Origin: Thermoplasmata archaeon | GTDB lineage: Archaea > Thermoplasmatota > Thermoplasmata > Lutacidiplasmatales > UBA184 | NCBI GenBank assembly: GCA_021802125.1 | Contig: JAKAAX010000006.1 | Span: 7,633 to 71,632, forward strand | DNA length: 64,000 nt | Direction: 5' to 3' | Shown: piece after piece, positions 1 to 64,000 of the stretch | How the letters are laid out: every line of letters begins with the position of its first letter | Position numbering within the stretch: the stretch's first letter is position 1 | Notes under the pieces: model-generated | What the model was told of the DNA's origin: nothing | What the model saw: only the letters and a program-made list of their open reading frames with translations | Databases searched by the model: none | Position numbers and translations under genes: made by a program

Positions 1-220
1 TCTCGTCGACGCTCTTCTTCGCGTCCTCGGTCACGCGGTAGCTGACGCGGATCTCGTCGCGGTTGAAGTTCTCCACGACGATGACGTAGATCCCCTTGTC
101 CATGGCCCCCGCGACGCAGGCGCCGGGCCCGTGGGCGCGGTAGTACTCCGGGAGGTCGGTCCCCCCACCCGCGAACGTGACCCGGAACGGGGTCTTCGTG
201 ACGACGGAGTTGGTCCCCAA
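1..220 (-). CDS. GHMP-family sugar kinase (HddA/COG2605-like), N-terminal part; the gene runs off the left edge
   Basis: Absent from the ORF track because it is open at the window edge. My minus-strand translation reads ..TKTPFRVTFAGGGTDLPEYYRAHGPGACVAGAMDKGIYVIVVENFNRDEIRVSYRVTEDAKKSVDE. The R-x-x-FAGGGTDLP motif is the N-terminal signature of this GHMP kinase subgroup. Start is assumed at TTG 220-218; a TATA-like TCAAATC lies at 263-257. Confidence 0.55.
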   Translation of the reverse strand, partial: MGTNSVVTKTPFRVTFAGGGTDLPEYYRAHGPGACVAGAMDKGIYVIVVENFNRDEIRVSYRVTEDAKKSVDE

Positions 221-370
221 CGACCTGCCACCCGTGAAAGGTGTCAAGATGCGAGAGATTTGAGGGTGGCCGTCGGTCCCGGAAGGGGTCCGGCCCCCCC
301 TTCCGACCCTCCGACCGCAGGGGGCAGCCGGGGACAAGTCTCTTGAACCGTCCCCTTTACAGGCCCGGGC

Positions 371-925
371 TTGAAGCGGGTCCAAGACGACGAGAACGAC
401 GGGTCCAAGGACGAGGAATCGGGCTCCGAGGGGCCCTCCGAGGCCGAGGGCGGTCCGTCCACCGAGAAGCGCGGAAGGGCGGTCGCCGGACCCCCGATGG
501 ACCTCTCCACCCGCCTGCGCCGGGGGCTGCGGACCTACCGGTTCGCGATCTCGATCGCCGTCACCATCGTGGGACTTGCCCTGTTCTTCATCGGGCTCTT
601 CGCTTGGACCCCCCTGGGCTCCCCCAGCGGACCTCTGGCCGGGCTGGAGCAGCCCCTTCTCGGGCCGGACGGGAACACCGGGGCCACCGGGCCCGACTGG
701 ACGCTCGCGATGCTGCCGGGAGGCGGGCTCATGGCCCTCATCGGAGGGTACCTGGTCGGTGTCTACGTCATCGCCCGGCGCCGCTTCGAGCACCTCATGA
801 AGACGAAGAGCAAGGCCGAGTTCCTCCGGAACGTGACCGAGGCCGAGGACCTGCTCTGGGACCTCACGCCCGAGGACGAGATCCGGCTGGTCCGCAAGAA
901 GCTCGAGCTCAAGATCCGCGGTTGA
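371..925 (+). CDS. hypothetical membrane protein (acidic N-tail, two predicted TM helices, charged C-terminal helix)
   Basis: 184-aa ORF with high third-position GC. Hydrophobic runs are FAISIAVTIVGLALFFIGLFAW and GGLMALIGGYLVGVYVIA. The start is uncertain: TTG 371 or ATG 497 (MDLSTRLRRG). TTTACA lies at 356-361. Confidence 0.55.
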   Translation: MKRVQDDENDGSKDEESGSEGPSEAEGGPSTEKRGRAVAGPPMDLSTRLRRGLRTYRFAISIAVTIVGLALFFIGLFAWTPLGSPSGPLAGLEQPLLGPDGNTGATGPDWTLAMLPGGGLMALIGGYLVGVYVIARRRFEHLMKTKSKAEFLRNVTEAEDLLWDLTPEDEIRLVRKKLELKIRG

Positions 926-1016
926 ACGGCGCCGTCGTCCGGGCGCGCGTGCCGCTCCTGGACCGGAGGCTCATCCTCGGAGCGGTTTCAATTAGGCCCT
1001 TCCTCTCGCCCGGGCC

Positions 1017-1913
1017 ATGCCCGACCTCCAGTTCCGCAAGCTCCGGACCCCGGAGGAGTTCCGCATGGCGGAAGAGGTCCAGATCAAAGCGTGGGGGATG
1101 CACGGTGAGCACCCCGTCCCGGCCTCCCTCCAGCGGGCGATCCAGGACAACGGGGGGCTCATCCTCGGGGCATTCCACGACATCCATCTGATCGGGTTCA
1201 CCCTGGGGTTCGTGGCGTGGGATGGCCAGGAGCTCTACCTCTGGTCGCACATGAACGCCGTCCTGCCGGAGTACCAGAACCACAAGGTCGGCTTCCGGCT
1301 GAAGGAGGCCCAGCGGGAGGAGGTCCTGCGGATGGGCCTTCCGAAGATCCGGTGGACCTTCGACCCCCTCGTCGCAAAGAACGGGTACCTCAACGTCCGC
1401 CGTCTCGGCGCCTACCCTGACCGATACATGCACCACTACTACGGCACGATGGACACCGAGCAGACCGGGGGGATCCCCACCGACCGGGTCCGGGTCACGT
1501 GGCTCCTCACTTCTCCGCATGTCGAGGAACGGCTCGGGGGGAAGGTCCCCTCGAAGGACGACGACCTCGCCCGGTTCGGGTCGAGCCAGGTGTTGGTCGA
1601 CACGGAGCTCGGCGAGGCCGGGCTGCGGATCCCCCGCGAGGTGCACGAGCCGGAGGAGGGCCGCTCGTCGGGGGTCCTGGAGGTGCCTTTCGACATGTCC
1701 GCGCTGCGGGAGCACCAGCCGAAGGACCTTCGAGGGTGGCGCCTCGCGACCCGGGAGGCGTTCCGGGCCGCCCACGATCTGGGTTGGGGGGTCGACGACT
1801 TCGCCGTGGTCAGCGTGGAGCACGAGCGGAGGGCCTTCTACTTCCTCGCTCCGCGACCCGCCGAGCCCACGCCTGGGGCCCCGTCCGGGGCCGACGTGAA
1901 CCCTCCTCCCTGA
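1017..1913 (+). CDS. GNAT-fold acyltransferase-like protein (COG3375-type)
   Basis: 298-aa ORF. The segment GFTLGFVAWDG..LYLWSHMNAVLPEYQNHKVGFRLKEAQREEVLRMGL looks like a GNAT core. It lies immediately upstream of, and co-oriented with, the enolase-superfamily racemase/OSBS homolog. Confidence 0.65.
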   Translation: MPDLQFRKLRTPEEFRMAEEVQIKAWGMHGEHPVPASLQRAIQDNGGLILGAFHDIHLIGFTLGFVAWDGQELYLWSHMNAVLPEYQNHKVGFRLKEAQREEVLRMGLPKIRWTFDPLVAKNGYLNVRRLGAYPDRYMHHYYGTMDTEQTGGIPTDRVRVTWLLTSPHVEERLGGKVPSKDDDLARFGSSQVLVDTELGEAGLRIPREVHEPEEGRSSGVLEVPFDMSALREHQPKDLRGWRLATREAFRAAHDLGWGVDDFAVVSVEHERRAFYFLAPRPAEPTPGAPSGADVNPPP

Positions 1914-1950
1914 GCTCATTGCGAACCCCAGGCAAGGAGGTGGAGGTCCT

Positions 1951-3150
1951 TTGGTCCCCCGACCGTCCTCGCGGAAGGGAGGGGGGACCGGCGCGACTCC
2001 CCCGGTGCACCTCCGTCGGGCCGTGCTGGAGGAGCTCGAGATGCCCCTCGTCCGTCCGTTCACGACGAGCTTCGGCACGGAGAAGGCCCGCAGGGTGCTC
2101 CTGCTCTCGCTGGAGGAGGCGCATGGAGAGGTGGGGTGGGCGGAGTGCGTCGCAGGGCGCGACCCGCTCTACTCCTACGAATCCGTGGCCACGGTCCGTG
2201 AGGTGCTCTTCCGCTACCTTCTCCCGGTCCTCGAGCGCTCCGCCGAACGCGCGACCCCCCAGCGCTTCTTGGAAGGTGCGTCGGAGATCCGAGGGCATCC
2301 GATGGCGAAGGCGCTGGTGGAGATGGCGCTCTTCGACCTCGCGGCCCGGCGGGAGGGGGTCCCGCTCCAACGGCTGCTCGCCGGGAAGAGGCCCGTGCGC
2401 GAGCGTGTGGAGGTCGGGGTCTCCGTCGGGATGGCCTCCTCCCCCGCCGAACTTCTCCGGCAGCTCGAGGGGTACTCGGGGGCCGGGTACCGTCGGCTGA
2501 AGCTCAAGGTCGAACCGGGGCGCGACCGGGCCTTCGTCCTCGCCGCTCGACGGGCGTTCCCGGAGAGCCCTCTGTGGATCGACGCCAATCAGGCGTACGG
2601 GGCCCAAGACGTTCCCCGCCTCGTGGGGCTCTGCCGGGACTCCAATGTCCAGGTCGTCGAGCAACCGTTCCCCGAGGACGCGCTGCTCCTCCACGCCCGA
2701 TTGGCCCGGGCCCTGGGCCGGGGAGCGAAGGTGTGCCTCGACGAATCCGTGGGTTCGGTCGAGCGGCTGGACCTGGCGCTCAAAGAGCGCGCCTTCGGGT
2801 GTCTCAACATCAAGCCCGGACGTGTCGGAGGTCTCTCGACCTCCGTCGCGCTCCACGACCGGTGCGAGCGCGCGGCGATCCCGGTGTGGTGCGGGGGGAT
2901 GCTGGAGACCGGCGTGGGGCGAGCGCACAACGTGCACCTCGCGAGCCTTCCGAACTTCCGGCTGCCGGCGGACCTCTCCGCGTCGGACCGGTACTGGACG
3001 GAGGACCTCGTCGACCCGCCCTTCCGTTTGGGACCCGGTAGCACGCTCGTGGTCCCGCGGGGGAGCGGGACCGGAGTGGAGCCGGTCGAGGCCCGGATAC
3101 GTAAGCGAAGGGTCGCTCGGCGCGCTCGTCGCCTCCATCAAAGGATATGA
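1951..3150 (+). CDS. enolase-superfamily enzyme, o-succinylbenzoate synthase / N-acyl(succinyl)amino acid racemase family
   Basis: Catalytic and metal-ligand motifs are in order: KxK (RRLKLKVEPG), WIDANQAY, VEQPF, CLDES, LNIKPGRVGG, CGGMLETG. The true start may be the internal GTG near 2006 (VHLRRAVLEELEMPLV). Confidence 0.85.
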   Translation: MVPRPSSRKGGGTGATPPVHLRRAVLEELEMPLVRPFTTSFGTEKARRVLLLSLEEAHGEVGWAECVAGRDPLYSYESVATVREVLFRYLLPVLERSAERATPQRFLEGASEIRGHPMAKALVEMALFDLAARREGVPLQRLLAGKRPVRERVEVGVSVGMASSPAELLRQLEGYSGAGYRRLKLKVEPGRDRAFVLAARRAFPESPLWIDANQAYGAQDVPRLVGLCRDSNVQVVEQPFPEDALLLHARLARALGRGAKVCLDESVGSVERLDLALKERAFGCLNIKPGRVGGLSTSVALHDRCERAAIPVWCGGMLETGVGRAHNVHLASLPNFRLPADLSASDRYWTEDLVDPPFRLGPGSTLVVPRGSGTGVEPVEARIRKRRVARRARRLHQRI

Positions 3151-4232
3151 CCGCCCCCCCGCCTCGCTCCGGCATGGTCCGGCGCCCCGTCAGGCCGAGA
3201 TCGTCCCGCGGCGTCGCGGGCGCGTCCCCGAGCCGAGGGGGAGACCTCTTCGACCGAGGGTCCCTGGTCGTGATGTTCGTCTTCCTGTTCGCGATCGGCC
3301 TCGGGGCGACGGCTGGGCTCCTCGGCGGATTCCAGACCCTTGCCCCTCCCACGACGTTCAACGGCGCGCGGCCCGCGACCCTTGTCGTCGTCGCGGCGGT
3401 CCTGGCCGTGTCCATCCCGGCCTGCATCGGCCTCGTCTGGGTATTGCGCAACCGCAACGGGCAGGCCATCTTCTCTCAGGGAGCCGCGGTCACGCTCCTG
3501 GCGTTGGTGATCGTCCTGCTGGTGGCGGCGGGCCTGATGGCCCTCGGATCGATGCTCGATTATCACCGGGTGACGGGCTACGTCCCCGGAGGCAACTCTA
3601 CGGCGGCCGGGGGGAACACCACGACCGGCAACTCTTCCGTGCCCAACGGGAACTCCACGAACACGACCGCGGCGAAGGGCCCTCCCCCTCCCCTCAGCGG
3701 TCTGCTCAATTCTCCCTACGCTCCGATACTTCTGCCCCTGACCATCGGGATCATCCTCTCCCTGGTCCTGGTCCCTCTCATCACCTACGCCCTGCGACGG
3801 GGCCGGACGCCGGCTCCACCTGCGGAGACCGGGCCCACCGAGCTGGTGCAACACCTCGAACAGGCGGTCGCTTCGCTCGAGATGGGGGACCTGAGCGAGG
3901 CCCGAGCGAAGATCGTGTCCGCCTACGGAGCGTTGCTCCGCGACCTTGAGACCCGGGGGGTCGGAGACCTCGACCTGCTCACCCCCCGCGAGATCGAGCT
4001 GCTGATGGAGAGCCGCTTGGGCCTCTCCTCGCCCTCCGCGCACAGCCTCCGCGAGCTCTTCGAGGAGGCCCGTTACAGCGAGCACGCGATGTCCGAGGCG
4101 CAGGCCTCAGCGGCCCGCGCCTCCCTGGTCGAGATCCTGGACCAGTTGAAGGCCCGTCTCCCCTCCGCGGGGGCGGCGGAGACGACCGGTCCGGGGACGG
4201 ACGTCGAGGCGGGAGAGGTGGGAGCGCGTTGA
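3147..4232 (+). CDS. polytopic membrane protein with C-terminal DUF4129-like domain
   Basis: Its ATG overlaps the racemase stop (ATGA). It has 4-5 hydrophobic helices and an N/T/S-rich loop (NSTAAGGNTTTGNSSVPNGNSTNTT). The C-terminal LLTPREIELL....LRELFEEARYSEH pattern is typical of DUF4129 proteins found beside MoxR/DUF58. Confidence 0.7.
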   Translation: MTAPPPRSGMVRRPVRPRSSRGVAGASPSRGGDLFDRGSLVVMFVFLFAIGLGATAGLLGGFQTLAPPTTFNGARPATLVVVAAVLAVSIPACIGLVWVLRNRNGQAIFSQGAAVTLLALVIVLLVAAGLMALGSMLDYHRVTGYVPGGNSTAAGGNTTTGNSSVPNGNSTNTTAAKGPPPPLSGLLNSPYAPILLPLTIGIILSLVLVPLITYALRRGRTPAPPAETGPTELVQHLEQAVASLEMGDLSEARAKIVSAYGALLRDLETRGVGDLDLLTPREIELLMESRLGLSSPSAHSLRELFEEARYSEHAMSEAQASAARASLVEILDQLKARLPSAGAAETTGPGTDVEAGEVGAR

Positions 4233-4642
4233 GCCGGACCGAGGTCTACGCCCGCCGGTCGATCCTGGCGATCGGGATCCTCTTCGCCGTGCTCGCCTCC
4301 CTCGAGGTCGACAACACGTCGATGTCTCTGGAGTTCGGCGCCACCGCCGCCGCCTTTTTGACCCTCGCCGGGCTGCTCGCCCTCGCGGTCCGAATGCCCT
4401 CCCTCCCGCCTCTCATCCTCCCCCAAACCTCTCTCTGGCAGACGCGGGTCAGGCAGGCGCGAGACGGGGATGGGCTCGCCCGTCTCCACATCCTGGAGGC
4501 CCTGGAGTCCGCCGCGACGGCGGGGGGCCTGGTCGACGAGCACCACTTGCTCGACCGGCGCGAGGAGGTCCTGGGGTTGCCCCGAAAGGAGTTCGAAGAG
4601 CTGCTCACCCGCGAGGTCCAACGGATCGAGGCACGGGTGTGA
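4229..4642 (+). CDS. small hypothetical membrane protein (MoxR-operon member)
   Basis: Its TTG start overlaps the upstream stop by 4 nt. Two hydrophobic helices are SILAIGILFAVLASL and [15 protein letters not shown]. It ends 10 nt before the MoxR start. Confidence 0.5.
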   Translation: MSRTEVYARRSILAIGILFAVLASLEVDNTSMSLEFGATAAAFLTLAGLLALAVRMPSLPPLILPQTSLWQTRVRQARDGDGLARLHILEALESAATAGGLVDEHHLLDRREEVLGLPRKEFEELLTREVQRIEARV

Positions 4643-4652
4643 GAGGAACCCT

Positions 4653-5603
4653 ATGAACGGTGGAAGCTCGAAGGCGCGGCTAGAACAGGTCATCGCGGGC
4701 GTGGGCCAGGTCGTCGTCGGAAAGCAGGAGGCCCTTCGGACGCTCTTGGTCGGTCTGCTCGCCGACGGGCACATCCTTCTGGAGGACCTGCCCGGCCTGG
4801 GCAAGACCCTCATCGCCAAGTCCTTCTCCTCGGCGCTGGGACTCGCCTTCACCCGGGTCCAGTTCACGGCGGACCTGCTCCCCACCGACATCACCGGCGG
4901 GGAGATCTACGATCCCTCCTCCGGGAAGTTCTCGTTCCGGAAGGGACCGGTCTTCACCCACATCCTCCTCGCAGACGAGATCAACCGCGCCCCGCCCAAG
5001 GTCCAGTCGGCCCTGCTGGAGTCGATGCAGGAGTACCAGGTGACCTCCGAAGGGACGACGTACCCCCTGGAGCGGCCGTTCCTGGTCATGGCGACGCAGA
5101 ACCCGATCGAGCTCGAGGGGACCTATCCGCTTCCGGAGGCCCAGGTGGACCGCTTCCTTCTGCGCCTCACCGTCGGCTATCCCACGGCCGGGGAGGAGCG
5201 GGCGATCCTCGCTCGCAGGCGCCTGGCGAAGACCGAGCTCCAGCCTCCGCCGGCCGTCCTCGCTCCCGGGGAGTTCCGAGGGCTCCAGACGGCGGTGGAG
5301 AACGTCTCCATCACCCCCGCGCTCGAAGGGTACATCGTCGATCTGGTCTCCGCCACCCGGGCCGACCCGAGGGTCGAGGTGGGGGCGTCGCCCCGCGGCT
5401 CGCTCGCGCTCGCGAAGCTCTCCCGAGCGAAGGCGCTCCTGGAGGGGAGGGACTTCGTGCTCCCGGACGACGTGAAGTCGCTCGCCCTCCCCGCGCTCGC
5501 CCATCGCATCGTGATCAAGCCCGAACCGTGGATCCGCGGTCTGCGCGGGACGACGGTGGTCAGCGAGGTCATCCGGAAGGTCCCGGTCCCGAAGGTGGGC
5601 TGA
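4653..5603 (+). CDS. MoxR-family AAA+ ATPase
   Basis: Walker A is LEDLPGLGKTL and Walker B is HILLADEINRAPPKVQSALLE. The segments MATQNPIELEGTYPLPEAQVDRF and GASPRG are also present. The start is taken at ATG 4653 (MNGGSSKARLEQV), in frame inside track ORF 4470..5603. Confidence 0.92.
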   Translation: MNGGSSKARLEQVIAGVGQVVVGKQEALRTLLVGLLADGHILLEDLPGLGKTLIAKSFSSALGLAFTRVQFTADLLPTDITGGEIYDPSSGKFSFRKGPVFTHILLADEINRAPPKVQSALLESMQEYQVTSEGTTYPLERPFLVMATQNPIELEGTYPLPEAQVDRFLLRLTVGYPTAGEERAILARRRLAKTELQPPPAVLAPGEFRGLQTAVENVSITPALEGYIVDLVSATRADPRVEVGASPRGSLALAKLSRAKALLEGRDFVLPDDVKSLALPALAHRIVIKPEPWIRGLRGTTVVSEVIRKVPVPKVG

Positions 5604-5643
5604 CCTCCTCTCGACGCGCGGACCACGGGCGGGAGAGGGACGG

Positions 5644-6969
5644 ATGACCGAGCCGGAGACCTTTCTCCCGGCCTCCCCTCGCGCCTCGTGGAGGGCACGG
5701 GCGCTGCTCCTGTTCGGCCTCGGCGGCACGGCGCTCGTCGCGGGGCTCGTCCTGCGCTCCTCCGCCGGCGTGATGCTCGCGGCGCCGCTCCTGCTCGCCC
5801 CGGCCTCGTCCTTCCTGCTCGCGCCGAGGACCGCGACCCGGGTCGTGGTCCGTGGCGAGCTCTCGGAGAAGGGCGACGACCTGGAGATGGCCATGACCTT
5901 CGAGGCCTCCCCTCCGCTCCCGGGAGGATGGATCGACGTGGAGATCGAGCCCCCCGAGGGGGTCCTCCCGGTGGAGGGGGTCTCGCGCCGGGTCGTGGTC
6001 CGACCGGGCGAGCCGCTCTCCGCCACCTTCCGCATGCGGCCGTTCCGCCCGCTCTTCGTGCGGCTCACGACGCCGAAGGTCCGGTGGAGGGACCCTCTCG
6101 GTCTCTCGGAGATCCTGCTGCCCGCCCGGGGCGAAGGCCTCTCGCTCGAGCGCTACCCCCCGGAGGTGCGGCGCGTCCCCCGGCTCGCGATCCAGCGCAC
6201 GACCCCGTTGCCGGGCGAGGTGCGCTCCCGCCGCCGGGCCATCCAGGGGGACTTCGTCTCGATCCGCGACTACCAACCCGGCGACCCGCCCCGGCAGCTC
6301 AACTGGTGGGCCTCGGCCCGGAGGGGGAAGCTGGCCTCCAACGAGTTCCACGCCGAGCGCAGCGGCGAGATGATCATCTGCGTCGACGCCCGCCCGAGCG
6401 GGCTTCCCGGCGGGGACGATGCGCAGCTCCTGGGGGTCTCCCGGGCCGCGGCGCTCGGGCTCGCTCGGTACCTGCTGAAGGAGAAGACCCGGGTCGGGCT
6501 GGTGATCTTCGGTGAGTTCGTCAAGATCACCCGGCTGGGCGGGGGCCGCGTCCAGCGCTTCGCGATCGAACAGGCGCTGCAGGACGCGCGGCTCTCGGAC
6601 GTGGCCGCCCCGGTCGAGCGGCTTTCGGTCTCGCTCCAGCGGCACTTCCCGATGGGAACGCCCGTGCTCCTGCTCACGCCGATGATCGACGACGAGACCG
6701 TGGCCTCCGGCTACTTCCTCCGGAGACGGGGCTACCCCTGCATGTTGCTCTGCCCATCCCCCACGACGCTCGAGGCCGAGCGCATGGAGCTCAAGGCCTC
6801 GGACGCGGACATCACCCTGCGGTTGGTCCGTCTCCTCCGACGCCGCCGGCTCGCCGAGGCTTGGGAGAGCGCACCGGTCGTCGAGTGGGAGGACTTCACG
6901 AGCCTCGCCTCGCTCGTCGCCTTCCTGCGACGCCCTCCGGCCACGATGCTCCAGGGAGGTGTGGGGTGA
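5644..6969 (+). CDS. DUF58 domain protein (vWA-like partner of MoxR)
   Basis: Two N-terminal TM helices are followed by the hallmark FVSIRDYQPGDPPRQLNWWASARRGKLASNEF and VCVDARPS. Confidence 0.85.
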   Translation: MTEPETFLPASPRASWRARALLLFGLGGTALVAGLVLRSSAGVMLAAPLLLAPASSFLLAPRTATRVVVRGELSEKGDDLEMAMTFEASPPLPGGWIDVEIEPPEGVLPVEGVSRRVVVRPGEPLSATFRMRPFRPLFVRLTTPKVRWRDPLGLSEILLPARGEGLSLERYPPEVRRVPRLAIQRTTPLPGEVRSRRRAIQGDFVSIRDYQPGDPPRQLNWWASARRGKLASNEFHAERSGEMIICVDARPSGLPGGDDAQLLGVSRAAALGLARYLLKEKTRVGLVIFGEFVKITRLGGGRVQRFAIEQALQDARLSDVAAPVERLSVSLQRHFPMGTPVLLLTPMIDDETVASGYFLRRRGYPCMLLCPSPTTLEAERMELKASDADITLRLVRLLRRRRLAEAWESAPVVEWEDFTSLASLVAFLRRPPATMLQGGVG

Positions 6970-7586
6970 GCCTCGAGGACGGTGCGCTCTCCCCGAGCGA
7001 CCCGGTCGCGGACGTGATCTCCTACCAGGAGATCGCCCGCAGGCAGGCGCATCCGCCGCTGGTCCGCCGGGCCGGGATTTCCTCTTTGGAACTGCTGGCG
7101 ACGCTCGCGCCCTTCCTTCCCTTCCCCCTCTGGGTCCTCGGCGGCGGCGTCCGGTGGATCGAGCTTCCGCTCCTGATCGCTCTGCTCGTCGCGGCGGGGT
7201 CGGGGATGCTGATCCGAAGGCTCCCGTCCCCCCTGCCGTCCGTCGGAGCCCTCCCTGCCGCCACCGTCTGGGTCGTCGCGGTCCTCCTCCTGCCCGGAGG
7301 GGTCCTCGCCCTGGTCTGTGCAATGCTCGCAGGGATCGCGCTCGTGCTCTACGCTGCGCTCCCGGCTCCAGGGGAGCTGGCTCCTCCGGCGGTCGCGGTG
7401 CTCTCCCAGGCGATGGTCCCGATCCTCGGAGGGGGGCTCTCCCTCCTCGTGGCGATCTCGCTCTTGGGGGTCGCCGCTCCCCTGTACGCGGTGGTGCTCG
7501 TGCCCACCCTGGGAGCGTTGGCGCTCGCTGTCCATCTCTTCAGCAAGGAGGAAGGGGTAGGGGGAGGACAGGAACGTCCGGCGTAG
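6966..7586 (+). CDS. hypothetical polytopic membrane protein (last gene of the MoxR operon)
   Basis: GTG 6966 overlaps the DUF58 stop (GTGA). About 5 hydrophobic helices are present (LLIALLVAAGSGML, VWVVAVLLLPGGVLALV, and others). The track ORF 6861..7586 is in the same frame but starts upstream inside DUF58. Confidence 0.55.
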   Translation: MSLEDGALSPSDPVADVISYQEIARRQAHPPLVRRAGISSLELLATLAPFLPFPLWVLGGGVRWIELPLLIALLVAAGSGMLIRRLPSPLPSVGALPAATVWVVAVLLLPGGVLALVCAMLAGIALVLYAALPAPGELAPPAVAVLSQAMVPILGGGLSLLVAISLLGVAAPLYAVVLVPTLGALALAVHLFSKEEGVGGGQERPA

Positions 7587-7854
7587 GGAGCCCCGGAGGG
7601 GGCCAGCGCCTCGGGGGGAGGGTTCAAGTCCCCGAGGGAGGTCCCGGACCCCGTGCCCCCGAGAGGGGGCACCAGGGCGCCGTCGAAGGGTCCCTCCTGA
7701 CCACCCTGCGGACGGGTCGTCCGCACGGGATGAAGAGAGGACAACCCCGGTGTCCGACAGCCCCGGCCGGGTCAGGACGCGGAGAGGGCCGAAGAGCCCA
7801 CCGTGAGGCGGTCCGTTACGGCCGGGGGACACAGAGGACCGCCGGGGAGGCGAG

Positions 7855-8544
7855 GTGACGCGGTACGACACGGCCGCTCAGGCCCGTCTGCGGACGGGGT
7901 CCCGACGATTGAACCTCGTCCTTGCGGCCATCCTGATCGCGGGCGCCACCTATCTCCTCGCGAGCTACATCGTGCTCTCGCTGTCGCCCTACCCTCCGCT
8001 CAACGCCTTCGAGCTCGTGCTCGCGATCCTCGTCTACTGCCTGGCGGCGATCCCGCTGAGCCAGGCCTTCATCCGTCGCCCTCACCCCGAGTCGGTGGAG
8101 GTCCGGGAGGAGGGGCTCTTCCTCCGGTTCGCGAAGCGGCCTCCGGTCCGAATCGCGTGGGAGGACCGGCCGGTCACTCTCGCCTACGACGACCGGGAGT
8201 TGCGGGGTATCCACCGCCGACCGGAGGGGATGGAGGTCGCGGTCTACATCCCGCTGCCCGGGAGGGACCAGGGCTCTCCGGCCTTCCGCCCCATGGAGAT
8301 CGAGGTGAGCGGCGACGCGTTCGACGAGATCGCGAAGCGGATGAAGCAGGCCGGGTTCCGGACCTTCTCGGAGCGCTGGAGCCGCCGCCGCCCCGGCCAG
8401 ATGGTCGAGTTCCTCACCCCCAAGGAGCTCCAAGATCGTCAGGAGCGCCGGGAGCTCGCCTCCGCGCTCGACGAACCCCGTCGCCGCTCCCGCGCCTCTT
8501 CGGGGTCCCGGACCCGCCCCTCGCGAGAGGACCGCAGCAAGTGA
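7855..8544 (+). CDS. hypothetical membrane protein, two TM helices followed by a bacterial-PH-like (DUF304-type) soluble domain
   Basis: 229-aa ORF with an SD-like GGAGGCGAG before the GTG start. TM helices are LNLVLAAILIAGATYLLASYIV and LVLAILVYCLAAIPL. They are followed by VEVREEGLFLRFAKRPPVRIAWEDRPV. Confidence 0.5.
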   Translation: MTRYDTAAQARLRTGSRRLNLVLAAILIAGATYLLASYIVLSLSPYPPLNAFELVLAILVYCLAAIPLSQAFIRRPHPESVEVREEGLFLRFAKRPPVRIAWEDRPVTLAYDDRELRGIHRRPEGMEVAVYIPLPGRDQGSPAFRPMEIEVSGDAFDEIAKRMKQAGFRTFSERWSRRRPGQMVEFLTPKELQDRQERRELASALDEPRRRSRASSGSRTRPSREDRSK

Positions 8545-8627
8545 CCCGGACCGGGGGTCGCCCGCCCCGCGCGGTTTCGCTCCAGCCTCAGGTCTTATCT
8601 GCCCCCTTCCCTCCGACAAGTGGACCG

Positions 8628-8924
8628 ATGAGCTGCGAAGAGAGCCATCACCCGCCCCCCCAGGCGGTCGCAAGCTTCTCGACGGGGGGACACCCGACCG
8701 GTTCGGAGATCGTCGTCGGGGGCTTCCTGATGTTCCTCGGGCTCGCGCTCTTCTACACCTGGATCGCGACGTTCCAAGCCATCTGGGCCATCGGGGTCCT
8801 TCCCTTCGCCCTCGGGGGGATCCTCATCTTCCACGCGGACCCGATAATGGAGTCGCTGCGCAAGTGGCGCTCACCCGAGGCCGCTAAGGCTCCCTCCAGG
8901 TCGGCCAGCGACCCCGCCCACTGA
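8628..8924 (+). CDS. small hypothetical membrane protein
   Basis: ATG 8628 lies in frame within track ORF 7803..8924. Two hydrophobic helices are IVVGGFLMFLGLALFYTWIA and AIGVLPFALGGILIF. Confidence 0.4.
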   Translation: MSCEESHHPPPQAVASFSTGGHPTGSEIVVGGFLMFLGLALFYTWIATFQAIWAIGVLPFALGGILIFHADPIMESLRKWRSPEAAKAPSRSASDPAH

Positions 8925-9081
8925 AGGCCCCTTCGCTCTCCCCGGGGTCGGGATCGGCCGGACCGGGGGCACCCCCACCGAGCGCGGGGGTCGCTTCCCG
9001 TGCCAGCGGTTCGTCGAAGTCTCTTCCTCCGCGTCGAAGGCGGACCAAAAGCTCAAGCGCTCGGAATCGTGATGCTCCCCC

Positions 9082-10032
9082 GTGAGCCCCTCGCAGCCTC
9101 TGGCGATCGTCGCGGACCCGTTGGACAAGACGGCCGTCGCTCTCCTGGGGGAGCACGCCCGCGTGGTGGACGCGACCGCCGGCAAGGAAGCCCTCGAGCG
9201 CGAGATCGCCACCGCGGACGCGCTCCTGGTGCGGAGCCGTACGAAGGTCGACGAGGCGCTCATCGCGCGGGCCCGGGACCTCCGGGTCATCGGTCGGGCC
9301 GGGGTGGGCGTCGACAACATCGACGTGCCGGCCGCCTCCCGCCGAGGCATCCCTGTCGTGAACGCCCCGGCCGCGGCCACCACCAGCGTGGCGGAGCTGG
9401 TCGTGGGCCTCCTGGTCGCCGTCGCGCGCGACTTCGGGTCGCAGGTCCCCGCGGCGAAGAAGGGGGACTGGAAAAAGGCGGGCAACGGGCTCGAGCTCGC
9501 CGGGCGCACCGTCGGGTTCGTGGGCTACGGGCGGATCGCCAGGGAGGCGGGCGCGCGCCTGAAGGCCTTCGGCATGAAGGTCCAGGCCTACGACCCCTAC
9601 CTCTCGAGCTCCCCCGACGGCGTGCCGCTGCTTCCCCTGGAAGAGCTCCTGAGGAAGAGCCAGGTGATCTCCCTGCACACCCCGCTCACTCCGGAGACCC
9701 GGCGGTTGCTGAGCGCGGAGAACCTCGCCAAGCTCCCGAAGGGGGCGATCGTGCTCAACGTCGCGCGCGGCGGGCTCGTGGACGAGGACGCGCTCCTCGC
9801 CGCCCTGGAGTCGGGGCATCTGGCCGGAGCGGCGCTCGACGTCTTCGAAGAGGAGCCCCCACGCAACGCGAAGCTCCTCGCGCACCCCAAGCTCGTGGTG
9901 ACCCCGCACATCGGCGCCTCGACGCACGAGGCCCAGGCCCGCGCGGGGGCGGTCACCGTCGAGCAGGTGCTGAAGGTCCTCCGGGGAGAGACTCCCGACT
10001 ACTGTGTCAATCCCGAGGTACGAAGAACATGA
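9082..10032 (+). CDS. serA: D-3-phosphoglycerate dehydrogenase-type D-2-hydroxyacid dehydrogenase (short form)
   Basis: The NAD-binding motif is GFVGYGRIAREAGARL. RAGVGVDNIDV, LLRKSQVISLHTPLT, LNVARGGLVDEDAL and PHIGAST are also present. Confidence 0.85.
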   Translation: MSPSQPLAIVADPLDKTAVALLGEHARVVDATAGKEALEREIATADALLVRSRTKVDEALIARARDLRVIGRAGVGVDNIDVPAASRRGIPVVNAPAAATTSVAELVVGLLVAVARDFGSQVPAAKKGDWKKAGNGLELAGRTVGFVGYGRIAREAGARLKAFGMKVQAYDPYLSSSPDGVPLLPLEELLRKSQVISLHTPLTPETRRLLSAENLAKLPKGAIVLNVARGGLVDEDALLAALESGHLAGAALDVFEEEPPRNAKLLAHPKLVVTPHIGASTHEAQARAGAVTVEQVLKVLRGETPDYCVNPEVRRT

Positions 10033-11264
10033 CCGCGGTCACCACCCCCGCACGACCCAACCCCCCCTCGCCGAACTCTACCGTGTCCGCCCACGGGAAC
10101 CCCGCCACTTCCGGCGGGACCCTCTCGGGCTCGTTCTTCGACCCGTACACGAGCACGTTCCTCCTCGCCGGGCCCGTGAAGCTCCACCCCCGGATCCAGC
10201 AGGCGATGGCTGCCCCTTCGCTCAACCACCGCGGGGAGTACTTTCACGAGATCGTCCACGAGATCAAGGAGCTCCTGCCCCTGGTCTTCGGCCGCCCGGG
10301 CCACCAGGTGGTGCTCACCGGAAGCGGCACGGCCGGCCTGGAGGCGATGGTCTCGGGCCTGGTGAAGCGGAACGAGAAGGTGGTCGTGGTCTCCAACGGC
10401 CACTTCGGCGACCGGATGGAGAAGCTCGTCGAACGCTTCGGGCAGCTCGTTCCCGTCCGCGGGACGTGGGGCAAACCCGTCAGCCTGGAGCTCATCAAGG
10501 CCTCCATCGAGCAGAACTCTCCGAAGGCCGTCGCCATGGTGTACAACGAGACCTCCGTCGGGTTCACCAATCCTCTCGAGACGGTGGGTGCGCTCGCCCG
10601 GAAATCGGGGGCGCTCTTCCTGGTGGACGCGATCAGCGCGCTCCCCGGACTTCCGACCCCGAGCGACGCCGCCGGGGTCGACGCGGTGGTGGTGGGGAGC
10701 CAGAAGGGGCTCGCCGCACCCCCGGGGCTCGCCATGGTCCACCTCTCCGACCGCGCCAAGGGCGCGCTCGCGCCGCAGACGTTCTACAACGACCTCGCGG
10801 AGCACGTGAAGAGCCTGGAGAAGGACGACACCCCCTACACTCCGGCGGTGCCGCTCTTCCTCGCGCTGCGGGAGGCCCTCCTCCTGCTCAAGGAGGAAGG
10901 TGTCGACCGGCGCCAGGCCCGGACCCGGCGGCTCGCCGAGGCCACCCGCGCCTCCGTGAAGGCCATGGGGCTCTCGCTCTTCCCGGAGGAGGAGTTCGCC
11001 TCCGACACCGTGACCGCGATCCGATATCCCGCGGGGGTCGAGGACTCGGCCTTCCGCGCGGCGCTGCGGGACCGGCACAACCTCATCGTTTCGGGCGGGC
11101 AGGGACAGGCCAAGGGCCAGATCTTCCGGATCGGGCACATGGGGTTCTCGAGCTTCGGCGAGGTCCTCACGGGCATCGCCGCGGTCGAGCGGGAGATGCA
11201 CCGGATGGGAAAGGTCCCCGCCCTGGGCCCCGGGGTCTCGACCTTCGAGCGTTACCTTCCCTGA
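10029..11264 (+). CDS. class V pyridoxal-phosphate aminotransferase (serine-pyruvate / phosphoserine aminotransferase type)
   Basis: Its ATG overlaps the serA stop (ATGA). LLAGPVKLHPRIQQAM, LTGSGTAGLEAMV, VDAISALPG and the PLP-lysine context VVVGSQKGLAAPPG are present. Confidence 0.85.
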   Translation: MTAVTTPARPNPPSPNSTVSAHGNPATSGGTLSGSFFDPYTSTFLLAGPVKLHPRIQQAMAAPSLNHRGEYFHEIVHEIKELLPLVFGRPGHQVVLTGSGTAGLEAMVSGLVKRNEKVVVVSNGHFGDRMEKLVERFGQLVPVRGTWGKPVSLELIKASIEQNSPKAVAMVYNETSVGFTNPLETVGALARKSGALFLVDAISALPGLPTPSDAAGVDAVVVGSQKGLAAPPGLAMVHLSDRAKGALAPQTFYNDLAEHVKSLEKDDTPYTPAVPLFLALREALLLLKEEGVDRRQARTRRLAEATRASVKAMGLSLFPEEEFASDTVTAIRYPAGVEDSAFRAALRDRHNLIVSGGQGQAKGQIFRIGHMGFSSFGEVLTGIAAVEREMHRMGKVPALGPGVSTFERYLP

Positions 11265-11378
11265 GCCCGAGGCAGGGGCGGAGGGAGGAGAGGGAGCGAC
11301 GGCTCTCTCCCGCTCTCTCTCACCCTTCCTCTTCCACCGCGACCGCGAGCGCTCAGCGGGACCCCCGCGAGGGCGCGC

Positions 11379-11834
11379 TCAGATATCGACGATGACCCGA
11401 GCGCGCCGACGTTCCAAGTCCACCTGGAGACGATGCAGGGTGACCGCCTTCACCTGGACGTGGACCGGGTGTCGGGCGGGGTCGAAGTCCTCTCCACGGA
11501 GCTCGGCGCGGAGCTTCCTGGGCGGATCGCCCTGGAGCTCGACACGGAACGCGGAAGCGAGGAACCCCTCTTCGTCGAAGAGCCCGATGAGCTCGGTCAG
11601 ATAGGCCACGACCAGCCCTTCGACCGAGTCGGCCTCGACGGCGATCTGACGGGTCTCGCGAGCCTGGATCCCGGTGAGGTCCGTCACAAGCTCCGTGAAC
11701 CCCCGTCCGAGCTCCGCGAAGAGCCCCTCGGCGGAGGCGGCCCGGGCGCCGATGCCCACGTCGGCGGTGGTCCCGAACCTCCAGTGGGCCGGAGCATGGC
11801 CCGGAGGCTCCTCGTCCACTTCGGAGCTTCTCAT
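11379..11834 (-). CDS. archease
   Basis: 151 aa. The segments TADVGIGARAASAEGLFAE, EGLVVAYLTELI and HVQVKAVTLHRLQV are typical of archease, the RtcB/tRNA methyltransferase cofactor. Confidence 0.85.
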   Translation of the reverse strand: MRSSEVDEEPPGHAPAHWRFGTTADVGIGARAASAEGLFAELGRGFTELVTDLTGIQARETRQIAVEADSVEGLVVAYLTELIGLFDEEGFLASAFRVELQGDPPRKLRAELRGEDFDPARHPVHVQVKAVTLHRLQVDLERRRARVIVDI

Positions 11835-11916
11835 GGGGGGAAGGCGCCCCGGGGGGCCCTATGTCCCCAGGAAACCTCGCTCTTATGAGGAGGAGGACGC
11901 CTCCTCGGGTGCAACC

Positions 11917-12711
11917 ATGCGCGCGACGCTGGTCATCCCGACCCTGAACGAGGCGGAGGGCATCGGCCGTACCCTCGCCACCTTCCGGGCGGCGGCCGAG
12001 GAGGCGAACCGTAGCCTGTTCCTCAAGTCCCCCGTGGAGTGGGAGATCCTCGTCGTGGACGGGGCCTCCACCGACGGCACGGCCGAGATCGCCACGAGGC
12101 TCGGGGCGAAGGTCATCCTCGAGAAGCGGAAGGGGTACGGCCGCGCGTACAAGACGGGGTTCGAGCAAGCGACCGGAGACTACGTCGCGACGCTCGACGG
12201 GGACGGGACGTACCCCGCGGAGATGGTCCCCTGGTTCCTGCTCCACCTCCTCCACCACCAGAAGGACTTCCTCACAGGGGACCGCCTCACCTACCTCGCC
12301 CCCAAGTCGATGACCACCGAGCACAGGATCGGGAACTTCATGCTGAACTTCCTCATCGGGGTCTTCTTCCACTCCTGTCTGCAGGGGGCCCCCGCGCGGA
12401 TCCTCGTCGACTCCCAGAGCGGTTTCTGGGTCTTCCGACGGACCGCGCTCGCCTCGATGCGGCTGACCTCGGACGGGATGGCGCTCTCCGAAGAGATCAA
12501 GCTCGAGGCGATGATCCGCGGGCTCAAGTTCGAGGAGGTCCCGATCCACTACGCCGAGCGGTGGGGGCGGCCGAAGCTGTCGAGCTGGAGGGACGGTCTC
12601 CACAACATGACCTTCCTGGTCCGCAAGCGGTTCCAGATGTCCCAGGAGAACCGGCTGGCGCGGCGTGTGCCCGTGGCCAAGGCCTCTTCATCTCCGCAGG
12701 GACCGGCCTGA
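11917..12711 (+). CDS. family-2 glycosyltransferase (dolichyl-phosphate sugar synthase-like)
   Basis: VIPTLNEAEGI, VVDGASTDGT, ATLDGDGTYP (a DxD-type motif) and VDSQSGFWVFRR are present. The start is taken at ATG 11917, in frame within track ORF 11674..12711. Confidence 0.85.
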   Translation: MRATLVIPTLNEAEGIGRTLATFRAAAEEANRSLFLKSPVEWEILVVDGASTDGTAEIATRLGAKVILEKRKGYGRAYKTGFEQATGDYVATLDGDGTYPAEMVPWFLLHLLHHQKDFLTGDRLTYLAPKSMTTEHRIGNFMLNFLIGVFFHSCLQGAPARILVDSQSGFWVFRRTALASMRLTSDGMALSEEIKLEAMIRGLKFEEVPIHYAERWGRPKLSSWRDGLHNMTFLVRKRFQMSQENRLARRVPVAKASSSPQGPA

Positions 12712-12778
12712 GGACGGCCGCAGCCGGAACGGCGGTCGCGGTGGGCGACCAGGGGAGCGCAGGGGTACCGGCTCGCCC

Positions 12779-12931
12779 CTACTTCGTCTTGCCCGCGCGT
12801 TCCTTCGATTTCACGCGCAGACCGTGGTAGCCGCACTTGCGGCACTGGACGGCCCGGGGCGGGTTGCGGGCCGAGCAGTTCATGCAGATCTTCTTGTTGA
12901 GCAGCCGGGCGGTGGCTTCGGCGAACGGCAT
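12779..12931 (-). CDS. rpl40e: 50S ribosomal protein L40e
   Basis: The 50-aa product is [50 protein letters not shown], with the CxxC..CxxC zinc ribbon of L40e. It forms only the 3' end of the 907-aa shadow ORF 12779..15502. Confidence 0.9.
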
Positions 12932-12956
12932 GGGACCCGCGCCACCTGACCCCGGG

Positions 12957-12962
12957 TATTTG
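12957..12962 (-). promoter_or_regulatory. TATA-like box for rpl40e
   Basis: The minus strand reads CAAATA, 26-31 nt upstream of ATG 12931. It is one of the few AT-rich spots in the region and is consistent with a leaderless mRNA. Confidence 0.4.
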
Positions 12963-13029
12963 AGGATTGAATGGGGGGTGACCTCGACCCGTTCCCGGGG
13001 GAAGCTCGAGTGCTTCTCGAGGGCCAAGG

Positions 13030-13037
13030 CTATTAAC
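13030..13037 (+). promoter_or_regulatory. TATA-like box (CTATTAAC) upstream of small ORF 13064
   Basis: An AT-rich octamer lies 27-34 nt upstream of ATG 13064, which is leaderless-type spacing. Confidence 0.4.
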
Positions 13038-13063
13038 CCACTTCCACGGATGCGTCTAGAGCC

Positions 13064-13279
13064 ATGGAGAACGACCTGACGAAGGACCGGGCTCCCGCCC
13101 TCCCTCGTCCTCCGTCGGTAAGGCGGAGCGGGGCCCCCGACCTCCCGCAGGCCGACCGCCGCATGGTCCCGCTCGAGGGAACCCCCCTCCACGTCGAGGC
13201 TTACCCCTGGACGGGGGGCCTCGTGCTCTGGTCGCAGGACCCGCAGGGACGCTGGGTCCGCCTGCCGTTGCGCCGGTAG
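13064..13279 (+). CDS. small hypothetical protein (71 aa)
   Basis: The ORF has high third-position GC and a correctly spaced TATA-like box. I recognise no family. Confidence 0.35.
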
Positions 13280-13363
13280 TCCCTGAGGCCGACAACGGTC
13301 GCCTCCGAGGCCGGAAGTTCCGCTTCTGGGAACCCTCAAACCTCCCCCCGGGCTCTCCCGAAC

Positions 13364-14014
13364 GTGATCGGTCTCGAGGACGGAACGATCGCGGTCACGC
13401 TGGCCCGTCGCGCGCTCGAGGAGTGTCTGGACTGGCCCGAGGACAAGGACCCGGGGTCGCTCGCGGAGAGGGAGACCCTGCCCCCGATCTTCGACGAGAA
13501 GCGTGGGCTCTTCGTGACGCTGCTCCAGTACCCGACCTCGGACCTTCGGGGGTGCATCGGGTTCACCGAGCCGATCTACCGTCTCCGCCAGGGGATCCCC
13601 CGCGCGGCGATCTACGCCGCGAAGGAGGACCCCCGCTTCCCACCCCTGGAGCGTTCGGAGCTCGCCCGGGTCCGGGTCGAGGTCTCGCTGCTCACCCCCC
13701 CGGAACCCCTCGTGGCGCGGGTCCCCACGGACCTCACCGGGATGGTCGAGATCGGGAGGGACGGGCTCATGGTGGCCGAGGGGGGCATGAAAGGGGTGCT
13801 CCTCCCCCAGGTGGCCGTGGACGAGGGTTGGGGCGTCGAGCAGTTCCTCTCCCACACGTGCATCAAGGCCGGTCTCTCTCCGGCGGCCTGGCGGCGTCCG
13901 GGTCCCCGCTTCTGGCGCTTCCGCTCCGAGATCTTCGCCGAGGAGCGGCCGCGCGGGAAGGTCGCCCAGCACTCGCTGGACGCTCCCGCTCCCACGAGCT
14001 CCTCCCGCCCGTAG
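13364..14014 (+). CDS. AMMECR1 domain protein
   Basis: [33 protein letters not shown] and [17 protein letters not shown] are the conserved AMMECR1 core. Confidence 0.85.
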
Positions 14015-14040
14015 CCCCGTCCCCGCGCGGCGGGGGAGCC

Positions 14041-17000
14041 CTACGCCTTCTCGAGGTGCAGATGGAAGGACGCCCCTTCCACGTCGTCCCACCGGCGGAC
14101 CTCGGGCGTGGTCGGGGGCGTCGTCGTCGAGAGGCGCACCTCGGTGGCGAGGCACTCCTTCGCGATCCACTCCTGGTGGGCGCGCAGGGCTTCCGCCAGG
14201 TCTCCCTCCGCCCACAGCTCGAGCCGGATCTGGTCGGAGATCGCAAGCTTGCGCTCCTTCCGTGTCATCTGCACGCGGCGGACGACCTCCCGGGCCAGGC
14301 CTTCGAGGAAGAGCTCGCGGCTCGGCTTCCGGGAGAGGGCGGCCGAAGGCTCGCCCGGCTTCTCCCCCCGTGAAAGGACCCAGACGTCGGGGGAGAACCT
14401 CGACCCCTGGAACTCCTCCGGAGAGGTGAGCTCCACCCGCTTCACGTTGAGCTCTTCCTGGAGCAGGGGCGCGAGCCGGTCCCCGAAGGCGCGGAGCGTG
14501 CCCTCCGCCATCCCGGCGATGCGTAGTTCTTCGAGGGGCATCCGGGACCGTACGCCGGCCTCGTTGCGCAGCCGGCGCACCGTCTCGACGACCTGGAGCA
14601 CCTGGGCCATCGCGCCCTCGAGCGCGAGGTCCCGGGGGACCTGAGGTCGCGGATAGGGGAGGAGGTGGAGGCTCGGGGCCCCCGTCCGGTAGTCGTTCCC
14701 CGACACCCTCTGGAAGAGCTCCTCGGCGGAGAAGGGGGCGAGTGGGGCCAGGAGCCCCGCGAGGGTGAGCAGGGTGTAGGAGAGCGTCTCGTAGGCGCTG
14801 CGCTTCTCCGGGGTCACCGTCTCCTGCCAGAACCGTGGACGGGAACGGCGGAGCCACCAGGTGGAGATCTCCTGGACGAGCGACTCGATCGCCTGCGCCG
14901 CGGTGTGCGCGTCGAACCTCTCGAGGGAGAGGTCGACGACCTCGGCGGTGCCGGCGAGACGGGAGAGCAACCAGCGATCGAGGGGGTCGGAGGTGGTGGG
15001 AGGTCTCTCGGATGGAGGGACCCGGTCGACGTCCCAGTTCGTCCGGTAGAACTCGAGGACGTTGAGGAGCGTCGTGAGCGGGCGAAGCCCGGTCTGACGG
15101 ATCGTGAGCTCTCCGAAGCGGAACGACTCGGTGTAGGAGGACAGGTAGATCGCGAGGCGGGTGGGGTCCGCGCCCATGCGCTCCATGGTGAACATCGGGT
15201 CGGCCACGTTCCCCTTCGACTTCGACATCTTCTTGCCCTGGTCGTCGAGCGCCATCCCGTGGCAGAGGACGTGGCGGTAGGCCGGACGGCCGAAGAGGGC
15301 CGTGGAGATGACCAGCATCGTGTAGAACCACCCCCGGGTCTGGTCGATGCCCTCCGCGACGTAATCGAGGGGGGCCCCCGTGTCGAAGGGGGTGCCCGTC
15401 TGGAACGGGTGATGGAACTGGGCGAAGGGGGCCGAGCCGCTGTCGTACCAGGTGTCGATGACGTACGGCTCGCGCGTCATCCGGTCGTGGTGGTCCGGGC
15501 AACTGACCTCGAGCTCATCGACCGTCGGGCGGTGCGGGTCGAAGTTCGCGGGCAGGGGGCGGCCGTGGAGGGTCGCCAGCTCCTCGAAACCGCCGACGAC
15601 CACCGTGTGGCCCTTGGGGCAGCTCCAGATCGGCAGCGGCGTCCCCCAGTAGCGGTTCCGTGACAGCGCCCAGTCCTTCCCCTCGGCGAGGAAGTTCCCG
15701 AACCGGCCGTCGCGCAGGTGCTCCGGGTCCCAGACGACCCCCGCGTTGTTCGCGAGGAGCTCGTCGCGCAGCTTGTGCGTGCGGACGAACCACGTGTCCA
15801 GCGCGCGGTACATCAGGGGCCGGTCGCAGCGCCAGCAGAACGGGTAGGTGTGCTTGTAGGTCGAACGGCGCCAGAGCACCCCTCGGACGTGGAGCTCCTC
15901 GGAGAGGATCTTGTCCGCGTCCTTGAACCACTTCCCCACCACCTGGGGGACGAGGTCGGTGAACCTTCCGGAGGGGTCGAGCGGGTCGAATACGCCCAGG
16001 CCCACCTCTTGGCCGAGTTGGAAATCGTCCACTCCGAAGGAGGGGGCGACGTGCACGAGGCCGGTCCCTTCTTCGGCGGTCACGAACGGCGCCGGGTAGG
16101 TGTGGAACCGCTCGGGCGTAGAGGGGACGATCCCCGGGAAGGGGGGCTCGTACGTGCGGCCGACGAGGTCGCTGCCCTTGAACCGGGCGAGCACCTTCGG
16201 GCGGTCCTTCTCCTGCGGGAAGTACCGCTCCAGCGCGGACTCGGCGAGCGTGTACTCCGACCCGTCCTCCTCCGCGAAGGTGACGTAGTCCATCTCCGGG
16301 CCCACGGCCACCGCGAGGTTCGAGGGGAGGGTCCAGGGCGTTGTGGTCCAGACCAGAAGGTAGGACGGTCGGGCGTCGGGGGCCCCCCCGACGAGCCGCA
16401 GGCGGAGCGTGACCGACGGGTCGGTGGTGTCGCGGTAGCCCTGCGCCACCTCGTGCGTCGCTTCCGGGGTCTCGCACCGGGGGCAGTAGGGGACCACGTA
16501 GTGGCCCTTCTCCAGGAGTCCCTTCCCGTGGAGCTGTTTGAGCGACCACCACACGCTCTCCATGAACTTCGGGTCCATGGTGAAGTAGGGATTCTCGTAG
16601 TCGAGCCAGAACCCGAGCCTCCGGGAGAACTGCTGCCAGGTCTCGACGTAGGCGAGGACGCTCTTGCGGCACTCCGCGGCGAAGGGGCCCACGCCATACT
16701 CCAGGATCTGCTTCTTGCTCGCCCATCCGTGGGACTTCTCGACCTCGACCTCCACGGGGAGCCCGTGGCAGTCCCAGCCCGCCATCGTGGAGACGATCCG
16801 GTACCCCTTCATCCGGCGGTGGCGGAGGCCCATGTCCTTGAGCACCCGGGGAAAGAGGTGGCCCACGTGCGGCTTCCCGTTGGCCGTGGGGGGCCCTTCG
16901 GTGAACCGGAACACGGGGCCATCGGAGTTGAGTGCCAGCGCCCGCGCCGCGACGTTCTCCCGGGCCCAGAACTCGAGCACGCGCTGCTCCATGGCCAGCA

Positions 17001-17097
17001 CCTGGCTCTGAGGGGTGCCTCCGGAGGGCGCGGCCTTCGGGGATGCAGGGGTCACGACGCTCGACATGGCTCGGAGGGGCTCCGCCATCTGGCCCAC
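14041..17097 (-). CDS. ileS: isoleucine--tRNA ligase
   Basis: 1018 aa. The HIGH-type motif is [12 protein letters not shown] and the KMSKS motif is [10 protein letters not shown]. The class Ia editing and anticodon-binding regions are colinear with archaeal IleRS. Confidence 0.95.
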
Positions 17098-17176
17098 CCT
17101 TCTTCTCCCTTTCTCCTCGACCTCGGTGCTCCGGCGGAGCAGGTGGCAGGGGGAAGGGGCGCGACCCGGCGCCGGG

Positions 17177-17692
17177 TCAGCCGGGAGCGTGGGAGTTCCC
17201 GTCCGCTACGGGGTCCCCCGTCGCCCCTTCCCGCGGGGCGATCGGCTTACGGCGCGGGTCCAGCGCACGGTAGGTGCGATAGAGGAGGAAGAGCAGGACC
17301 AGAACGAGCACGGACTGGACCACCAGGAACGCGTCCGGGAGCGATCCGGTCGACAGGCCGGCGCCGATCCCGCCCATCAGGATGACCAGGAGCAGCGACG
17401 CGGCGGAGTAGGGCAAGGCGCGGGAACGATCGTGGCGAAGGAGGAGCCCGAGCGCGAAGAGCACGAGGATCGCGACCCCGAGAAGAGCGCCGGCGGTCAC
17501 GTGGGCCTGGGTCTCCCATCCCGGCTGCTGCAGAAGGCAGCTGGGATACGCGCGGCAGTCGAACCCTCCGGCGGCGGTCACTCCCAGCGCCAGGACCGCG
17601 GCCACGAGAGCAAGAATGAAGGAGAGAAGCGCGGCGGCCCGGGCCGTGCGGAGCAAGAGCGGATGGGGTCCCGTCGTGGCCCCTCCCGTCAT
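17177..17692 (-). CDS. hypothetical 4-TM membrane protein
   Basis: 171 aa with four hydrophobic helices and a CRAYPSC loop. It lies directly upstream of ileS on the same strand. Confidence 0.5.
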   Translation of the reverse strand: MTGGATTGPHPLLLRTARAAALLSFILALVAAVLALGVTAAGGFDCRAYPSCLLQQPGWETQAHVTAGALLGVAILVLFALGLLLRHDRSRALPYSAASLLLVILMGGIGAGLSTGSLPDAFLVVQSVLVLVLLFLLYRTYRALDPRRKPIAPREGATGDPVADGNSHAPG

Positions 17693-17740
17693 GGCAGATG
17701 TGGAACGGGCCGCCGCTTTGAGGATGACCGCCCTCCTGTC

Positions 17741-17811
17741 CGGTCCTTACTGAGCGCGAGGACGGGCAAGCGGGAAGGAGAGCCCGCCCTCCAGCTCGGC
17801 GGTCCTTACTG
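17741..17811. repeat. 12-nt direct repeat CGGTCCTTACTG (17741-17752 and 17800-17811)
   Basis: Two exact 12-mers lie 59 nt apart in the 124-bp spacer upstream of the membrane-protein gene that starts at 17692. Confidence 0.6.
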
Positions 17812-17816
17812 GTAGC

Positions 17817-18743
17817 TCAAACCTCGAGGGTATGCCCCCGTCGGGGGCCCGAGCGCGGGGAGGGAGGTCTGCGCGAACGCCCGCGTGCCCCCGCCTCACC
17901 ACCGGGGCGCGGCTCCTGACGCAGAGCGTAGTAGACCTCCGTGGTGTACGGGGTCATCAACTTTCGTCGCCCTCGCGCGCCGGGGTGGGTCTCCAGGACC
18001 TGACGGAAACGGTCGAGGAACTCGGCCTTCCTTTCGCCAGGGAGCGCGGCGATGTAGCTCAAGCTGAGGAAGCGGTCCTCGAGGAGCCGACGGGTCAGCC
18101 ACTGCTCGTGGTGGAAGGTGCGGAGGCGGAGCGGGGTGAACCCTGACCCGGGTCGGAACGCTCGCCTCCACTTCTCCCACCCTCGGCGCGGCACCGAACG
18201 GTTCTCGTAGCGCTGAGAGACCTTCAGGATCTCACGTCGCCACCCTTTCCGATGTTCGCGAACGTTCCAGAGGATGGCGAGCCCACCACCGGGACGGAGG
18301 ATGCGGCGGATCTCGATCAGGGCGCGCTCGTGGTCGAACCAGTGGAAGGCCTGGGCGACGGTGACCAGGTCCGCGCAGCCGTCCGGCAGCCCGGTGCGTT
18401 CGGCGGTCCCGGCAACGACGCGGACCCCGGGGACCGCGCGCCGGAACTCCCGCCGCATCGCCGGCAGGGGTTCCACGGCGAGGATGCGGGCTCCGGTGCC
18501 CACGAGCCCCCGGGTCCATTTCCCCGTTCCCGCGGCGAGGTCGATCACCGTGGACCCTGGACCGATGTGGAACGCGCGGGCCACGAAGCGCGCGGCCGAG
18601 GCCGGATAGTCCGGTCGGCCGCGCTCGTACGCCCCCGCCGCCCGCGAGAACCCCCGGTCCGCGATGCGGTGGACGCCGCGCGCGCGCCGCCCCGGCCTAC
18701 CGGTCAAGGCCGGAAGAGACGACGGTGCTGGACCATGATGCAC
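17817..18743 (-). CDS. class I SAM-dependent methyltransferase
   Basis: Motif I is VIDLAAGTGKWT. ILAVEP, DLVTVAQAFHWF and LRPGGGLAILW are also present. An alternative GTG start at 18674 would remove the 40-nt overlap with the upstream gene. Confidence 0.8.
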   Translation of the reverse strand: MHHGPAPSSLPALTGRPGRRARGVHRIADRGFSRAAGAYERGRPDYPASAARFVARAFHIGPGSTVIDLAAGTGKWTRGLVGTGARILAVEPLPAMRREFRRAVPGVRVVAGTAERTGLPDGCADLVTVAQAFHWFDHERALIEIRRILRPGGGLAILWNVREHRKGWRREILKVSQRYENRSVPRRGWEKWRRAFRPGSGFTPLRLRTFHHEQWLTRRLLEDRFLSLSYIAALPGERKAEFLDRFRQVLETHPGARGRRKLMTPYTTEVYYALRQEPRPGGEAGARGRSRRPPSPRSGPRRGHTLEV

Positions 18744-19129
18744 AGGTCCTGGTAGAACTCGATCCCCTTCTGGCGGACCTTCTCGCCCGAGGCATCGTCG
18801 CGAACGCCCAGCTGGAGCCAGACCGCACGAGGGGGAGGCGAGAGCGTCAGCGCTTCCTCGACGACCCCCGGGACGGCCTCGCTCTTTCGGAAGACGTCCA
18901 CGATGTCCACGTGAAGGTCGCTCGGGATGTCCTTGAGCGACGCGTAGGCCTTCTGTCCGAGGACCTCTTTCACGGCGGGGTTCACCGGGACCACCCGGTA
19001 CCCCTTGGTCATCAGGAACCGTCCGACCTCGTTCGAGTCGCGGTCCGGTTTGTCGCTCATCCCGACGACCGCGATGGTCTTCGCGCTCCCAAGCAGCTCC
19101 CGCATCCTCCCGTCGTCCATGGTTCTCAC
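18704..19129 (-). CDS. CoA-binding domain protein (YccU/YneT-like)
   Basis: KTIAVVGMSDKPDRDSNEVGRFL..GYRVVPVNP and VDIVDVFR are the typical CoA_binding_2 pattern. Confidence 0.85.
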   Translation of the reverse strand: MRTMDDGRMRELLGSAKTIAVVGMSDKPDRDSNEVGRFLMTKGYRVVPVNPAVKEVLGQKAYASLKDIPSDLHVDIVDVFRKSEAVPGVVEEALTLSPPPRAVWLQLGVRDDASGEKVRQKGIEFYQDLCIMVQHRRLFRP

Positions 19130-19133
19130 CCGC

Positions 19134-20627
19134 TCAGGGACCGGGACCGGGACCGGAAGCCAAGAGGATTGTGTGTGACAGTCCCCGACCGCTCGCGGGC
19201 AACGGAGGCCACGCTCCCTCGGGGAGGTCCTCGAACTCCTCGGGGTGGCCGACCCCGGAGCGCACGGAGGGGACCGAGGGGGGAGGCCAAGAGACCGGGG
19301 CGACGGAAGGGCTGGGCCCAGGGGCCGCCTGGGGCTCGGGGAACACCCGGGAGATGGCGAGGCTTGGAGCCTCTCCCGCGAGCGGAAGCGGCTCGCCGCA
19401 CCGGGGACACCGCATCGGGAACCCCTGGATGTCGCCGACGACGATCGCCCCGCATCTGCGGCAGAGCGGGGGGACGAAGGCTGCGCGACCTCCGACCGAT
19501 CCTGCCACCTGGGGCGAGGGCGGTGCGGGAGGCGTGCTCACCGGCGTGAGCCCCGCCGGTAGCGGCGGGGGTCCTGTCGTGGCGCCCGGGGAACCGGGAG
19601 GAACCGTCGCCCCCGGCGTGGGCCATACAATGCCCGGAGCGGCGGCGGCGCTCTCGCTCGTCACGGACCCAGCAGGTGGAAGATCGTGGGCCGTCCACGA
19701 GGGCCATGGTCCCTCCCGGCCGGACGGGGTCAGCCCGCGGGCCCCGGGGAGCTCCCTCCCCTCTGCCGAACGCTCGCGGAGGATGACGATGAGGGCGACC
19801 ACCGCACACAACGCGAGGAACCCGTAGTGGAGGGCCAGCCCTCCGTTCTGGCCCACGGAGGGAAGGAACTGCGAGAACGAGGTCGCGTCATACCCGCCGT
19901 GGAGGAGGCTCACCACGAGCAGGTTCCCGCTGCTCCGGACGTAGGTGTAGGCGAAAGTGAGTCCCAATAGAAAGATCGGGAGGTAGAAGACCAGCGAGAC
20001 CTCCTGATAGGTCTGGGCGTAGTAGGCGTGCGCCGCGGTGAAGAGCAGGCTCGTCCAGACCGCGTGCACCTTCCAGCGGCGGGTGCCGAACAGCAGCAGG
20101 GCCCCGCCGAGGACGAACCCCCGGAAGAGCGTCTCCTCGATGACCCCCACGGGGAAGGAGATGGCGATGAAGAAGAGCGGGGCGCTGGCGGCCGTCTGCT
20201 CGAGCTGCGTGTACCGGTCCAGGAATTGGATGTAGTGGTGCGCGTCGATCGCGAGATAGACCGCCGCGAGAAGGATCACGAGGAGGATGGTGAGCACCCC
20301 GAAGACGCCGAACCAGCGGAGCCCCTCCACGGTACCGCGCTGCGTCCGGTGGACGAAGTTCCGCAGCGTCTGCGGGCCCAAGAGGGCGAAGAACGCCACG
20401 AGCCCGGGAAGGTAGGTGGTCGCGGCTCCGAAGAGCTCCCCCTGCCAAAGCCCCTGGATGTGAGGGTAGAACGGCAGGTACTGGACGTAGATGCCGGCCA
20501 TCAGGATGACGATGGCCAGGACGTAGCGCCAGAGATCCGGGACGTGCAGCGGCGTCGGGGATGGCGAGTGAGCCTGCACGGTAGCGAGCGGGGCGACCAC
20601 GTTCCCGTCCGACCAACCTCCCGCCAT
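19134..20627 (-). CDS. CPBP-family (CAAX/Abi) intramembrane metalloprotease fused to a Pro-rich linker and C-terminal zinc ribbon
   Basis: CPBP motifs are VIEETLFRGFV, FTAAHAY and SLLHGGYD. The C-terminal half carries CRRCGAIV....RCPRCGEPL. Confidence 0.8.
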   Translation of the reverse strand: MAGGWSDGNVVAPLATVQAHSPSPTPLHVPDLWRYVLAIVILMAGIYVQYLPFYPHIQGLWQGELFGAATTYLPGLVAFFALLGPQTLRNFVHRTQRGTVEGLRWFGVFGVLTILLVILLAAVYLAIDAHHYIQFLDRYTQLEQTAASAPLFFIAISFPVGVIEETLFRGFVLGGALLLFGTRRWKVHAVWTSLLFTAAHAYYAQTYQEVSLVFYLPIFLLGLTFAYTYVRSSGNLLVVSLLHGGYDATSFSQFLPSVGQNGGLALHYGFLALCAVVALIVILRERSAEGRELPGARGLTPSGREGPWPSWTAHDLPPAGSVTSESAAAAPGIVWPTPGATVPPGSPGATTGPPPLPAGLTPVSTPPAPPSPQVAGSVGGRAAFVPPLCRRCGAIVVGDIQGFPMRCPRCGEPLPLAGEAPSLAISRVFPEPQAAPGPSPSVAPVSWPPPSVPSVRSGVGHPEEFEDLPEGAWPPLPASGRGLSHTILLASGPGPGP

Positions 20628-20757
20628 GATGAGCCTTCACGCGCGGGCGGACCCAACCGGGGAGGGCGGCGGGACCCAGCGGGGTCCCCCCGCGAGCGCC
20701 AGAATGCCTCCAAGCCAGGGGGAACGACGTCGCGTGGGGTCGGGCGGCGTGGCCCCT

Positions 20758-21225
20758 TCAGGCACGCGTGTGGGTCAGGACCGTCCGGTCCTTCAGCCGC
20801 TGCTGACAGTAGCTGTACAGCGCGTCGTAGGCGGGGAACTGCAGTCGCATGTTCTCGTGGTCATCCTTCGCGACGGCCCGGAAGCCCATCGCGAGCGCCT
20901 CCAGTCCCGCGGACTCCGCCCGAGGGTGGGCGAGGTTCGCGTCCGCGCCGCGGACGATCTCGGCGAGGTCGAGAAGCGCCGGGTCGGTCAGCTTGTACTT
21001 GCGGATGACCGCGTCGAAGCTCACCCGCTCCTCCCCCCTCTCCTCGTAGTGGAAGATCTCCGCGCCGGGCGTGTCGAAGGGGATCGCCCCGTCCTTCTTC
21101 GCGACCTCCAGGACCTTCTCCTTGGGGACGAAGAGGAACTCGGCCTCCTTGTCCACGAATCGCTTGATCACCCAGGGGCACGCGATGCGGTCGACCTTCG
21201 CCTTCTCTCGGGTCACGAACTTCAT
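20758..21225 (-). CDS. ChrB C-terminal domain (chromate-resistance-associated) protein
   Basis: VTREKAKVDRIACPWVIKRFVDKEAEFLFVP...IPFDTPGAEIFH matches the stand-alone ChrB_C family pattern as I recall it. Confidence 0.7.
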   Translation of the reverse strand: MKFVTREKAKVDRIACPWVIKRFVDKEAEFLFVPKEKVLEVAKKDGAIPFDTPGAEIFHYEERGEERVSFDAVIRKYKLTDPALLDLAEIVRGADANLAHPRAESAGLEALAMGFRAVAKDDHENMRLQFPAYDALYSYCQQRLKDRTVLTHTRA

Positions 21226-21311
21226 GGTCCACCTTACGCCGTCGAAACGGCAGAAGGGATGAACCCTCAGTATACCGGTCCGAACCCCCCGCAGGGGCGA
21301 CCTAGGGCGAA

Positions 21312-21833
21312 CTACTGGGGCTCGGCGGGGCCCGAGGCGGCCGGGGAGGCGCCGTCGGGGGTCTGCGTCCCGTCGGTCTTCCGTCTACGGGGGACCTCCT
21401 TGCCGTGGATCCCATAGTCGCTCACCGCGAAGGACCAGGGCCGGTAGACCTCTTCGGTCACCTGGACCTTGGGCTCGGGCTTCTTGGGGGGAAAGTAGGG
21501 AACGGTTCCCGGGGCGTGCGCCACCGTCGGCACGGGGGTCCTCGCAAGGCCGACGCCCGCGCGGAGCGGGGCCCGCGTGGAGGGGTCAAGTGCCGGCGCG
21601 GCGGCGAGCCTCTTTCCCGGCGGGGGAGCATAGGCTCCCGACACGGAGTTGGAGGGCGTGGGAGCCTGGGCCTGGAGCCCGTTGAAGCGAAGGAAGGAGA
21701 GGAGTGCCCGTCGGGGCTGGGGTTCGTCGCGGTTCGGCGTAGAGGTCTGCACGGACGCGATCGAGCCGGTTCGCACTACTTGAAGGCTGACGATTAGTGG
21801 CGTTCCAGAGCGTGGATTGCGTGCTAGTGACAC
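21312..21833 (-). CDS. hypothetical protein (Pro/Ala-rich)
   Basis: 173-aa ORF with high third-position GC in this frame. The opposite-strand ORF looks like a shadow frame. No family recognised. Confidence 0.4.
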   Translation of the reverse strand: MSLARNPRSGTPLIVSLQVVRTGSIASVQTSTPNRDEPQPRRALLSFLRFNGLQAQAPTPSNSVSGAYAPPPGKRLAAAPALDPSTRAPLRAGVGLARTPVPTVAHAPGTVPYFPPKKPEPKVQVTEEVYRPWSFAVSDYGIHGKEVPRRRKTDGTQTPDGASPAASGPAEPQ

Positions 21834-21852
21834 GCAGGGAGAGGCCGGAGGG

Positions 21853-22173
21853 CTACCCCTCCCCCTCTCCTTCGTCGTCGTTCCCCTCCGGACGCTCCGG
21901 GAGGTTGCGGCCCTGCGAGGGAGCGGCGATCCCTCCGCTCGACCAGGTCCGCTCGGCCGCCGTGAGGCATGCGAGAGCGTCGTCGAGGGTCCGCTGGAGC
22001 TCCCCGACGCTCGCGGCGCGGGCCTCGAGCACCAGTTCTGCTCCCTCGGTGCGTCCGAGGACGAACGTCGAGTTGTCGGGGGCGAGCGCCTTCAGGAGCG
22101 TCTCCGCCTCCTCCCGGGAGGAGCAGGTGCGTCGCACGGTGGCGGTGGCTCCAACCGACGTGGGCACCGTCAT
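21853..22173 (-). CDS. KEOPS complex subunit Pcc1-like protein
   Basis: ATG 22173 overlaps the upstream stop (ATGA). TATVRRTCSSREEAETLLKALAPDNSTFVLGRTEGAELVLEARAASVGELQRTLDDALACL fits the Pcc1/CTAG pattern (beta-strand, alpha-helix, LRaxxnsfLrwl-like helix). Confidence 0.55.
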   Translation of the reverse strand: MTVPTSVGATATVRRTCSSREEAETLLKALAPDNSTFVLGRTEGAELVLEARAASVGELQRTLDDALACLTAAERTWSSGGIAAPSQGRNLPERPEGNDDEGEGEG

Positions 22174-23177
22174 CGACGCTTCTTCTCCCGTTGCGCGCCG
22201 GCGGGGGCGGCCGTCGCGTTCGGGGACTTCTTCCCAGGACCGGCCGAGAGGGCGCCGAAGACCGGGGCCTGGGCCTGGCCCTGCTCCGTCAGGGCCCTCT
22301 GCGCCTGCCGGTGAAGATGCCCGAGCACGCTCGGCCAGACCTTCCGGTCCTTCCGTTCCTTGTTCTCGAAGTTCTCGACCCCGAGGTACTTCGAGAACGC
22401 CTGCTCGGCGGGGCCCACCCACTTCCCATCCAGAGGTCCGAAGTAGTAGCCCAGGGCCCTCAGGTCCTTCTGGAGCTCCATGACCACCTCCGGGCGGAGG
22501 GGGACGAGCGTCCCAGGGTCCTCGCGCTCGAGCATCGTCATGTCGTAGAGCCGGAAGACGCGCTTGAGCTCCTCGATCGGAGTGGGATGGTCGTCCACCC
22601 GCAGGTCGATGTACCGGTCGAGGTCCTTCCCGTAGCTTCCCTGAGGCTTTGCGACGTAGAGGGCCGCGGACTGCTGCCCCCTCCGGTCCCCGCCCATCTT
22701 CTGTCCTGCGGTGAGCGCGGCGAGCAAGCGGTCCGCGAGGTCGCCCGGGGTGGTCTCCATGGCCCTCGCCATCGCCTCGACGACGTCCTGGGAGAGCAGG
22801 ATGTTCCCCTGGCAGGCGAACCCTTCTCCCACGACGTGCCCGGCCCATTCCATGCACTTGGGTCCGGTGTACGAGGCGGCGCGGCCCTTCCCGTCGACGA
22901 TGCCCAGCTGCCGGTGATCCCGCTTGGGGTCGGCCCGGGCGAGGCGCTCGATGACCTCGGCCGCGGAGAGCCCCTTGCGCAGGAGCGCGAGCCCCTCCGG
23001 CCCGTAGCTCATGTTGGCGAGCGCCTGCGTCGCGATCGCCCCGGTCTCAGCTTCGACCCAGGGGACGACGGACCCCACGGAGATGAACTTGGACTGGACC
23101 GCCACGCCCCACTCTCGCCGGTCGAGGTCGGCCGCCACGATCGAGAACGTGCTCGGACGGGCGACGCGGTGGGGCAT
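22170..23177 (-). CDS. DUF1028 (Ntn-hydrolase-fold) protein with C-terminal peptidoglycan-binding-like (PG_binding_1) domain
   Basis: STFSIVAADLDRREWGVAVQSKF is the typical DUF1028 N-terminus. The C-terminal VMELQKDLRALGYYFGPLDGKWVGPAEQAFSKYLG is a PG_binding_1 motif. The start is taken at ATG 23177. Confidence 0.8.
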   Translation of the reverse strand: MPHRVARPSTFSIVAADLDRREWGVAVQSKFISVGSVVPWVEAETGAIATQALANMSYGPEGLALLRKGLSAAEVIERLARADPKRDHRQLGIVDGKGRAASYTGPKCMEWAGHVVGEGFACQGNILLSQDVVEAMARAMETTPGDLADRLLAALTAGQKMGGDRRGQQSAALYVAKPQGSYGKDLDRYIDLRVDDHPTPIEELKRVFRLYDMTMLEREDPGTLVPLRPEVVMELQKDLRALGYYFGPLDGKWVGPAEQAFSKYLGVENFENKERKDRKVWPSVLGHLHRQAQRALTEQGQAQAPVFGALSAGPGKKSPNATAAPAGAQREKKRR

Positions 23178-23278
23178 CGAGGGCTCCTGTCCCGCGGAAC
23201 GCGGCCGAGCTTTGAAGGCTCCCAGCGCTCGGACCGACCGGGGGTCGACCCTCTCCTCGCTCAAAGCCGGTGGCCGCC

Positions 23279-24274
23279 TCACCCGGTGGACGTGCAGCAG
23301 GTCTCGTCGGAGGCGTGCCTCCGCGAGGGGTCGTGCGCCTCGACCTCGAAGACGGCGTGGACGATCCCGAAGTCGTCCGCCAGCCGCTCTCTCAGCTGCG
23401 CGATCACCCGCATGCTGTCCCGGACCGAGATGTCCGCCGTCCGGACGTGGGCCGTCATACAGACAAGGGAGGAGCAGACCGACCAGACGTGGACGTCGTG
23501 CAGGCCCTCGACGTTCGGAACGGACTTCGCCGTGCGGACGATGGCCTCCACCGAGAGGTCCTTCGGGACCTTCTCCGACAGCGTGGCCCAGGACTCCCGG
23601 AACAGGGGGATGGACTCCCAGATGAGGATCGCCGCCACGAACAGGGCGGCGGCGGGGTCCACCCAGGTGAGGGTGGGCCGGAGGAGGAGGACGACGCCGA
23701 CCGACAGGAGCGCGAGGGTGATCAGCACGTCGCTCAGCAGGTGGAGGAAGACGCTGCGGAGGTTGAGGTCGCGCGCTCGCCGGGGCGTGCGGCCGACGAG
23801 GACCGCCGAAGCGGAGCGGAACACGATCGTCGGCACGGCCGCGGCCACGAGCCAGAGCGGGTCCACGCTCCCGAGCGGGGGACGACCGGCCTCCAGGGCC
23901 GAGATCGAGGCGTAGGCGAAGCCCAGGCCGGTCGACAGGATGAGGCAGGCGTTCACGAGGGCGGCGAAGACCTCGGCCCGGTGGAGGCCGAAGGTGTGCT
24001 CGCTCGTCGCGCCCTTGCCGGCCAAGGACAGGGCCTCGAAGGAGACCGCGAAGGCGATCAGGTCCGGGATGTCGTGGACGGCGTCCGCGGTGAGCGAGAG
24101 GCTTCGGCTGAACCAGGCCCCCAGAGCCTCCACCAGGAGGATGATGACGGCGAAGAGAAGCGAGATCTTCAGACCACGAAGGACCGAAGCCTCGGCCTCG
24201 CCCTCCCCGTGGGGCTGCGCTCGGCCAGAAGGACGCACGGTGGCGGAGGTCGCCGTCGGGACGGACATGCCCAT
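23279..24274 (-). CDS. cation diffusion facilitator (CzcD/ZitB-type) metal efflux transporter
   Basis: SLSLTADAVHDIPD, HTFGLHRAEV, HLLSDVLI, and the C-terminal domain VHDVHVWSV..MTAHV are present. Confidence 0.9.
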   Translation of the reverse strand: MGMSVPTATSATVRPSGRAQPHGEGEAEASVLRGLKISLLFAVIILLVEALGAWFSRSLSLTADAVHDIPDLIAFAVSFEALSLAGKGATSEHTFGLHRAEVFAALVNACLILSTGLGFAYASISALEAGRPPLGSVDPLWLVAAAVPTIVFRSASAVLVGRTPRRARDLNLRSVFLHLLSDVLITLALLSVGVVLLLRPTLTWVDPAAALFVAAILIWESIPLFRESWATLSEKVPKDLSVEAIVRTAKSVPNVEGLHDVHVWSVCSSLVCMTAHVRTADISVRDSMRVIAQLRERLADDFGIVHAVFEVEAHDPSRRHASDETCCTSTG

Positions 24275-24278
24275 GAGG

Positions 24279-24542
24279 TCAGAGCGCGCTGGCCACGACC
24301 TCCCGCAGCTCTTCGACCGCCTGTCCGGTCGAGCTCCTTTCGGGGACGGTGCGCAGGCACTCCGCGACCAGCTCGTCCACGATGGCTTGGAGGGCGGCGT
24401 CGAGCGAGGACCGGACGGCCGAGATCTGGTGCACGATGTCGGGGTAGCTTCGCCCCTCGTGGGTCATGGTGTGCACCGCGTGCAGGTGCCCCTCGATCCG
24501 CGCGAGCCGTGCCTCGATGGCGTGCCTTCCGCTTGGCACCAT
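24279..24542 (-). CDS. CsoR/RcnR-family (DUF156) metal-sensing transcriptional repressor, non-canonical ligand set
   Basis: 87 aa. RLARIEGHL....DIVHQISAVRSSL is colinear with CsoR. It ends 4 nt upstream of the CDF start. Confidence 0.85.
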   Translation of the reverse strand: MVPSGRHAIEARLARIEGHLHAVHTMTHEGRSYPDIVHQISAVRSSLDAALQAIVDELVAECLRTVPERSSTGQAVEELREVVASAL

Positions 24543-24559
24543 ATCCCCTCGGGGGGGAT
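24543..24559. promoter_or_regulatory. putative repressor operator A (ATCCCC-N5-GGGGAT palindrome) abutting the csoR-like start codon
   Basis: The plus strand reads ATCCCCTCGGGGGGGAT. It has the same half-sites as operator B and covers the expected transcription start. Confidence 0.5.
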
Positions 24560-24576
24560 GCTAGGCCGGCTCTACC

Positions 24577-24582
24577 TATAAA
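24577..24582 (-). promoter_or_regulatory. TATA box (TTTATA on the minus strand) of the csoR-like/CDF operon
   Basis: A perfect archaeal TATA hexamer lies 35-40 nt upstream of ATG 24542, between the two palindromes. Confidence 0.6.
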
Positions 24583-24586
24583 TCGT

Positions 24587-24609
24587 CCTATCCCCCCCTG
24601 GGGGATAGG
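24587..24609. promoter_or_regulatory. putative repressor operator B (CCTATCCCCC-N3-GGGGGATAGG perfect inverted repeat)
   Basis: A perfect 10-bp inverted repeat lies directly upstream of the TATA box. Its C-tract/G-tract architecture resembles known CsoR boxes. Confidence 0.55.
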
Positions 24610-24651
24610 CTGGCGGCCCCGGAGCGTGGCGGGTGGCCCGGCCCACCGCCT

Positions 24652-25752
24652 TCACTCTTCCTGCCATCGGAAGGCACGGATCGCGGCGAGGAAGAGGAGG
24701 ACCGCGAGCCCGACCACGACGAGCAGGTCCGTCAGCGCTCCCGTGGTGTTCTGGAACACCATCGTGTTGTTGAGCCCGTCGATGACGTAGTAGAGCGGAA
24801 GGACGTGGGCCACGGCCTGGAGATAATCGGGGAAGAGGGAGACCGGGAAGAATGTCCCGGAGAGGAACATCATCGGGAACGTCACGAGGTTGCCCACGAC
24901 CGAGGCGCTCTCGGGGGTCTTCGAGAAGGTGCCCAGGAGAAGGCCCAACGAAACGAAGAGCATGGGCCCGAAGATGAGGAAGGGGATGGTCAGGAGCGTC
25001 GGGGTCGCCGTCGCCCCGAAGAGCCCTCGTCCCACCGCCAGCATGACGACCGTGGACGCGAAGACCAGCACCAGATACCAAAGGACGGAGGCGGCGAGCC
25101 ACTCCCCGCGCGTGAGCGGGGTCAAGGACAGCTGGCGGAACAGTTTCTGTTTCTTGTACTGGGCGGCGATGTTCGTCATCGAGAACATCGGGCTCGTCAG
25201 GATCGAGAAACCGATGAGCCCGGGGACGAGGTAGTCGATGTACTGGTACGTCGTGCTCCCGACGTTGAGCTCCATCGTCCCCACCACGGGGGCTTGCCCC
25301 GACTGGGCGTAGTTCATCGACGTCACGGCGTACCCGACCGCGCCCTGGACGATCCCGGCCGTCGAGGGCTGGGCCGGGTCGGTGTAGACAATGACCTTGA
25401 CCGGACGGTGGGCCGCGAAGGAGGCCTGGAAGCCTGCCGGCAGGACGATCCCTGCGGTGTACCCCTTCGAGACCAACCACGTGGAGAGGTTGCCGACGGA
25501 GGAGGAGACCATGTGGACCGAGACCGCGCCCGTCGCGTTCAGGCTGGTGAGGAACATCTGGCTCGCCACCGAGGTCCCGTCCAAGTTCTGGACATAGACG
25601 GGGGACGAGCTCGAACCGGTGTTCGAGAAGATGGAGCCGAAAAGGAGGATCAGGATGATCGGGAAGATGAGCGAGAAGAAGAGCCCGACGCGGCTCCTCA
25701 GGTAGGTCCGGGCGAAGACCAGGAGGTAGGCCGCCACCCTCGAGGGCCTCAT
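24652..25752 (-). CDS. ABC-2 type transporter permease (copy 1)
   Basis: Six to seven TM helices. It is colinear with copy 2 at 30867..32087 (FSLIFPIILILLFGSIF, EYKKxKLF, LSLTPLTRGEWL, VTFPMMFLSGTFFPV, LPLYYVIDG). ATG 25752 overlaps the ATPase stop. Confidence 0.85.
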   Translation of the reverse strand: MRPSRVAAYLLVFARTYLRSRVGLFFSLIFPIILILLFGSIFSNTGSSSSPVYVQNLDGTSVASQMFLTSLNATGAVSVHMVSSSVGNLSTWLVSKGYTAGIVLPAGFQASFAAHRPVKVIVYTDPAQPSTAGIVQGAVGYAVTSMNYAQSGQAPVVGTMELNVGSTTYQYIDYLVPGLIGFSILTSPMFSMTNIAAQYKKQKLFRQLSLTPLTRGEWLAASVLWYLVLVFASTVVMLAVGRGLFGATATPTLLTIPFLIFGPMLFVSLGLLLGTFSKTPESASVVGNLVTFPMMFLSGTFFPVSLFPDYLQAVAHVLPLYYVIDGLNNTMVFQNTTGALTDLLVVVGLAVLLFLAAIRAFRWQEE

Positions 25753-26705
25753 GTCCGCCCTCCCTTCGCGTCCGTCCCGGGCTCGGATGCCCGCGATCCT
25801 CCCTCGTCGATCCGCCCCACCAGCCGGACAAAGACGTCCTCGAGGGTGTCGCGCGTCGTCCCCACCCCCGACCACGCGAGACCGCTTGCGGAGACCCACT
25901 GGAGCACCTCCAGGATCTCCTCCTTGGCCTGGACCTCCACCTCCGTCCGTCCGTTCACGAGCGAGACGGGACGGCGCCACCACCCTTCGAGGGCCTTCGC
26001 GAGGGACGGTGGTCCCTCGAGGACCAGCCGCTGAGGTCGCCCGAACCTCTCGATGATCTCGCCCGGCGTACCGTGGGCGATGATCTTTCCGTGGTCGATG
26101 ATCGCGACGCGGTCGGCGAGGCTCTGGGCCTCCTCGAGATAGTGCGTCGTGAGGAAGATCGTCCGTCCTCCCTTGCGGAGGGACCGGATCACGGTCCAGA
26201 CGGTCCGGCGCGCCTGGGGGTCGAGCCCAGTTGTCGGTTCGTCCAGGAAGAGGACCTCCGGGTCGTTCACCAGGGCGAGCGCGAGGCCCAGCTTCTGCTT
26301 CTGTCCGCCCGAGAGCTTCTCGAACTGGTCGTCCGCCTTCTCCTCGAGCTCGACCTCCCGCAGAAGCGACACGGGGTCCGGCCGCTTGTCGAAGAGGCGG
26401 GCGTAGAACTGGATCGCCTCGGTGGGCGTGATCTTGTCGAAGAAGGAGAAGTCCTGGGGGATCACCCCCACGCGACGCTGCAGCTTCGCGCGCTCCGTCC
26501 AAGGGTCGTGGCCCAGCACCCGGACCTTCCCGGCGCTCCGGGGACGGATGCCTTCCAGGACCTCCACCGTGGTCGTCTTTCCGGCCCCGTTCGGGCCCAG
26601 GAAGGCGAAGACCTCTCCCGCCCGAAGCTTCAGGTCAATCCCGTCGACCGCCGCCAGGGGGCCGTAGCGTTTCACCAGGCCCTGCACCTCGACCGTGGGC
26701 TCCAT
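25749..26705 (-). CDS. ABC transporter ATP-binding protein (copy 1)
   Basis: Walker A is GPNGAGKTT, the signature is LSGGQKQKL, and Walker B is LFLDEPTTGLD. The H-loop TTHYLEE is present. The start is taken at ATG 26705 (MEPTVEVQGL) by analogy with the paralog. Confidence 0.9.
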   Translation of the reverse strand: MEPTVEVQGLVKRYGPLAAVDGIDLKLRAGEVFAFLGPNGAGKTTTVEVLEGIRPRSAGKVRVLGHDPWTERAKLQRRVGVIPQDFSFFDKITPTEAIQFYARLFDKRPDPVSLLREVELEEKADDQFEKLSGGQKQKLGLALALVNDPEVLFLDEPTTGLDPQARRTVWTVIRSLRKGGRTIFLTTHYLEEAQSLADRVAIIDHGKIIAHGTPGEIIERFGRPQRLVLEGPPSLAKALEGWWRRPVSLVNGRTEVEVQAKEEILEVLQWVSASGLAWSGVGTTRDTLEDVFVRLVGRIDEGGSRASEPGTDAKGGRT

Positions 26706-26968
26706 GCCTCTCCTGGCGCGTCCTTCGGGCCGCTCTTCGTTCCCCGCCCGACGGCGAGGACGACGGCGCGGCCACCGGTCTTGACCTACATCTCCCGTCC
26801 GTCCGGCCTCGCCCACGGTCCCCCCTCCATCCAGGGGAGACACGGCCGGGCACGGGGGGGCGGGCCGCTCAGCTCCTACGGCGGCCGCGAGCTCGCCTTC
26901 GCGTGTCAACCGGACTTAACGCCGAGTGTAAACGCTCGGGCGAGGGTGGTCTACCGAGGTCCAAGCGT

Positions 26969-27595
26969 ATGCCCGCTCCCGCTCCAGCTCCGAGCCGTCC
27001 ACACGTCGTGATCCGCTCCCGCGATCCCCCCTCGATGGCCTCTCCGAAAGAGGAGGTCTCCCGCGCTGCGCCCACCGGCGCCGCGCGGAACGGGGGACCG
27101 GAACCGAAGGTGCGGGACCTGATGTCGACCGAGCTCCTGGTCTGCCAGAGCTCCGACAGCTGCGAGGAGGTCGCCGAGCGGATGCGTCAGGGGAACGTCG
27201 GGATGCTCCCGGTGATGGACGGAGGACGCCCGGTGGGGGTCGTGACCGACCGGGACCTCGTCACGCGCCATCTGGCCCCCGGGCTCGGGCGCGTCCCGCA
27301 CCGCTCCGTCGCGCTCTGCATGACCCCACGCCTCATCGCGGTCGGCCCCGAAGCCTCCGTCTCGGAGGCGACCCGGCTCATGCGCGAGAGCGGAGTGCGG
27401 CGGCTCTTGGTGCTCCAGCAGGGGGTCCTTCAGGGGATCGTGACCCTGGACGACATCACGCTCGAGGTCGGTCGCCTGGCGAGCGCGGCCCTGGTCATCC
27501 AGCGGGCCCTGTCCGACTACCACGAGGGTCGCATGACCTCGCGCAAGGCGGCCCGGGGGGACCGAGGGGTCCCCCAGGTGACGGTAAAGGCATGA
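26969..27595 (+). CDS. CBS-pair domain protein
   Basis: The two CBS motifs are VRDLMSTELLVCQ..VGMLPVMDGGRPVGVVTDRDL and CMTPRLIAV..RRLLVLQQGVLQGIVTLDDI. The start is ambiguous among 26903, 26969 and 27035. Confidence 0.75.
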   Translation: MPAPAPAPSRPHVVIRSRDPPSMASPKEEVSRAAPTGAARNGGPEPKVRDLMSTELLVCQSSDSCEEVAERMRQGNVGMLPVMDGGRPVGVVTDRDLVTRHLAPGLGRVPHRSVALCMTPRLIAVGPEASVSEATRLMRESGVRRLLVLQQGVLQGIVTLDDITLEVGRLASAALVIQRALSDYHEGRMTSRKAARGDRGVPQVTVKA

Positions 27596-27645
27596 GCGCG
27601 TGAAACGCGCGTCGGGGCCGTAGGGACCGGGCCCCACCGGCGGGA

Positions 27646-28848
27646 CTACAGGAGGTTCTCGAACTCCTTGGTGACCTCGGGATACTTCTCCCGCACGGCC
27701 TTCAGGATGTTGAGGACGGAGAGCTTCTCGAGCTTCACGCCCGAGAGGGCGTCGATGATCTTGTCGAAGACCTCGTCGGGCAGCGAGACAAGCTTCTCCT
27801 TCGCGACCCAGTTGCGCAGCAGCTTCTCCTCGAGGAGCACCCGCCAGCCCCGGTCATATTGCATCAGGAACTCCTTCGATGAGTCCCCCTTCGCCGCGGC
27901 CTCGGCGGCGACCCTGCCGGCCACCTTGCCCGCGATGCAGCCGTTCGCGATGCCCCCGCCGGTGAGCGGGTCGATCATCCGCGCGGCATCGCCCACGAGC
28001 ATGAGCCCGTCCGTGACCGACTGCTTGATCGGCGGAGAGATCGAGACCCCTCCTCCCACCATGTCGATCTTCTTGCCCTTCGCGTAGCCGGGGTGGTGCT
28101 CGATCCAGCGGTCGAGGTAGGCCTTCGTCTCGGCGGCGTTCTTGATCTGGGAGACCTGGACCCCGATCCCGACGTTCGCCAGCCCCTCACCCTTGGGGAA
28201 GACCCAGACGTAGCCGCCCGGGGCGACCTTGCCCAGGTAGAAGTCGCAGTAGCGAACGTCGGAGTCGACGTTCGTCATACGGTACTGCAAACAGGAGTCC
28301 ATGTCGCGGAGCTGGAGGTTCGTCGGCAGCCCGGCCCACCGACCGACCTGGCTCTCGAACCCGTCCGCGCCCACGACGACCTTGGCGTGGATCTCGAAGG
28401 GCTGGCCCATGTGCGTCGCCTTGACGCCCGCGATCCTCCCGTCCTTGCGCAGGAGCTCCTTCGCGTGGGTCTTGAGATGGATGGTGGTGCCGGCGTTGGC
28501 GGCGTCGATCGCGAGCGCCTTGTCGAACGCGTCGCGCTCGACCACGTAGCCGACCTCGTTGCCGGCGTGCCTCTCGTTGATCTCCATCACCCTCTCGGAC
28601 GGAGAGTAGATGCGCGCGCCTTCGACCTCGAGGTTGATCCATCGGTTCGAGGGCGTGATGCCGACGTCGGCCAGCCAGGTCTTCGAGATCCCCTCGCCGC
28701 ACCGGACCGGGGAGCCGATCTCCTGGCGCTTCTCGATCATGACGACGTTCGCACCGTGCTTCGCCGCCCACTTGGCGGTCATGCTGCCGGCGGGGCCCGC
28801 CCCGACCACCAACACATCGCACTTGACGTCCTGGACCATCTTGCTCAC
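27646..28848 (-). CDS. digeranylgeranylglycerophospholipid (geranylgeranyl) reductase
   Basis: The FAD motif is DVLVVGAGPAGSMTAKWAA. Also present are RCGEGIS (catalytic Cys), FYLGKVAPGGYVWVFPKG and LVGDAARMIDPLTGGGI. Confidence 0.9.
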   Translation of the reverse strand: MSKMVQDVKCDVLVVGAGPAGSMTAKWAAKHGANVVMIEKRQEIGSPVRCGEGISKTWLADVGITPSNRWINLEVEGARIYSPSERVMEINERHAGNEVGYVVERDAFDKALAIDAANAGTTIHLKTHAKELLRKDGRIAGVKATHMGQPFEIHAKVVVGADGFESQVGRWAGLPTNLQLRDMDSCLQYRMTNVDSDVRYCDFYLGKVAPGGYVWVFPKGEGLANVGIGVQVSQIKNAAETKAYLDRWIEHHPGYAKGKKIDMVGGGVSISPPIKQSVTDGLMLVGDAARMIDPLTGGGIANGCIAGKVAGRVAAEAAAKGDSSKEFLMQYDRGWRVLLEEKLLRNWVAKEKLVSLPDEVFDKIIDALSGVKLEKLSVLNILKAVREKYPEVTKEFENLL

Positions 28849-28911
28849 GTTCTCCCGCTCTGGTTCGATCTTCGGTGGTTCGTTCTGGGAGGCCCTGCTC
28901 CGGGGAGCTCC

Positions 28912-29112
28912 TCACTCGATGCTGATCGCCCCGACGGGGCAGGCACGGACGCAGATATTGCAGCGCGTGCAGACCTCTTCGTCGAAGCCGATGCGCCACT
29001 CGTCAAGGTAGATGCAGTTGAGGGGGCAGATGCCGACACAGGCACCGCACGAGACGCAGATCTCGCCCTGAGACTCGATGTGCAGGTCCTTCTTGCTCGG
29101 CACGGGGTGCAC
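28912..29112 (-). CDS. 2x[4Fe-4S] ferredoxin
   Basis: 66 aa with two clusters: CVSCGACVGICP and CTRCNICVRACP. It is co-oriented with the GGR gene, 63 nt upstream of it, with no intervening TATA. Confidence 0.85.
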   Translation of the reverse strand: MHPVPSKKDLHIESQGEICVSCGACVGICPLNCIYLDEWRIGFDEEVCTRCNICVRACPVGAISIE

Positions 29113-29140
29113 CAGAGGAGGGGTTTGCTCGCGACCTGGG

Positions 29141-29148
29141 TTTATTAA
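29141..29148 (-). promoter_or_regulatory. TATA box (TTAATAAA on the minus strand) for the ferredoxin-GGR unit
   Basis: An AT-rich island lies 29-36 nt upstream of the ferredoxin start at 29112 and overlaps the trxB stop codon. Confidence 0.5.
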
Positions 29149-30194
29149 CCTTTTGCTTCGCTGGCCACGGCGCTCTTGGCCCTAGAAATGCTGCCGTCGG
29201 AGGCGCCGTGCTCGGGCACGGTTGCGGGGCTCCCGGCCCCCTCCTCCGCAGGTCCTTCAAGGCCCTCTTCCGCGAGCCATCGTTCCGTGTCAATCGCGGC
29301 CATGCAGCCCATCCCCGCCGCGGTCACCGCCTGACGGTAGCGGTGGTCTTGGACGTCCCCCGCGGCGAAGAGGCCGGGGACCGTCGTCCGCGTGTGTTCC
29401 GTGGTCTTGAGGTACCCCGTCGCATCGAGCTCCAACATGCCGCGGAAAAGCGCGGTCGTCGGCTCGTGACCGATCGCGACGAAGACCCCTCCGCAGGGTA
29501 CAACCCGCACCTCACCGGTTCGGGTGTCCCGGACCCGGACGCCCGTGACGCTGCCCTCCCCAAGGACCTCCTCGATGGCCGAGTTCCAGAGGAAATGGAT
29601 CTTCGGGTTCTTCCGCGCCCGCTCGGACATGATCCGGCTCGCGCGAAGGGTGTCCCGGCGGTGCACCACCGTGACCTTGCTCGCGAACTTGGTGAGGAAG
29701 GTCGCCTCCTCCATCGCGGTGTCCCCGCCGCCGGCCACGATGAGCTCCTTGCCCTTGAAGAAGAACCCGTCGCAGGTCGCGCAGGCCGAGACGCCGTGGC
29801 CCCGGAGCTTCTCCTCGCCCGGGACGTTCAGCCACTTGGCCTGGGCCCCGGTGGCGACGATGACCGCGTCGGCGACGATCTCGGTCCCTCCGGCGGTGAA
29901 GAGGTGGAACGGGCGTTTCGTCACGTCCAGGCGGCTCACGTTGTCGTCCAGGATGCGCGTGCCGAACCGCTCGGCCTGCTTGCGGAAGAGGTCGATGAGG
30001 TCCGGGCCCTGAATCCCTTCCGGGAACCCGGGGTAGTTCTCGACCTCGTTGGTGATCATGAGCTGCCCGCCCGCCGGCACCCCGCCGATGACGATGGGGC
30101 GGAGGTTCGCCCGGGCGGTGTAGAGCGCGGCGGTGAGCCCCGCCGGACCGCTCCCCAGGATGGCGACGCGCGTGTGCATGGCTGAGGGCTTCAT
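29145..30194 (-). CDS. trxB: thioredoxin-disulfide reductase
   Basis: VAILGSGPAGLTAA, the redox-active CATCDG, GGGDTAMEEA and GLFAAGDV are present. A roughly 45-aa C-terminal extension follows. Confidence 0.9.
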   Translation of the reverse strand: MKPSAMHTRVAILGSGPAGLTAALYTARANLRPIVIGGVPAGGQLMITNEVENYPGFPEGIQGPDLIDLFRKQAERFGTRILDDNVSRLDVTKRPFHLFTAGGTEIVADAVIVATGAQAKWLNVPGEEKLRGHGVSACATCDGFFFKGKELIVAGGGDTAMEEATFLTKFASKVTVVHRRDTLRASRIMSERARKNPKIHFLWNSAIEEVLGEGSVTGVRVRDTRTGEVRVVPCGGVFVAIGHEPTTALFRGMLELDATGYLKTTEHTRTTVPGLFAAGDVQDHRYRQAVTAAGMGCMAAIDTERWLAEEGLEGPAEEGAGSPATVPEHGASDGSISRAKSAVASEAKG

Positions 30195-30862
30195 GGGTCT
30201 CGTGCTTCCTTCCGGTCGTGGCGGCCCTTCGACGCGGGGCGAGGTCCTCCCACGCCGCGCGGTCTACGAGCAGGGCCGTTCGAGGGTCTATCTAGAACCC
30301 GGGAAGGGGACATAACGAGTCCACCCCCCTGCGAAGGTCTCGCGTACTCGCTCCTCCAGAAGACCAGCGGCAGCTCCTCCTTCCCCTCCTCCATCGCCAC
30401 CACCTGCCCGAGGAAGAGGCGGTGGGTGGACCGGGTCACCGTCTGGACGACCTTGCACTCGAAGCTCCCGAGGCTCCCGTCAAGGAGAGGGCTTCCGAGG
30501 GGCCCCCGATGGAAGCGCACCCCCTCGAACTTCTCGGAGGAGGGACGACGCGAGGCAAAGCGCTCCGACAAGGAGAGCTGACGCGCGGACAGGAGGTTCA
30601 CCCCGAACCTGTGGGAAGCCTCGACGAGGGGCGTCGTGTCCGCCTTCGCGTTCAGCGCGACCAGGACCGTCGGCGGCTCCAAGCTCACCGAGAGGAAGGC
30701 GTTCACGGTCATTCCTGCGTCACGTCCGCGGTGGCTCGCCGTCACGACGGTGACGCCGGTGGCGAACCTTCCCATGACGGATCGGAACGTCTCCGGGGAG
30801 ATGCCCGAAGGCGGGGACGACGTCCGGGAGGAGGAACGGGCCTTTGAGGGAGGAGATGCCAT
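30191..30862 (-). CDS. flavin reductase-like (FMN-binding split-barrel, HpaC/RutF-type) protein
   Basis: FRSVMGRFATGVTVVT....GMTVNAFLSVSLEPPTVLVAL...HRFGVNLL is present. Its stop overlaps the trxB ATG (ATGA). The start at 30862 lies 4 nt after the permease stop. Confidence 0.8.
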   Translation of the reverse strand: MASPPSKARSSSRTSSPPSGISPETFRSVMGRFATGVTVVTASHRGRDAGMTVNAFLSVSLEPPTVLVALNAKADTTPLVEASHRFGVNLLSARQLSLSERFASRRPSSEKFEGVRFHRGPLGSPLLDGSLGSFECKVVQTVTRSTHRLFLGQVVAMEEGKEELPLVFWRSEYARPSQGGGLVMSPSRVLDRPSNGPARRPRGVGGPRPASKGRHDRKEARDP

Positions 30863-30866
30863 GGGT

Positions 30867-32087
30867 TCACTCCTCACGCCAGCGGAAGACGAGCACGGCC
30901 GCGACGAACGCGACCGCGGCCATGACCGAGACGATCCCCAGGTCGATGAGCGCATGGGCGACGTCGGAGAACACGCTCACGGACTCGATGCCATCGATGA
31001 CATAGTAGAGCGGCCAGACCTTCGCGTAGGGCTGGAGCCAGCCGGGCATCACCGAGACGGGGATGAAAGACCCGGAGAGGAACATCATCGGGAAGGTGAC
31101 CAGGTTCCCGATGATCCCTGCCGTCTCCGCGCGCTTGGAGACCGTGCCGATGAGCATGCCCAGGGAGACGAAGAGGAGCGGGCCGACCAGGAGGAAGGGG
31201 ATGAGGAGCGGACCCACGATCACGTGGGCCCCGTAGGCCAGGATCCCCGTCGCGAAGAGGATCGCGGCGGCGAGGAAGGTGAGGAGCCAGTTGAACAGGA
31301 TCTTGGAGAGGAGCCACTCCCCCTTCGTGAGCGGGGTCAGGGAGAGGGCCTTGAACAGCTTCTCTTTCTTGTATTCCGAGGTGACGTTCACCATCGAGAA
31401 CATCGGGGTCATCAGGATCGCGAATCCGATGAGGCCCGGGATCTCGAAGTCGATGGTCTTCGGGGTGAAGGAGAGGCTGCCCACGGGGACCGCCTTCGCG
31501 AGATAGGCGACGGGAGCCCCCTTGAAGTTCTGGAGCGCAAGTTGCACGGCTCCCGAAACGATGGCGGCCGAGGTCGAGTCGAAGGGGTTGTCGTAGAACT
31601 GCAGCGCGACGGGGACCCCTCTCCCCCCGTGGGTGAGATTCCACACCTGCTCGCCGAATCCCGCGGGGATGACGATCCCGTTCGACTCGGAGTGTTGAGA
31701 GAGGTAGGTCCCGAGCGGGCCCGCCGACGCGGACACGTTGTGGATCGTGACGAGCCCGGTCTCCTCCACGTAATGGTAGAAGGCGAGCGTCGTCGCGTTC
31801 TGCCCATCCAGGTTCTGGATGTAGAGGGGAACGGCGGAGGGGGCCGAGGAACCGCTGAAGATGGCCCCGAAGAGGAGGACCAGGATGACGGGGAAGAGCA
31901 GGGAGAAGAAGAGGGCCTCCGGGTTCCGCATGTAGGCCCGGGTGTAGAGGACGAAGTCCGCCCAGACATGCGAAGGCCGGAGGAAGCTCCTCCTTCGTGC
32001 GGCTCCCTTCGCGCGCGAGCCGTGGGCCGGGGAGGACGGGAGGGACGGGGCCGAAGGGTCGGAGGAGGGGTCGGAGGGCAGCGTCAC
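30867..32087 (-). CDS. ABC-2 type transporter permease (copy 2)
   Basis: It is colinear with copy 1. GTG 32087 overlaps the ATPase stop (GTGA). Confidence 0.85.
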   Translation of the reverse strand: MTLPSDPSSDPSAPSLPSSPAHGSRAKGAARRRSFLRPSHVWADFVLYTRAYMRNPEALFFSLLFPVILVLLFGAIFSGSSAPSAVPLYIQNLDGQNATTLAFYHYVEETGLVTIHNVSASAGPLGTYLSQHSESNGIVIPAGFGEQVWNLTHGGRGVPVALQFYDNPFDSTSAAIVSGAVQLALQNFKGAPVAYLAKAVPVGSLSFTPKTIDFEIPGLIGFAILMTPMFSMVNVTSEYKKEKLFKALSLTPLTKGEWLLSKILFNWLLTFLAAAILFATGILAYGAHVIVGPLLIPFLLVGPLLFVSLGMLIGTVSKRAETAGIIGNLVTFPMMFLSGSFIPVSVMPGWLQPYAKVWPLYYVIDGIESVSVFSDVAHALIDLGIVSVMAAVAFVAAVLVFRWREE

Positions 32088-33007
32088 GCGCGCACCTCTC
32101 CGCCCTCTTCCATCTCTCCCACGAGCGTGATGAAGACCTCCTCGAGCGTGTCGCGCTGGGTGCTGATGTCCGGCCAGACCAACCCGGAGGCGGCGATCGC
32201 CTGCAGGGCGTCGATCAAGACCTGCTTCTGGTGGAGCGGGACCTCGACCTGGTTCCCTTTCACTTCCGAGGAGAGCCCCGGGACCCGCTGAAGGACCTTC
32301 AGGAGCTCGGGGGTCGCCTCCAGGACGATGCGGGGGCCCCGACCGTACTTCGCGATCAGCTCGGCGGGAGATCCCTCCGTCACGATCTTCCCGTGGTGGA
32401 TGATCGCGACCTGGTCGGCGAGGTTCTCGGCCTCCTCCAGATAATGCGTCGTGAGGAAGATCGTCCGCCCCTCCTTACGGAGCTCCCGGAGCAGCTCCCA
32501 GACCGCCCGGCGCGCCTGCGGGTCGAGCCCGGTCGTGGGTTCGTCCAAGAAGACGAGCTCGGGGTCGTTGACGAGCGCGAGCGCGATCCCGAGCTTCTGC
32601 TTCTGTCCTCCGGAAAGCTTGTCGAAGGTGTCGTTCGCCTTTTCTTCCAGCAGGACGCGCCTCAGCAGCGCCGGGGCATCCACCTGCACGTCGAACAGGC
32701 GCCCGTAGTACTGGACCGCCTCCAGAGGGGTGACCTTGTCGAAGAAGCGGAACCCTTGGGGCATCACCCCGACGCGTCGGTGGACCTCCCCCGCGTCGTG
32801 CCAGGGGTCCAGCCCGAGCACCCGGAGCGTCCCGTGGGTGGCGCGACGCAGCCCCTCCAGGATCTCCACCGTGGTGGTCTTTCCTGCCCCGTTCGGTCCG
32901 AGGAAGGAGTACACCTTACCGGTCGGTACGGAGAACGATATCCCGTCCACGGCCCGGAGCTTCCCATACTCCTTGACCAGGCCGTCGACGGAGATGACCG
33001 CGTCCAT
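32084..33007 (-). CDS. ABC transporter ATP-binding protein (copy 2)
   Basis: GPNGAGKTT, LSGGQKQKL, VFLDEPTTGLD and TTHYLEE are present. The start is ATG 33007 (MDAVISVDGL). Confidence 0.9.
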   Translation of the reverse strand: MDAVISVDGLVKEYGKLRAVDGISFSVPTGKVYSFLGPNGAGKTTTVEILEGLRRATHGTLRVLGLDPWHDAGEVHRRVGVMPQGFRFFDKVTPLEAVQYYGRLFDVQVDAPALLRRVLLEEKANDTFDKLSGGQKQKLGIALALVNDPELVFLDEPTTGLDPQARRAVWELLRELRKEGRTIFLTTHYLEEAENLADQVAIIHHGKIVTEGSPAELIAKYGRGPRIVLEATPELLKVLQRVPGLSSEVKGNQVEVPLHQKQVLIDALQAIAASGLVWPDISTQRDTLEEVFITLVGEMEEGGEVRA

Positions 33008-33032
33008 CGGTCGTCGGCGACGCGTGTTCCCG

Positions 33033-33038
33033 TATAAT
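33033..33038 (-). promoter_or_regulatory. TATA box (ATTATA on the minus strand) for the ABC-2 / flavin reductase / trxB operon
   Basis: It lies 26-31 nt upstream of ATG 33007, which is leaderless spacing. Confidence 0.5.
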
Positions 33039-33250
33039 GTCTCATCAAAAGGCGGCCCGGTCACGTCCTGGCCCGTGCGCGCTCCTTCGGGCGCGCGGAC
33101 CCGGCCCGCTGGGCTCCGGCACCCCTTGCGTGCAAGGTCCGGCCCACGGGGGACCCCGACCCTCCCTCCTCCTCCCTCCTCCTTCCGTGGGCCCCTGGCC
33201 CGGGCCCACGGGTCCCTCGCGGAGAGAAGCGTTCCCCGTCGCCCGCAGTC

Positions 33251-33256
33251 CTTAAC
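33251..33256 (+). promoter_or_regulatory. TATA-like box (CTTAAC) for the flavoprotein-glpD-lipid kinase operon
   Basis: It lies 27-32 nt upstream of GTG 33283. Confidence 0.4.
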
Positions 33257-33282
33257 AGCCCTCCCCCTACCCATGCTCTGCC

Positions 33283-35142
33283 GTGACCGCCCCGACGGCA
33301 TCGTCCCCCCCACCCCCCGCATCGCCCAAACCCAAGGCCGGGGAGCCGACGAGCTCCAACGCATCCTCCCCGCCGGCCCGGGCTGCTGCGAGCGGGGGCG
33401 GAGGCCGGGTGCCCCATCCGTCCCCGCACTTCTCCGGAGCCCGTTGGTGGGCATGGGGGAACATCACGCACCGGTTCCCGCCGAGCCGCTCGCAACGGCT
33501 GAAGGAGTTCCTCCGGCACGAGCTCGGCGTTCCGTCGCTGGGTGCGGGCGGTCCCGGGGCGGACCTCGAGACCCTCTCGATCCCTCCCGGGCGGCTCGAC
33601 GCGGCCGAGGTGCAGGCGATCCGGGCACTGCTCCCGACGGGGGCGGTCAGCGACGAACGCGAGGAGCGGCTGCTCCACTCCTTCGGTCGGTCCTACGTGG
33701 ACGTGGTCATCGCGCGAAGGGGACATCTGCACCAGCTCACGGACCTCGTCGTTCATCCGGCCTCCGTGCAGGAGGTGGAGGATGTCCTCCGGTACGCGCA
33801 CACCCACGACCTCGCCGTCGTCCCGTGGGGCGGTGGCACCAGCGTTGTCGGCGGGGTCGACCCCGAGCGCGGGGGGCACCGGGGGGTACTGACGCTCTCG
33901 CTCCAGCGGCTGATGGACCCGCTCGGGCTCGACGAGATGAGCCGCCTCGCCAGGTTCCAGTGCGGCATCCCCGGCCCGGACCTCGAGAAGTACCTCAACG
34001 ATCGGAAGTTCACGCTCGGGCACTTCCCCCAGTCCTTCGAGTTCTCGACCCTGGGCGGCTGGATCGCGACGCGATCCTCCGGCCAGGCATCGTCGCGGTA
34101 TGGGGAGATCGTCGAACGCCTGCGGGGCGCGACGGTGGTCACTCCCGTCGGAACGTACCGATGGGAGCGCGGGGTCACGGAGTCCTCCGGCCCGGACCCG
34201 TCACTGCTCTTCCCCGGTTCGGAAGGGACGCTCGGGATCTTCGTCGAAGCGACCCTCGCCGTGGACCCGGTTCCCGCGCGAAGGTCCTACCGGCTCGCGA
34301 TCTTCCCTGACTGGGAGAGCGGGATCGACGCCGCGCGCGACCTTTCCCAGGAGCCTCCTCACCCCGCCGTCCTCCGGATCGCCGACGCGCAGGAGACCCT
34401 CCTTACGCTCGAGGGGAGGCCCCCCGCCGAGACCACGGGGGAACGCGTCCGAGCGAGGATCGAGACCGGGTATCTCGGGCTGCGCAAGCTCGAGGAGGGG
34501 TCCATGTGCCTCGCCGTCATCGGCTACGAGGGCACGGAGCGGGAGGTCCGTCACGGCGACGAGCGCCGTCGGGAGGTCCTCCGCGCCCACGGTGGAACGG
34601 ACATCGGTTCGAAGGCGGGGGACCTCTGGCTCAAGGAACGCTTCCTGCTGCCCTACCTCCGGGACGACCTCCTGGAGGACGGCTGGCTGGTCGAGACCCT
34701 GGAGACCGGGGCCGCTTGGAGCGAGATCAAAGGCCTCGCGAGCCAGGTCCACGATGCGCTCCAGAGCACGGCCCGGCGGGGGAAGTTCCCCATCCTCACC
34801 GCGGCTCACCTCTCCCACACCTCGTCCACCGGGACCGGGCTCTACTTCACCATCATCGCGCCGCAGGACCCCCAGGACCCGGTCGGCCAGTGGCTCTCTT
34901 TGAAGGAGGCCGCGACCGAGACCCTGCTGCGAGCCGGCGGAGTGCTGTCCCACCATCACGGGGTCGGCAAGATGCACCGGCCGTGGGTGGGGGGGTATCG
35001 GAAGTCCTTGGCCGGGCTCACGCTCCACGCGGCCAAAAGCTCGTTCGACCCGCTGGGGATCCTGAACCCCGGCAAGACGCTCCCCGAGCCCCGCGTCGAC
35101 CCGGCCTCCTCCCGGCCGAAGGGCGGAGCGGCCGGGCGGTAG
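33283..35142 (+). CDS. FAD-linked oxidase, alkyldihydroxyacetonephosphate-synthase (AGPS)-like
   Basis: The N-terminal RWWAWGN resembles the AGPS WNGWG motif. The FAD_binding_4 core is VVPWGGGTSVVGG...GIPGPDLEKYL...TLGGWIATRSSG...GSEGTLG. The C-terminal HHHGVG is present. Confidence 0.8.
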   Translation: MTAPTASSPPPPASPKPKAGEPTSSNASSPPARAAASGGGGRVPHPSPHFSGARWWAWGNITHRFPPSRSQRLKEFLRHELGVPSLGAGGPGADLETLSIPPGRLDAAEVQAIRALLPTGAVSDEREERLLHSFGRSYVDVVIARRGHLHQLTDLVVHPASVQEVEDVLRYAHTHDLAVVPWGGGTSVVGGVDPERGGHRGVLTLSLQRLMDPLGLDEMSRLARFQCGIPGPDLEKYLNDRKFTLGHFPQSFEFSTLGGWIATRSSGQASSRYGEIVERLRGATVVTPVGTYRWERGVTESSGPDPSLLFPGSEGTLGIFVEATLAVDPVPARRSYRLAIFPDWESGIDAARDLSQEPPHPAVLRIADAQETLLTLEGRPPAETTGERVRARIETGYLGLRKLEEGSMCLAVIGYEGTEREVRHGDERRREVLRAHGGTDIGSKAGDLWLKERFLLPYLRDDLLEDGWLVETLETGAAWSEIKGLASQVHDALQSTARRGKFPILTAAHLSHTSSTGTGLYFTIIAPQDPQDPVGQWLSLKEAATETLLRAGGVLSHHHGVGKMHRPWVGGYRKSLAGLTLHAAKSSFDPLGILNPGKTLPEPRVDPASSRPKGGAAGR

Positions 35143-35157
35143 GGGGCCCCCGCACCC

Positions 35158-36816
35158 GTGTCCGTCGCGTCAACCCCGGCCTCCCCGTCCGCCCGCCCTA
35201 CGGAAGCCAGGACCCGCGACGCGCCCCACCGCTCTCTGGGGACCCGGACCGAAAGGTGGAGGGCCCTCCTCGACGGCCCCTTCGACCTGCTCGTCGTGGG
35301 CGGGGGGATCACCGGCGCGGGGATCGCATCGGAAGCGACCCGGCGGGGGGCCCGCGTCGCGCTCGTGGAACGGGAGGACTTCGGCGGGGGGACCTCCGGC
35401 GCAACGTCGAAGATGCTGCACGGAGGCTTGCGCTACCTCCAGCAGCGGAAGATCCGGCTCGTGCGGGAGGCGCTCCTCGAGCGCGGACGGCTCGTGCGCG
35501 CGCTCGGGCCGGACCGGGTCCAGCGAACGGAGTTCCTCCTCCCGCTCGACGGGGGGCTCGGCCACCGTCTCTCCCTCCGCTTCGGGACCTGGCTCTACGA
35601 GCGGCTCTCCGGTCGCCTCTCGCTGGGCCCCCGCCGCCGGCTCTCCCCGAGCGAGGTCACCTCCCGTGTCCCGTTCCTCGCGATGGAGGGGGTCCACGGG
35701 GGAGTGCTCTACTTCGAAGGCGTGGTGGATGACACGCTCCTGACGCTCGTCCGGGTCGGTCAGGCCGTCGAGCGGGGGGCGGTCGCGGTCAACCACGTCG
35801 AGGCCGTCGCGCCGCTCCTCGAGAAGGGGGAGCTCCGGGGCGTTTCCGTCCGCGACCGTCTCACCGACGCCACGGGGGAGGTCCGGGCGAAGCAGGTGAT
35901 CAACGCCGCGGGGGTCTGGTCCACCTCGTGGGCGGGAGGGGATCGCTCTCCCGCCCTCCGTCCCTCCAAGGGGGTGCACCTGGTCTTCCGTCGCGAGCGG
36001 CTGCCTCTGGAAGTGGCGGTCGTGCTGGGCGCGCCGGAGGGGCGGTGGGTCTTCGCCCTTCCCTACGGCCCTCTCTCGATCGTCGGCACCACGGACACGG
36101 AGGCCCCGCCAGACCCGGACCATGTTCGGGCGGAGCCGGACGACGTCCGCTACCTTCTCGAGGTCGCGCGGCGGCACTTCCCGTCGCTCCATCTGGGGCC
36201 CAAGGACGTGGTCGACGTCTATGCCGGCCTGAGACCTCTGCTGGCCGGCCCCGCCGCCCGGACGAACGACCTCTCGCGCGAGGACGTCGTCCATCGGGAC
36301 GCGAGCGGTCTCCTCACCGTCGTGGGCGGGAAACTGACGACGCATCGGGCCATGGCGGAAAGGGCGCTCAAGGTCTCGGGCATCGGCGACGTCCGGTCAG
36401 GGACGAACACACCCACATCCCCTGCCCGAGGGCCCCTCCCCACCACCTCCGAGTGGAACTGGTGGGCCTTCCCGCCTCGCTGGGAGCGGACCCCCTGCCC
36501 CGGTGCGACGCTCACCTCGGAGGTCCTTCGGGCCCCGCGGGAGAGCTGGAGCGCGTCCCTGTCCCCCTGGGTCAGAGCCTCCGTGCACGTGGCCGGCGCG
36601 GGGACCCTCGTGGACGTCATCGACCGTCGTCTGCACACCTTGCAGCGGTTGGACCCCGCGTTCCCGGAGCTCGTGAGCGAGGTCGCGCGGGAGGTCCAGG
36701 GCCTGCTGGGCTGGACCGACGCGGAACGCGACCGCCAGCGAGAGGATTATCTGGCGAGAGCTCGCTTTGAGACCCAAGCGGTCCTGGCGGCCCGCGGAGG
36801 TTCCGAGTCCCAGTGA
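35158..36816 (+). CDS. glpD: FAD-dependent glycerol-3-phosphate dehydrogenase (GlpA/GlpD family)
   Basis: DLLVVGGGITGAGIASEA, FGGGTSGATSKMLHGGLRYL and KGVHLVF are present, with the C-terminal alpha-helical domain. It starts 15 nt after the upstream stop. Confidence 0.85.
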   Translation: MSVASTPASPSARPTEARTRDAPHRSLGTRTERWRALLDGPFDLLVVGGGITGAGIASEATRRGARVALVEREDFGGGTSGATSKMLHGGLRYLQQRKIRLVREALLERGRLVRALGPDRVQRTEFLLPLDGGLGHRLSLRFGTWLYERLSGRLSLGPRRRLSPSEVTSRVPFLAMEGVHGGVLYFEGVVDDTLLTLVRVGQAVERGAVAVNHVEAVAPLLEKGELRGVSVRDRLTDATGEVRAKQVINAAGVWSTSWAGGDRSPALRPSKGVHLVFRRERLPLEVAVVLGAPEGRWVFALPYGPLSIVGTTDTEAPPDPDHVRAEPDDVRYLLEVARRHFPSLHLGPKDVVDVYAGLRPLLAGPAARTNDLSREDVVHRDASGLLTVVGGKLTTHRAMAERALKVSGIGDVRSGTNTPTSPARGPLPTTSEWNWWAFPPRWERTPCPGATLTSEVLRAPRESWSASLSPWVRASVHVAGAGTLVDVIDRRLHTLQRLDPAFPELVSEVAREVQGLLGWTDAERDRQREDYLARARFETQAVLAARGGSESQ

Positions 36817-37925
36817 GCGCTTCCAGCCCCACCTCCCCCGCTTCCACCTCTTCCACCACTTCCACCTCTTCCAGCTCCTCCCCCTCTCCACCCGCTCCCC
36901 CCTCCGCGCTCTCCGTCTCAGCCTCAGCCTCGGGCACGGCCTCGGGCTCCGGGCGCGGGCCCTCCGTGCCGCCCACGATCTCCCGGTCCACCCCCCAACG
37001 CGTGTACGTCGTCCTCAACCCGTGGGCGGGTGGGCGGAAGGGCGAGCAGCGCTGGGCGGAGCTCGAGGTCCCGATCAAGACGCGCTTTCCGGTCCTCACG
37101 GTCCTGAGGACCACGCGTCCCCAGGAGGAGGCTGCCCTGGGGCGGCGCGCGGTTCGCGAGGGCGCGGACCTGGTCATCGCCGCCGGAGGCGACGGGACGC
37201 TCAGCGGGGTGGTCGACGGCGTCCTCTCCGAGCCTCCCATGACGCACGCCACTCCCCCGGCCCTCGCCGTGCTGCCCATCGGGAGCGGGAGCGACTTCGC
37301 GCGCGGGCTCGGACTTCCCAGGGACCCCGCCCAGGTGGTCCCGCTCATCGCCGCGGGCGCGCCGCGCGAGCTCGATGTCGGGCGTCTCACGTTCCTGGGT
37401 GAGACCCCACCGCGCGTGCGCTACTTCGTCAACCAGTCGTACGTGGGCTTCGGGGCAAAGGTCGTGCGGCGCGTCAACCAGAAGAAAGGCGGGGCCGGCC
37501 GGGAAGGCGCCTACTCGCGCGCCGTCCTCCCCGAGCTCTTCCACCACCACCCGCTGCCGGTGCACATGCAAGGTGCGGGAGCTCCGAAGGACACCTACGG
37601 GCTCAGCAATCTCGTGGTGGCCATCGGGAGGTACTCGGGCGGCGGCATGCTCTCCTCCCCAAACTCGGACCCCACCGACGGTCTCTTCGACATGATCTCC
37701 GTCGGACCCGTCTCGCGTCTGCGCCTGCTCTCCAACCTGTCCAAGTTCCGGTCCGGCAAGCACCTCGCGCTCAAGAACATCCTCTCCTGGCGGGGCATCC
37801 AGCTCCAGGTGGAGGCCCAGGGAGGGACCACGGCTGAGCAGATCGTCGAGGCGGACGGGGACGTCGTGGGGAACCTGCCGGTCCTCTACGAGGTCGTCCC
37901 CAAGGCGCTCACCTTCTGGGGGTGA
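36813..37925 (+). CDS. diacylglycerol-kinase-family lipid kinase (YegS/BmrU/DagK type) with Ser/Thr/Pro-rich N-terminus
   Basis: VVLNPWAGG and the catalytic loop VIAAGGDGTLSGVVDGV are present. GTG 36813 overlaps the glpD stop (GTGA). An alternative start at GTG 37002 would drop the low-complexity tail. Confidence 0.8.
   Translation: MSASSPTSPASTSSTTSTSSSSSPSPPAPPSALSVSASASGTASGSGRGPSVPPTISRSTPQRVYVVLNPWAGGRKGEQRWAELEVPIKTRFPVLTVLRTTRPQEEAALGRRAVREGADLVIAAGGDGTLSGVVDGVLSEPPMTHATPPALAVLPIGSGSDFARGLGLPRDPAQVVPLIAAGAPRELDVGRLTFLGETPPRVRYFVNQSYVGFGAKVVRRVNQKKGGAGREGAYSRAVLPELFHHHPLPVHMQGAGAPKDTYGLSNLVVAIGRYSGGGMLSSPNSDPTDGLFDMISVGPVSRLRLLSNLSKFRSGKHLALKNILSWRGIQLQVEAQGGTTAEQIVEADGDVVGNLPVLYEVVPKALTFWG
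36841..36876 (+). repeat. 2 x 18-nt tandem repeat (CTTCCACCTCTTCCA core) inside a pyrimidine-rich tract of roughly 100 nt
   Basis: CTTCCACCTCTTCCA occurs at 36841-36855 and 36859-36873. The plus strand is strongly C/T-biased from about 36818 to 36935. Confidence 0.7.
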
Positions 37926-38104
37926 GCTCCCGGGCGGCTTCGGAGGAGGTCTCCGGGGCTCGGGATTAGCGGTTCCCCGGATGCGCCGGGGATGGAACGC
38001 TGGTCGGCGAAAGCGAACGCGTCGTGCCCGGAGCGAAAGGACAGGGTGGATGGGGGAACTGGGGACGGGAGGGGTTTACCGGGCCCGTGCCTCGGGTTGG
38101 GGGT

Positions 38105-38806
38105 TCAGGGCGATTCAAGGGGAGCTGTGTGCCCGGGCCGATCGGCCCCCTCTCGTTCCCATTGCTGAAGTCGACGGGAGTTCTCCTGCAGACGGACCAG
38201 GCGCGCTCCCGCGTCATCGGCGAGCAAGTTCCGGGTGGCGGCGACGAGGAGCCGGTAAGGGGCACGGCCCTCCGCGAGCTCCTCGGGTGAATGGTAGGTC
38301 TCGAGCAGGTGGCTCTCCCCGTCGTCCCACGTCATGAGGCCGAAGCCGTCGCCGGGGACCCAGACGAGCATGATCGAGGAGAATCCGATCCCTTCGCTGC
38401 CGGGAATGTCCTCCCGGGCCACGACGAAGAGCTCGGGGGAGGAGGTCCCGGTCTCCTGGAGGATCTCCCCCATGATCTCGGCCCGGTGGAAGAGCTGGAG
38501 GGCGTTCTCGAGAGGCGAGCCGCTCCTCTCCTCCAGGGCTTGACGCGCGCGGAAGGAAGGGTGCCACCGGTGACCCTTCGCGGACCGGGAGACATCTCCC
38601 CCGCGGGCGTTCCGGGCCACTACCGACGGGTCCTCCCCACCCGTCGTCGGGGCCTCTTCCTTTCCGCGCGCCGCCCACTTCGGTATCGTGATCTCGTCGA
38701 GGCTCCTCGCCGACTGGTCGGTATGGCGAGACTCGCGTCCGCTCATTGAGGTCCTCAGAAGCCGAGGAGGGCGCTCGGCCCACCTTGACACCGTAGTTAT
38801 GCGCAT
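38105..38806 (-). CDS. hypothetical protein
   Basis: 233-aa ORF with good third-position GC. No motif recognised. An alternative start is ATG 38746. Confidence 0.45.
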   Translation of the reverse strand: MRITTVSRWAERPPRLLRTSMSGRESRHTDQSARSLDEITIPKWAARGKEEAPTTGGEDPSVVARNARGGDVSRSAKGHRWHPSFRARQALEERSGSPLENALQLFHRAEIMGEILQETGTSSPELFVVAREDIPGSEGIGFSSIMLVWVPGDGFGLMTWDDGESHLLETYHSPEELAEGRAPYRLLVAATRNLLADDAGARLVRLQENSRRLQQWEREGADRPGHTAPLESP

Positions 38807-38920
38807 GCCCGTACTTGAACGTTTTGAGCCGGGTCTCGAGCCAAGTTACGGAGGACGGACGAGAACGACGGCGGAGCGCCGCTCCACCGGAGGACCGTGG
38901 CCCTTCTCGAGCTCACGCGC

Positions 38921-39889
38921 TCACTCGAGGCCGCAACGGACCGAGGAGGTGCCCTCCGAGCGGCTCCCCCACGCGATGTTCGAGGTGTTCCGAGCCACGG
39001 CGAAGCGCCCTTTGCGGTCCACGGCCACGATGCCCACCGAGTCGTCCGGCATCTGGGCGATCGTCCGCTCGGCGGCGGCCTGGACGCCCTCGTGCCGGAG
39101 CCGATAGCGCTCGGCGATCGAGCGCGTCAGCATGTGTCGGATGATCACTTCCCCGATCCCGGTGGCAGAGATGCCCAGGTCCGGGTCGGCGTAGGTGCCG
39201 CAGCCGACGAGGGAGCTGTCCGAGACCCGTCCCTCCATCTTGAGGAAGATCCCTCCCGTGGAGGTCGCGGCGGCGAGGCGACCCTTGGCGTCGAGCGCGA
39301 CCGCGCCGACGGTCCCATGCAACAGCTCGGGGTGCTTCCGCACCAGCTTGCGAAGCGGGGTCCACCAGGCCGGGTGTCGCGACGGTCTCCCGTCGGACCA
39401 CCGGCCGCGGTCGCCCTTTCCTTTCTCGAGGTCGCGCCGGAGCTCCAGGTAGAGCTTGCGACGGGCGGGGGTCCCGATGCGCTCCTTCGGGAACCCCATC
39501 GCCTGCGCGAACCGGTCGACCCCCTTGCCGCAGAGGAGAACGTGCGGGGTCTCCTCCATGACCTTCCGAGCGACCGCGATCGCCCGCGGGGTCCACGTGA
39601 GGTTGGAGACCGCCCCGGCCTCCCCGCGGCCGGTCACGATCGCGGCGTCGAGCTCCGCCCGTCCCCGGAGGTTCAGGACAGCCCCGCGACCGCAGTTGAA
39701 CTTCCCGGAGTCCTCCATCCAGCGGACGGCCGCCGTCGCGGCCTCGGTCGCGTCATCGATCTCTCCCCACCCGGCTTCGAGGGCGGAACGGAGGCCCCGG
39801 AGCGCCTCCTCCCCGTGCTCGGGCGCGATGCGACCGGCCCCACCATGGACGATCAGGCGCCGCATGCGGAAGGCCGATTGGAACCCCAA
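38921..39889 (-). CDS. isoaspartyl peptidase / L-asparaginase (plant-type, Ntn hydrolase)
   Basis: IVHGGAG, NCGRGAVL, the autoprocessing site HGTVGAVALD, STGGI, GRVSDSSLVGCGTYAD and SATGIGE are present. The likely start is ATG 39865 (MRRLIVHGGAG). Confidence 0.85.
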   Translation of the reverse strand: MGFQSAFRMRRLIVHGGAGRIAPEHGEEALRGLRSALEAGWGEIDDATEAATAAVRWMEDSGKFNCGRGAVLNLRGRAELDAAIVTGRGEAGAVSNLTWTPRAIAVARKVMEETPHVLLCGKGVDRFAQAMGFPKERIGTPARRKLYLELRRDLEKGKGDRGRWSDGRPSRHPAWWTPLRKLVRKHPELLHGTVGAVALDAKGRLAAATSTGGIFLKMEGRVSDSSLVGCGTYADPDLGISATGIGEVIIRHMLTRSIAERYRLRHEGVQAAAERTIAQMPDDSVGIVAVDRKGRFAVARNTSNIAWGSRSEGTSSVRCGLE

Positions 39890-39931
39890 GATAAGCTCGC
39901 GCTCTAGGCGCCCGGAAGGGTTCCCCTCCCG

Positions 39932-40633
39932 TCACCCGAGCGTGTTCAGCAAGGCCGGGATCTGGGCGAGCGTCGTGACGGAGGTCACGCCCGCCGCGGT
40001 CGTCGCACCATGACGGTCCACGAGCACCGCGAACATCCCCGCCGAACGGGCCCCGACGATGTCCTTCGCGAGGTCGTCACCGACGAACAGGACCTCCGAG
40101 ACGGGGCGCTCGAGGCGATCGGCCACCGCGCGGAACAGCTTCGGGTCCGGCTTGTCCCACTCGGTGTCCTCGACCGAGAGGATCGCCCCGAAGTACCTCC
40201 CGACCCCGAGCCGCTCCAGCTCCGCGCGGACCTCGAGGGAGCTTCTCAGCGTCTGGGCCAGCACGCCCATCGGGATGCGTGAGGCGGCGAGGGCGCCCAG
40301 GCAGGGCAGAACCCCTCCGTAGAGCCCATGGACCCGTAGCGCGTCCCATTGCTCGTCGAGCCGGGCCAGAAGCTCCTCCTGGTCACCCGGGAGGGCGAGC
40401 ACCTCCAGGGCGGCCTGCAGGCAGTCGCGACGGACCTCCCGGCTCCATCGGTGACCCCGGGGCAGCCCCTGGTACTTCTCCCGCCATCGCCGGCGCGAGG
40501 CCGTCTCGGCCTTCTTGTAGGCCTCCGGAGGGCGTTCGTAACCCATGGGGTGGAGGATCTCCCGGAGCACCTCCTCTCCCGGCCGCTCTCGGACGAGCGT
40601 CCCCGCCCTGTCGAAGATCACGGCCCGGATCAT
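39932..40633 (-). CDS. HAD-superfamily hydrolase
   Basis: Motif I is VIFDRAGTL, where the second Asp is replaced by Ala as in haloacid-dehalogenase-type members. Motif IV is LFVGDDLAKDIVGARSAGM. Confidence 0.8.
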   Translation of the reverse strand: MIRAVIFDRAGTLVRERPGEEVLREILHPMGYERPPEAYKKAETASRRRWREKYQGLPRGHRWSREVRRDCLQAALEVLALPGDQEELLARLDEQWDALRVHGLYGGVLPCLGALAASRIPMGVLAQTLRSSLEVRAELERLGVGRYFGAILSVEDTEWDKPDPKLFRAVADRLERPVSEVLFVGDDLAKDIVGARSAGMFAVLVDRHGATTAAGVTSVTTLAQIPALLNTLG

Positions 40634-40659
40634 GGCGGCGAGTCAAATGCGCACGTTGG

Positions 40660-40671
40660 TATATATGTAAA
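40660..40671 (-). promoter_or_regulatory. TATA box region (TTTACATATATA on the minus strand) for the HAD hydrolase gene
   Basis: This is the most AT-rich spot in the window. It lies 27-38 nt upstream of ATG 40633. Confidence 0.55.
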
Positions 40672-40785
40672 TCATGACGGCCCTCGCGCCTCCGCCCGAA
40701 ACGTACGCGGGGGGTGGAAAGTTGAGAAGGACCGGGCAGCGGGGCGGTCCGGGGGAGGGGAGAGGCGGGGCCCGGAGGACCTTGA

Positions 40786-41970
40786 CTAGAGGTACTTCTC
40801 GATGAGGTTCTCGGTCGTGTCGAAGACGATCTTCTGACCGCTGAACGCTTTCTTGTTCATGTAGAACGAGGCCTTCGCCGAGTTCACCGCCGCCACGGGG
40901 AACTGGTCGGAGAGCGGCGCCACGACCATGCAGGTGTCCTGGATGACCTTGGCCCCGGCCTGACGCAGGACCTCCACCGCGGACGCGGTCTCCTGGATCA
41001 CCTGGCGGTTCGAACAGACCCAGAGCTCCGTGCCGGGTTTGAGCTTGCGGCCCTTCTGCTTGACCGCCTTGGCGATCTGGATGAGCTCCCCTTTCGTGCA
41101 GTGGGGGCAGCCGATCGCGACGAGCTGGGGGTTCTCGTCGCATCCCAGGCAGCGCTGGAACTCGCCCACCACCCCCGCGTCCACCTGGATCCGCTCCAGG
41201 CCGCGGACGTCCTGAAGGTGGGCCTCCGGGGTGACGCCCTCGACGTGCATCATCGGCACCGCCCCCCAGGCGGACATCGAGCTGCCGAGCTCCTTCAGTC
41301 CGTCGAGGTCGGGGCGGACGCCGCGGAAGTAGGGGATCTTGCGCCCGAGGAGCTTGCCCAGGTAGGCTCCCAGCACCGTGTAGCGAATGGGGCCCTTGGA
41401 GACGTCCACGTCGACCACGACCTGGGCCCTTCGGCCCTCCTGTCGGTGCAGGCCGTGGTCGGGGGTCTTCCCGAGCACGGCGCTGGCGAGGGCGCTCGGC
41501 GCCCCCTCCCGGTTGGAATAGGCCCCGAGCACGCTGTTCGCGTAGATCACCGCCGAACTCTCCGCCCAGGCGAGGTGCGCTCCCTTCGGGGGGGCGAAGT
41601 CCGTCGTGTAGGGGGTGCAGGTGAACGTCGGCACCGCGCCCATGGTCATGAGGGCCTTCACGATCCGGTCCTGCTTGGACCGGAAGTCGTCGCTCGTCCG
41701 GACGAGCCCGGGCCCTCCCACGTCGTACCCCGCAGGGTTGATCGTCGTGGGGACCGCGAACTTGACCTCCTGGGCCATCTCCTCCAGGAACTCGGTCCCG
41801 GCGGAGCCCATGGTCTTGTAGGAGATGCCGGAGAGCTGCACGGAGTAGATGGGGAGCAGCTTGCGAGCCCCGTACATCTCCCCCAGCGTGACGAGGATCT
41901 TCATGCACTCCTGCTTCCGGGGACCCCCCTCCCCCCGCAGGACCGCCTCCTCCTCGCGCGTGAGCTCCAT
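40786..41970 (-). CDS. aconitase X catalytic (large) subunit / DUF521, phosphomevalonate-dehydratase-like
   Basis: 394 aa starting at ATG 41970 (MELTREEEAVL). IYSVQLSG, TINPAG, FTCTPY, AWAESSAVIYANSVLGA and the Cys-containing GCPHCT are typical of AcnX large subunits. The track ORF extension to 42207 is rejected. Confidence 0.85.
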   Translation of the reverse strand: MELTREEEAVLRGEGGPRKQECMKILVTLGEMYGARKLLPIYSVQLSGISYKTMGSAGTEFLEEMAQEVKFAVPTTINPAGYDVGGPGLVRTSDDFRSKQDRIVKALMTMGAVPTFTCTPYTTDFAPPKGAHLAWAESSAVIYANSVLGAYSNREGAPSALASAVLGKTPDHGLHRQEGRRAQVVVDVDVSKGPIRYTVLGAYLGKLLGRKIPYFRGVRPDLDGLKELGSSMSAWGAVPMMHVEGVTPEAHLQDVRGLERIQVDAGVVGEFQRCLGCDENPQLVAIGCPHCTKGELIQIAKAVKQKGRKLKPGTELWVCSNRQVIQETASAVEVLRQAGAKVIQDTCMVVAPLSDQFPVAAVNSAKASFYMNKKAFSGQKIVFDTTENLIEKYL

Positions 41971-41996
41971 GGGTGCCGTTGGAACGCCTGCCCCGT

Positions 41997-42004
41997 GTAT
42001 TAAG
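41997..42004 (-). promoter_or_regulatory. TATA-like box (CTTAATAC on the minus strand) for the AcnX gene
   Basis: It lies 27-34 nt upstream of ATG 41970. Confidence 0.45.
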
Positions 42005-42103
42005 CCATCCCGGTGCGGTCGGTCTGACGACCTTCGAGGGCGGGGAAGGGTCCTCGGCACCCCCCCCCAGCAAGGCTCTTCTATCCCTCGAGATGCGAAC
42101 CCC

Positions 42104-42155
42104 ACGGCGATGAAGTCCGCCGCAACCGCCGGCCCGCGGCTGATGACTTCTACCT
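42104..42155 (+). promoter_or_regulatory. fluoride riboswitch (crcB RNA motif)
   Basis: ACGGCGAUGAAGUCCGCCGCAACCGCCGGCCCGCGGCUGAUGACUUCUACC is present. P1 is GGCG/CGCC and P3 is CCGC/GCGG. The pseudoknot pairs GAAGUC (42112-17) with GACUUC (42145-50). The conserved GAUG, AACCGCC and CUGAUGA..CUAC blocks are colinear with the crystallised Thermotoga petrophila aptamer. It ends about 50 nt upstream of the crcB start. Confidence 0.85.
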
Positions 42156-42206
42156 CCAAGCGGGCGAAGGACCCCACGAGGGGTCGGTCAGGAGGAGAAG
42201 CCGGCA

Positions 42207-42608
42207 ATGGACGAGACCCAGGCAGGACTGGTAGCCCTAGTGGCGATCGGAGGGGCGATCGGGAGCGTCGCGCGTTACGGCGTGAGCGGGCTCCTGTCGC
42301 GGAGTGATTTCCCCTGGGGCACCTTCGCGGTGAACCTGACGGGGACCTTTCTGCTCTCCTTCCTCTATTTCCTCTCGCTCGAGCGGGGCTTCCAGACGAC
42401 GGACCTCCGAACCTTCCTCTTCGTCGGAGTGTTCGGCGGCTACACGACGTTCTCGACCTTCGGGCTGGAGACGGTCCTCCTCTTCCGGGGAGGGGAGGTG
42501 CCCATGGCCGCCTTGAACATCCTCTTCAACGGCGGGCTCTGTGTGCTCGGGGCCTTCCTCGGGGCGGCCCTGGGGATCTTGCTGGGGGGGAGGGTTCCGT
42601 GGAGCTGA
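42207..42608 (+). CDS. crcB: fluoride ion channel CrcB/FluC
   Basis: GGAIGSVARY, GTFAVNLTGTFLL and GGYTTFSTF are present. An SD-like GGAGGAG lies at 42190-42196. Confidence 0.9.
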   Translation: MDETQAGLVALVAIGGAIGSVARYGVSGLLSRSDFPWGTFAVNLTGTFLLSFLYFLSLERGFQTTDLRTFLFVGVFGGYTTFSTFGLETVLLFRGGEVPMAALNILFNGGLCVLGAFLGAALGILLGGRVPWS

Positions 42609-42928
42609 AGGAGAAGACCGTCCGACTGAAGATCTACCTCGGGGAGTCCGACCACTACCGGGGGAAGCCCTCCTACCAGGCGGTGGTGCACCTGCTCCGA
42701 AAACGGGGGTTCTGGGGCGCCACGGTCACGAGGGGCATCTACGGCTACGGCAAGCGGAGCCTCCTGCACACCGCGTCGGTCCTGCGTCTGAGCGAGGACC
42801 TCCCGCTCATCATCGAGGTGGTCGAGTCGGAGGCCAAGGTCGAGGCGATCGTCCCGGAGCTCAGCGAGATGGTCAAGGGCGGGCTCATCACCGTGGAGGA
42901 CGTTCGCGTCCTCCGGCACATCGGCTAG
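42599..42928 (+). CDS. DUF190 domain protein (PII-like, crcB-associated)
   Basis: LKIYLGESDHYRGKPSYQAVVHLLRKRGFWGATVTRGIYGYG....LPLIIEVVE is present. It overlaps the crcB end by 10 nt. Confidence 0.85.
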   Translation: MELKEKTVRLKIYLGESDHYRGKPSYQAVVHLLRKRGFWGATVTRGIYGYGKRSLLHTASVLRLSEDLPLIIEVVESEAKVEAIVPELSEMVKGGLITVEDVRVLRHIG

Positions 42929-42994
42929 CCACGCCCGGCGTGGCCCGCGCCCCGCGCGAGGGGGCCGAAGGCTTGACATGCGTTCATTTTTTAC

Positions 42995-43648
42995 GTGCGT
43001 ATGGAAATGCGCGCCCGGGCGGTCGGCGTCGGCATCGCGTTCCTCATCATCGGTCTCGTGTTCTTCCTGGTCCCGATCACGGGACAGTCGGTGGGCTCCT
43101 ACACGTACTACTCCGGCACCTCCGCGCCCTACGACTTCTTCGAGCCCTCCTTGACCCCCGGGACGCTTACGTTCCACGTGGACGCCTTCGCCGCCACCAC
43201 GGTCACGATCTCGGTCTACTCCTGCGGCTCCGACACGTCCTGCAGCGGGGGGTCGACCTACCAGACCACCAAGGACCTGGTCGCCCAGGCCAGCGGCGCG
43301 GACCCCAGCCTCACCTTCACGGGAGCCTCGGGCACGGGCTACGAGGTGTACTCCAGCGCAAGCTCGTCCATCGATGTCAGCTACGACGGACCGCTCTTTG
43401 GAGGGTTCTTCGGAGCCGCCTTCGCCGTCCTGGGCGCCCTCCTCTTCGTCGGAGGGCTCCTCGCCAAGCCCATGAAGCGCGGGTCGCCCGGGGGCACCAA
43501 GGCCGCCTCGACACTGCGCTCCTCCGGAGGCGTCATCCCGGCTTCCGCGTTGCCTCCGACGCCCCCCTCCCCTGCTCCCGGGGGCGGCGCCGGCATCGCG
43601 GGCTACTCGGGCACCCCCGGGGAGCCCTACGCGCCTCCCCCGAAGTAG
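42995..43648 (+). CDS. hypothetical membrane-anchored protein (N- and C-terminal TM helices, S/T/G-rich middle, Pro-rich tail)
   Basis: 217-aa ORF with a T-rich TATA-like CATTTTTTAC at 42985-42994. The true start is probably ATG 43001 or 43007. Confidence 0.5.
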   Translation: MRMEMRARAVGVGIAFLIIGLVFFLVPITGQSVGSYTYYSGTSAPYDFFEPSLTPGTLTFHVDAFAATTVTISVYSCGSDTSCSGGSTYQTTKDLVAQASGADPSLTFTGASGTGYEVYSSASSSIDVSYDGPLFGGFFGAAFAVLGALLFVGGLLAKPMKRGSPGGTKAASTLRSSGGVIPASALPPTPPSPAPGGGAGIAGYSGTPGEPYAPPPK

Positions 43649-43733
43649 GGTCGGGCGCCCGTCCCGCCGGCGCTTCCGCTCCTAGCTAGAGGACCGGTCG
43701 GTCCCACCACCGCGGGGAAGGCGGCCCCGTCCC

Positions 43734-45860
43734 TCAGGGGTGCAGGTGGATGAGGGTCGGGAGGTTGTACTGGACGATGACGGTGATGAACAGGATCGAG
43801 ATCGTGTTGACCACCTTGATGAGCGGGTTGATCGCGGGGCCCGCCGTGTCCTTCGTCGCGTCGCCCACGGTGTCGCCCACCACGGCGGCCTTGTGCGCGT
43901 CGGACTTCTTGCCCCCGTAGTGCCCCTGCTCGATGTACTTCTTCCCGTTGTCCCACGCGCCGCCGCCCGTGGTCATGAAGATCGCGAGGGGGAGCCCGGA
44001 GAGGATGACCCCGATGAGGAGCCCGCCGAGCGCGATCGGCCCGAGGAGGAGCCCCACGGCGATCGGGGTCACAACGCCGATGGCGGCGGGGAGCATCAGC
44101 TCGTGGAGCGCGGTGCGGGTCACGATGTCGACGCACGTGCCGTACTCCGGCTTGCCCGTGCCCTCCATGATCCCTTTGATCGTCTTGAACTGGCGGCGGA
44201 CCTCCTGGACCACGGCCTGGGCGGCGGTCCCGACGGCGCGCATCAGGAAGGCCGTGAAGAAGAACGGAAGCACGGCTCCGATGATGAGCCCCACGACGAC
44301 GGTCGGGCTGTTGATCGCGAGGTCGCTCGCGTTGATCGGGGGCAGGTTGAGGGAGTTCGCGACGCTGCCGGCCGCCTGGGTGTAGGCCGCGAAGAGCACG
44401 AGGGCGGCGAGGGCCGCGGAGCCCACCGCGTACCCCTTCGTGACGGCCTTCGTGGTGTTCCCGACGGCGTCCAGGGGGTCGGTGATCTCGCGCGCCTCCT
44501 TCGGGAGGTTCGCCATCTCCGCGATGCCGCCCGCATTGTCGGTGATGGGGCCGAACGCGTCGATGGAGATGATCATCCCGGTCGCCGAGAGCATGCTCGC
44601 CGCGGCGAGCCCGATCCCGTAGAGCCCGAAGTGCGTCGCGTCGACGCCGCTGGGGGCGGAGAGGTACATCACGCCGAAGGAGACCAGGGTCCCCGCGACG
44701 ATCGTGAGGGCGGGGATGATGGTGGACTCGAGCCCCACCGCCATCCCTTCGATGACGACCGGGCCGGGACCGCTCTGGGCCGCCTTCGCGATGGCCTCGA
44801 CGGGGCGGTGGATCCCCGTGTAGAAGTCCGTGGAGAAGATGATCACGACCATCACGATGAGCCCCATCGTGCTGGCGATGAACACCGGGAACCAGGAGCT
44901 GCCCATCAGGGAGTAGGAGAGCACCGCGAGGCCGACGATGCCCACGATCGTCGTCCCGATCATCCCCTTGTAGAGCGCGCCCATGATGTTCGTGCTCCCC
45001 TTCGACATCCGGACCAGGGGGAACCCGACGAGGGTGGCCACGATGGCCCACGCCCCGATCACGAGGGGGAAGATGATCGCGTTGCCGAGCTTCGCGACCA
45101 CGTCCGTGAGCAGGAACGCGAGGAGCATCGTCGAGACCGCCGTCACGACGTAGGTCTCGAACAGGTCGGCCGCCATGCCCGCGCAGTCGCCGACGTTGTC
45201 CCCGACATTGTCCGCGATGACCGCGGGGTTCCGGGGGTCGTCCTCGGGGATCCCGGCCTCGACCTTCCCGACGAGGTCCGCCCCGACGTCCGCGCCCTTG
45301 GTGTAGATGCCCCCTCCGACCCGTGCGAAGAGGCTCATGAGCGACGCGCCGAAGATGAACCCGGTCATGTCCAGGATGTTCCCGCCGTAGCCGATGTAGA
45401 ACCCGATGAGGCCGAGCAGGGCGAACCCTGCGACGGAGAGCCCCGTGACGGAGCCTCCCTGGAAGGCGAACCGCATCGCGGCGTCGAGGTCGCCCTTCTT
45501 GGCGACCTGGGCCGTGCGGACGTTCGCACGGACGGAGACGTACATCCCTACGTACCCCGCGAGGGCGCTTCCCGCGGCACCCACGACGAACCCGAGGGCG
45601 AGACGGCCGCTGGTGGTCCAGCCTCCGGACCCGGTGGAGAGCCCCACCAGGATCAGGACGGCAAGCACCGCGCCTACGACGGCGACGGTCTTGTACTCTC
45701 TAGAGAGGAAAGCCTCCGCGCCCTCGCGGACGGCGTTGGAGATCGCCCGCATCTTCTCGTCCCCCTCCTCGGCGCGCAGGACAAGGATCGATTGGCCCCC
45801 GGCATACCCAAGGGCAAGGATGGCGGCGAGCAGCACTAGCACTTCGAGTGTCGAGACCAA
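43734..45860 (-). CDS. hppA: membrane-bound proton/sodium-translocating pyrophosphatase
   Basis: 708 aa. GGIYTKGADVGADLVGKVE, DDPRNPAVIADNVGDNVGDCAGMAADLFETY and GGAWDNGKKYIE are present. The start is TTG, preceded by the SD-like GGGGGAG. Confidence 0.95.
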   Translation of the reverse strand: MVSTLEVLVLLAAILALGYAGGQSILVLRAEEGDEKMRAISNAVREGAEAFLSREYKTVAVVGAVLAVLILVGLSTGSGGWTTSGRLALGFVVGAAGSALAGYVGMYVSVRANVRTAQVAKKGDLDAAMRFAFQGGSVTGLSVAGFALLGLIGFYIGYGGNILDMTGFIFGASLMSLFARVGGGIYTKGADVGADLVGKVEAGIPEDDPRNPAVIADNVGDNVGDCAGMAADLFETYVVTAVSTMLLAFLLTDVVAKLGNAIIFPLVIGAWAIVATLVGFPLVRMSKGSTNIMGALYKGMIGTTIVGIVGLAVLSYSLMGSSWFPVFIASTMGLIVMVVIIFSTDFYTGIHRPVEAIAKAAQSGPGPVVIEGMAVGLESTIIPALTIVAGTLVSFGVMYLSAPSGVDATHFGLYGIGLAAASMLSATGMIISIDAFGPITDNAGGIAEMANLPKEAREITDPLDAVGNTTKAVTKGYAVGSAALAALVLFAAYTQAAGSVANSLNLPPINASDLAINSPTVVVGLIIGAVLPFFFTAFLMRAVGTAAQAVVQEVRRQFKTIKGIMEGTGKPEYGTCVDIVTRTALHELMLPAAIGVVTPIAVGLLLGPIALGGLLIGVILSGLPLAIFMTTGGGAWDNGKKYIEQGHYGGKKSDAHKAAVVGDTVGDATKDTAGPAINPLIKVVNTISILFITVIVQYNLPTLIHLHP

Positions 45861-45899
45861 GGGAACTCCCCCGTTTCGGGTCTCGGCGGATGGACCCCC

Positions 45900-45907
45900 T
45901 TATAAAA
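45900..45907 (-). promoter_or_regulatory. TATA box (TTTTATAA on the minus strand) for hppA
   Basis: It lies 40-47 nt upstream of the TTG start, implying a short SD-bearing leader. Confidence 0.55.
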
Positions 45908-45976
45908 GCCCTGCACGGGGAGTCGCGAGGTCCGCGAGCCAGGGATTTCCTGCCCCGGCCCCCCTCCGGACCCTCC

Positions 45977-46447
45977 TCAGCCCCCGGACCTGCGCAGCAA
46001 GAGCCGGGCGCGGTGCTCTTCGAACGTGACGGTGAACGCCCGGAAGATCGAGTCGCGTCCGAGCACGACGTACGGGATCCGGCCGGGGTCCCGGGGGACC
46101 GAGACGGGGAGGCGCGCGAACCGGTGGATGACCTTGCCCTTGTGCAGCACCTCGAGGGTCAGCAGGCCGTCGAAGGTCGAGAAGTCCCCCCCTCCCCCTC
46201 CCGCGACGGGACCCGGGGTCAGGTGGAGGCCGACCTCCTCGGCGATCTCGACGGGAACGAAGGAGCTGGTCGCGCCGGAGTCCGCGAGCGCGACGGTGCG
46301 AAGGGTCCCCCGCCGTCCACGCAGCCGGACGTGAAGGAGCGGGAAGGCGATCCGCCGACGGTTCAGCGTGAAGAGGAGGTAGTCCTGGACGTAGCGAGCG
46401 TCCTTGGTCCCCTTCTTCCGCCTACGGACCCGAGGCGTGCTCCCCAC
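45977..46447 (-). CDS. retropepsin-like (clan AA) aspartic protease
   Basis: The active-site context is ALADSGATSSFV, followed by a C-terminal VVLGRDSI dimerisation-type strand. 156 aa. Confidence 0.7.
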   Translation of the reverse strand: MGSTPRVRRRKKGTKDARYVQDYLLFTLNRRRIAFPLLHVRLRGRRGTLRTVALADSGATSSFVPVEIAEEVGLHLTPGPVAGGGGGDFSTFDGLLTLEVLHKGKVIHRFARLPVSVPRDPGRIPYVVLGRDSIFRAFTVTFEEHRARLLLRRSGG

Positions 46448-46453
46448 CTCCGG

Positions 46454-46678
46454 TCAACGGACCCGCGGAGGGTGCGTTCGCGCCAGTCCCTCCCGCGGAA
46501 GGACCTTCATCACGAAGGGCTCCTCCCTCGGGTGCTTCACCCGGGCGCGAGCGAGGCACGCGCACAGGTCGGTGCCGGTCTCCACCACACAGTCGTTGAC
46601 CAGGACGATCCACTCGCCGCGATGTTCCTCGGCCCGAAAGTCCACCGGGAGGAGGCTCTTGCCGCCGGGACCGCTCAT
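46454..46678 (-). CDS. DUF5678-like small protein
   Basis: 74 aa. HRGEWIVLVNDCVVETGTDLCACLARARVKHPREEPFVMKV matches the gkWVAi-vdgkVva-g-dl pattern. It lies 6 nt upstream of the protease gene. Confidence 0.5.
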   Translation of the reverse strand: MSGPGGKSLLPVDFRAEEHRGEWIVLVNDCVVETGTDLCACLARARVKHPREEPFVMKVLPREGLARTHPPRVR

Positions 46679-46753
46679 ATCCCACTATCGGTGACGCACG
46701 CCATAACCCTTCCCTCCGAGGCGGAAGGAAAGGGTCCGACCCGCCCGGGAGGG

Positions 46754-46818
46754 AACGCCATCAGCTCGCCCATCAATCATCATCGTTCAGCCGGTTCTAG
46801 GCGTCATCATCTGGCGCC
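46754..46818 (-). ncRNA. C/D box sRNA (2'-O-methylation guide)
   Basis: The minus strand has C AUGAUGA (46810-46804), a 13-nt guide, D' CUGA (46790-46787), a 3-nt loop, C' AUGAUGA (46783-46777), a 12-nt guide and D CUGA (46764-46761). The terminal stem is CGCCA/UGGCG. Confidence 0.8.
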
Positions 46819-46878
46819 GGAGGCAAGCGCGCCCGTCGCGTAAAGGTGTCGCATCGAGTGGGGAAGGAGGAAGGCGGC

Positions 46879-47370
46879 CTAATCGGGCACGGTCTCGTGC
46901 CTCAGCTCGCGGTCGAACCGCTCGCGGAGGGCGGGGAGGGAAAGGCCGCGCCGGGAGGCCACCAGCAGGGCCGCAGCCGCGGGAAGCACCCCCAGGTCGG
47001 AGGCCACCTTCCCGGTCTCCTCCCGGAGCCGGCCCGCGTCCTCTCCGGTCGAGGCGCGCACCTCCTCCAGGACCCGGGTGAGCAGGTCGGGCGCTGCCGC
47101 CGACCGCGCGGACGGACGGAGATCGGCAGGAGGTCGGTAGGTGATCGGGACCGCGACCGCATCCAGCTCCGGGGCCCCCACTAGGGTACCTGGAGTGGGG
47201 CCCGGGAGCAAGAGCCGCTCCGTCTGCATCGCGCCGACGAGCTGCTCGGCCTCGCTCGGACGGAACCATCGAAGTTGCGCGTAGAGCGCCTCCACGAACT
47301 CCTTCGGCGGGGAAGGTTTGTGCCCGAGCAGGTCCCAGAGCCGGGTGGCTACGATCCTGAGGTCATCCAT
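46879..47370 (-). CDS. DUF2240-like archaeal protein
   Basis: ATG 47370 is in frame within track ORF 46879..47787. KEFVEALYAQLRWFRPSEAEQLVGAMQTERLL matches the DUF2240 N-domain pattern. Confidence 0.6.
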   Translation of the reverse strand: MDDLRIVATRLWDLLGHKPSPPKEFVEALYAQLRWFRPSEAEQLVGAMQTERLLLPGPTPGTLVGAPELDAVAVPITYRPPADLRPSARSAAAPDLLTRVLEEVRASTGEDAGRLREETGKVASDLGVLPAAAALLVASRRGLSLPALRERFDRELRHETVPD

Positions 47371-48092
47371 CGGGTCAGCACCTCCTTGGCCGGGAAGATC
47401 TCCCCCTGCGCACCGGCCGAGACCGCCTCCTGGGGAGCGGGCGGGACGAAGGGCCCTCCCACGTACGTGGGCCCTCCGGCTGCGACGCGACGGACGAGCG
47501 CCCAGTCCACGGTCTCCTCCTGGCTCGAGAGGATCACTTCCCGGATGCCCCGCTCCCGGGCCGCGCTGACCAGGTCCTCCACCGACGCGTCCGCCAGGTC
47601 CGAGTCGTTCGAGACGATCTTCCCCTCGGACCGCTGGACGTCGAGGACGACCTGGGAGGAGAGCTTGAGCGAGCGAGAGATCTCCCGTCCGTCCCGCAGG
47701 CTGGCCGTGCTGATGACCACCTTCGACGCCCCGGCGACGAGCACGTCCATCATCTGGTCGGCGTCCCGGCAGCCGGCATCGACCCACATCTCCTGCCCAC
47801 GCGTGAGCTCCTGGAGGTACTCGAACTGGGGGCGCTGGTAGTGGACCCCTTCGACGTCCACCACGTAGATGCGGTGATAGATCGAGAGCAGGTGGTCGAC
47901 CGCGTCAAAGACGTCGACCGGCTCCCCCTCGGGCCCCACCAGCGCCAGGTTACGCTCCGTCTTTCGGTCCGGGAACACGATCCTCCCCCGCTCCAGGAAG
48001 ATGCAGGGGAAGAGCAGGTCCTCCTCCCGGGGTTCGGACGACTTGCCGGGGGTGGTGGATAGCGGGGATCTGGCGCGAGTGGGCACGGGCAC
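47349..48092 (-). CDS. HisA/HisF-related TIM-barrel protein (COG1411-like)
   Basis: IYVVDVEGV....QEMWVDAGCRD....GASKVVISTASL....VVLDVQRSEGKIV is a (beta-alpha)8 ProFAR-isomerase-like pattern. The start is uncertain. Confidence 0.5.
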   Translation of the reverse strand: MPVPTRARSPLSTTPGKSSEPREEDLLFPCIFLERGRIVFPDRKTERNLALVGPEGEPVDVFDAVDHLLSIYHRIYVVDVEGVHYQRPQFEYLQELTRGQEMWVDAGCRDADQMMDVLVAGASKVVISTASLRDGREISRSLKLSSQVVLDVQRSEGKIVSNDSDLADASVEDLVSAARERGIREVILSSQEETVDWALVRRVAAGGPTYVGGPFVPPAPQEAVSAGAQGEIFPAKEVLTRWMTSGS

Positions 48093-48235
48093 GCCGCGAA
48101 GATGCGTACGCCCCCCATGTAGGTTCCTCGCGCGCGTCCCCCCCGGTCCCCCTCCCCCCCAAGGCCGACCATCGGCGGGCCGCGAGGCGGACCCGTCTCC
48201 ACGCTAGAGGTATGAGCGGGGGACGTTTGGGCCCC

Positions 48236-48556
48236 GCGCCAGGAGGAGGTGGGCAGTTGACGGTACCTAGGCCTCGCAAGGGGTCGGGCGCTGAGGAAAG
48301 TCCCCACTCCGGGAACCAGGGGGGCGGGCGCAAGCCCGCCGGGCGAGAGCCCGAGCCACGGAGCAGACACGACACAGCCGGAGGGTACGAGGAATCGGAA
48401 CAGCCGAGGAGATTCCTTCCGGAAATGTTGAAACGGCCGTCTCCCCCGGAGCAAGCCCGAAGGCCCGGCATGAGCGCGGTTCCGCGACCGGCGAGATGGG
48501 CGCGCAGTCGAATGCTGTCGGAACAGAATGGGGCTTACGACCTCGACCTGGCCCGC
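48236..48556 (+). ncRNA. rnpB: RNase P RNA (archaeal type A-like)
   Basis: CR-I is GAGGAAAGUCC at 48293-48303. CR-V is ACAGAAUGGGGCUUAC at 48522-48537. A UGAAACGGC element lies near 48428. A GNRA-capped P3 candidate lies at 48270-48285. The P1 candidate pairs GCCAGG-AG-GAGGU (48238-48250) with ACCUC-GA-CCUGGC (48540-48552). Ends are accurate to about +/-30 nt. Confidence 0.85.
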
Positions 48557-48582
48557 CCGTCAGGCAACTGGCGGGCGGTTTA
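48553..48582 (+). terminator. stem-loop plus U-tract after RNase P RNA
   Basis: A 7-bp stem pairs CCGCCCG (48553-59) with CGGGCGG (48572-78) and is followed by TTTA. Confidence 0.3.
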
Positions 48583-48903
48583 CCCCACCCCCGTGGCCTG
48601 AGGCCCCAGCCGGCCGTGCGGCGCGAGGGAGCGGAACGCGAGATCGACGCTCCCGTCCTCCCGATCTCTCGATCGAGTTCGACCCCTCCGAGCGGAACGG
48701 CCAACTGACGAGGGGAACCTGACTCCCCAGGAAGTTCCTCAGGGCATTCAAGGTCGGGGCACCGTCGTGGAGACGCCCTACGAACTCGAGGCCCTCACCG
48801 GGGGGACGCTCCGTCGGTCGCTCCTCGGCGAGCCCGCCCCCCAGCCCGCGGCAGAGCGTCCCTGAAATGTCACCTTGATACGGCCCGCACCCGTATTGTC
48901 GAC

Positions 48904-49998
48904 ATGGCCCCTGACCCCGAGGAATCCCCTCGGGCGGCGCTCCACCGTCTCTCCGGAGGTTACCGGACGACGCAGGCCGTCTACGTCATGGCACGGTTGG
49001 GCGTGGCGGACCGTCTCGCATCGGGACCCAAGGACGCCCTCACGCTGGCCCGAGAGGTGGGGGCGGATCCCGACCGTCTCCACCGCGTCCTTCGGATGCT
49101 GGTCTCCCTGGGGGTGCTGACGATGGATGAGCTCGGACGTTTCGGTCTCTCCGACGTCGGGGAGCTCCTGAGGAGCGAGGTCCGGGGGTCGATGTTCGCT
49201 TTCGCGATCTTCCAGGGAGAAGAACCCTACCGGGCCTTCGGGGAGCTCCTCCATACCGTCCAGAAGGGAGAGGCCGCGTTCGATCACATCTACGGTACGG
49301 GCCACTTCGAGTACCTCGCCCAGCATCCCGAAGCGAGATCCACTTTCCACCGCGCCATGGCGAGCACGATCGCCTCCATGGGCAGCCCCCTCCGAGGCTA
49401 CGAGATGGGAGGGCACAAGGTCATGGTCGACGTGGGCGGGGGGAACGGGGAGCTCCTCTCCGAAACCCTCCGGTCGCACCCGTCGCTCCGGGGCCTCCTC
49501 TTCGACCTCCCGGAGGCCGTGAAGGGGGCCCAGGCCTGCTTCTCCGAGGCCGGTGTCGCGGACCGTTGCGAGGTCCGCACCGGGTCCGCCTTCGAATCCG
49601 TTCCGGCCGGGGGAGACCTCTACGTGATGTCGAGAGTGCTCCACGACTGGCCCGACGAGAGGGCCCGTCTCTTGCTCACCAACTGTCACCGCGCGATGAA
49701 GCCCGACGGCACGCTCCTGCTCATCGAGAGCGTCCTTCCCGAGCCTCGCGCGCCCGCGCCCCTTCTCTCGCGGGACCTCATGATGATGGTGATGAACGGG
49801 GGACGGGAGCGTACCGAACGGGAGTGGCGCTCGCTGTTGGAATCCGGCGGGTTCGCCCTCTCCCGCGTCCATGGCGCCGACGGAACTTTCCGTCTGATCG
49901 AGGCCAGCCCTCTCCCACCGCACGTGGACCACGCTTCAGGCGCCGGCGCCCCCGAGACCGACGCTTCGGCAGGGCGCCGTCGGTCCCACCCTGGCTGA
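48904..49998 (+). CDS. class I SAM-dependent O-methyltransferase (family 2, with N-terminal dimerisation/wHTH domain)
   Basis: Motif I is VMVDVGGGNGELL. LLFDLPEAV and YVMSRVLHDWPDE are present, with the catalytic His context. A TATA-like CTTGATAC lies about 25-30 nt upstream of the ATG. Confidence 0.85.
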   Translation: MAPDPEESPRAALHRLSGGYRTTQAVYVMARLGVADRLASGPKDALTLAREVGADPDRLHRVLRMLVSLGVLTMDELGRFGLSDVGELLRSEVRGSMFAFAIFQGEEPYRAFGELLHTVQKGEAAFDHIYGTGHFEYLAQHPEARSTFHRAMASTIASMGSPLRGYEMGGHKVMVDVGGGNGELLSETLRSHPSLRGLLFDLPEAVKGAQACFSEAGVADRCEVRTGSAFESVPAGGDLYVMSRVLHDWPDERARLLLTNCHRAMKPDGTLLLIESVLPEPRAPAPLLSRDLMMMVMNGGRERTEREWRSLLESGGFALSRVHGADGTFRLIEASPLPPHVDHASGAGAPETDASAGRRRSHPG

Positions 49999-50209
49999 GC
50001 AGAGCTCCGCGCGCTCCTCCACGCCCGGACCTTCGGGCAAGCTCGAGGACCTGTCGAGAGGCGGGGTCGCGAGGGGGTGATATCCTGGGAGATCGGGCCC
50101 GCTACCCACGTGCCCGTCACGAACCGGGCGCTTCCTGAGGGTTTCCGGGCCACAGGCTGGTGGGGGACCTACCCCTCGACCGTCAGCCCTTACACGATAA
50201 GCTTTAGAC

Positions 50210-51274
50210 GTGAACCAAGGTGAAGGAGATGGCCCTGGCGGCGCGGGGCCCAAGGGGGGAGTCTTGGACAAGCTCGACATCGCCCTTCTTCGCGAGCTCA
50301 CCCAGGCCGGGACGGTCTGGCCGGCCAATCCCCACCTGTCCTCCTCCCACCGCGCCATCGCCCGGAAGCTGGGGGTCTCTGCGGGCACGGTCCGGAACCG
50401 GGTCCTGCGCATGACGCGGAGCGGGTTCCTCCAGGGCATCCGGGTGTACGCGAATCCCGGGGTCCTCGGGCTGCTCTCAGGGTCCTACACCCTCGAGACC
50501 CCGCCGGGTTCGCGGCGAGGCGAGACGATCGCCCGGCTCTCGCAGGTCGAAGGCATCGTCTTCTTCGAGAACTTCCACGGGTCGTTGCTCGGGCTCGGGG
50601 TCGTCGCCGAGGACGAGGTCGGCATGCAGAGGCTGCTCGCCGAGATCGACAAGGCCGTCGGGTCCAAGCGCGGGACCTACACCCCGGTCCATCATCCCCC
50701 CTGCGCGGTCCGACCGACCGAGGCCGAGTGGGCGCTCCTCTCCCGCATCGTACCGGACGGGTTCCGCTCCTACCGTGAGCTTTCCAGTGCGCTCGGCGTC
50801 CCCATCCGCACCCTCAAGCGACGCGTCGCGAGGCTCGCCCGGGGAGGCGCCCTGCTCTCCTTTCCCCGTCTCGACTACCGCGCCCTCAACGGCGGCATCA
50901 CCGCGGAGCTCCTGATCTCCTACGTCCCGGGTCCGGCCAAGGATGCGTGCAGGGCCAAGGTCCTGAACGGTCTCGAACCGTGGATGACGTACGCCGGCGT
51001 CTGGGAGGAGTTCGAGGTCTATCGGCTGATCCTGCCCAACCCCTCGGTGGGCACGGAGCTGGCCGAGGCGCTGGCCGCCGACCCCGGGGTCGCCATGTCG
51101 AGGTTCGAGCTCGTCGACGGCGTCTACGATCGCTTCGAGTCTCTCCTCCCGCACATCGCCCGACGTTGCGGACGGAGATACGGCACGTCCCCCGGGCCCC
51201 TCCCACCGAGCTCGCCCTCGAGGTCGCGGCAACGGGCGGGCGCCCCGCGCGGACGTTCCCGAACACCGTCCTAG
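50210..51274 (+). CDS. tandem Lrp/AsnC-type winged-helix transcriptional regulator
   Basis: There are two HTH modules: LDIALLRELTQ...HRAIARKLGVSAGTVRNRVLRM and EWALLSRIV...YRELSSALGVPIRTLKRRVARL. Each is followed by an alpha/beta ligand-type domain. The likely true start is TTG 50264 (MDKLDIALL), which has an SD-like GGGGGGAG. Confidence 0.7.
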   Translation: MNQGEGDGPGGAGPKGGVLDKLDIALLRELTQAGTVWPANPHLSSSHRAIARKLGVSAGTVRNRVLRMTRSGFLQGIRVYANPGVLGLLSGSYTLETPPGSRRGETIARLSQVEGIVFFENFHGSLLGLGVVAEDEVGMQRLLAEIDKAVGSKRGTYTPVHHPPCAVRPTEAEWALLSRIVPDGFRSYRELSSALGVPIRTLKRRVARLARGGALLSFPRLDYRALNGGITAELLISYVPGPAKDACRAKVLNGLEPWMTYAGVWEEFEVYRLILPNPSVGTELAEALAADPGVAMSRFELVDGVYDRFESLLPHIARRCGRRYGTSPGPLPPSSPSRSRQRAGAPRGRSRTPS

Positions 51275-51465
51275 TCCGGAAAGGTCCGCGCCGCGTGGCC
51301 CCTCGACGAACCGCGGGCGCGGAGGGCGCCTTGGCACTTTTGTTCACTCCGTCTTAACACGCGTCTATGACCATCCCGCCCCGTACCCGTTCGGACAAAG
51401 GCTGAGCCCTTTCCCTGAATGGTCGCGGCCGGTCCATTCGAGGAGCGAGTCCGGCTGTCGGTTCG

Positions 51466-54400
51466 ATGAACGAGCGGGGAGGCGACCCGGGGCGGCGGAC
51501 GTCGCGGCTGCTGATGGCGTCCGTCGCGGTGGGCGCGGTGCTTCTGCTCCTGCTCCCCGCGCTGGCCCCGGCGGTCCAGGGTGCGCCGCCCTCGCCGGCT
51601 TCCCAAGGGAAGGGCGGAGCCGCCGCTTCTCCCCCCGGCGGGTCCTCGGGGAACTCGGCTGCAGCAGCGGCGACCAGCCCAGGCCCGACCCACGGTCTGA
51701 AGGCTCCGCAGCGTGGATGCGATGCGCCCGCCGGATGGCTCCCGATCTGCCCGCAGGGAGTGTCGGCCACATCTCTCCCGAGTATCGCGACCAACAGTCC
51801 GTGGCAACCGGTCACGACGACCCACACTCCTCCGTTCGGCACCGGAGGATGGGGGGCGATGGCCTACGACCCGGCGGACGGGTACGTGCTGCTCTGGCTG
51901 CTCAACCTGACCTCGGGTGGCACGGACACCTGGACGTACTCGGGTGGCCAATGGAAGATGCTCGCGCCCGCCACCTCGCCTCCTGTGAACACGAACTACC
52001 CGACCATGACGTTCGACCCGGACCCCGCGGCCTGCTGGGTGGGAACGAACGGTTGCTTGGTCCTCATGATGGGCCGCACGTACGGGACCGAGCTCGAGTG
52101 GCAGTATGCGGGCGGCAGTTGGGTCAACGCGACCGGGTCCCTGACGCATATCATCGTGTCGCCTCAGAGCGATCTCGGGCTCGCGTTCGACCAGAACCGG
52201 ACCGACTGCGGTCCCTACGCCGGCGCCAACGGCTGCCTGATGGCCGCCTCCGGATGGGACGTCAACGCGACCTGCGGCATCCCGTGCATCGCGCCGGATT
52301 ACAGCGTCCGCGTGTGGGCCTACAACGAGGCCACGAAGGCCTGGGGGTCTTTCCCCAGCGGAGTGAGCGGGGGTGCCGTCGAGGACTTCGGCGCGACCAC
52401 GCTGCTCTACGATCCGAACGTGGGCCACCTGCTGATGCGCGCGCCCATGGCCCAGCTGTGCCACTACGAGATCTGCGGCCTGGAGCCGTCCACCTTGGAG
52501 CTCACCAGCAGCGGTTGGTCCTTCCTGTACGGGACGTGCGGGTCCACGCCGTACTGCTCCGACGGTCTGCATGGGCTCGAGAACGCGGGGATCGTCTTCG
52601 ACGCCGCGAACGCCTTTGCGTTCGTGTTCGGAGGGATGAACTCGTCGTCCAGCTCCGCGTTCAACACCTCCTGGGCCTTCTACGGCGACCAGTTCTCTCC
52701 GCCCGGCTCGGCCTGGCTCAACCTCGACGAGCTCGCGAGCCTGGGGACCGGCCCGAACCCCTCGCCTCACTCGCGCTTCGACCCGTTCGTCGCCTACGAC
52801 CCGAACTCGGCCGACTGCGGTGGCGGGACGCCCGCCCACGGCTGCGTGGTGCTCTTCGGCGGGTCCCTCTATCAGGACACGTGGCGGTTCTGGCTGCCGG
52901 TCACCCCGGAGATCTACGCCAACCCCGACCCGGTCTCGCAGGGGCACACGCTCTGGATCAACGTGACGGTGGTCGGCGGTACGGGGCACTTCATCTGGTT
53001 CAACCGGACCTGGAAGGGGAGCACCTATCCCGTCGGTTGCGCGGTGAACTCCATCGCCGACGACCTCCACAGCCGGGTCTCCTGCGTGCCGACCTTCTCC
53101 ACGAGCTGCCCGGGCGCCCACGGGAACTTCTTCAACGTCTCGGTCACCGTTACCGATAGCAGCGGTGAGCAGGGAACGTCCGGTTGGGACCCTCTCGTCG
53201 TCAACCCCTCTCCCCTCGTGGTGCACTTCTACGACCGGTACCCCGTCTGGTGGCAAGGGGTGGACCTCGGTCTGCTGGACCCGGTCGGGATCAACGACCT
53301 CACGGACAACTTCGGGATCGCGACCTGGGCCCAGTCGTACGACCCCAACTCCCCCACCGCCTGGGTGGCCATCGATGCCGAGGCGGTGCTGGTCCAGGAA
53401 CAGACCCCCCTGCCGCTCACCTGGACCTCCTGGGACGGGGTCGGGGTGGACTACGCCACCCTGACGGCCTCCCAGCTCGCCAAGCTCCCGCTCGACGATT
53501 CGATCGAGTTCAGCGTCCAGCTCGGACCGGCAGGCAGCTCGACGGCCTGCGCCACGGTCTACTCCGACTTGAACCTGAACGCGACGTACGGCAAGCACAA
53601 GCTCTCGTACTTCCCCGTGGGCCTCAGCGGCCAGTACGGGGCGGTGGACCCCGGCAGCATGGTCCAACCGCTGCTCGAGGGCATCCCCGCGATGGTGGCC
53701 GCGACCACCGCGTCCATCACGACCCTCTCCTGGGGCGACCAGGGAGGCCACGGGCAGATCCTGGCGTTCAACGCCACATACTTCATCAACGCGACGCTCG
53801 TGATGAACATCGCCGCGCTCACCGGTGCGACGCTGCCGGACCCCGTGGCGGGCACCGCGTCCATCATCCCACGGGCCAACGTCGCCCTCTCCATCAGCTC
53901 CTTCGGAAAGGTCAGCATCACCGCGGGAGCCTCCGTCCAGTTCCCGTTAGGCAAGGTCGCCGGGATCTCTTTCACCATCACCGAGAGCTTCACGGCCCAG
54001 GCCAAGTTCCAGTTCGAGCAGTACTACGCGGGGCTCACGTACGTGGGGCACCTCGTGCTCACGAATTTCTCCATCGCGTTGGGAGTGGTGATCAAGGCCT
54101 CGGTCACCTTCCCGATCTATGGGATCAGTCTCGGCCCGCTGGGCACCATCGGGTTCACGATGACGATCGCCGTGGCTTTAGGCGCGACGATCGGGGTGTT
54201 CTTCAATCAGACGAACGCGCCGCTCACGTGTCCCGTCGGGTGTTTCCTCGGATGGTTGCCCGTCGTGCTCCAGAAGGTCCAGGCGCTGATCTCCCTCGCC
54301 ATCAGCGTCGCGTTGGGGCTCTCGATCGCGGTGGCCAGCATCAGCATGGGCGGCACCCTGGAGTTCGACATCTACCTCCAGAACGTCCAGCCCGTCCTCC

Positions 54401-56793
54401 GCGGATGGCAGCTCATCGGGACGGTGTTCGTCAGCGTGAGCGTCCTCTTCTGGACGTGGACGGACAACCTCTGGTCCGGGGTCATCGCCTCCAACGGCAC
54501 TCCCAACCCTGGCATCTTAGGTGGGCCGGGGTACAGGGCAGCGAACAACTCCTTCGTCGTCGGCCCTCGGTACTACAACGTCTCGGGCTACCAGGCGGTG
54601 GTCTGGGTCCCCGGGTCGGTGCAGGGGCCCCTCATCAACGACGTGTATCCTTCGGGGGCCTTCGACATGGCCGGGGGCTCCGGCGGTCCCGCGGTCCTCT
54701 ACGCGACGGACAACGTCTCGCAACCACGGAACCTGGGTCTCTCGCTGGGGATGCTCTCGCTGGACCCGGCGAACCGTACCGCGACCCCGGTGAGCTTCTC
54801 GCTCCCTCCGGGGGAGATCGAGTTCAACCCCCGTCTCGTGAGCGTGAACGGGGGAGGGCTCCTCGCGCTCTGGGACGCCCTGCCCGACGCGCAGACCACG
54901 GTCGCCGGGCCCTCCCAGGTGACCGGCGTCTCGCTCCAGAGCGCGCTCTGGGACCCCACGAGCCGGACCTGGGGCCCTCCGACCACGCTCTCCACCGGGG
55001 CCTTCCCGATCTCCTACACCGCAGGCTCCTGCGGAACCGACACCCGCGTGGTGCACCTCGATGCTCCGTCCCTCCTGGGTCACGGCGGGTCGCTCGTCGA
55101 GCAGGACCTCGTGAGCGGGGTCACGATCGCTTCGGTGAGCGACCCGCTGGCCTCCGACGTCGTGTCGTTCGATTGTCCCAGCGGGCTCGTGTCGGTGAGG
55201 AACATCGACGGGAACTACACGGTGGTCAACATGACGAGCGGAACCCCGTGGGCGGTCCCCACCGTGCCCGGGTACAACCTGTCGTTCGTGTCCCACGCGG
55301 GAGGGAGCCCCGGAGACCTCGCGGTCCTGTACCGGGATTCCTCGTCCACACAGCTGCAGATCGACGGCACGGGCGGACAGCTTCTCGCGAACGTGACCCT
55401 CCCGGAGAACGTTTCCTCGGTCCAGGTGGACCTCGACGGCGGGACCTGGGTGGTGGCCGCTCAGGCCCCGGACGGGGTCCAGGTGTACCTGGTCCAGGGC
55501 ACCTCTCTGGCGCTGGTCCGTGACCTTCCCTGGCAGAACCTGACCCAGACCCGTCTTTCGGTCTCGCCCGGAGGAACGGCCACCCTCGTCGGCGAGACGA
55601 AGAACGGGGGTCCGGGGCTCCCGTGGATGAACCTCAGTGCCGCCTACGTGCCCCTGACCGCGGTCGGGCCCATCTCCGCGCTCCCGGGTTCCGTGGACGC
55701 CGGGGCACCGGTCACGTTGAGCGCCACCGCGGAGTCGGTGAACGGCCCGCTGCAGTACCTCTGGACCGGGTTGCCTCCCGGGTGCGTGTCCCTGAACGCC
55801 CCGTCGATCACGTGCACGCCCACGACGCCCGGGACCTACGGGATCGCCCTGCGGGTCACGGATGGACGCGGGGTCACCGCGACAAGCTCGACACTGACCT
55901 TCGAGGTCGGAGCGCCTCCCGCGGTCGGTGCGGTGAACGTCTCCAGCGCCCGGGTCGAGGCGGGGAGCTTCGTGAACTTCACCGCCCCGGTAAGTAGCTT
56001 GGGAGCGACCTCGTTCGCCTACTCGTGGTTCGGCCTTCCTCCCGGCTGCACTTCCGTGAGCACGCCTTTGCTGGTCTGCGCGCCCTCCGCCCCTGGGAAC
56101 TACACGGTCGGGGTGACCGAGCTCGACCTGAGGGGCGGCTCGGTGAGCGAGACCCCGGTCTCGATCGAGGTGCTTCCCCGGCTCGCCGTGGCCTTCCTCA
56201 CCGCGAGCGGCGACCAGGTGGCGACGGGGACCTCGGTCCGTTTCTCCGCCTCGGGTGAGGCCGGGGTCGGGCCCTACGCCTACTCCTGGGGGGGACTACC
56301 GAGCGGGTGCGCCTCCGTCTCGGTCAGTTCGCTGTCCTGCTCCTTCCCCGCCGCCGGGACCTTCTGGGTCACCGTGGTGATCACCGACGCGGACGGGATC
56401 ACGGCCGCCCGGTCCGTCAAGATCGTCGTGGAGTCTCCCCCCGCCGCCGGCGTGAGTGCGTTCCTCCTGGAGGTTCTGCTGTTGGTCGGCGTCGCCGCCG
56501 TAGCGGCTGCGAACGTGGCGGTCTGGTGGTGGCTGCCCAAGCGCAAGGCCCGCGGAGCTGGACCCAAGGCCGAGCAAGACACGTCAGAGACCCCCGCGCC
56601 GACACCGGGGTCCGCTACGCCCGCGCAGGCGCCTGCGACCACCTCGGCTCCCATTCCCAATCCCGCTCCTGCTCCCACTCCTGCTCCCACTCCTGCTCCC
56701 GTTGCCTCTCCGTCCGAGGTGGATGCGGGCGGCCAAGCAGCCTCTCCGCCAGCCTCGGCCGCTTCTCCGCCGGAGGGGGACCGGGGTGCATGA
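51466..56793 (+). CDS. giant (1775 aa) secreted/membrane protein: signal peptide, Kelch-like repeats, internal hydrophobic module, three Cys-containing He_PIG/PKD-like domains, C-terminal TM anchor and Pro/Ala/Thr-rich tail
   Basis: The signal sequence is RRTSRLLMASVAVGAVLLLLLPALAPAVQG. Kelch-type segments include AMAYDPADGYVLLW and TWTYSGGQW. The repeats carry W-x-GLPPGC...C-x-P...G-x-Y...V-x-D. The TM helix is LLEVLLLVGVAAVAAANVAVWWWL, followed by KRKAR. Confidence 0.8.
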   Translation: MNERGGDPGRRTSRLLMASVAVGAVLLLLLPALAPAVQGAPPSPASQGKGGAAASPPGGSSGNSAAAAATSPGPTHGLKAPQRGCDAPAGWLPICPQGVSATSLPSIATNSPWQPVTTTHTPPFGTGGWGAMAYDPADGYVLLWLLNLTSGGTDTWTYSGGQWKMLAPATSPPVNTNYPTMTFDPDPAACWVGTNGCLVLMMGRTYGTELEWQYAGGSWVNATGSLTHIIVSPQSDLGLAFDQNRTDCGPYAGANGCLMAASGWDVNATCGIPCIAPDYSVRVWAYNEATKAWGSFPSGVSGGAVEDFGATTLLYDPNVGHLLMRAPMAQLCHYEICGLEPSTLELTSSGWSFLYGTCGSTPYCSDGLHGLENAGIVFDAANAFAFVFGGMNSSSSSAFNTSWAFYGDQFSPPGSAWLNLDELASLGTGPNPSPHSRFDPFVAYDPNSADCGGGTPAHGCVVLFGGSLYQDTWRFWLPVTPEIYANPDPVSQGHTLWINVTVVGGTGHFIWFNRTWKGSTYPVGCAVNSIADDLHSRVSCVPTFSTSCPGAHGNFFNVSVTVTDSSGEQGTSGWDPLVVNPSPLVVHFYDRYPVWWQGVDLGLLDPVGINDLTDNFGIATWAQSYDPNSPTAWVAIDAEAVLVQEQTPLPLTWTSWDGVGVDYATLTASQLAKLPLDDSIEFSVQLGPAGSSTACATVYSDLNLNATYGKHKLSYFPVGLSGQYGAVDPGSMVQPLLEGIPAMVAATTASITTLSWGDQGGHGQILAFNATYFINATLVMNIAALTGATLPDPVAGTASIIPRANVALSISSFGKVSITAGASVQFPLGKVAGISFTITESFTAQAKFQFEQYYAGLTYVGHLVLTNFSIALGVVIKASVTFPIYGISLGPLGTIGFTMTIAVALGATIGVFFNQTNAPLTCPVGCFLGWLPVVLQKVQALISLAISVALGLSIAVASISMGGTLEFDIYLQNVQPVLRGWQLIGTVFVSVSVLFWTWTDNLWSGVIASNGTPNPGILGGPGYRAANNSFVVGPRYYNVSGYQAVVWVPGSVQGPLINDVYPSGAFDMAGGSGGPAVLYATDNVSQPRNLGLSLGMLSLDPANRTATPVSFSLPPGEIEFNPRLVSVNGGGLLALWDALPDAQTTVAGPSQVTGVSLQSALWDPTSRTWGPPTTLSTGAFPISYTAGSCGTDTRVVHLDAPSLLGHGGSLVEQDLVSGVTIASVSDPLASDVVSFDCPSGLVSVRNIDGNYTVVNMTSGTPWAVPTVPGYNLSFVSHAGGSPGDLAVLYRDSSSTQLQIDGTGGQLLANVTLPENVSSVQVDLDGGTWVVAAQAPDGVQVYLVQGTSLALVRDLPWQNLTQTRLSVSPGGTATLVGETKNGGPGLPWMNLSAAYVPLTAVGPISALPGSVDAGAPVTLSATAESVNGPLQYLWTGLPPGCVSLNAPSITCTPTTPGTYGIALRVTDGRGVTATSSTLTFEVGAPPAVGAVNVSSARVEAGSFVNFTAPVSSLGATSFAYSWFGLPPGCTSVSTPLLVCAPSAPGNYTVGVTELDLRGGSVSETPVSIEVLPRLAVAFLTASGDQVATGTSVRFSASGEAGVGPYAYSWGGLPSGCASVSVSSLSCSFPAAGTFWVTVVITDADGITAARSVKIVVESPPAAGVSAFLLEVLLLVGVAAVAAANVAVWWWLPKRKARGAGPKAEQDTSETPAPTPGSATPAQAPATTSAPIPNPAPAPTPAPTPAPVASPSEVDAGGQAASPPASAASPPEGDRGA
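55660..56445 (+). repeat. three tandem repeats of about 90 codons encoding Cys-variant He_PIG/PKD-like domains
   Basis: The three units are LQYLWTGLPPGCVSLNAPSITCTPTTPGTYGIALRVTD, FAYSWFGLPPGCTSVSTPLLVCAPSAPGNYTVGVTELD and YAYSWGGLPSGCASVSVSSLSCSFPAAGTFWVTVVITD. Confidence 0.75.
56668..56700 (+). repeat. 12-nt tandem repeat CCTGCTCCCACT (about 2.75 copies) encoding the PAPT tail
   Basis: Seen directly: the copies lie at 56668-79, 56680-91 and 56692-700. Confidence 0.8.
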
Positions 56794-59700
56794 TCGCTCG
56801 GAGCTCATGCCGCCGCGCCCGGATCGGAGCCGCGGTCCTCTCTCTCCTGCTCCTGGTCCTTCTCCTCCTCCCGGGCTCGCTGGTCTCGGGCAGGGGGCCC
56901 TCGCCCTACGTCGGAAGCCCGCATGGGGCGAGCCCCTCCTATGCTCCGGCCCCCTCAGCGAGCTCCTCCTCGCCGGGAAAGCTCTCCCCAAGGGCGTCCG
57001 AGCACGGGGCTTCCGCCGAGGTGAGGACGGTCCCCCCGGGGAGCCGGCCCGCGGGGTGGCCCGCTTCGCTCTCCTTCCCGCTGACGCGATCCTCCCTCGC
57101 GCAATTCCGGCCGAAGGTCGCCTCCGCGCCGATCGGGACGTGGGGCCTCGTGGGAACTCCCGCCGACCGTTTCGGTGCGAGCATGGCGTACGACCCCGAC
57201 CTCGGAAGGACCGTGCTCTTCGGAGGCTTCGACTGGAACGGCCACACGTACGGTGACACCTGGTCCTATGACCCGGCCAACGAGACGTGGGCTCCGGTCC
57301 CCTCTCCTACCTCTCCCGAGCCCCGTGGGTTCTCCGCGATGGCGTACGACGCCACGGACCACCTGTTGATCCTCTTCGGAGGCGACACCCTCCAAGGTTC
57401 GATGGACGCGGACACCTGGGGCCTCACCGCCGCGGGGACCTGGGAGAACCTGACCCCTTCCGTGGTCACCCCTTTCAACAACCCCTCTCCCCGGGAGTGG
57501 GCCTCCCTCGCCCCCTCCTTCGCGAGCGGCGTGGTCCTCTACGGGGGTTACGGGTACGTGGCCGGGGTCGGAGAGATCCTGGGCGACACGTGGTCCTTCA
57601 CCCTGGCCACGGGCTGGACGCAGCTCTGCCTCTACGGATCGTGCGGGCCCACCACTCCGGGTCCCCTGTTCGGGGCCACGATGGGCTTCGACACGTTCGG
57701 GACGGATGACGTCCTGTTCGGTGGTGACTTCGGCCCGAGCTACACCAACGCCACGTGGATCCTGAACTCGACCGGGTGGTACAATCTGACGTCGTTGGAG
57801 GTCCCCTCACCGGGGGCCCGCGCGTTCGCGACGATGGCGCTCATCGGCGGGCTGGAGACGGTGATGGGCGGGCTTTCCACCAACGGAGGGGAGTACTCGG
57901 ACATGTGGATGTTCACGCCTCCTACTCCGACCACGTTCTGGTCCCCCGTGAGCACCCTCCCCTACGGGGGCTTCTGGATGTCCTCCGCCTTCGACTCGGC
58001 CTCCGGGCACACCGTTCTCTGGGGGGAAGCGAACTTTTCGTTCGGGATGATCCCGAACGTCTGGGGGTGGAACGGAGGGGGCTGGTACGCCGAGTACGGG
58101 CCGGCCGGCAGCTCCCCTCCCACGCCGGACCTGACCGAGATGGCCTATGACGCGGCCGACGGTTGCGTGGTGGCCTTCTCTCCCGGCGTGAACGGATTGT
58201 TCCCGACGACCTGGCGTTACCAGCACGGGGCCTGGACGAACATCACGCCCACCGTCCCCACCTTGGCGAACTCCCCGCTCTCGCGCTACGGGGCGGCGAT
58301 GGCTTACGATGCTTCCGACGGGGAGGTGATCCTCTACGGGGGGATCAACCTGCCCACGGGCCAGCTGGCTTCCGACACCTGGGCCTTCGCTGGGGGGACG
58401 TGGATGAACATTACCCCGGCCTCCTCCCCTCCGCCCCTCTTCTTCCCGGCGCTCGCCCCAGCCTTCCCCAGTGGCCCCCTGGTCCTCTTCGGGGGGGATG
58501 ACCTGTCGTACAACCCCACCGCCGCGACCTGGACGTTCCTGCACGGGGTCTGGACATCGCTGTCGCCGGCGACCTCGCCCCCCGCACGCTACGATGCGGC
58601 CGCGACCTGGGACCGGAGCGAGCACGGCGCGCTGATCTACGGCGGGAACGGAGGGACGGTCCTGGACGACACCTGGCGTTTCGACCTCGTGAACGACACG
58701 TGGGTCGCGGTCTGTCAGCCATCCTGCACCGGGGTCACCGTCTCGTACCCTACGATGACCTACGACCCCCGCGACAACAAGACCATCCTGGTCGGGGGAC
58801 AGACGGGCGGGGCCTTCTACCTCTCGAGCGGGGCGTGGGCGGTCCAGAACACGCTCCCGGCCCCGATGCCTCGCTGGCTCGCAACGATGACCTACGACGC
58901 GAACCCCTCCGACGGATACGCCCTCCTCTACGGAGGCACGGGCGGAGGACAGCTCTTCGCGGACACCTGGACCTTCACCCCCGAGCTCAACCTGTCCGCT
59001 CCCACCGTCAACCGGACGAGCGTCGATGCGACCCAGCAATCGGTGCGGGTGAGGGGAGGGGTGACCGGCGGCGGCGCCGGTGGCGATCTCGTGTCGTGGG
59101 AGAACCTCCCGCCGGGCTGCACCGGTCTCACCGGGACGAACTTCACCTGCGTCCCTACCGTAGCTGGGAACTACACGATCTTCGACCAGGCGAACACCAC
59201 GGGAGGGGTCCCCCTCGCGTCGGGGAGCGTGGTCGCGCTCACCGTTGACCCCGCGCTGGTCCTCTCCCCCGCGGTCCGGTCGGACCGTGCCAAGGTGGAC
59301 GTGGGGTCGAACGTGACCTTCTGGGCGAACGCCTCCGGTGGGACGGGCACGTACTCCGACCTCTGGGGCGGCCTGCGGCAAGCGGTCTGTTCCGGGTCGG
59401 CAGAGTCGATCACGTGTCACTTCCCGGTCCCGGGGACCTACACGGTCTCGCTCACGGTGACCGACTCGAACGGCATGACGCTCCACGCGGCGCCCGTTAC
59501 GGTGAACGTCTACCCCGTCCCGACCGTCAGCCTGCCCGTGGCCAGCCCGGACCCGGCCCAAGTGGGCTCGTCGCTGAGCCTCTCGGCGGCGGCGGCCGGA
59601 GGTGCCCCTCCTTTGAGCGAGATCTGGAACGGCTTGCCCCCGGGCTGCGCCTCCGCCTCCACCCTCCAGCTGAGCTGCACGCCCACCTCGCCCGGAAGCT

Positions 59701-60578
59701 TCCTGGTCAACGTGACGGTCACGGACTCGAACTCGATCTCCGCGGTCTCCTCCTCGCTGACGTTGATCGTCCTGGGGATCCCGCCCACCCTATCGGTCAC
59801 GGCCCAGGCCTCGCCGACCAGCGGCACCGCGCCCCTGGGCGTGGTCTTCACCGCCGTCTCTCAGGGAGGCGCGCCGCCCGTCGTCTTCTCCTGGGACTTC
59901 GGCGACGGGAGCCGGGGTGTCGGACCGACGGCCGCCCACACCTACGGGGCCGGAGGTCAGTTCGTGGCCGAGGTCTGGGCCAACGACTCCCAAGGTGGGA
60001 GCGCTGTTACCAGCGTCACGGTCTCGGTGAGCGCCCCGCCCCTCCGCGCCTACCTGGTCGAGACCCCGCGCACGCTCACAACGGGGGAGAGCGTCGACTG
60101 GGTGGTCCAGGTCTCCGGCGGGACCGCACCATACTCCGTCGCCTGGAGCGGGTTGCCGTCGGGCTGCCCCACTACCGGCACGAACGTCTCGTGCGCGCCG
60201 GGGAAGGCCGGGACGTACGCCGTCTCGGTCACCGTGACCGATCACACTGGTGTCTCCGCCACCGCGTCCGCCTCCCTCGTGGTCACCGGCGCCTCCACGA
60301 ACATCTCGCCCGCATCTCCGGGTCTTCTTCCGTGGGAGCTGGCGCTTCTCGTGGGAGGGATCCTCGCGGGGGCCGCTCTCCTGGTGGTGGGCCTTCGGCG
60401 TAGGAGACCCCCCACCTCGAAGGTGCCCGCTTCCGACGCCGCTCCCGCTCCCTCGGTGTCGGAGAAGACGGTCGAGCCTGTCGCAGGATCCAGCACCAAA
60501 GCACCCGAGCCCTCGCTCCCGGTCGCTCCTGCCGCCGACCCGAGCCCGCCCCCGAGCCCGACCAGCTCCGCGGATTGA
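56790..60578 (+). CDS. giant (1262 aa) secreted, C-terminally anchored Kelch-propeller / He_PIG-PKD repeat protein
   Basis: ATG 56790 overlaps the upstream stop (ATGA). The signal sequence is RRARIGAAVLSLLLLVLLLLPGSLVSG. There are at least 10 Kelch-like units (ASMAYDPDLGRTVLFGG..DTWSYD; SAMAYDATDHLLILFGG..DTWGL; and others). Four Cys-variant He_PIG units and one canonical PKD (FSWDFGDGS) follow. The TM helix is LALLVGGILAGAALLVVGL, followed by RRRR and a Pro-rich tail. Confidence 0.8.
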   Translation: MIARSSCRRARIGAAVLSLLLLVLLLLPGSLVSGRGPSPYVGSPHGASPSYAPAPSASSSSPGKLSPRASEHGASAEVRTVPPGSRPAGWPASLSFPLTRSSLAQFRPKVASAPIGTWGLVGTPADRFGASMAYDPDLGRTVLFGGFDWNGHTYGDTWSYDPANETWAPVPSPTSPEPRGFSAMAYDATDHLLILFGGDTLQGSMDADTWGLTAAGTWENLTPSVVTPFNNPSPREWASLAPSFASGVVLYGGYGYVAGVGEILGDTWSFTLATGWTQLCLYGSCGPTTPGPLFGATMGFDTFGTDDVLFGGDFGPSYTNATWILNSTGWYNLTSLEVPSPGARAFATMALIGGLETVMGGLSTNGGEYSDMWMFTPPTPTTFWSPVSTLPYGGFWMSSAFDSASGHTVLWGEANFSFGMIPNVWGWNGGGWYAEYGPAGSSPPTPDLTEMAYDAADGCVVAFSPGVNGLFPTTWRYQHGAWTNITPTVPTLANSPLSRYGAAMAYDASDGEVILYGGINLPTGQLASDTWAFAGGTWMNITPASSPPPLFFPALAPAFPSGPLVLFGGDDLSYNPTAATWTFLHGVWTSLSPATSPPARYDAAATWDRSEHGALIYGGNGGTVLDDTWRFDLVNDTWVAVCQPSCTGVTVSYPTMTYDPRDNKTILVGGQTGGAFYLSSGAWAVQNTLPAPMPRWLATMTYDANPSDGYALLYGGTGGGQLFADTWTFTPELNLSAPTVNRTSVDATQQSVRVRGGVTGGGAGGDLVSWENLPPGCTGLTGTNFTCVPTVAGNYTIFDQANTTGGVPLASGSVVALTVDPALVLSPAVRSDRAKVDVGSNVTFWANASGGTGTYSDLWGGLRQAVCSGSAESITCHFPVPGTYTVSLTVTDSNGMTLHAAPVTVNVYPVPTVSLPVASPDPAQVGSSLSLSAAAAGGAPPLSEIWNGLPPGCASASTLQLSCTPTSPGSFLVNVTVTDSNSISAVSSSLTLIVLGIPPTLSVTAQASPTSGTAPLGVVFTAVSQGGAPPVVFSWDFGDGSRGVGPTAAHTYGAGGQFVAEVWANDSQGGSAVTSVTVSVSAPPLRAYLVETPRTLTTGESVDWVVQVSGGTAPYSVAWSGLPSGCPTTGTNVSCAPGKAGTYAVSVTVTDHTGVSATASASLVVTGASTNISPASPGLLPWELALLVGGILAGAALLVVGLRRRRPPTSKVPASDAAPAPSVSEKTVEPVAGSSTKAPEPSLPVAPAADPSPPPSPTSSAD
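58985..60300 (+). repeat. five tandem Ig-like domain-coding repeats (four Cys-variant He_PIG, one PKD)
   Basis: The units are SWENLPPGCTGLTGTNFTCVP, LWGGLRQAVCSGSAESITCHF, IWNGLPPGCASASTLQLSCTP, FSWDFGDGS and AWSGLPSGCPTTGTNVSCAP. Confidence 0.7.
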
Positions 60579-60656
60579 CTCGCGAACGCGCTCCGGGCCC
60601 CGCTCACCGGGTCACTTCCCACAGCTCCCTCTGCGAGCCCGTTCGCCCGCCGTGCA

Positions 60657-60664
60657 GTATTTAC
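60657..60664 (+). promoter_or_regulatory. TATA-like box (GTATTTAC) for the third giant gene
   Basis: It lies 23-30 nt upstream of GTG 60687. A T5 tract at 60670-60674 could also terminate the upstream gene. Confidence 0.45.
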
Positions 60665-60686
60665 GGGAGTTTTTGCTCGCCAAGAT

Positions 60687-63600
60687 GTGAAGGGGGGACC
60701 TACCCGACCCCGGCGCGCGACCGTTCCCGAACGAACGTCTCTCGGCTCCAGGCTCCGCAGGGGCCCCCTCGTAGCGGGGGTCTTCTTCGCGGCCCTGATG
60801 GCCCTTCCCGCGCTGTTCGTCGGGATCGGGGCGTACGGTCCGGCGCATGCGCTTCCGAACGCCAGCGCAGAGGTGAGTGCCGGACCGGTCCAGGCGCCCT
60901 CCCACGCGAACCCTCGCATGATGCTCCCTCCCACCTTCGATCCCGGGTCTAGTTCACCCCTTGTCCCCGCGCCCCAGGTGAGCCCCACCGTGGGGATCAA
61001 CTACCAGGCCACGTGGGACCCGTCAGCCCAGAACGAGCCGGGCATCGCCGTGAATCCGACGAACCCGCTCGACATCATCGTCTCGGGGAACGACTACGAC
61101 ACGGCGGCCACTGGCTCCTCCGGATCCTGGGCGAGCGAGTTCACGTCCCTGAACGGTGGGCAATCGTGGTACTATCGCCCCGCGGCGATGAACAGCACCT
61201 TTGCCGGCGGCCATCCCTGCTTCGGGGGCGACTCCAACGTCTTCTTCGCGCCGGACGGGACCGCCTACTTCGCGGGCCTCGGCTACCCCACCGCCCAGAC
61301 GGCGCGTTGCTCGGGCAGCACCTCCACGAACGGGGGCCTCTTCGTCGCCCATTCCACCGACGGGGGTCTCACGTGGACGTACGTCCGGGTCGAACAGGAC
61401 GTCGGTTCCACTTGGGTGGACAAGGAATGGATGGGGATCGACCCCACCACGGGCACCGTCTCGATCGACGTGATGAACTACAGCTCGACCGCCTACATCG
61501 ACTACTGGTACTCCACGAACCACGGGGCTTCCTGGGTCGGACCCCGGCACGTGAACCCCTCGACCGACCAGAACATGGTCGCAGCCGGGCTCGCGATCGA
61601 CTCCTCCGGCGGAGTGGACGTGGTATGGCAGGGTGGCGCGAGCGGGAACGACATCGAGTTCTCTCGGGCGACGGCCCCCGGGCAGGCCTTCTCCGCCGAA
61701 GCGAACCTGGGCACGATCACCTGCGCCCCCACGGGGAGCTCCGGGTTCCCCGCCATCGGCGGTGTCGCCCGCATGAACTGCTTCCCCCAGATCTTTGGCG
61801 ACACCTGGGCGGGGAGCCCGTACCGGGGGAACCTCTACATCGTGTACACCGAGAACGTGAGCTCCCTGCAGATCAAGCTCCTGCGGTCGACGAACCTCGG
61901 GACCTCCTGGAGCTCGGCCATCGCGGTCAACAACGACCCCAGCGACGGGGCGGACCACTGGTGGCCTCAGTTGGCGGTGGGGACCAACGGGACGGTCTTC
62001 GTGGAGTTCCTGGACCGTCGGTACGTTCCCGGGAACTTCTACGTCGATACGACCGTCGCGGTCTCCACCGACGGGGGCCTGTCGTTCCCTCTGAACGTCC
62101 GGGTCTCTTCCGTGAGCGGGAACCCCACGGTGTGGTCGGCGTTCATGGGGGACTACGAGAACACCTTCTGGAGCCCCGCGGGCGACTTCTCGGTCTGGAC
62201 GGACTTCCGGAACGGGCTCCCGGGGAACCTGAACGAGAACCTGTACGTGGGCCAGCTCTCCTGGCTGAACCTCTCCTCGAACGTGGCGGGGGTCCCCGCC
62301 ATGGTCGACGGGAGCTCCCTCTCGCTCCCCACGACCGAGTACTGGACCCGGGGGACCGTCCACAACATCTCCGTCCCCACGAGCTTGGTCAGTGGAGGGG
62401 TGACCTACACGTTCTCCCATTGGCAGGGCATGTTCTCCTCCACCTCGAGCTCGCTGACGAACGTCGCGATGAACGACAGCTCTCCGCAGCTGGCCATCTA
62501 CAACGTGGCCGGCGCTCTCCCGCTCTCCGTCACCGTCTCGACCGTCCCGTCCGCGACCGCGACCTCGGGCTCGGCCGTCGCCGTCATGGCGGCCGTCACC
62601 TCGGGCGGCTCGCCCGTCGCGGGGGCGACGGTCACCTTCTCGGACACCCTCTCCGACACGTTCGCTCCCAACTCCGTCACCACGGGGACCAACGGCAACG
62701 CCTGGACCAACTTCACCGCTCCCACGGTCCTCTCTGCGACCGCGGACACCGTGACCGCCGCGGCCACCGCCAGCGGGTACTCCCCCGGATCCGGGACCGG
62801 GGCCATCACCATCGACCCGACCCCCCTCGTGGTCGTGCTGACGACGACGCCCTCGGGCAACGTGGTCGGGGGAGTCGTGGTCTTCGCCGAGGCCCGGGTG
62901 TCCCTCTCCGGCGGAGCTCCGGTGGCGGGGGCGACCGTGGCCCTTTCGGATTCGGCGGGCAGCACGTTCTCCCCGGCCACCTCTGCGAGCGACTCGGCGG
63001 GGTACGTCTACTCGAACTTCACGACCCCTGCGGTCGCTTCCCCCACCACCGACACGATCGATGCGGCGGCGACCGCACCCGGGCATCCCGGAGGTAACGG
63101 CACCGCGACGATCGCCCTCCAACCGGTACCGAACCTCACCGTCGCCCTTGTGCCGGTGCCTTCGAGCGGGACGCCCGGTACGAAGGTCGTTCTCCGTGCC
63201 ACGGTCTCGGACACCTCCGGTCCCTACGCGGGAGCGAAGGTGACCTTCGCGGACCAGCGGGGCGACCCCTTCTCCCCCGCCTCGGGGACGAGCAGCAGCG
63301 GGGGCACTGTCTGGAGCAACCTCACGCTCCCCACGACGCCCTTCCCGCTCACCCTCGTCGTCTGGGCGAACGCGACAGCGACCCTCGCGCGGCCCGGGGG
63401 CACGAGCACCACCGTCACGGACGAGCCGGTGCTCACCGGGTCCATCGTCGTCCCCGCCAGTCCTGTCACGGCGGGACTTCCCGCCGCGCTGAGCATCTCG
63501 GTCGCCTCCGCGGGGACCGCGATCGGTGGAGCCTCGCTCGTCTACTCCGATGTCCTCGGAGGGGTCTTTGCTCCCAGCGTCGGAACGAGCGCTCTGGGGA

Positions 63601-64000
63601 CGGGCATGGCCTACACGAACGTCACGGTCGCGAGCGTGAGCGCTCCTTCCGCCGACACGATCACCATCGCGGTCTCGGACGGGGGGTACGTCTCGGCCAC
63701 CCTCACCGCGACCCTCGAGGTCGACCCGGCGCCGCCGCTGGCCCTCAACCTCTCCACGACCTCCTACCAGGCCACGGCGGGCTCCACCGTTCCGGTCCGC
63801 GTCACGCTCCAGAGCACGGGAGCTCCGGTCGCGGGGGCGTCCGAGTCGTTCAGGACCTCCGCGGGGTCGCTCGATATCGTGTCGGCGACCACTCCGACCA
63901 ACGGGACCGTGGAACTCCTCCTGGTCGCACCCTCCCCGACGGCCGCGACCTCGGTCACCGTGACGGCGAGCGCCTCCGAGCCAGGCTACACGGCGGGGAC
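60687..64000 (+). CDS. giant secreted protein, 5' part only (runs off the right edge): signal peptide, BNR/Asp-box sialidase-like beta-propeller, then an array of Big_1-like Ig domains
   Basis: Absent from the track because the frame is open at the edge. My translation from GTG 60687 gives VKGGPTRPRRATVPERTSLGSRLRRGPLVAGVFFAALMALPALFVGIGAYGPAHA.... Asp-box motifs are HSTDGGLTW, YSTNHGASW, RSTNLGTSW and VSTDGGLSF. The repeats have the form GSPVAGATVTFSD...TTGTNGNAWTNFTAP. I met no in-frame stop up to 64000. Confidence 0.75.
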   Translation, partial: MKGGPTRPRRATVPERTSLGSRLRRGPLVAGVFFAALMALPALFVGIGAYGPAHALPNASAEVSAGPVQAPSHANPRMMLPPTFDPGSSSPLVPAPQVSPTVGINYQATWDPSAQNEPGIAVNPTNPLDIIVSGNDYDTAATGSSGSWASEFTSLNGGQSWYYRPAAMNSTFAGGHPCFGGDSNVFFAPDGTAYFAGLGYPTAQTARCSGSTSTNGGLFVAHSTDGGLTWTYVRVEQDVGSTWVDKEWMGIDPTTGTVSIDVMNYSSTAYIDYWYSTNHGASWVGPRHVNPSTDQNMVAAGLAIDSSGGVDVVWQGGASGNDIEFSRATAPGQAFSAEANLGTITCAPTGSSGFPAIGGVARMNCFPQIFGDTWAGSPYRGNLYIVYTENVSSLQIKLLRSTNLGTSWSSAIAVNNDPSDGADHWWPQLAVGTNGTVFVEFLDRRYVPGNFYVDTTVAVSTDGGLSFPLNVRVSSVSGNPTVWSAFMGDYENTFWSPAGDFSVWTDFRNGLPGNLNENLYVGQLSWLNLSSNVAGVPAMVDGSSLSLPTTEYWTRGTVHNISVPTSLVSGGVTYTFSHWQGMFSSTSSSLTNVAMNDSSPQLAIYNVAGALPLSVTVSTVPSATATSGSAVAVMAAVTSGGSPVAGATVTFSDTLSDTFAPNSVTTGTNGNAWTNFTAPTVLSATADTVTAAATASGYSPGSGTGAITIDPTPLVVVLTTTPSGNVVGGVVVFAEARVSLSGGAPVAGATVALSDSAGSTFSPATSASDSAGYVYSNFTTPAVASPTTDTIDAAATAPGHPGGNGTATIALQPVPNLTVALVPVPSSGTPGTKVVLRATVSDTSGPYAGAKVTFADQRGDPFSPASGTSSSGGTVWSNLTLPTTPFPLTLVVWANATATLARPGGTSTTVTDEPVLTGSIVVPASPVTAGLPAALSISVASAGTAIGGASLVYSDVLGGVFAPSVGTSALGTGMAYTNVTVASVSAPSADTITIAVSDGGYVSATLTATLEVDPAPPLALNLSTTSYQATAGSTVPVRVTLQSTGAPVAGASESFRTSAGSLDIVSATTPTNGTVELLLVAPSPTAATSVTVTASASEPGYTAG
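62518..64000 (+). repeat. tandem repeats of about 95 codons encoding Big_1 (invasin/intimin-type) Ig-like domains, at least 5 units
   Basis: The recurring pattern is (S/G)G(S/A)PVAGA(T/S)V.F.D...F.P......(S/T).G......(N/T)(F/L/V)T.P. The units start near 62518, 62830, 63130, 63430 and 63740. Confidence 0.65.

Follow-up and report, generated by a model that had tools for sequence, protein, structure and literature searches.

A candidate autoregulated metal-efflux operon in Thermoplasmata with a histidine-rich CsoR/RcnR-family regulator

For nearly twenty years, the W-X-Y-Z ligand code has explained inducer specificity in the CsoR/RcnR family, and none of the described family members that we found in the literature lacks a Cys at position X. 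A gene arrangement comparable to the one reported here is that of DmeR-DmeF in Rhizobium leguminosarum, Agrobacterium tumefaciens and Sinorhizobium meliloti, an autoregulated repressor-CDF operon whose repressor is released by metal (PMC7055735). DmeR is of the RcnR type, with a His-Cys-His-His ligand set, and senses Ni/Co. The closest relative of solved structure, in both sequence and fold, is InrS of Synechocystis (PDB 5FMN), one of the InrS/NcrB/NreA-type His-Cys-His-Cys nickel sensors, which controls nrsD (PMC4235346). The Cu(I) sensors CsoR of M. tuberculosis and S. lividans are built from three-helix protomers and have the CopA/CopZ system as their partner; the former holds Cu(I) at a trigonal Cys36/His61/Cys65 site, and operator binding by the latter needs the RLXR motif of helix 1 and a conserved Gln in helix 2 (PMC3902906). 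E. coli RcnR, a divalent-metal efflux repressor with a His3-Cys35-His60-His64 set that includes an N-terminal His ligand, acts at tandem promoter operators (TACT-G6-N-AGTA, twice) of type 1, which have a single G tract. Finally, an E64H variant of Salmonella FrmR is reported in which the scaffold was made Zn(II)/Co(II)-responsive in cells (PMC5016687).

The locus analyzed here lies in a 64,000-nucleotide stretch of archaeal DNA, hereafter the window. As in DmeR-DmeF, the gene for a CsoR/RcnR-family repressor comes first and that for a CDF exporter follows, a pairing that is already known in bacteria. The two systems differ at the ligand positions, where the archaeal regulator has Tyr, Leu and a variable residue at X, Y and Z, and in their hosts, DmeRF being bacterial whereas the operon here belongs to an archaeon with a TATA/BRE promoter. 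The host is an uncultured soil archaeon. A CDF also stands in the place occupied by nrsD for InrS and by CopA/CopZ for CsoR.

The regulator and its CDF partner

The putative repressor is encoded on the reverse strand (24279-24542) by an 87-aa ORF with an ATG start. It matches PF02583 (DUF156) at 64.8 bits, against a Pfam gathering threshold of 22.8 bits, over profile positions 4-77 of 78, and a profile search of the genome returned it as the only PF02583 gene (63.8 bits at the same place). Its AF2 monomer model (pLDDT 91.2) consists of three helices, spanning residues 4-28, 33-65 and 71-86, as in the family, whose protomers have about 90 residues. The best 20 Foldseek matches of this model in the PDB are all InrS, CstR, CsoR or FrmR, led by InrS (TM 0.73), which is also the nearest solved sequence (E 1.1e-11). 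The RLXR motif and the conserved Gln, shared along with the protomer architecture with the two CsoR proteins, appear as RLAR (residues 12-15) and Gln39 and are invariant in one set of 33 homologues and in another of 67. Pfam match, predicted fold and DNA-reading residues all identify the protein as a true CsoR/RcnR-family member, as the original prediction had assigned it.

A 331-aa ORF for a CDF metal exporter (23279-24274, reverse strand) begins 4 nt after the regulator stop codon and is co-oriented with it, at the distance originally stated. The layout is of the DmeRF type, with the CsoR-family gene directly followed by the CDF gene, and the two are presumably co-transcribed. Pfam assigns the exporter Cation_efflux (127.9 bits) and ZT_dimer (PF16916, 40.6 bits) domains. 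Its transport site A reads His-x3-Asp in TM2 (VHDIPD) and His-x3-Asp in TM5 (LHLLSD), and it is devoid of a His-rich loop. Two His-x3-Asp motifs together with a ZT_dimer C-terminal domain are features of zinc-type CDFs (the ZitB/CzcD/ZnT group), and the HD-HD set is kept in the orthologous CDFs of 21 loci minus L004 and L014, for which the wrong frame was extracted. In the PDB it is matched best by ZnT8, ZnT1 and ZnT3, and its HD/HD residues align to the ZnT8 site. After the general CDF superfamily model, the best specific NCBIfam model is ZitB, at 108 bits; this is far below the 408-bit equivalog cut-off, and the DmeF model, at 45 bits, is likewise under its own. By sequence comparison, then, the CDF is closest to the ZnT/ZitB zinc transporters, and, given the shortfall from the equivalog cut-off, the identity of the metal can only be guessed at the level of the family.

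The association between regulator and exporter extends well beyond this contig. A tblastn search placed a CDF directly downstream of the regulator at every one of 21 Thermoplasmata loci, with gaps of 4-34 nt in those correctly extracted, which bears out the predicted pairing. Relatives elsewhere that share Tyr and Leu at positions X and Y lie upstream of CDFs (thaumarchaeal L071 and L029) or of P-type ATPases (L022, L025). The gene itself is patchily distributed, being present in 7 of 37 sampled genomes of the host's own family and absent from the sampled genomes of over 30 further families in the class. A literature search found no characterized archaeal or Tyr/Leu member of the CsoR family; a 2021 network of the superfamily includes uncharacterized clusters (6-9), to one of which the Tyr/Leu proteins may correspond. 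Control of the CDF by an upstream RNA element was considered as an alternative and rejected, since the region has no match to a riboswitch or other Rfam element at E<=1.

Ligand positions and the histidine cluster

HMMER alignments to solved InrS, CsoR and CstR place Tyr33 of the regulator at X (InrS Cys53, M. tuberculosis CsoR Cys36), Leu58 at Y, a His in the family (InrS His78), and Cys62 at Z (InrS Cys82). The original prediction that Tyr and Leu replace the Cys36 and His61 ligands is upheld by these alignments, and the trigonal Cu(I) site of M. tuberculosis CsoR is absent. Realignment cannot restore a canonical set, because the protein has one Cys only and no His beyond residue 38. The prediction had further supposed that the Cys at Z is retained as a ligand. 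This part was abandoned: among 67 unique orthologous sequences (51-99% identity, median 68%), the residue at that column is C, F, A, G or I, and Cys62 was rejected as a surviving ligand. The regulator matches neither the x-C-H-C pattern of Cu(I)-sensing CsoR (it has Tyr33, Leu58 and the variable Cys62) nor the H-C-H-H pattern of RcnR/DmeR or the H-C-H-C pattern of InrS/NcrB (Tyr at X, Leu at Y). The x-C-x-C pattern of CstR and the P-C-H-x pattern of FrmR are also missing, with no Cys at X and Val as residue 2. The NCBIfam models for RcnR and FrmR each give 21 bits, against cut-offs of 138 and 133 bits. The view that the protein falls outside the described W-X-Y-Z fingerprints is thus supported for CsoR, RcnR, InrS, CstR and FrmR alike.

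What the orthologues do conserve is concentrated elsewhere. Only 18 columns are invariant across the 67 sequences, and among them are His7, His19, His21, His24, His28 and His38, along with Glu10 and Tyr33. The predicted His cluster in the first helices is therefore both present and invariant, the six His and Glu10 being as strictly kept as the DNA-reading motif. Residues 56-57 are acidic for the most part in the same alignment. We conclude from these comparisons that the regulator probably senses metal in a manner not yet described for the CsoR family.

The absence of a described ligand fingerprint would also be expected of a regulator that is no metal sensor at all, but represses constitutively or takes its cue from cytoplasmic acidification titrating the His cluster, from an organic ligand or from a partner protein. 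The family already includes the non-metal sensors FrmR and CstR, a six-His cluster would titrate around neutral pH, and the record titles of related genomes point to acidic peat and soil as their origin. We nevertheless regard this explanation as quite improbable, given that a metal exporter adjoins the regulator at every Thermoplasmata locus and that exporters of two families do so in other phyla. Moreover, the known non-metal members use Cys chemistry, and the single Cys of this regulator is not conserved.

Phylogenetic analysis indicates that the residues at X and Y are no peculiarity of one protein. The Tyr/Leu proteins form one 92-tip clade (SH-like support 0.997) whose sister group is the Cys-His-Cys sensors, including InrS, so that the non-canonical residues first noticed in the single sequence are a trait of a whole, strongly supported clade. 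Its members occur in Thermoplasmata, Bathyarchaeia and ammonia-oxidizing Thaumarchaeota. A five-His subclade (His5) within it is monophyletic (support 0.89); outside this subclade, most of the His cluster is absent and exporter linkage is still seen. The gain of His7, Glu10, His28 and His38 maps to one event on the tree. Because it reflects a single gain, the co-occurrence of these residues is weak evidence of contact, and residue co-variation was discarded as proof of it.

This distribution bears on a second sensing model, in which the sensor site is shared by the entire clade and comprises Tyr33 at its center, an N-terminal His and the helix 2 acids (Asp/Glu56-57). Such a site would be oxygen-rich, would lie where the classical one does and would favor a harder ion such as Fe(II) or Mn(II). 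On this view, the His cluster of the Thermoplasmata proteins would be only a lineage-specific addition, serving to tune affinity or to bind a second, non-regulatory metal. Tyr33 is found in 90 of the 92 tips, whereas His21, His24, His28 and His38 are not kept throughout the clade. Members outside His5 carry a His at residues 3-4 (MTHHK, MSNHKRP) that resembles the W ligand of RcnR and InrS, and they remain linked to CDFs and P-type ATPases. Positions 56-57 are, as noted, mostly acidic in the alignment of the 67 orthologues. However, invariance of six His and Glu10 in orthologues with so modest a median identity would be hard to square with an accessory role, and the HD-HD set of the CDF is typical of zinc-type rather than Mn/Fe-type transporters. 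On balance, we find a Tyr33-centered site somewhat unlikely.

Promoter and candidate operators

The regulator promoter has the arrangement originally described, with a perfect TATA box between two palindromes. The box (TTTATA; 24577-24582, reverse strand) lies at -40 to -35 relative to the ATG, and a TATA-like element (cTtAt) occupies the equivalent position in an alignment of 20 loci. No bacterial-type promoter or intrinsic terminator was found in the intergenic region. The candidate proximal operator, ATCCCC-CCCGA-GGGGAT (24543-24559, reverse strand), is a perfect match to the motif ATCCCC-N5-GGGGAT and abuts the ATG; the TATA spacing would place the transcription start at about 24552, under this palindrome. 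The candidate distal operator, CCTATCCCCC-AGG-GGGGGATAGG (24587-24609, reverse strand), holds a second perfect match as its core (24590-24606). Its downstream edge falls 5 nt short of the TATA box, at the position of the BRE, and the centers of the two palindromes are 47 bp apart. The proximal candidate operator shows the family's type-2 layout, with two G/C tracts and AT-rich inverted repeats outside them, in contrast to the type-1 sites of RcnR; the outer AT repeats are 13 bp apart, whereas a spacing of 11 is typical (CsoR).

Seven matches to ATCCCC-N5-GGGGAT with at most one mismatch occur in the window, where 0.49 are expected, and the two perfect ones are both in the regulator promoter. 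The genome-wide motif search raised by the original prediction yielded no perfect site beyond these two in 2.63 Mb; a reversed control motif has zero perfect sites in the same genome. One-mismatch sites elsewhere number 24 and are no commoner than those of control palindromes (12-20), and a larger regulon was accordingly rejected. Motif variants with other spacings amount to three sites, one of them inside a long ORF (C10:7003). Since perfect palindromes with 10-bp arms are not rare (85 in the genome), the significance of the two elements derives from their shared motif and not from the hairpin.

Comparison of orthologous promoters separates the two palindromes. Over the 20 loci, positions -26 to -1 have a mean identity of 84%, compared with 47-51% in flanking non-coding DNA and 70% in coding DNA; the proximal operator is, as judged from this alignment, a phylogenetic footprint better conserved than coding sequence. 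The same proximal-type site precedes related regulators in Bathyarchaeia, and archaeal Cys-His-Cys relatives carry the same predicted ATCCCC..GGGGAT operator abutting the ATG. The locus thus has the family trait of a G/C-tract pseudo-palindrome in its own promoter, a predicted operator that is conserved in orthologues. The expectation that the palindromes would recur upstream of orthologous genes holds for the proximal one, kept in almost all of the 20 promoters, and fails for the distal one: just 4 of the 20 loci have a C4-N0-5-G4 element at -62 to -59, for which the background rate is 0.02 per 75 nt. The twin-operator layout is, by this comparison, facultative.

The absence of the distal palindrome from 16 of 20 orthologous promoters would fit a different role, mainly as a transcript-end hairpin or insulator of the upstream ABC-2 transporter operon. 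That operon is co-oriented and ends at 24652, so that the palindrome lies 43-65 nt past the permease stop, and as RNA it could form a hairpin (-19.3 kcal/mol, z = -2.75). Two loci with the same upstream permease (L001 and L004) both have a strong G/C palindrome there, in a comparison limited to loci whose upstream gene was readable from sequence, and long-armed perfect palindromes are, as noted, fairly common in the genome. However, the distal core is an exact copy of an operator motif that the genome contains only twice, and a CCCCGAGGGG element stands at the same -60 position in L010 and L019. No T-run follows the palindrome, a terminator scan finds nothing, and tandem sites are known in the CsoR family. 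We consider a mainly transcript-end function unlikely; the two roles would in any case be compatible with each other.

A proposed efflux switch and its sensor site

Our preferred reading, in which we place reasonable confidence, is that the two genes form an autoregulated metal-efflux operon that responds to metal through a relocated, His-rich sensor site. The comparative tests support the idea from which the analysis began, an autoregulated metal-efflux switch with a new fingerprint, at the level of sequence. The apo repressor, expected to be a dimer-of-dimers tetramer like other family members, would bind ATCCCC-N5-GGGGAT through its RLAR and Gln39 surface. Bound at the proximal site, between TATA and ATG and over the start, it would block polymerase recruitment; at the second copy, upstream of TATA and over the BRE, it would also hinder TBP/TFB. 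Rising cytoplasmic divalent metal would occupy the non-canonical His-rich site and lower DNA affinity, with Zn(II) the most likely inducer and Co(II), Ni(II) or Cd(II) as other candidates. Derepression would then allow transcription of the regulator and the ZnT/ZitB-like CDF, which would export the metal. The regulator would in this way resemble RcnR as a divalent-metal efflux repressor of the same family, although we infer its repression, metal responsiveness, metal identity and ligand set.

We propose that the sensor site joins two residues from the beginning of helix 1 in one protomer, His7 and Glu10, with three of its partner, namely His24 and His28, at the end of helix 1, and His38, in helix 2; Tyr33 may add to it. 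Within the four-helix bundle, the site would share its end with the classical one but be displaced to the helix1-helix1' interface beside RLAR. In SpCstR, E14-R18' is an interprotomer pair (PMC8643695) that aligns to Glu17-His21' of the regulator. From this pairing follows a register of i+j=38 between helix1 and helix1', and Glu10 would then face His28'. Because the AF2 model is a monomer, the interprotomer site rests on this helical register borrowed from CstR. In addition, since the wider exporter-linked clade is mostly without them, the His residues may tune specificity and not form the sensor. Only tentatively do we suggest that the regulator is the first natural CsoR-family member responsive to zinc, or otherwise to a divalent metal, with its sensory site moved from helix2-helix2' to helix1-helix1' (His7 and Glu10 with His24', His28' and His38'). 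FrmR E64H is engineered and keeps the classical Cys35/His60 site, whereas the archaeal regulator is natural and lacks those residues.

As far as sequence comparison can tell, a well-populated archaeal Tyr/Leu clade has dropped the W-X-Y-Z code and kept its exporter linkage, DNA-reading surface and operator type, and in one subclade six histidines and a glutamate have become fixed in place of the W-X-Y-Z ligands. If these His/Glu residues form the sensor, a metal pocket can be relocated within one and the same small scaffold, and the known inducer range of the CsoR family would be wider, probably extending to zinc. A relocated pocket beside RLAR would offer a short, nearly direct switching route, in contrast to CsoR, RcnR and InrS, whose allostery is known to act over a long range. 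Few metal sensors have been characterized in Archaea, for which a His/Glu sensor would provide a tractable 87-residue model. Were the relocated site to prove true, the regulator would also stand for a whole uncharacterized archaeal clade, one that includes regulators of ammonia-oxidizing archaea, in which metal homeostasis is a matter of ecological interest.

A CsoR/RcnR-family regulator with an atypical ligand set

The window derives from the genome of an uncultured Thermoplasmata archaeon (2.63 Mb, 69% G+C, 89.9% complete), in which a whole-genome profile search detected just one PF02583 gene, plus three CDF genes. The regulator encoded by the PF02583 gene (87 codons; 24542-24279, minus strand) scores 64.8 bits with the Pfam model Trns_repr_metal (cut-off, 22.8). 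As originally predicted, its gene lies 4 nt upstream of one encoding a CDF exporter (331 codons; 24274-23279, minus strand); upstream, across a 109-nt spacer, a co-oriented ABC-2 permease gene ends at 24652. Located 2 kb downstream of the CDF gene (20758-21225, minus strand) is the gene of a stand-alone ChrB C-terminal-domain protein (PF09828, 148 bits), and no chromate transporter is obvious next to it.

Using HMMER, residues 10-83 of the regulator could be aligned without gaps to solved family structures. An AlphaFold2 monomer model built on 33 homologues (mean pLDDT 91.2) contains helices at residues 4-28, 33-65 and 71-86, and its 20 best PDB matches in Foldseek are all CsoR-family proteins, with InrS at the top (TM 0.73). 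On every feature that could be tested, the regulator is a member of the superfamily. Its residues at ligand positions X, Y and Z are Tyr33, Leu58 and Cys62, corresponding to Cys53, His78 and Cys82 of InrS and to Cys36, His61 and Cys65 of M. tuberculosis CsoR; the alignments to solved structures thus bear out the replacement of the first two ligands by Tyr and Leu. The regulator has one cysteine in total and no histidine past residue 38, and therefore no other alignment can give back a described fingerprint; a realignment restoring the canonical Cys/His ligands was ruled out on these grounds. It fails the defining ligand test of each described subfamily (CsoR, RcnR/DmeR, InrS/NcrB, CstR and FrmR), in line with the proposal that no W-X-Y-Z fingerprint fits.

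Among 5.8 billion clustered proteins, 65 relatives were identified, nearly all of 87 residues, the few with a named source being labelled Thermoplasmata archaeon; scanning species-representative genomes yielded 80 loci. Among 67 unique orthologues (51-99% identity, median 68%), only 18 of the 87 columns are invariant: His7, Glu10, Arg12, Leu13, Ala14, Arg15, Gly18, His19, His21, His24, Met26, His28, Tyr33, His38, Gln39, Ala42, Arg44 and Leu79. All six histidines of the predicted cluster are therefore kept as strictly as the RLXR motif and conserved Gln, residues that S. lividans CsoR needs to recognise its operator (PMC3902906). Cys62, originally viewed as a retained ligand, does align at Z but is variable among these orthologues (C 44, F 12, A 5, G 5, I 1) and is not a conserved ligand. 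The sensor site of the regulator follows none of the described patterns, and strong purifying selection acts on it.

Origin and distribution of the Tyr/Leu clade

We placed the regulator in a midpoint-rooted tree built from a family-profile alignment of 212 non-redundant relatives of this short protein; 150 of them were the closest cluster representatives, at 50% identity, from a set of 1.8 billion proteins. Tyr at X with Leu, Val or Ile at Y defines one clade of 92 tips, 90 of which carry the pattern (SH-like support 0.997); a single protein outside it (P0170) does so. The clade's sister group consists of Cys-His-Cys proteins, cyanobacterial InrS-like ones among them. Nested within the clade, proteins with His7, His21, His24, His28 and His38 form a monophyletic group with no exceptions (26 tips; support 0.89). 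The nearest relatives of this subclade have Thr7, His21, His24, Asp/Glu28 and Arg38, and bathyarchaeal and thaumarchaeal members of the Tyr/Leu clade have Pro7, Lys/Arg21 and Asp28, with His at residues 3-4 (MTHHK, MSNHKRP). From these patterns we infer that the Cys/His ligands were probably lost first and the His cluster then assembled stepwise in one Thermoplasmata lineage.

Across 300 sampled genomes of the class, the regulator gene is present in 7 of the 37 that belong to the window's own family and absent, at E<=1e-12, from more than 30 other families; it is an accessory gene. One MAG, YP4.bin112, carries two regulator-CDF operons on separate contigs (L007 and L013) with clearly different regulator sequences. 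Another, JOPF105, also has two loci (L014 and L023), the second matching the first exactly over the 52 residues available before its contig ends; this copy may have arisen by duplication in the assembly and not be a paralogue.

A promoter with two putative operators

On the minus strand, the regulator promoter comprises a distal palindrome, CCTATCCCCC-AGG-GGGGGATAGG (24609-24587), the tetranucleotide ACGA, a TTTATA box (24582-24577) and, after 17 nt, a proximal palindrome, ATCCCC-CCCGA-GGGGAT (24559-24543), directly followed by the ATG. Both palindromes contain ATCCCC-N5-GGGGAT, of which the whole genome has these two copies and no more (reversed control, 0); the predicted twin palindromes around the TATA box are therefore confirmed as exceeding chance. 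The search for further genomic operators was negative, with no other perfect match and 24 one-mismatch variants, no excess over control palindromes (12-20). Two G/C tracts with AT-rich inverted repeats outside them make this a type-2 layout for the family; the outer repeats are spaced by 13 bp, where 11 bp is typical (PMC3902906).

Anchored on the ATG, 20 Thermoplasmata promoters show mean identities of 47% at -70 to -41, 51% at -40 to -27, 84% at -26 to -1 (consensus tATCCCaTCCCCCCCGAGGGGAT, then AT) and 70% over the first 33 coding bases, with a TATA-like element at -40 to -35. An archaeal TATA box is usually centred ~26 nt upstream of the transcription start. Applying this spacing to TTTATA, transcription should start near 24552, giving a leader of ~10 nt and placing the start within the proximal operator, as had been proposed. 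A repressor bound there would block polymerase recruitment, as with many archaeal repressors. The G-tract half of this operator (GAGGGGAT, within 24536-24552) is Shine-Dalgarno-like and lies 1-8 nt before the ATG. The CCCGA spacer of the operator is itself kept in most loci, a hint that the sequence is under a second constraint.

Conservation of the palindromes among orthologues holds for the proximal region but not for the distal site, which is facultative: a C4-N0-5-G4 element at -62 to -59 is present in 4 of 20 loci (L001, the twin of the window's locus, L004, L010 and L019; background, 0.02 per 75 nt). In the window, the distal site copies the motif exactly, 47 bp from the proximal one centre to centre; it occupies the BRE position, with its end 5 nt upstream of the TATA box. 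A terminator or insulator of the upstream ABC-2 operon is a real rival explanation, compatible with an operator role, because the RNA could form a -19.3 kcal/mol hairpin after that operon and because perfect palindromes with 10-bp arms are not rare (85 in the genome); however, no T-run follows the element, and a terminator scan of the region returned no match.

Metal export and a candidate sensor site

The CDF exporter (Cation_efflux, 127.9 bits; ZT_dimer, 40.6 bits) is encoded downstream of the regulator, in the same orientation, at each of the 21 Thermoplasmata loci, starting 4-34 nt past the regulator stop codon in those correctly extracted. The His-x3-Asp transport motif in TM2 (VHDIPD) and TM5 (LHLLSD) is conserved in correctly extracted orthologues. 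Because this site aligns with that of ZnT8 and the best matches are ZnT/ZitB-type, the substrate is most likely Zn(II), with Co(II)/Cd(II) possible, a prediction at the family level: the closest relatives of known structure are ZnT8, ZnT1 and ZnT3 (E as low as 7.5e-24), and the best specific NCBIfam model after the general CDF superfamily is ZitB (108 bits; equivalog cut-off, 408), with DmeF at 45 bits. Orthologous exporters begin with a conserved His/Glu motif, M-P-x-x-x-H-G-E-G-E-A; the window's exporter (N-terminal region, 24170-24274) has an extra 17-residue N-terminal extension and a C-terminal tail (...DETCCTSTG) common to its closest relative only.

The metal-export link of Tyr/Leu regulators extends beyond the window's lineage. 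Outside Thermoplasmata, P-type ATPases are next downstream of L022 (a Bathyarchaeota MAG) and L025, and a CDF gene is next in several thaumarchaeal loci (L071, L029, L027), with unrelated genes in others. The two ATPases (L022:3470-5131; L025:3246-5132) lack the usual CPC/SPC transmembrane motif and N-terminal metal-binding domain, carry VVAGACGVAAGTPLAI ~45 residues before DKTGT and may represent an unusual P1B subgroup. Canonical His-Cys-His-Cys regulators of Bathyarchaeia (L039, L057, L080) precede CPC-motif P-type ATPases of ~615 aa, likewise with no N-terminal metal-binding domain. Putative ATCCCC..GGGGAT-type sites stand right before the ATG in L022, L039 and L057 and are degenerate in L025 and L080; that of L039 and L057, TATCCCTTCCCCCTACAGGGGATAT, abuts the ATG and belongs to the same operator family as the window's. 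The occurrence of such sites before both Tyr/Leu and Cys-His-Cys regulators suggests that DNA recognition was retained while sensor residues changed. Thaumarchaeal homologues of the Tyr/Leu type from ammonia-oxidising archaea (L026-L078, e.g., L034, L036, L042, L043, L071) start MTHHKLPEV, and their loci have an AT-rich palindrome, TTGGAT(A/G)AAC(C/T)ATCCAA, directly upstream of a TAGATAAATA TATA-like box, or TATCCTATCCCCCAGTATAGGATA instead in Nitrosocosmicus-type loci.

In the CstR structure, an interprotomer ion pair, E14-R18', spans the helix1-helix1' interface, and R28-D32 surrounds the X-position Cys30 (PMC8643695); these align with Glu17-His21', Arg31-Asp35 and Tyr33 of the regulator. 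The first equivalence therefore implies an antiparallel helix1/helix1' register of i+j=38, with Glu10 facing His28', Ala14 facing His24' and His7 beside the helix1'-helix2' loop, while His28 and His38 flank the helix1-helix2 loop on two arms of one hairpin. On geometric grounds rather than from a model, His7 and Glu10 of one protomer could thus come together with His24', His28' and His38' of its partner at both ends of the bundle. Such a site, one per protomer, would lie at the classical site's end of the bundle but on the helix1 side, adjoining the RLAR motif on the proposed DNA-contacting face (PMC3902906).

The bacterial DmeRF system shares the operon architecture, pairing the genes of an RcnR-like regulator and a CDF (PMC7055735); the regulator of the window is closest to InrS in sequence and fold, and its DNA-reading surface and operator type are CsoR-like. 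A literature search found no published characterization of an archaeal or Tyr/Leu CsoR-family member, and a 2021 superfamily network paper lists clusters 6-9 (9.5% of sequences) as uncharacterized. The locus is a conserved regulator-exporter module; we consider it reasonably probable that it is autoregulated by repression with the overall mechanism proposed, and hold the specific ligand set (His7, Glu10, His24', His28', His38') more tentatively. The type of module is already known; the new part is a sensor site unlike every described pattern.

What the first reader, a model, noticed from the sequence alone, without database searches (positions are those of the whole stretch)
33283..37925. AGPS-like flavoprotein, GlpD and DAG-kinase-family lipid kinase operon in an archaeal genome (arrangement resembling actinobacteria)
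Three co-oriented genes have a 15-nt gap and a GTGA overlap, and sit behind one leaderless-type promoter. They encode an FAD-linked oxidase with an AGPS-like N-terminal RWWAWG motif, an FAD-dependent sn-glycerol-3-phosphate dehydrogenase (G3P to DHAP) and a DagK/YegS-type lipid kinase. AGPS chemistry forms ether bonds on a DHAP backbone, whereas archaeal lipids are built on G1P. As I recall, Mycobacterium tuberculosis has a similar neighbourhood (glpD1 Rv2249c, flavoproteins Rv2250A/Rv2251, DAG kinase Rv2252); this should be verified. The trio could be a horizontally acquired bacterial-type glycerolipid or ether-lipid module. It lies only about 4 kb from the archaeal GGR/ferredoxin lipid-saturation genes.
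Basis: partly seen in the sequence, partly recalled or inferred. Interest (0 to 1): 0.65.

Follow-up and report, generated by a model that had tools for sequence, protein, structure and literature searches.

The report
Bacterial-type ether-lipid operon in archaeon
An uncultured archaeon carries an old, bacterial-type three-gene operon (an ether-bond-forming AGPS-like flavoenzyme, a glycerol-3-phosphate dehydrogenase and a lipid kinase); the same module is common in bacteria, where nobody has worked out what it makes.

Summary
Three co-oriented genes sit at 33283-37925, separated by a 15-nt gap and a GTGA overlap. They encode an AGPS-like flavoprotein, a GlpD-type dehydrogenase and a YegS/DgkB-type lipid kinase. 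The window is archaeal (RNase P RNA, GGR-ferredoxin, AcnX).

The flavoprotein is AGPS-like, not a D-lactate or glycolate oxidase. It matches solved AGPS at E=5e-90, against 5e-22 for the next family. Its model superposes on AGPS over the full length (TM 0.80-0.86). It keeps the catalytic Tyr, both Arg residues and the HHH loop.

The trio is not a recent insertion. GC content is flat across it, and the same operon occurs in at least seven archaeal (Thermoplasmatota-type) contigs, down to 44% AGPS identity. For all three proteins the archaeal sequences form one clade (bootstrap 50/50, 50/50, 49/50). Their nearest relatives outside the clade are bacterial.

In 47 of 80 bacterial loci the same three genes are clustered. 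That includes the Mycobacterium Rv2249c-Rv2252 layout and, in Chloroflexi, the identical gene order.

The best reading is an ancient operon transfer from bacteria followed by vertical inheritance. The product, probably a DHAP-based alkyl/acyl glycerolipid, is unproven in any organism. No acyltransferase or fatty-alcohol reductase is linked. Linkage to GGR holds only in one subclade.

The parts
33244..33256 (+). Conserved CGCAGTCCTTAAC box. It is a candidate BRE/TATA element about 28-31 nt upstream of the GTG start, consistent with a leaderless or short-leader transcript.
   Evidence: It is conserved with L001 at the same distance from the start, within an otherwise diverged intergenic region. 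Promoter function is inferred, not tested.
33283..35142 (+). AGPS-like (alkylglycerone-phosphate synthase-like) FAD enzyme, 619 aa. It has a P/S/A-rich N-terminal extension followed by the RWWAWG motif.
   Evidence: Pfam FAD_binding_4 plus FAD-oxidase_C. PDB matches: 2uuu at 5.2e-90 and 4bby at 1.3e-64, against 5.4e-22 for the best non-AGPS hit. The AlphaFold model has pLDDT 87.5, and the top 37 Foldseek hits are all AGPS with TM 0.74-0.86 over about 568 columns. Conserved catalytic residues: R365, R460, Y521 and H557-H559.
35158..36816 (+). GlpD-type FAD-dependent glycerol-3-phosphate dehydrogenase, 552 aa, with a lineage-specific C-terminal region (no DAO_C domain).
   Evidence: Pfam DAO 4e-51. 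PDB matches: 3da1 at 1.1e-72 and E. coli GlpD 2qcu at 1.3e-47. Equivalents of E. coli R54, H233, R317 and K354 are conserved in the alignment. NCBIfam PRK12266 scores 257 bits, below the 360-bit cut-off. Archaeal-type homologues lack PF16901, whereas the bacterial ones have it.
36813..37925 (+). YegS/Rv2252/DgkB-family lipid kinase, 370 aa from the GTG that overlaps the GlpD stop. The first ~51 residues are S/T/P-rich low complexity, and an alternative in-frame GTG lies at 36966.
   Evidence: Pfam DAGK_cat 1.4e-27 plus YegS_C 7.7e-25. PDB matches: 4wer, DgkB 2qv7 and YegS. A GGDGT motif is present. TIGR00147 scores 108.5 bits against a cut-off of 118.65. The 4-nt start/stop overlap with GlpD is also seen in L001, L002, L006, L007, L088 and L090.

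Best explanation
The three genes form one operon. It is the archaeal copy of a conserved prokaryotic module made of an AGPS-like flavoenzyme, GlpD and a YegS-type lipid kinase. The module is widespread in Bacteria: Actinomycetota including Mycobacterium, Chloroflexota, Pseudomonadota, Bacteroidota and others.

An ancestor of a Thermoplasmatota-type archaeal clade most likely acquired the whole operon from bacteria long ago. The clade has since inherited it vertically.

Proposed mechanism:
1. GlpD oxidises sn-glycerol-3-phosphate to DHAP (inferred from family membership and conserved residues).
2. The AGPS-like enzyme keeps every residue shown by mutagenesis to be needed for AGPS catalysis. It therefore probably uses oxidised FAD to form a covalent DHAP intermediate from an acyl-DHAP and exchanges the acyl group for an alcohol, giving an alkyl-DHAP (inferred).
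3. The lipid kinase phosphorylates a diacyl-, alkylacyl- or monoradyl-glycerol belonging to the same lipid pool (inferred).

The net effect would be synthesis or remodelling of a minor G3P/DHAP-backbone (bacterial-type) ether or ester glycerolipid alongside the normal G1P isoprenoid lipids.

Shown here: gene identities, operon structure, residue conservation, and the phyletic and syntenic pattern. Not shown: the substrates, the product, and the source of acyl-DHAP and alcohol.

The confidence of 0.5 is for the whole statement. Taken separately, the gene identities and operon are about 0.95, the ancient bacterial origin about 0.75, and the ether/ester glycerolipid biosynthetic role about 0.4.
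For: Gene identities rest. AGPS membership rests on sequence, fold and catalytic residues. The residue roles come from the review PMC3509576, which reports that R352, Y508 and R447 of Dictyostelium ADPS are needed for catalysis.

Operon status rests on the 15-nt gap and the GTGA overlap, and on the same tight arrangement in L001, L002, L006, L007, L088, L090 and L091.

Evidence on bacterial relatives:
- 47 of 80 bacterial AGPS loci carry both GlpD and DagK within 8 kb.
- 39 of these have the mycobacterial layout.
- 4 (Chloroflexia, Chloroflexota, Bacteriovoracaceae, Saprospiraceae) have the identical order AGPS-GlpD-DagK.
- The archaeal sequences are monophyletic for all three proteins: 50/50, 50/50 and 49/50 NJ bootstraps.
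- The nearest named hits outside the clade are bacterial: Chloroflexi, Myxococcales, Planctomycetes, Mesorhizobium and Pyrinomonadaceae.

There is no compositional anomaly. Published parallels are P. aeruginosa PA3026-PA3023, which its authors predicted to convert glycerol to alkylglycerone phosphate (PMC8151288), and the M. tuberculosis Rv2249c-Rv2252 region (PMC4564863).
Against: - No DHAP acyltransferase, fatty acyl-CoA reductase or acyl/alkyl-DHAP reductase is linked to the trio in the window or in any of 89 loci. Only AGPS, GlpD and DagK recur across phyla, plus a roughly 200-aa gene upstream of AGPS in actinobacteria at the position of the Rv2250c regulator (not annotated here).
- The function of the bacterial module is unproven. 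The P. aeruginosa deletion had no phenotype.
- Archaea are not known to need fatty alcohols or acyl-DHAP.
- A residue that is Tyr in all 80 bacterial loci and both eukaryotic AGPS sequences (Cavia Y571) is Ser/Thr/Val/Glu/Met/Leu in the archaeal clade.
- The archaeal GlpD lacks the usual DAO_C domain and scores below the NCBIfam equivalog cut-offs.
- The direction of transfer is inferred from breadth of distribution and unrooted NJ trees, not from a rooted ML reconciliation.
Confidence: 0.5

Rival explanations
1. The module salvages or degrades exogenous glycerolipids rather than making them. The lipid kinase would phosphorylate scavenged diacyl-, monoacyl- or alkyl-glycerols. The backbone would then be released as G3P and oxidised by GlpD to DHAP, for central metabolism or for G1P synthesis. 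The AGPS-like enzyme would process acyl- or alkyl-DHAP intermediates, by exchange or hydrolysis of the C1 substituent.
For: In P. aeruginosa the homologous operon is co-induced with phospholipase C PlcA and includes an FGGY glycerol-type kinase. In L006, L007, L090 and L002 an alpha/beta-hydrolase (Abhydrolase_1/Hydrolase_4) gene lies next to or near the trio. No biosynthetic partners such as an acyltransferase or FAR are linked. The cluster-linked GlpDs are interspersed with bona fide housekeeping GlpD/GlpO enzymes in an NJ tree, which suggests an ordinary G3P substrate.
Against: No lipase or phosphatase is conserved across phyla with the trio. From my own recollection of the literature, not checked here, ether-bond formation by AGPS is regarded as essentially irreversible. 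The P. aeruginosa mutant grew normally on glycerol. There is no GlpK or GlpF in the window.
Confidence: 0.25
2. The trio is a plain glycerol or G3P catabolic unit. The AGPS-like gene would be a generic FAD-linked 2-hydroxyacid (D-lactate or glycolate) oxidase, and the kinase a generic small-molecule kinase.
For: The best NCBIfam hit of ORF1 is GlcD, because the library reported no AGPS family among the hits. GlpD on its own is a catabolic enzyme.
Against: The GlcD score is 111.6 bits against a cut-off of 567.9. AGPS structures match at 5e-90, against 5e-22 to 1e-17 for D-2HGDH, D-LDH and glycolate oxidase. The fold matches AGPS over its full length, including the N-terminal domain, with TMq 0.74-0.86 against 0.66-0.70 for D-LDH. 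The AGPS catalytic Tyr, Arg residues and HHH loop are conserved. There is no glycerol kinase or facilitator nearby.
Confidence: 0.05
3. The AGPS-like enzyme works with the neighbouring GGR/ferredoxin/flavin-reductase genes on archaeal isoprenoid lipids. It could, for example, attach an isoprenoid alcohol to DHAP as an alternative route to a GGGP-like ether.
For: AGPS lies next to the Flavin_Reduct / TrxR-like / ferredoxin / GGR block in the window, L001, L002 and L004. Stereochemically, reduction of 1-O-alkyl-DHAP could give either backbone configuration (inference).
Against: The adjacency is absent in L006, L007, L088 and L090, which keep the trio. In L004 the AGPS-like gene that stays beside GGR has lost the catalytic Tyr (to Asn) and one His of the HHH loop, and has also lost GlpD and DagK. 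The genes are divergently transcribed and, in the window, separated by an ABC transporter. The same trio is conserved in bacteria whose loci show no GGR hit.
Confidence: 0.07
4. The trio is a bacterial contaminant or a mis-assembled segment in an archaeal bin, or a very recent transfer.
For: All three proteins have bacterial affinities.
Against: The trio lies in the middle of a 64-kb window that also carries archaeal RNase P RNA, GGR, AcnX and other archaeal-type genes. The same flanking genes occur in independent assemblies L001, L002/L003 and L091. GC content (0.70-0.72) and GC3 match the surroundings. Other archaeal contigs carry the trio next to the thermosome, EF-1alpha/S10 and thermopsin.
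Confidence: 0.02

Closest known systems
Pseudomonas aeruginosa PA3026-PA3023 cluster, activated by the AraC-type regulator GliR/PA3027 (Kotecka et al. 2021, PMC8151288)
   Same: It contains an FAD-binding oxidoreductase predicted to make alkylglycerone phosphate (PA3026), a GlpD homologue (PA3025) and a YegS-type lipid kinase (PA3023), clustered and co-expressed. Its biochemical function is also unproven.
   Different: The Pseudomonas cluster has an extra FGGY carbohydrate/glycerol kinase (PA3024) and a divergent AraC regulator, and it is co-induced with phospholipase C. None of these is present here. I could not retrieve the PA3026 sequence to test orthology directly.
Mycobacterium tuberculosis Rv2249c (glpD1) / Rv2250c (regulator) / Rv2250A-Rv2251 (flavoprotein) / Rv2252 (DAG kinase), and the equivalent actinobacterial loci
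   Same: The same three protein families are adjacent (gene table in PMC4564863). In 39 actinobacterial loci, AGPS-like and DagK are co-oriented with glpD upstream. TIGR00147 is itself named the 'YegS/Rv2252/BmrU family'.
   Different: In actinobacteria glpD is divergently transcribed and a roughly 200-aa gene sits between it and AGPS, at the position of the Rv2250c regulator. Here the three genes are co-oriented with no regulator. Identities are only 37-43% (AGPS), 31-39% (GlpD) and 26-34% (DagK).
Chloroflexota / Bacteriovoracaceae / Saprospiraceae AGPS-GlpD-DagK loci (L011, L032, L012, L076)
   Same: The gene order and orientation are identical to the window. Chloroflexi are the nearest bacteria by distance for GlpD and DagK.
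   Different: The bacterial GlpDs carry the DAO_C domain and the bacterial AGPS proteins keep the Tyr at the Cavia-571 position; the archaeal ones do not. These loci are uncharacterised.
Canonical AGPS ether-lipid pathway: eukaryotic peroxisomal FAR/GNPAT/AGPS, and the Myxococcus xanthus MXAN_1674-1676 operon
   Same: The enzyme family, fold and catalytic residues are the same. MXAN_1676 is experimentally implicated in ether-lipid synthesis (bioRxiv 10.1101/2025.10.10.681575).
   Different: In those systems AGPS is partnered with a fatty acyl reductase and a DHAP acyltransferase. Here it is partnered with GlpD and a lipid kinase, and no FAR or acyltransferase is linked. That preprint reports no evidence of the plasmalogen pathway in Archaea.

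Membership tests
Alkylglycerone-phosphate synthase (AGPS/ADPS, EC 2.5.1.26) | VAO/PCMH-type FAD-binding domain plus FAD-linked oxidase C-terminal domain | tested here: met
   PF01565 at 1.1e-31 (residues 154-293) and PF02913 at 3.9e-31 (residues 331-598).
Alkylglycerone-phosphate synthase (AGPS/ADPS, EC 2.5.1.26) | Closer in sequence and fold to AGPS than to D-lactate, glycolate or D-2HG dehydrogenases, including the AGPS-specific N-terminal domain | tested here: met
   phmmer gives 2uuu at 5.2e-90 and 4bby at 1.3e-64, against 3pm9 at 5.4e-22. Foldseek ranks 1-37 are all AGPS, with TMq 0.74-0.86 over about 568 of 575 residues; D-LDH gives TMq 0.66-0.70.
Alkylglycerone-phosphate synthase (AGPS/ADPS, EC 2.5.1.26) | Catalytic residues: Tyr base (Cavia Y578 / Dictyostelium Y508), Arg (Cavia R419 / Dictyostelium R352), Arg (Dictyostelium R447) and the HHH loop (Cavia 615-617) | tested here: met
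   Y521, R365, R460 and H557-H559 align to these positions. The roles of R352, Y508 and R447 come from PMC3509576, and H616/H617 are described as active-site residues in PMC13019191. One nearby conserved Tyr (Cavia Y571) is Ser here.
Alkylglycerone-phosphate synthase (AGPS/ADPS, EC 2.5.1.26) | Catalyses acyl-DHAP + long-chain alcohol -> alkyl-DHAP + fatty acid | not testable with these tools
   This needs an enzyme assay.
Alkylglycerone-phosphate synthase (AGPS/ADPS, EC 2.5.1.26) | Pathway partners supplying the substrates (fatty acyl reductase, DHAP acyltransferase), as in eukaryotes and M. xanthus | tested here: not met
   None is found in the 64-kb window, and none recurs in the 89 loci compared. 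The rest of the genome could not be searched.
GlpD/GlpO-type FAD-dependent sn-glycerol-3-phosphate dehydrogenase | DAO-type FAD domain with the substrate and catalytic residues of E. coli GlpD (R54, H233, R317, K354; roles recalled from Yeh et al. 2008) | tested here: met
   PF01266 at 4e-51. The motifs HGGLRYL, KGVH, GLRPL and GGKLT align to those positions in 2qcu.
GlpD/GlpO-type FAD-dependent sn-glycerol-3-phosphate dehydrogenase | C-terminal alpha-glycerophosphate oxidase domain (PF16901, DAO_C), and a score above the curated equivalog cut-offs | tested here: not met
   There is no PF16901 hit. All ~50 archaeal-type homologue clusters lack it, while the next (bacterial) hits have it. PRK12266 scores 257 bits against a cut-off of 360.
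YegS/Rv2252/BmrU (DgkB-like) soluble lipid kinase family | DAGK catalytic domain with a GGDGT motif, plus the YegS_C beta-sandwich domain | tested here: met
   PF00781 at 1.4e-27 and PF19279 at 7.7e-25. 'AAGGDGTL' is present in the translation. PDB matches: 4wer, 2qv7 and 2bon.
YegS/Rv2252/BmrU (DgkB-like) soluble lipid kinase family | Score above the curated TIGR00147 cut-off | tested here: inconclusive
   The score is 108.5 bits against a cut-off of 118.65. The full ORF scanned includes the low-complexity N-terminal stretch.
Conserved prokaryotic AGPS-like / GlpD / lipid-kinase gene cluster (Rv2249c-Rv2252 type; PA3026-PA3023 type) | The three families are adjacent and their homologues co-occur across taxa | tested here: met
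   The window and seven archaeal loci carry the trio, as do 47 of 80 bacterial loci.
Conserved prokaryotic AGPS-like / GlpD / lipid-kinase gene cluster (Rv2249c-Rv2252 type; PA3026-PA3023 type) | A dedicated adjacent transcription regulator (Rv2250c-type regulator in actinobacteria, AraC/GliR in Pseudomonas) | tested here: not met
   No regulator lies next to the trio in the window. An HTH_5 gene follows DagK in L006, L007 and L090 only.

The most novel reading that the evidence does not exclude
The conserved trio could be a self-sufficient, previously unrecognised route to ether lipids that needs no DHAP acyltransferase. The lipid kinase would make a lyso-phosphatidate from a monoradylglycerol. 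The GlpD paralogue would oxidise its C2 hydroxyl to give acyl-DHAP. The AGPS-like enzyme would then swap the acyl group for an alcohol. In the archaeon the alcohol could be isoprenoid, which would give a DHAP-derived route to archaeal-type monoethers and blur the lipid divide. It would also bear on the recent inference that AGPS was present in LUCA (PMC11383801).
Probability: 0.07. Interest if true: 0.85.

Novelty: new member of a known kind. Interest (0 to 1): 0.5.

Why it matters
AGPS catalyses the only well-understood oxygen-independent, flavin-dependent formation of a glycerol ether bond on a DHAP (G3P-type) backbone. Finding a catalytically intact AGPS in a conserved operon across a whole clade of uncultured Thermoplasmatota-type archaea has three consequences.

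1. These archaea may make or remodel bacterial-type glycerolipids, which bears on the 'lipid divide' debate.
2. It gives a concrete, testable explanation for archaeal AGPS hits that have so far been noted only in passing (PMC11868695). It also gives a reason to treat the reported recovery of AGPS among the ether- and ester-lipid enzymes inferred for LUCA (PMC11383801) with caution, because here operon-level transfer from bacteria is the simpler history.
3. The AGPS/GlpD/lipid-kinase module is one of the more widespread uncharacterised lipid gene clusters in prokaryotes, and it occurs in Mycobacterium and Pseudomonas. Solving it in any organism would annotate thousands of genomes.

Tried and rejected
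1. I first read the HMMER alignment as showing loss of the catalytic Tyr ('SHTS' against 'SHTY'). Renumbering against the Cavia and Dictyostelium chains showed that this position is Cavia Y571. The real catalytic Tyr (Y578/Y508, in the 'LYF' motif) is conserved.
It was useful for bacterial synteny but gave no named archaeal genomes. The archaeal distribution therefore rests on the look-up of encoding contigs.
3. I tried to align the N-terminal RWWAWG region to solved AGPS chains. Only residues after the motif aligned, so the motif's equivalence to the eukaryotic 'KWNGWG' rests on memory.
4. The primary AGPS mechanism paper (Nenci et al. 2012) is not held. Residue roles were taken from a review and a docking paper.
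5. I looked for extra conserved neighbours (acyltransferase, FAR, lipase) by clustering ORFs from 89 loci. Only AGPS, GlpD, DagK, an actinobacterial ~200-aa gene (at the Rv2250c position; not annotated here) and generic ABC ATPases recurred.
6. I considered functional coupling to the GGR/ferredoxin block and rejected it as subclade-specific synteny.
7. I considered that cluster-linked GlpDs might be a specialised lipid-substrate subfamily. In an NJ tree they are interspersed with E. coli GlpD, Bacillus GlpD and Streptococcus GlpO, which argues against that.
8. The ARAGORN 'tRNA-Asp(atc)' at 39767-39859 lies inside the asparaginase gene and is taken as a false positive.

Full report
**Observation.** In this 70% GC window all three have the third-position GC (0.88-0.89) typical of real genes. 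ORF1 ends with TAG at 35140-35142, and 15 nt later GTG 35158 opens ORF2. The GTG at 36813 overlaps the ORF2 stop as GTGA.

Pfam gives FAD_binding_4 plus FAD-oxidase_C for ORF1, DAO for ORF2, and DAGK_cat plus YegS_C for ORF3. The window is archaeal. It carries archaeal RNase P RNA (172.7 bits), a GGR with an adjacent 2x[4Fe-4S] ferredoxin, AcnX, an H+-PPase and an isoleucyl-tRNA synthetase-type class I enzyme.

**Is the flavoprotein really AGPS-like?** Yes.
- Against all PDB sequences, the best matches are Dictyostelium AGPS (2uuu, E=5.2e-90) and guinea-pig AGPS (4bby, 1.3e-64). The best non-AGPS relative reaches only 5.4e-22.
- An AlphaFold model built from 52 homologues (pLDDT 87.5) has AGPS chains as its first 37 Foldseek hits. 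They give TM 0.74-0.86 over about 568 of 575 residues, so the AGPS-specific N-terminal domain is included. D-lactate dehydrogenases follow at TM 0.66-0.70.
- The chain numbering checks against known residues. In a 203-sequence alignment the window protein has R365, R460, Y521 and H557-H559 at the positions of Cavia R419 / Dictyostelium R352, Dictyostelium R447, Cavia Y578 / Dictyostelium Y508, and the HHH loop.
- Mutagenesis shows that R352, Y508 and R447 matter for catalysis, with Y508 as the proposed base (review PMC3509576). H616 and H617 are treated as active-site residues (PMC13019191).

My first impression that the catalytic Tyr was lost was wrong. The substituted position is Cavia Y571. 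That residue is Tyr in all 80 bacterial loci and both eukaryotic enzymes, but Ser/Thr/Val/Glu/Met/Leu in the archaeal clade. The GlcD NCBIfam hit scores 111.6 bits against a 567.9-bit cut-off.

**The other two genes.**
- ORF2 matches solved G3P dehydrogenases and oxidases: 3da1 at 1.1e-72, 2rgh at 2.7e-66 and E. coli GlpD at 1.3e-47. It keeps the HGGLRYL, KGxH, GxRPL and GGKLT motifs that hold E. coli R54, H233, R317 and K354 (the residue roles are from my memory of Yeh et al. 2008).
- ORF2 lacks the usual C-terminal DAO_C domain and falls below the NCBIfam equivalog cut-offs. This is a clade feature. About 50 archaeal-type homologue clusters (43-98% identity) lack PF16901, whereas the next, bacterial, hits all have it.
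- ORF3 is a YegS/Rv2252/DgkB-type soluble lipid kinase with a GGDGT motif. Its first ~51 residues are an S/T/P-rich low-complexity stretch, and an in-frame GTG at 36966 is an alternative start. A 98%-identical protein from another assembly was called at the same 370-aa length.

**Distribution in archaea.** The nearest AGPS homologues form a graded series from 97% down to about 44% identity. Contigs carrying them show the same tight AGPS-GlpD-DagK operon in:
- L001 (76%, 'Euryarchaeota archaeon' GCA_028866665.1);
- L002/L003 (57%);
- L006 (47%);
- L007 (46%; a cluster member is named 'Candidatus Thermoplasmatota archaeon');
- L090 (46%);
- L088 (44%);
- L091, a near-identical strain.

These contigs carry archaeal markers such as the thermosome, EF-1alpha/S10, thermopsin, AcnX and deoxyhypusine synthase. 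GC content across the trio (0.70-0.72) equals that of the surroundings. The trio is therefore old and vertically inherited within a deep clade of uncultured archaea, not a recent island.

One subclade (P0009-P0012, locus L004) keeps only the AGPS-like gene. There the catalytic Tyr has become Asn and HHH has become HHL, so that copy is probably inactive or has a new function.

**Relation to bacteria.** tblastn with the window proteins gave the following:
- 47 loci have both GlpD and DagK within 8 kb of AGPS.
- 39 actinobacterial loci (Mycobacterium, Rhodococcus, Nocardia, Streptomyces, Kitasatospora and others) have a divergent glpD followed by AGPS and DagK.
- 4 loci (Chloroflexia, Chloroflexota, Bacteriovoracaceae, Saprospiraceae) have exactly the window's order.
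- 4 loci have GlpD-DagK-AGPS.
- 9 loci have one partner only.
- 24 loci (mostly Solirubrobacterales) have neither.

A published gene table lists Rv2249c glpD1, Rv2250c regulator, Rv2251 flavoprotein and Rv2252 diacylglycerol kinase (PMC4564863).

NJ trees with 50 bootstraps recover the archaeal sequences as one clade for AGPS (50/50), GlpD (50/50) and DagK (49/50). Chloroflexi are the nearest bacteria for GlpD and DagK. Independent database searches with GlpD and DagK found only bacterial names beyond the archaeal-type clade: Myxococcales, Chloroflexi, Planctomycetes, Mesorhizobium and Pyrinomonadaceae.

The distribution is broad in bacteria and narrow in archaea, the three histories are congruent, and the gene order is shared. 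Together these favour a single ancient operon transfer from bacteria into this archaeal lineage. The direction is an inference, because my trees are unrooted distance trees.

**What does it do?** Clustering of ORFs from 89 loci showed that only AGPS, GlpD and DagK recur across phyla, plus a roughly 200-aa gene upstream of AGPS in actinobacteria (at the position of the Rv2250c regulator; not annotated here) and generic ABC ATPases. No acyltransferase, fatty acyl reductase or lipase is consistently linked.

The module has been noticed in P. aeruginosa as PA3026 (FAD oxidoreductase), PA3025 (GlpD), PA3024 (FGGY kinase) and PA3023 (YegS-type kinase). These genes are strongly induced by GliR together with phospholipase C PlcA. 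The authors predicted conversion of glycerol to alkylglycerone phosphate but found no phenotype for the deletion (PMC8151288). No organism has a proven function for this module.

My best-supported model is as follows. GlpD supplies DHAP from G3P. The catalytically intact AGPS-like enzyme exchanges the acyl group of an acyl-DHAP for an alcohol. The kinase phosphorylates a related di- or monoradylglycerol. The outcome would be a minor bacterial-type (G3P/DHAP-backbone) ether or ester glycerolipid.

The main rival is salvage or catabolism of exogenous glycerolipids. It is supported by the PlcA co-regulation, by nearby alpha/beta-hydrolase genes in several archaeal loci, and by the fact that cluster-linked GlpDs are interspersed with housekeeping GlpD/GlpO in a tree.

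Functional coupling to the GGR/ferredoxin block is unlikely. The adjacency exists only in one subclade (window, L001, L002, L004) and is absent from L006, L007, L088 and L090.

**Promoter.** The divergent ABC ATPase most likely starts at the ATG at 33045, which leaves a 237-nt intergenic region. Within it, CGCAGyCCTTAAC (33244-33256) is conserved with L001 at the same distance from the start, as is the GTG start context. This fits a BRE/TATA element and a leaderless or short-leader mRNA, but it is not proof.

**Comparison with the literature, and novelty.** AGPS homologues in archaeal MAGs have been mentioned only in passing ('surprisingly ... also detected in archaeal MAGs', PMC11868695). A preprint on plasmalogen evolution found no evidence of the pathway in Archaea. 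A LUCA reconstruction listed AGPS among recovered lipid enzymes (PMC11383801). I found no description of the conserved archaeal AGPS-GlpD-kinase operon or of its operon-level relationship to the bacterial clusters.

I classify it as a new (archaeal) member of a known but biochemically uncharacterised prokaryotic gene cluster, with lineage-specific changes: GlpD without DAO_C, a substitution at AGPS position 571, and low-complexity N-terminal extensions.

**Verdict.** Interest is moderate (0.5). The finding is relevant to the lipid divide and to LUCA lipid inference, and it is directly testable by enzymology. The function remains inferred, however, and the cluster type is already known from bacteria.

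Noticed in passing
window 48241-48549 (+): Archaeal RNase P RNA (RF00373, 172.7 bits, E=1.7e-49). This settles that the window is archaeal.
   Followed up: yes
window 42097-42159 (+) and 42207-42608 (+): A fluoride riboswitch (RF01734, 53.3 bits) lies directly upstream of a CrcB fluoride-channel gene in an archaeal genome.
   Followed up: partly
window 27646-30955 (-); also L001, L002, L004: A conserved block of GGR, 2x[4Fe-4S] ferredoxin (28912-29112), TrxR-like Pyr_redox_2 flavoprotein (29145-30194) and Flavin_Reduct (30191-30955). It looks like a dedicated NAD(P)H-to-ferredoxin electron supply for lipid saturation.
   Followed up: partly
L004/L005 10001-11824 (proteins P0009-P0012): An AGPS-like subclade in which the catalytic Tyr is Asn and the HHH loop is HHL. 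It has lost the adjacent GlpD and DagK but stays next to the Flavin_Reduct/GGR block. It is possibly an inactive or neofunctionalised paralogue.
   Followed up: partly
window 33283-33417 and 36813-36965: Both the AGPS-like protein (P/S/A-rich) and the lipid kinase (S/T/P-rich, repetitive TCC/ACC codons) have low-complexity N-terminal extensions. These are shorter or absent in relatives. Their function is unknown, and for the kinase the stretch could be non-coding if translation starts at GTG 36966.
   Followed up: partly
window 51406-63998 (+): Three very large ORFs (about 1795, 1439 and at least 1140 aa) with PKD, Kelch/beta-propeller and He_PIG domains. The first two overlap by about 530 nt in different frames, which suggests a frameshift or over-extended ORFs. 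They are probably surface proteins.
   Followed up: no
window 40786-42207 (-) and 43734-45899 (-): AcnX (Pfam PF04412, aconitase X family) and a membrane H+-pyrophosphatase. They are syntenic with L002 and L004.
   Followed up: no
window 39767-39859 (-): ARAGORN calls a 93-nt tRNA-Asp with anticodon ATC inside the asparaginase gene (38921-39889). It is almost certainly a false positive.
   Followed up: partly
L006 12193-12858, L007 12233-12874, L090 12180-12830: In the more distant archaeal lineages an HTH_5 (ArsR-type) regulator gene immediately follows the lipid kinase, and an alpha/beta-hydrolase gene precedes AGPS on the opposite strand. Neither is present next to the trio in the window.
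   Followed up: no
window 30867-33045 (-): An ABC-2 type transporter (ATPase plus permease) is transcribed divergently from the AGPS gene. It is conserved in that position in L001 and L002 but not in L004.
   Followed up: no
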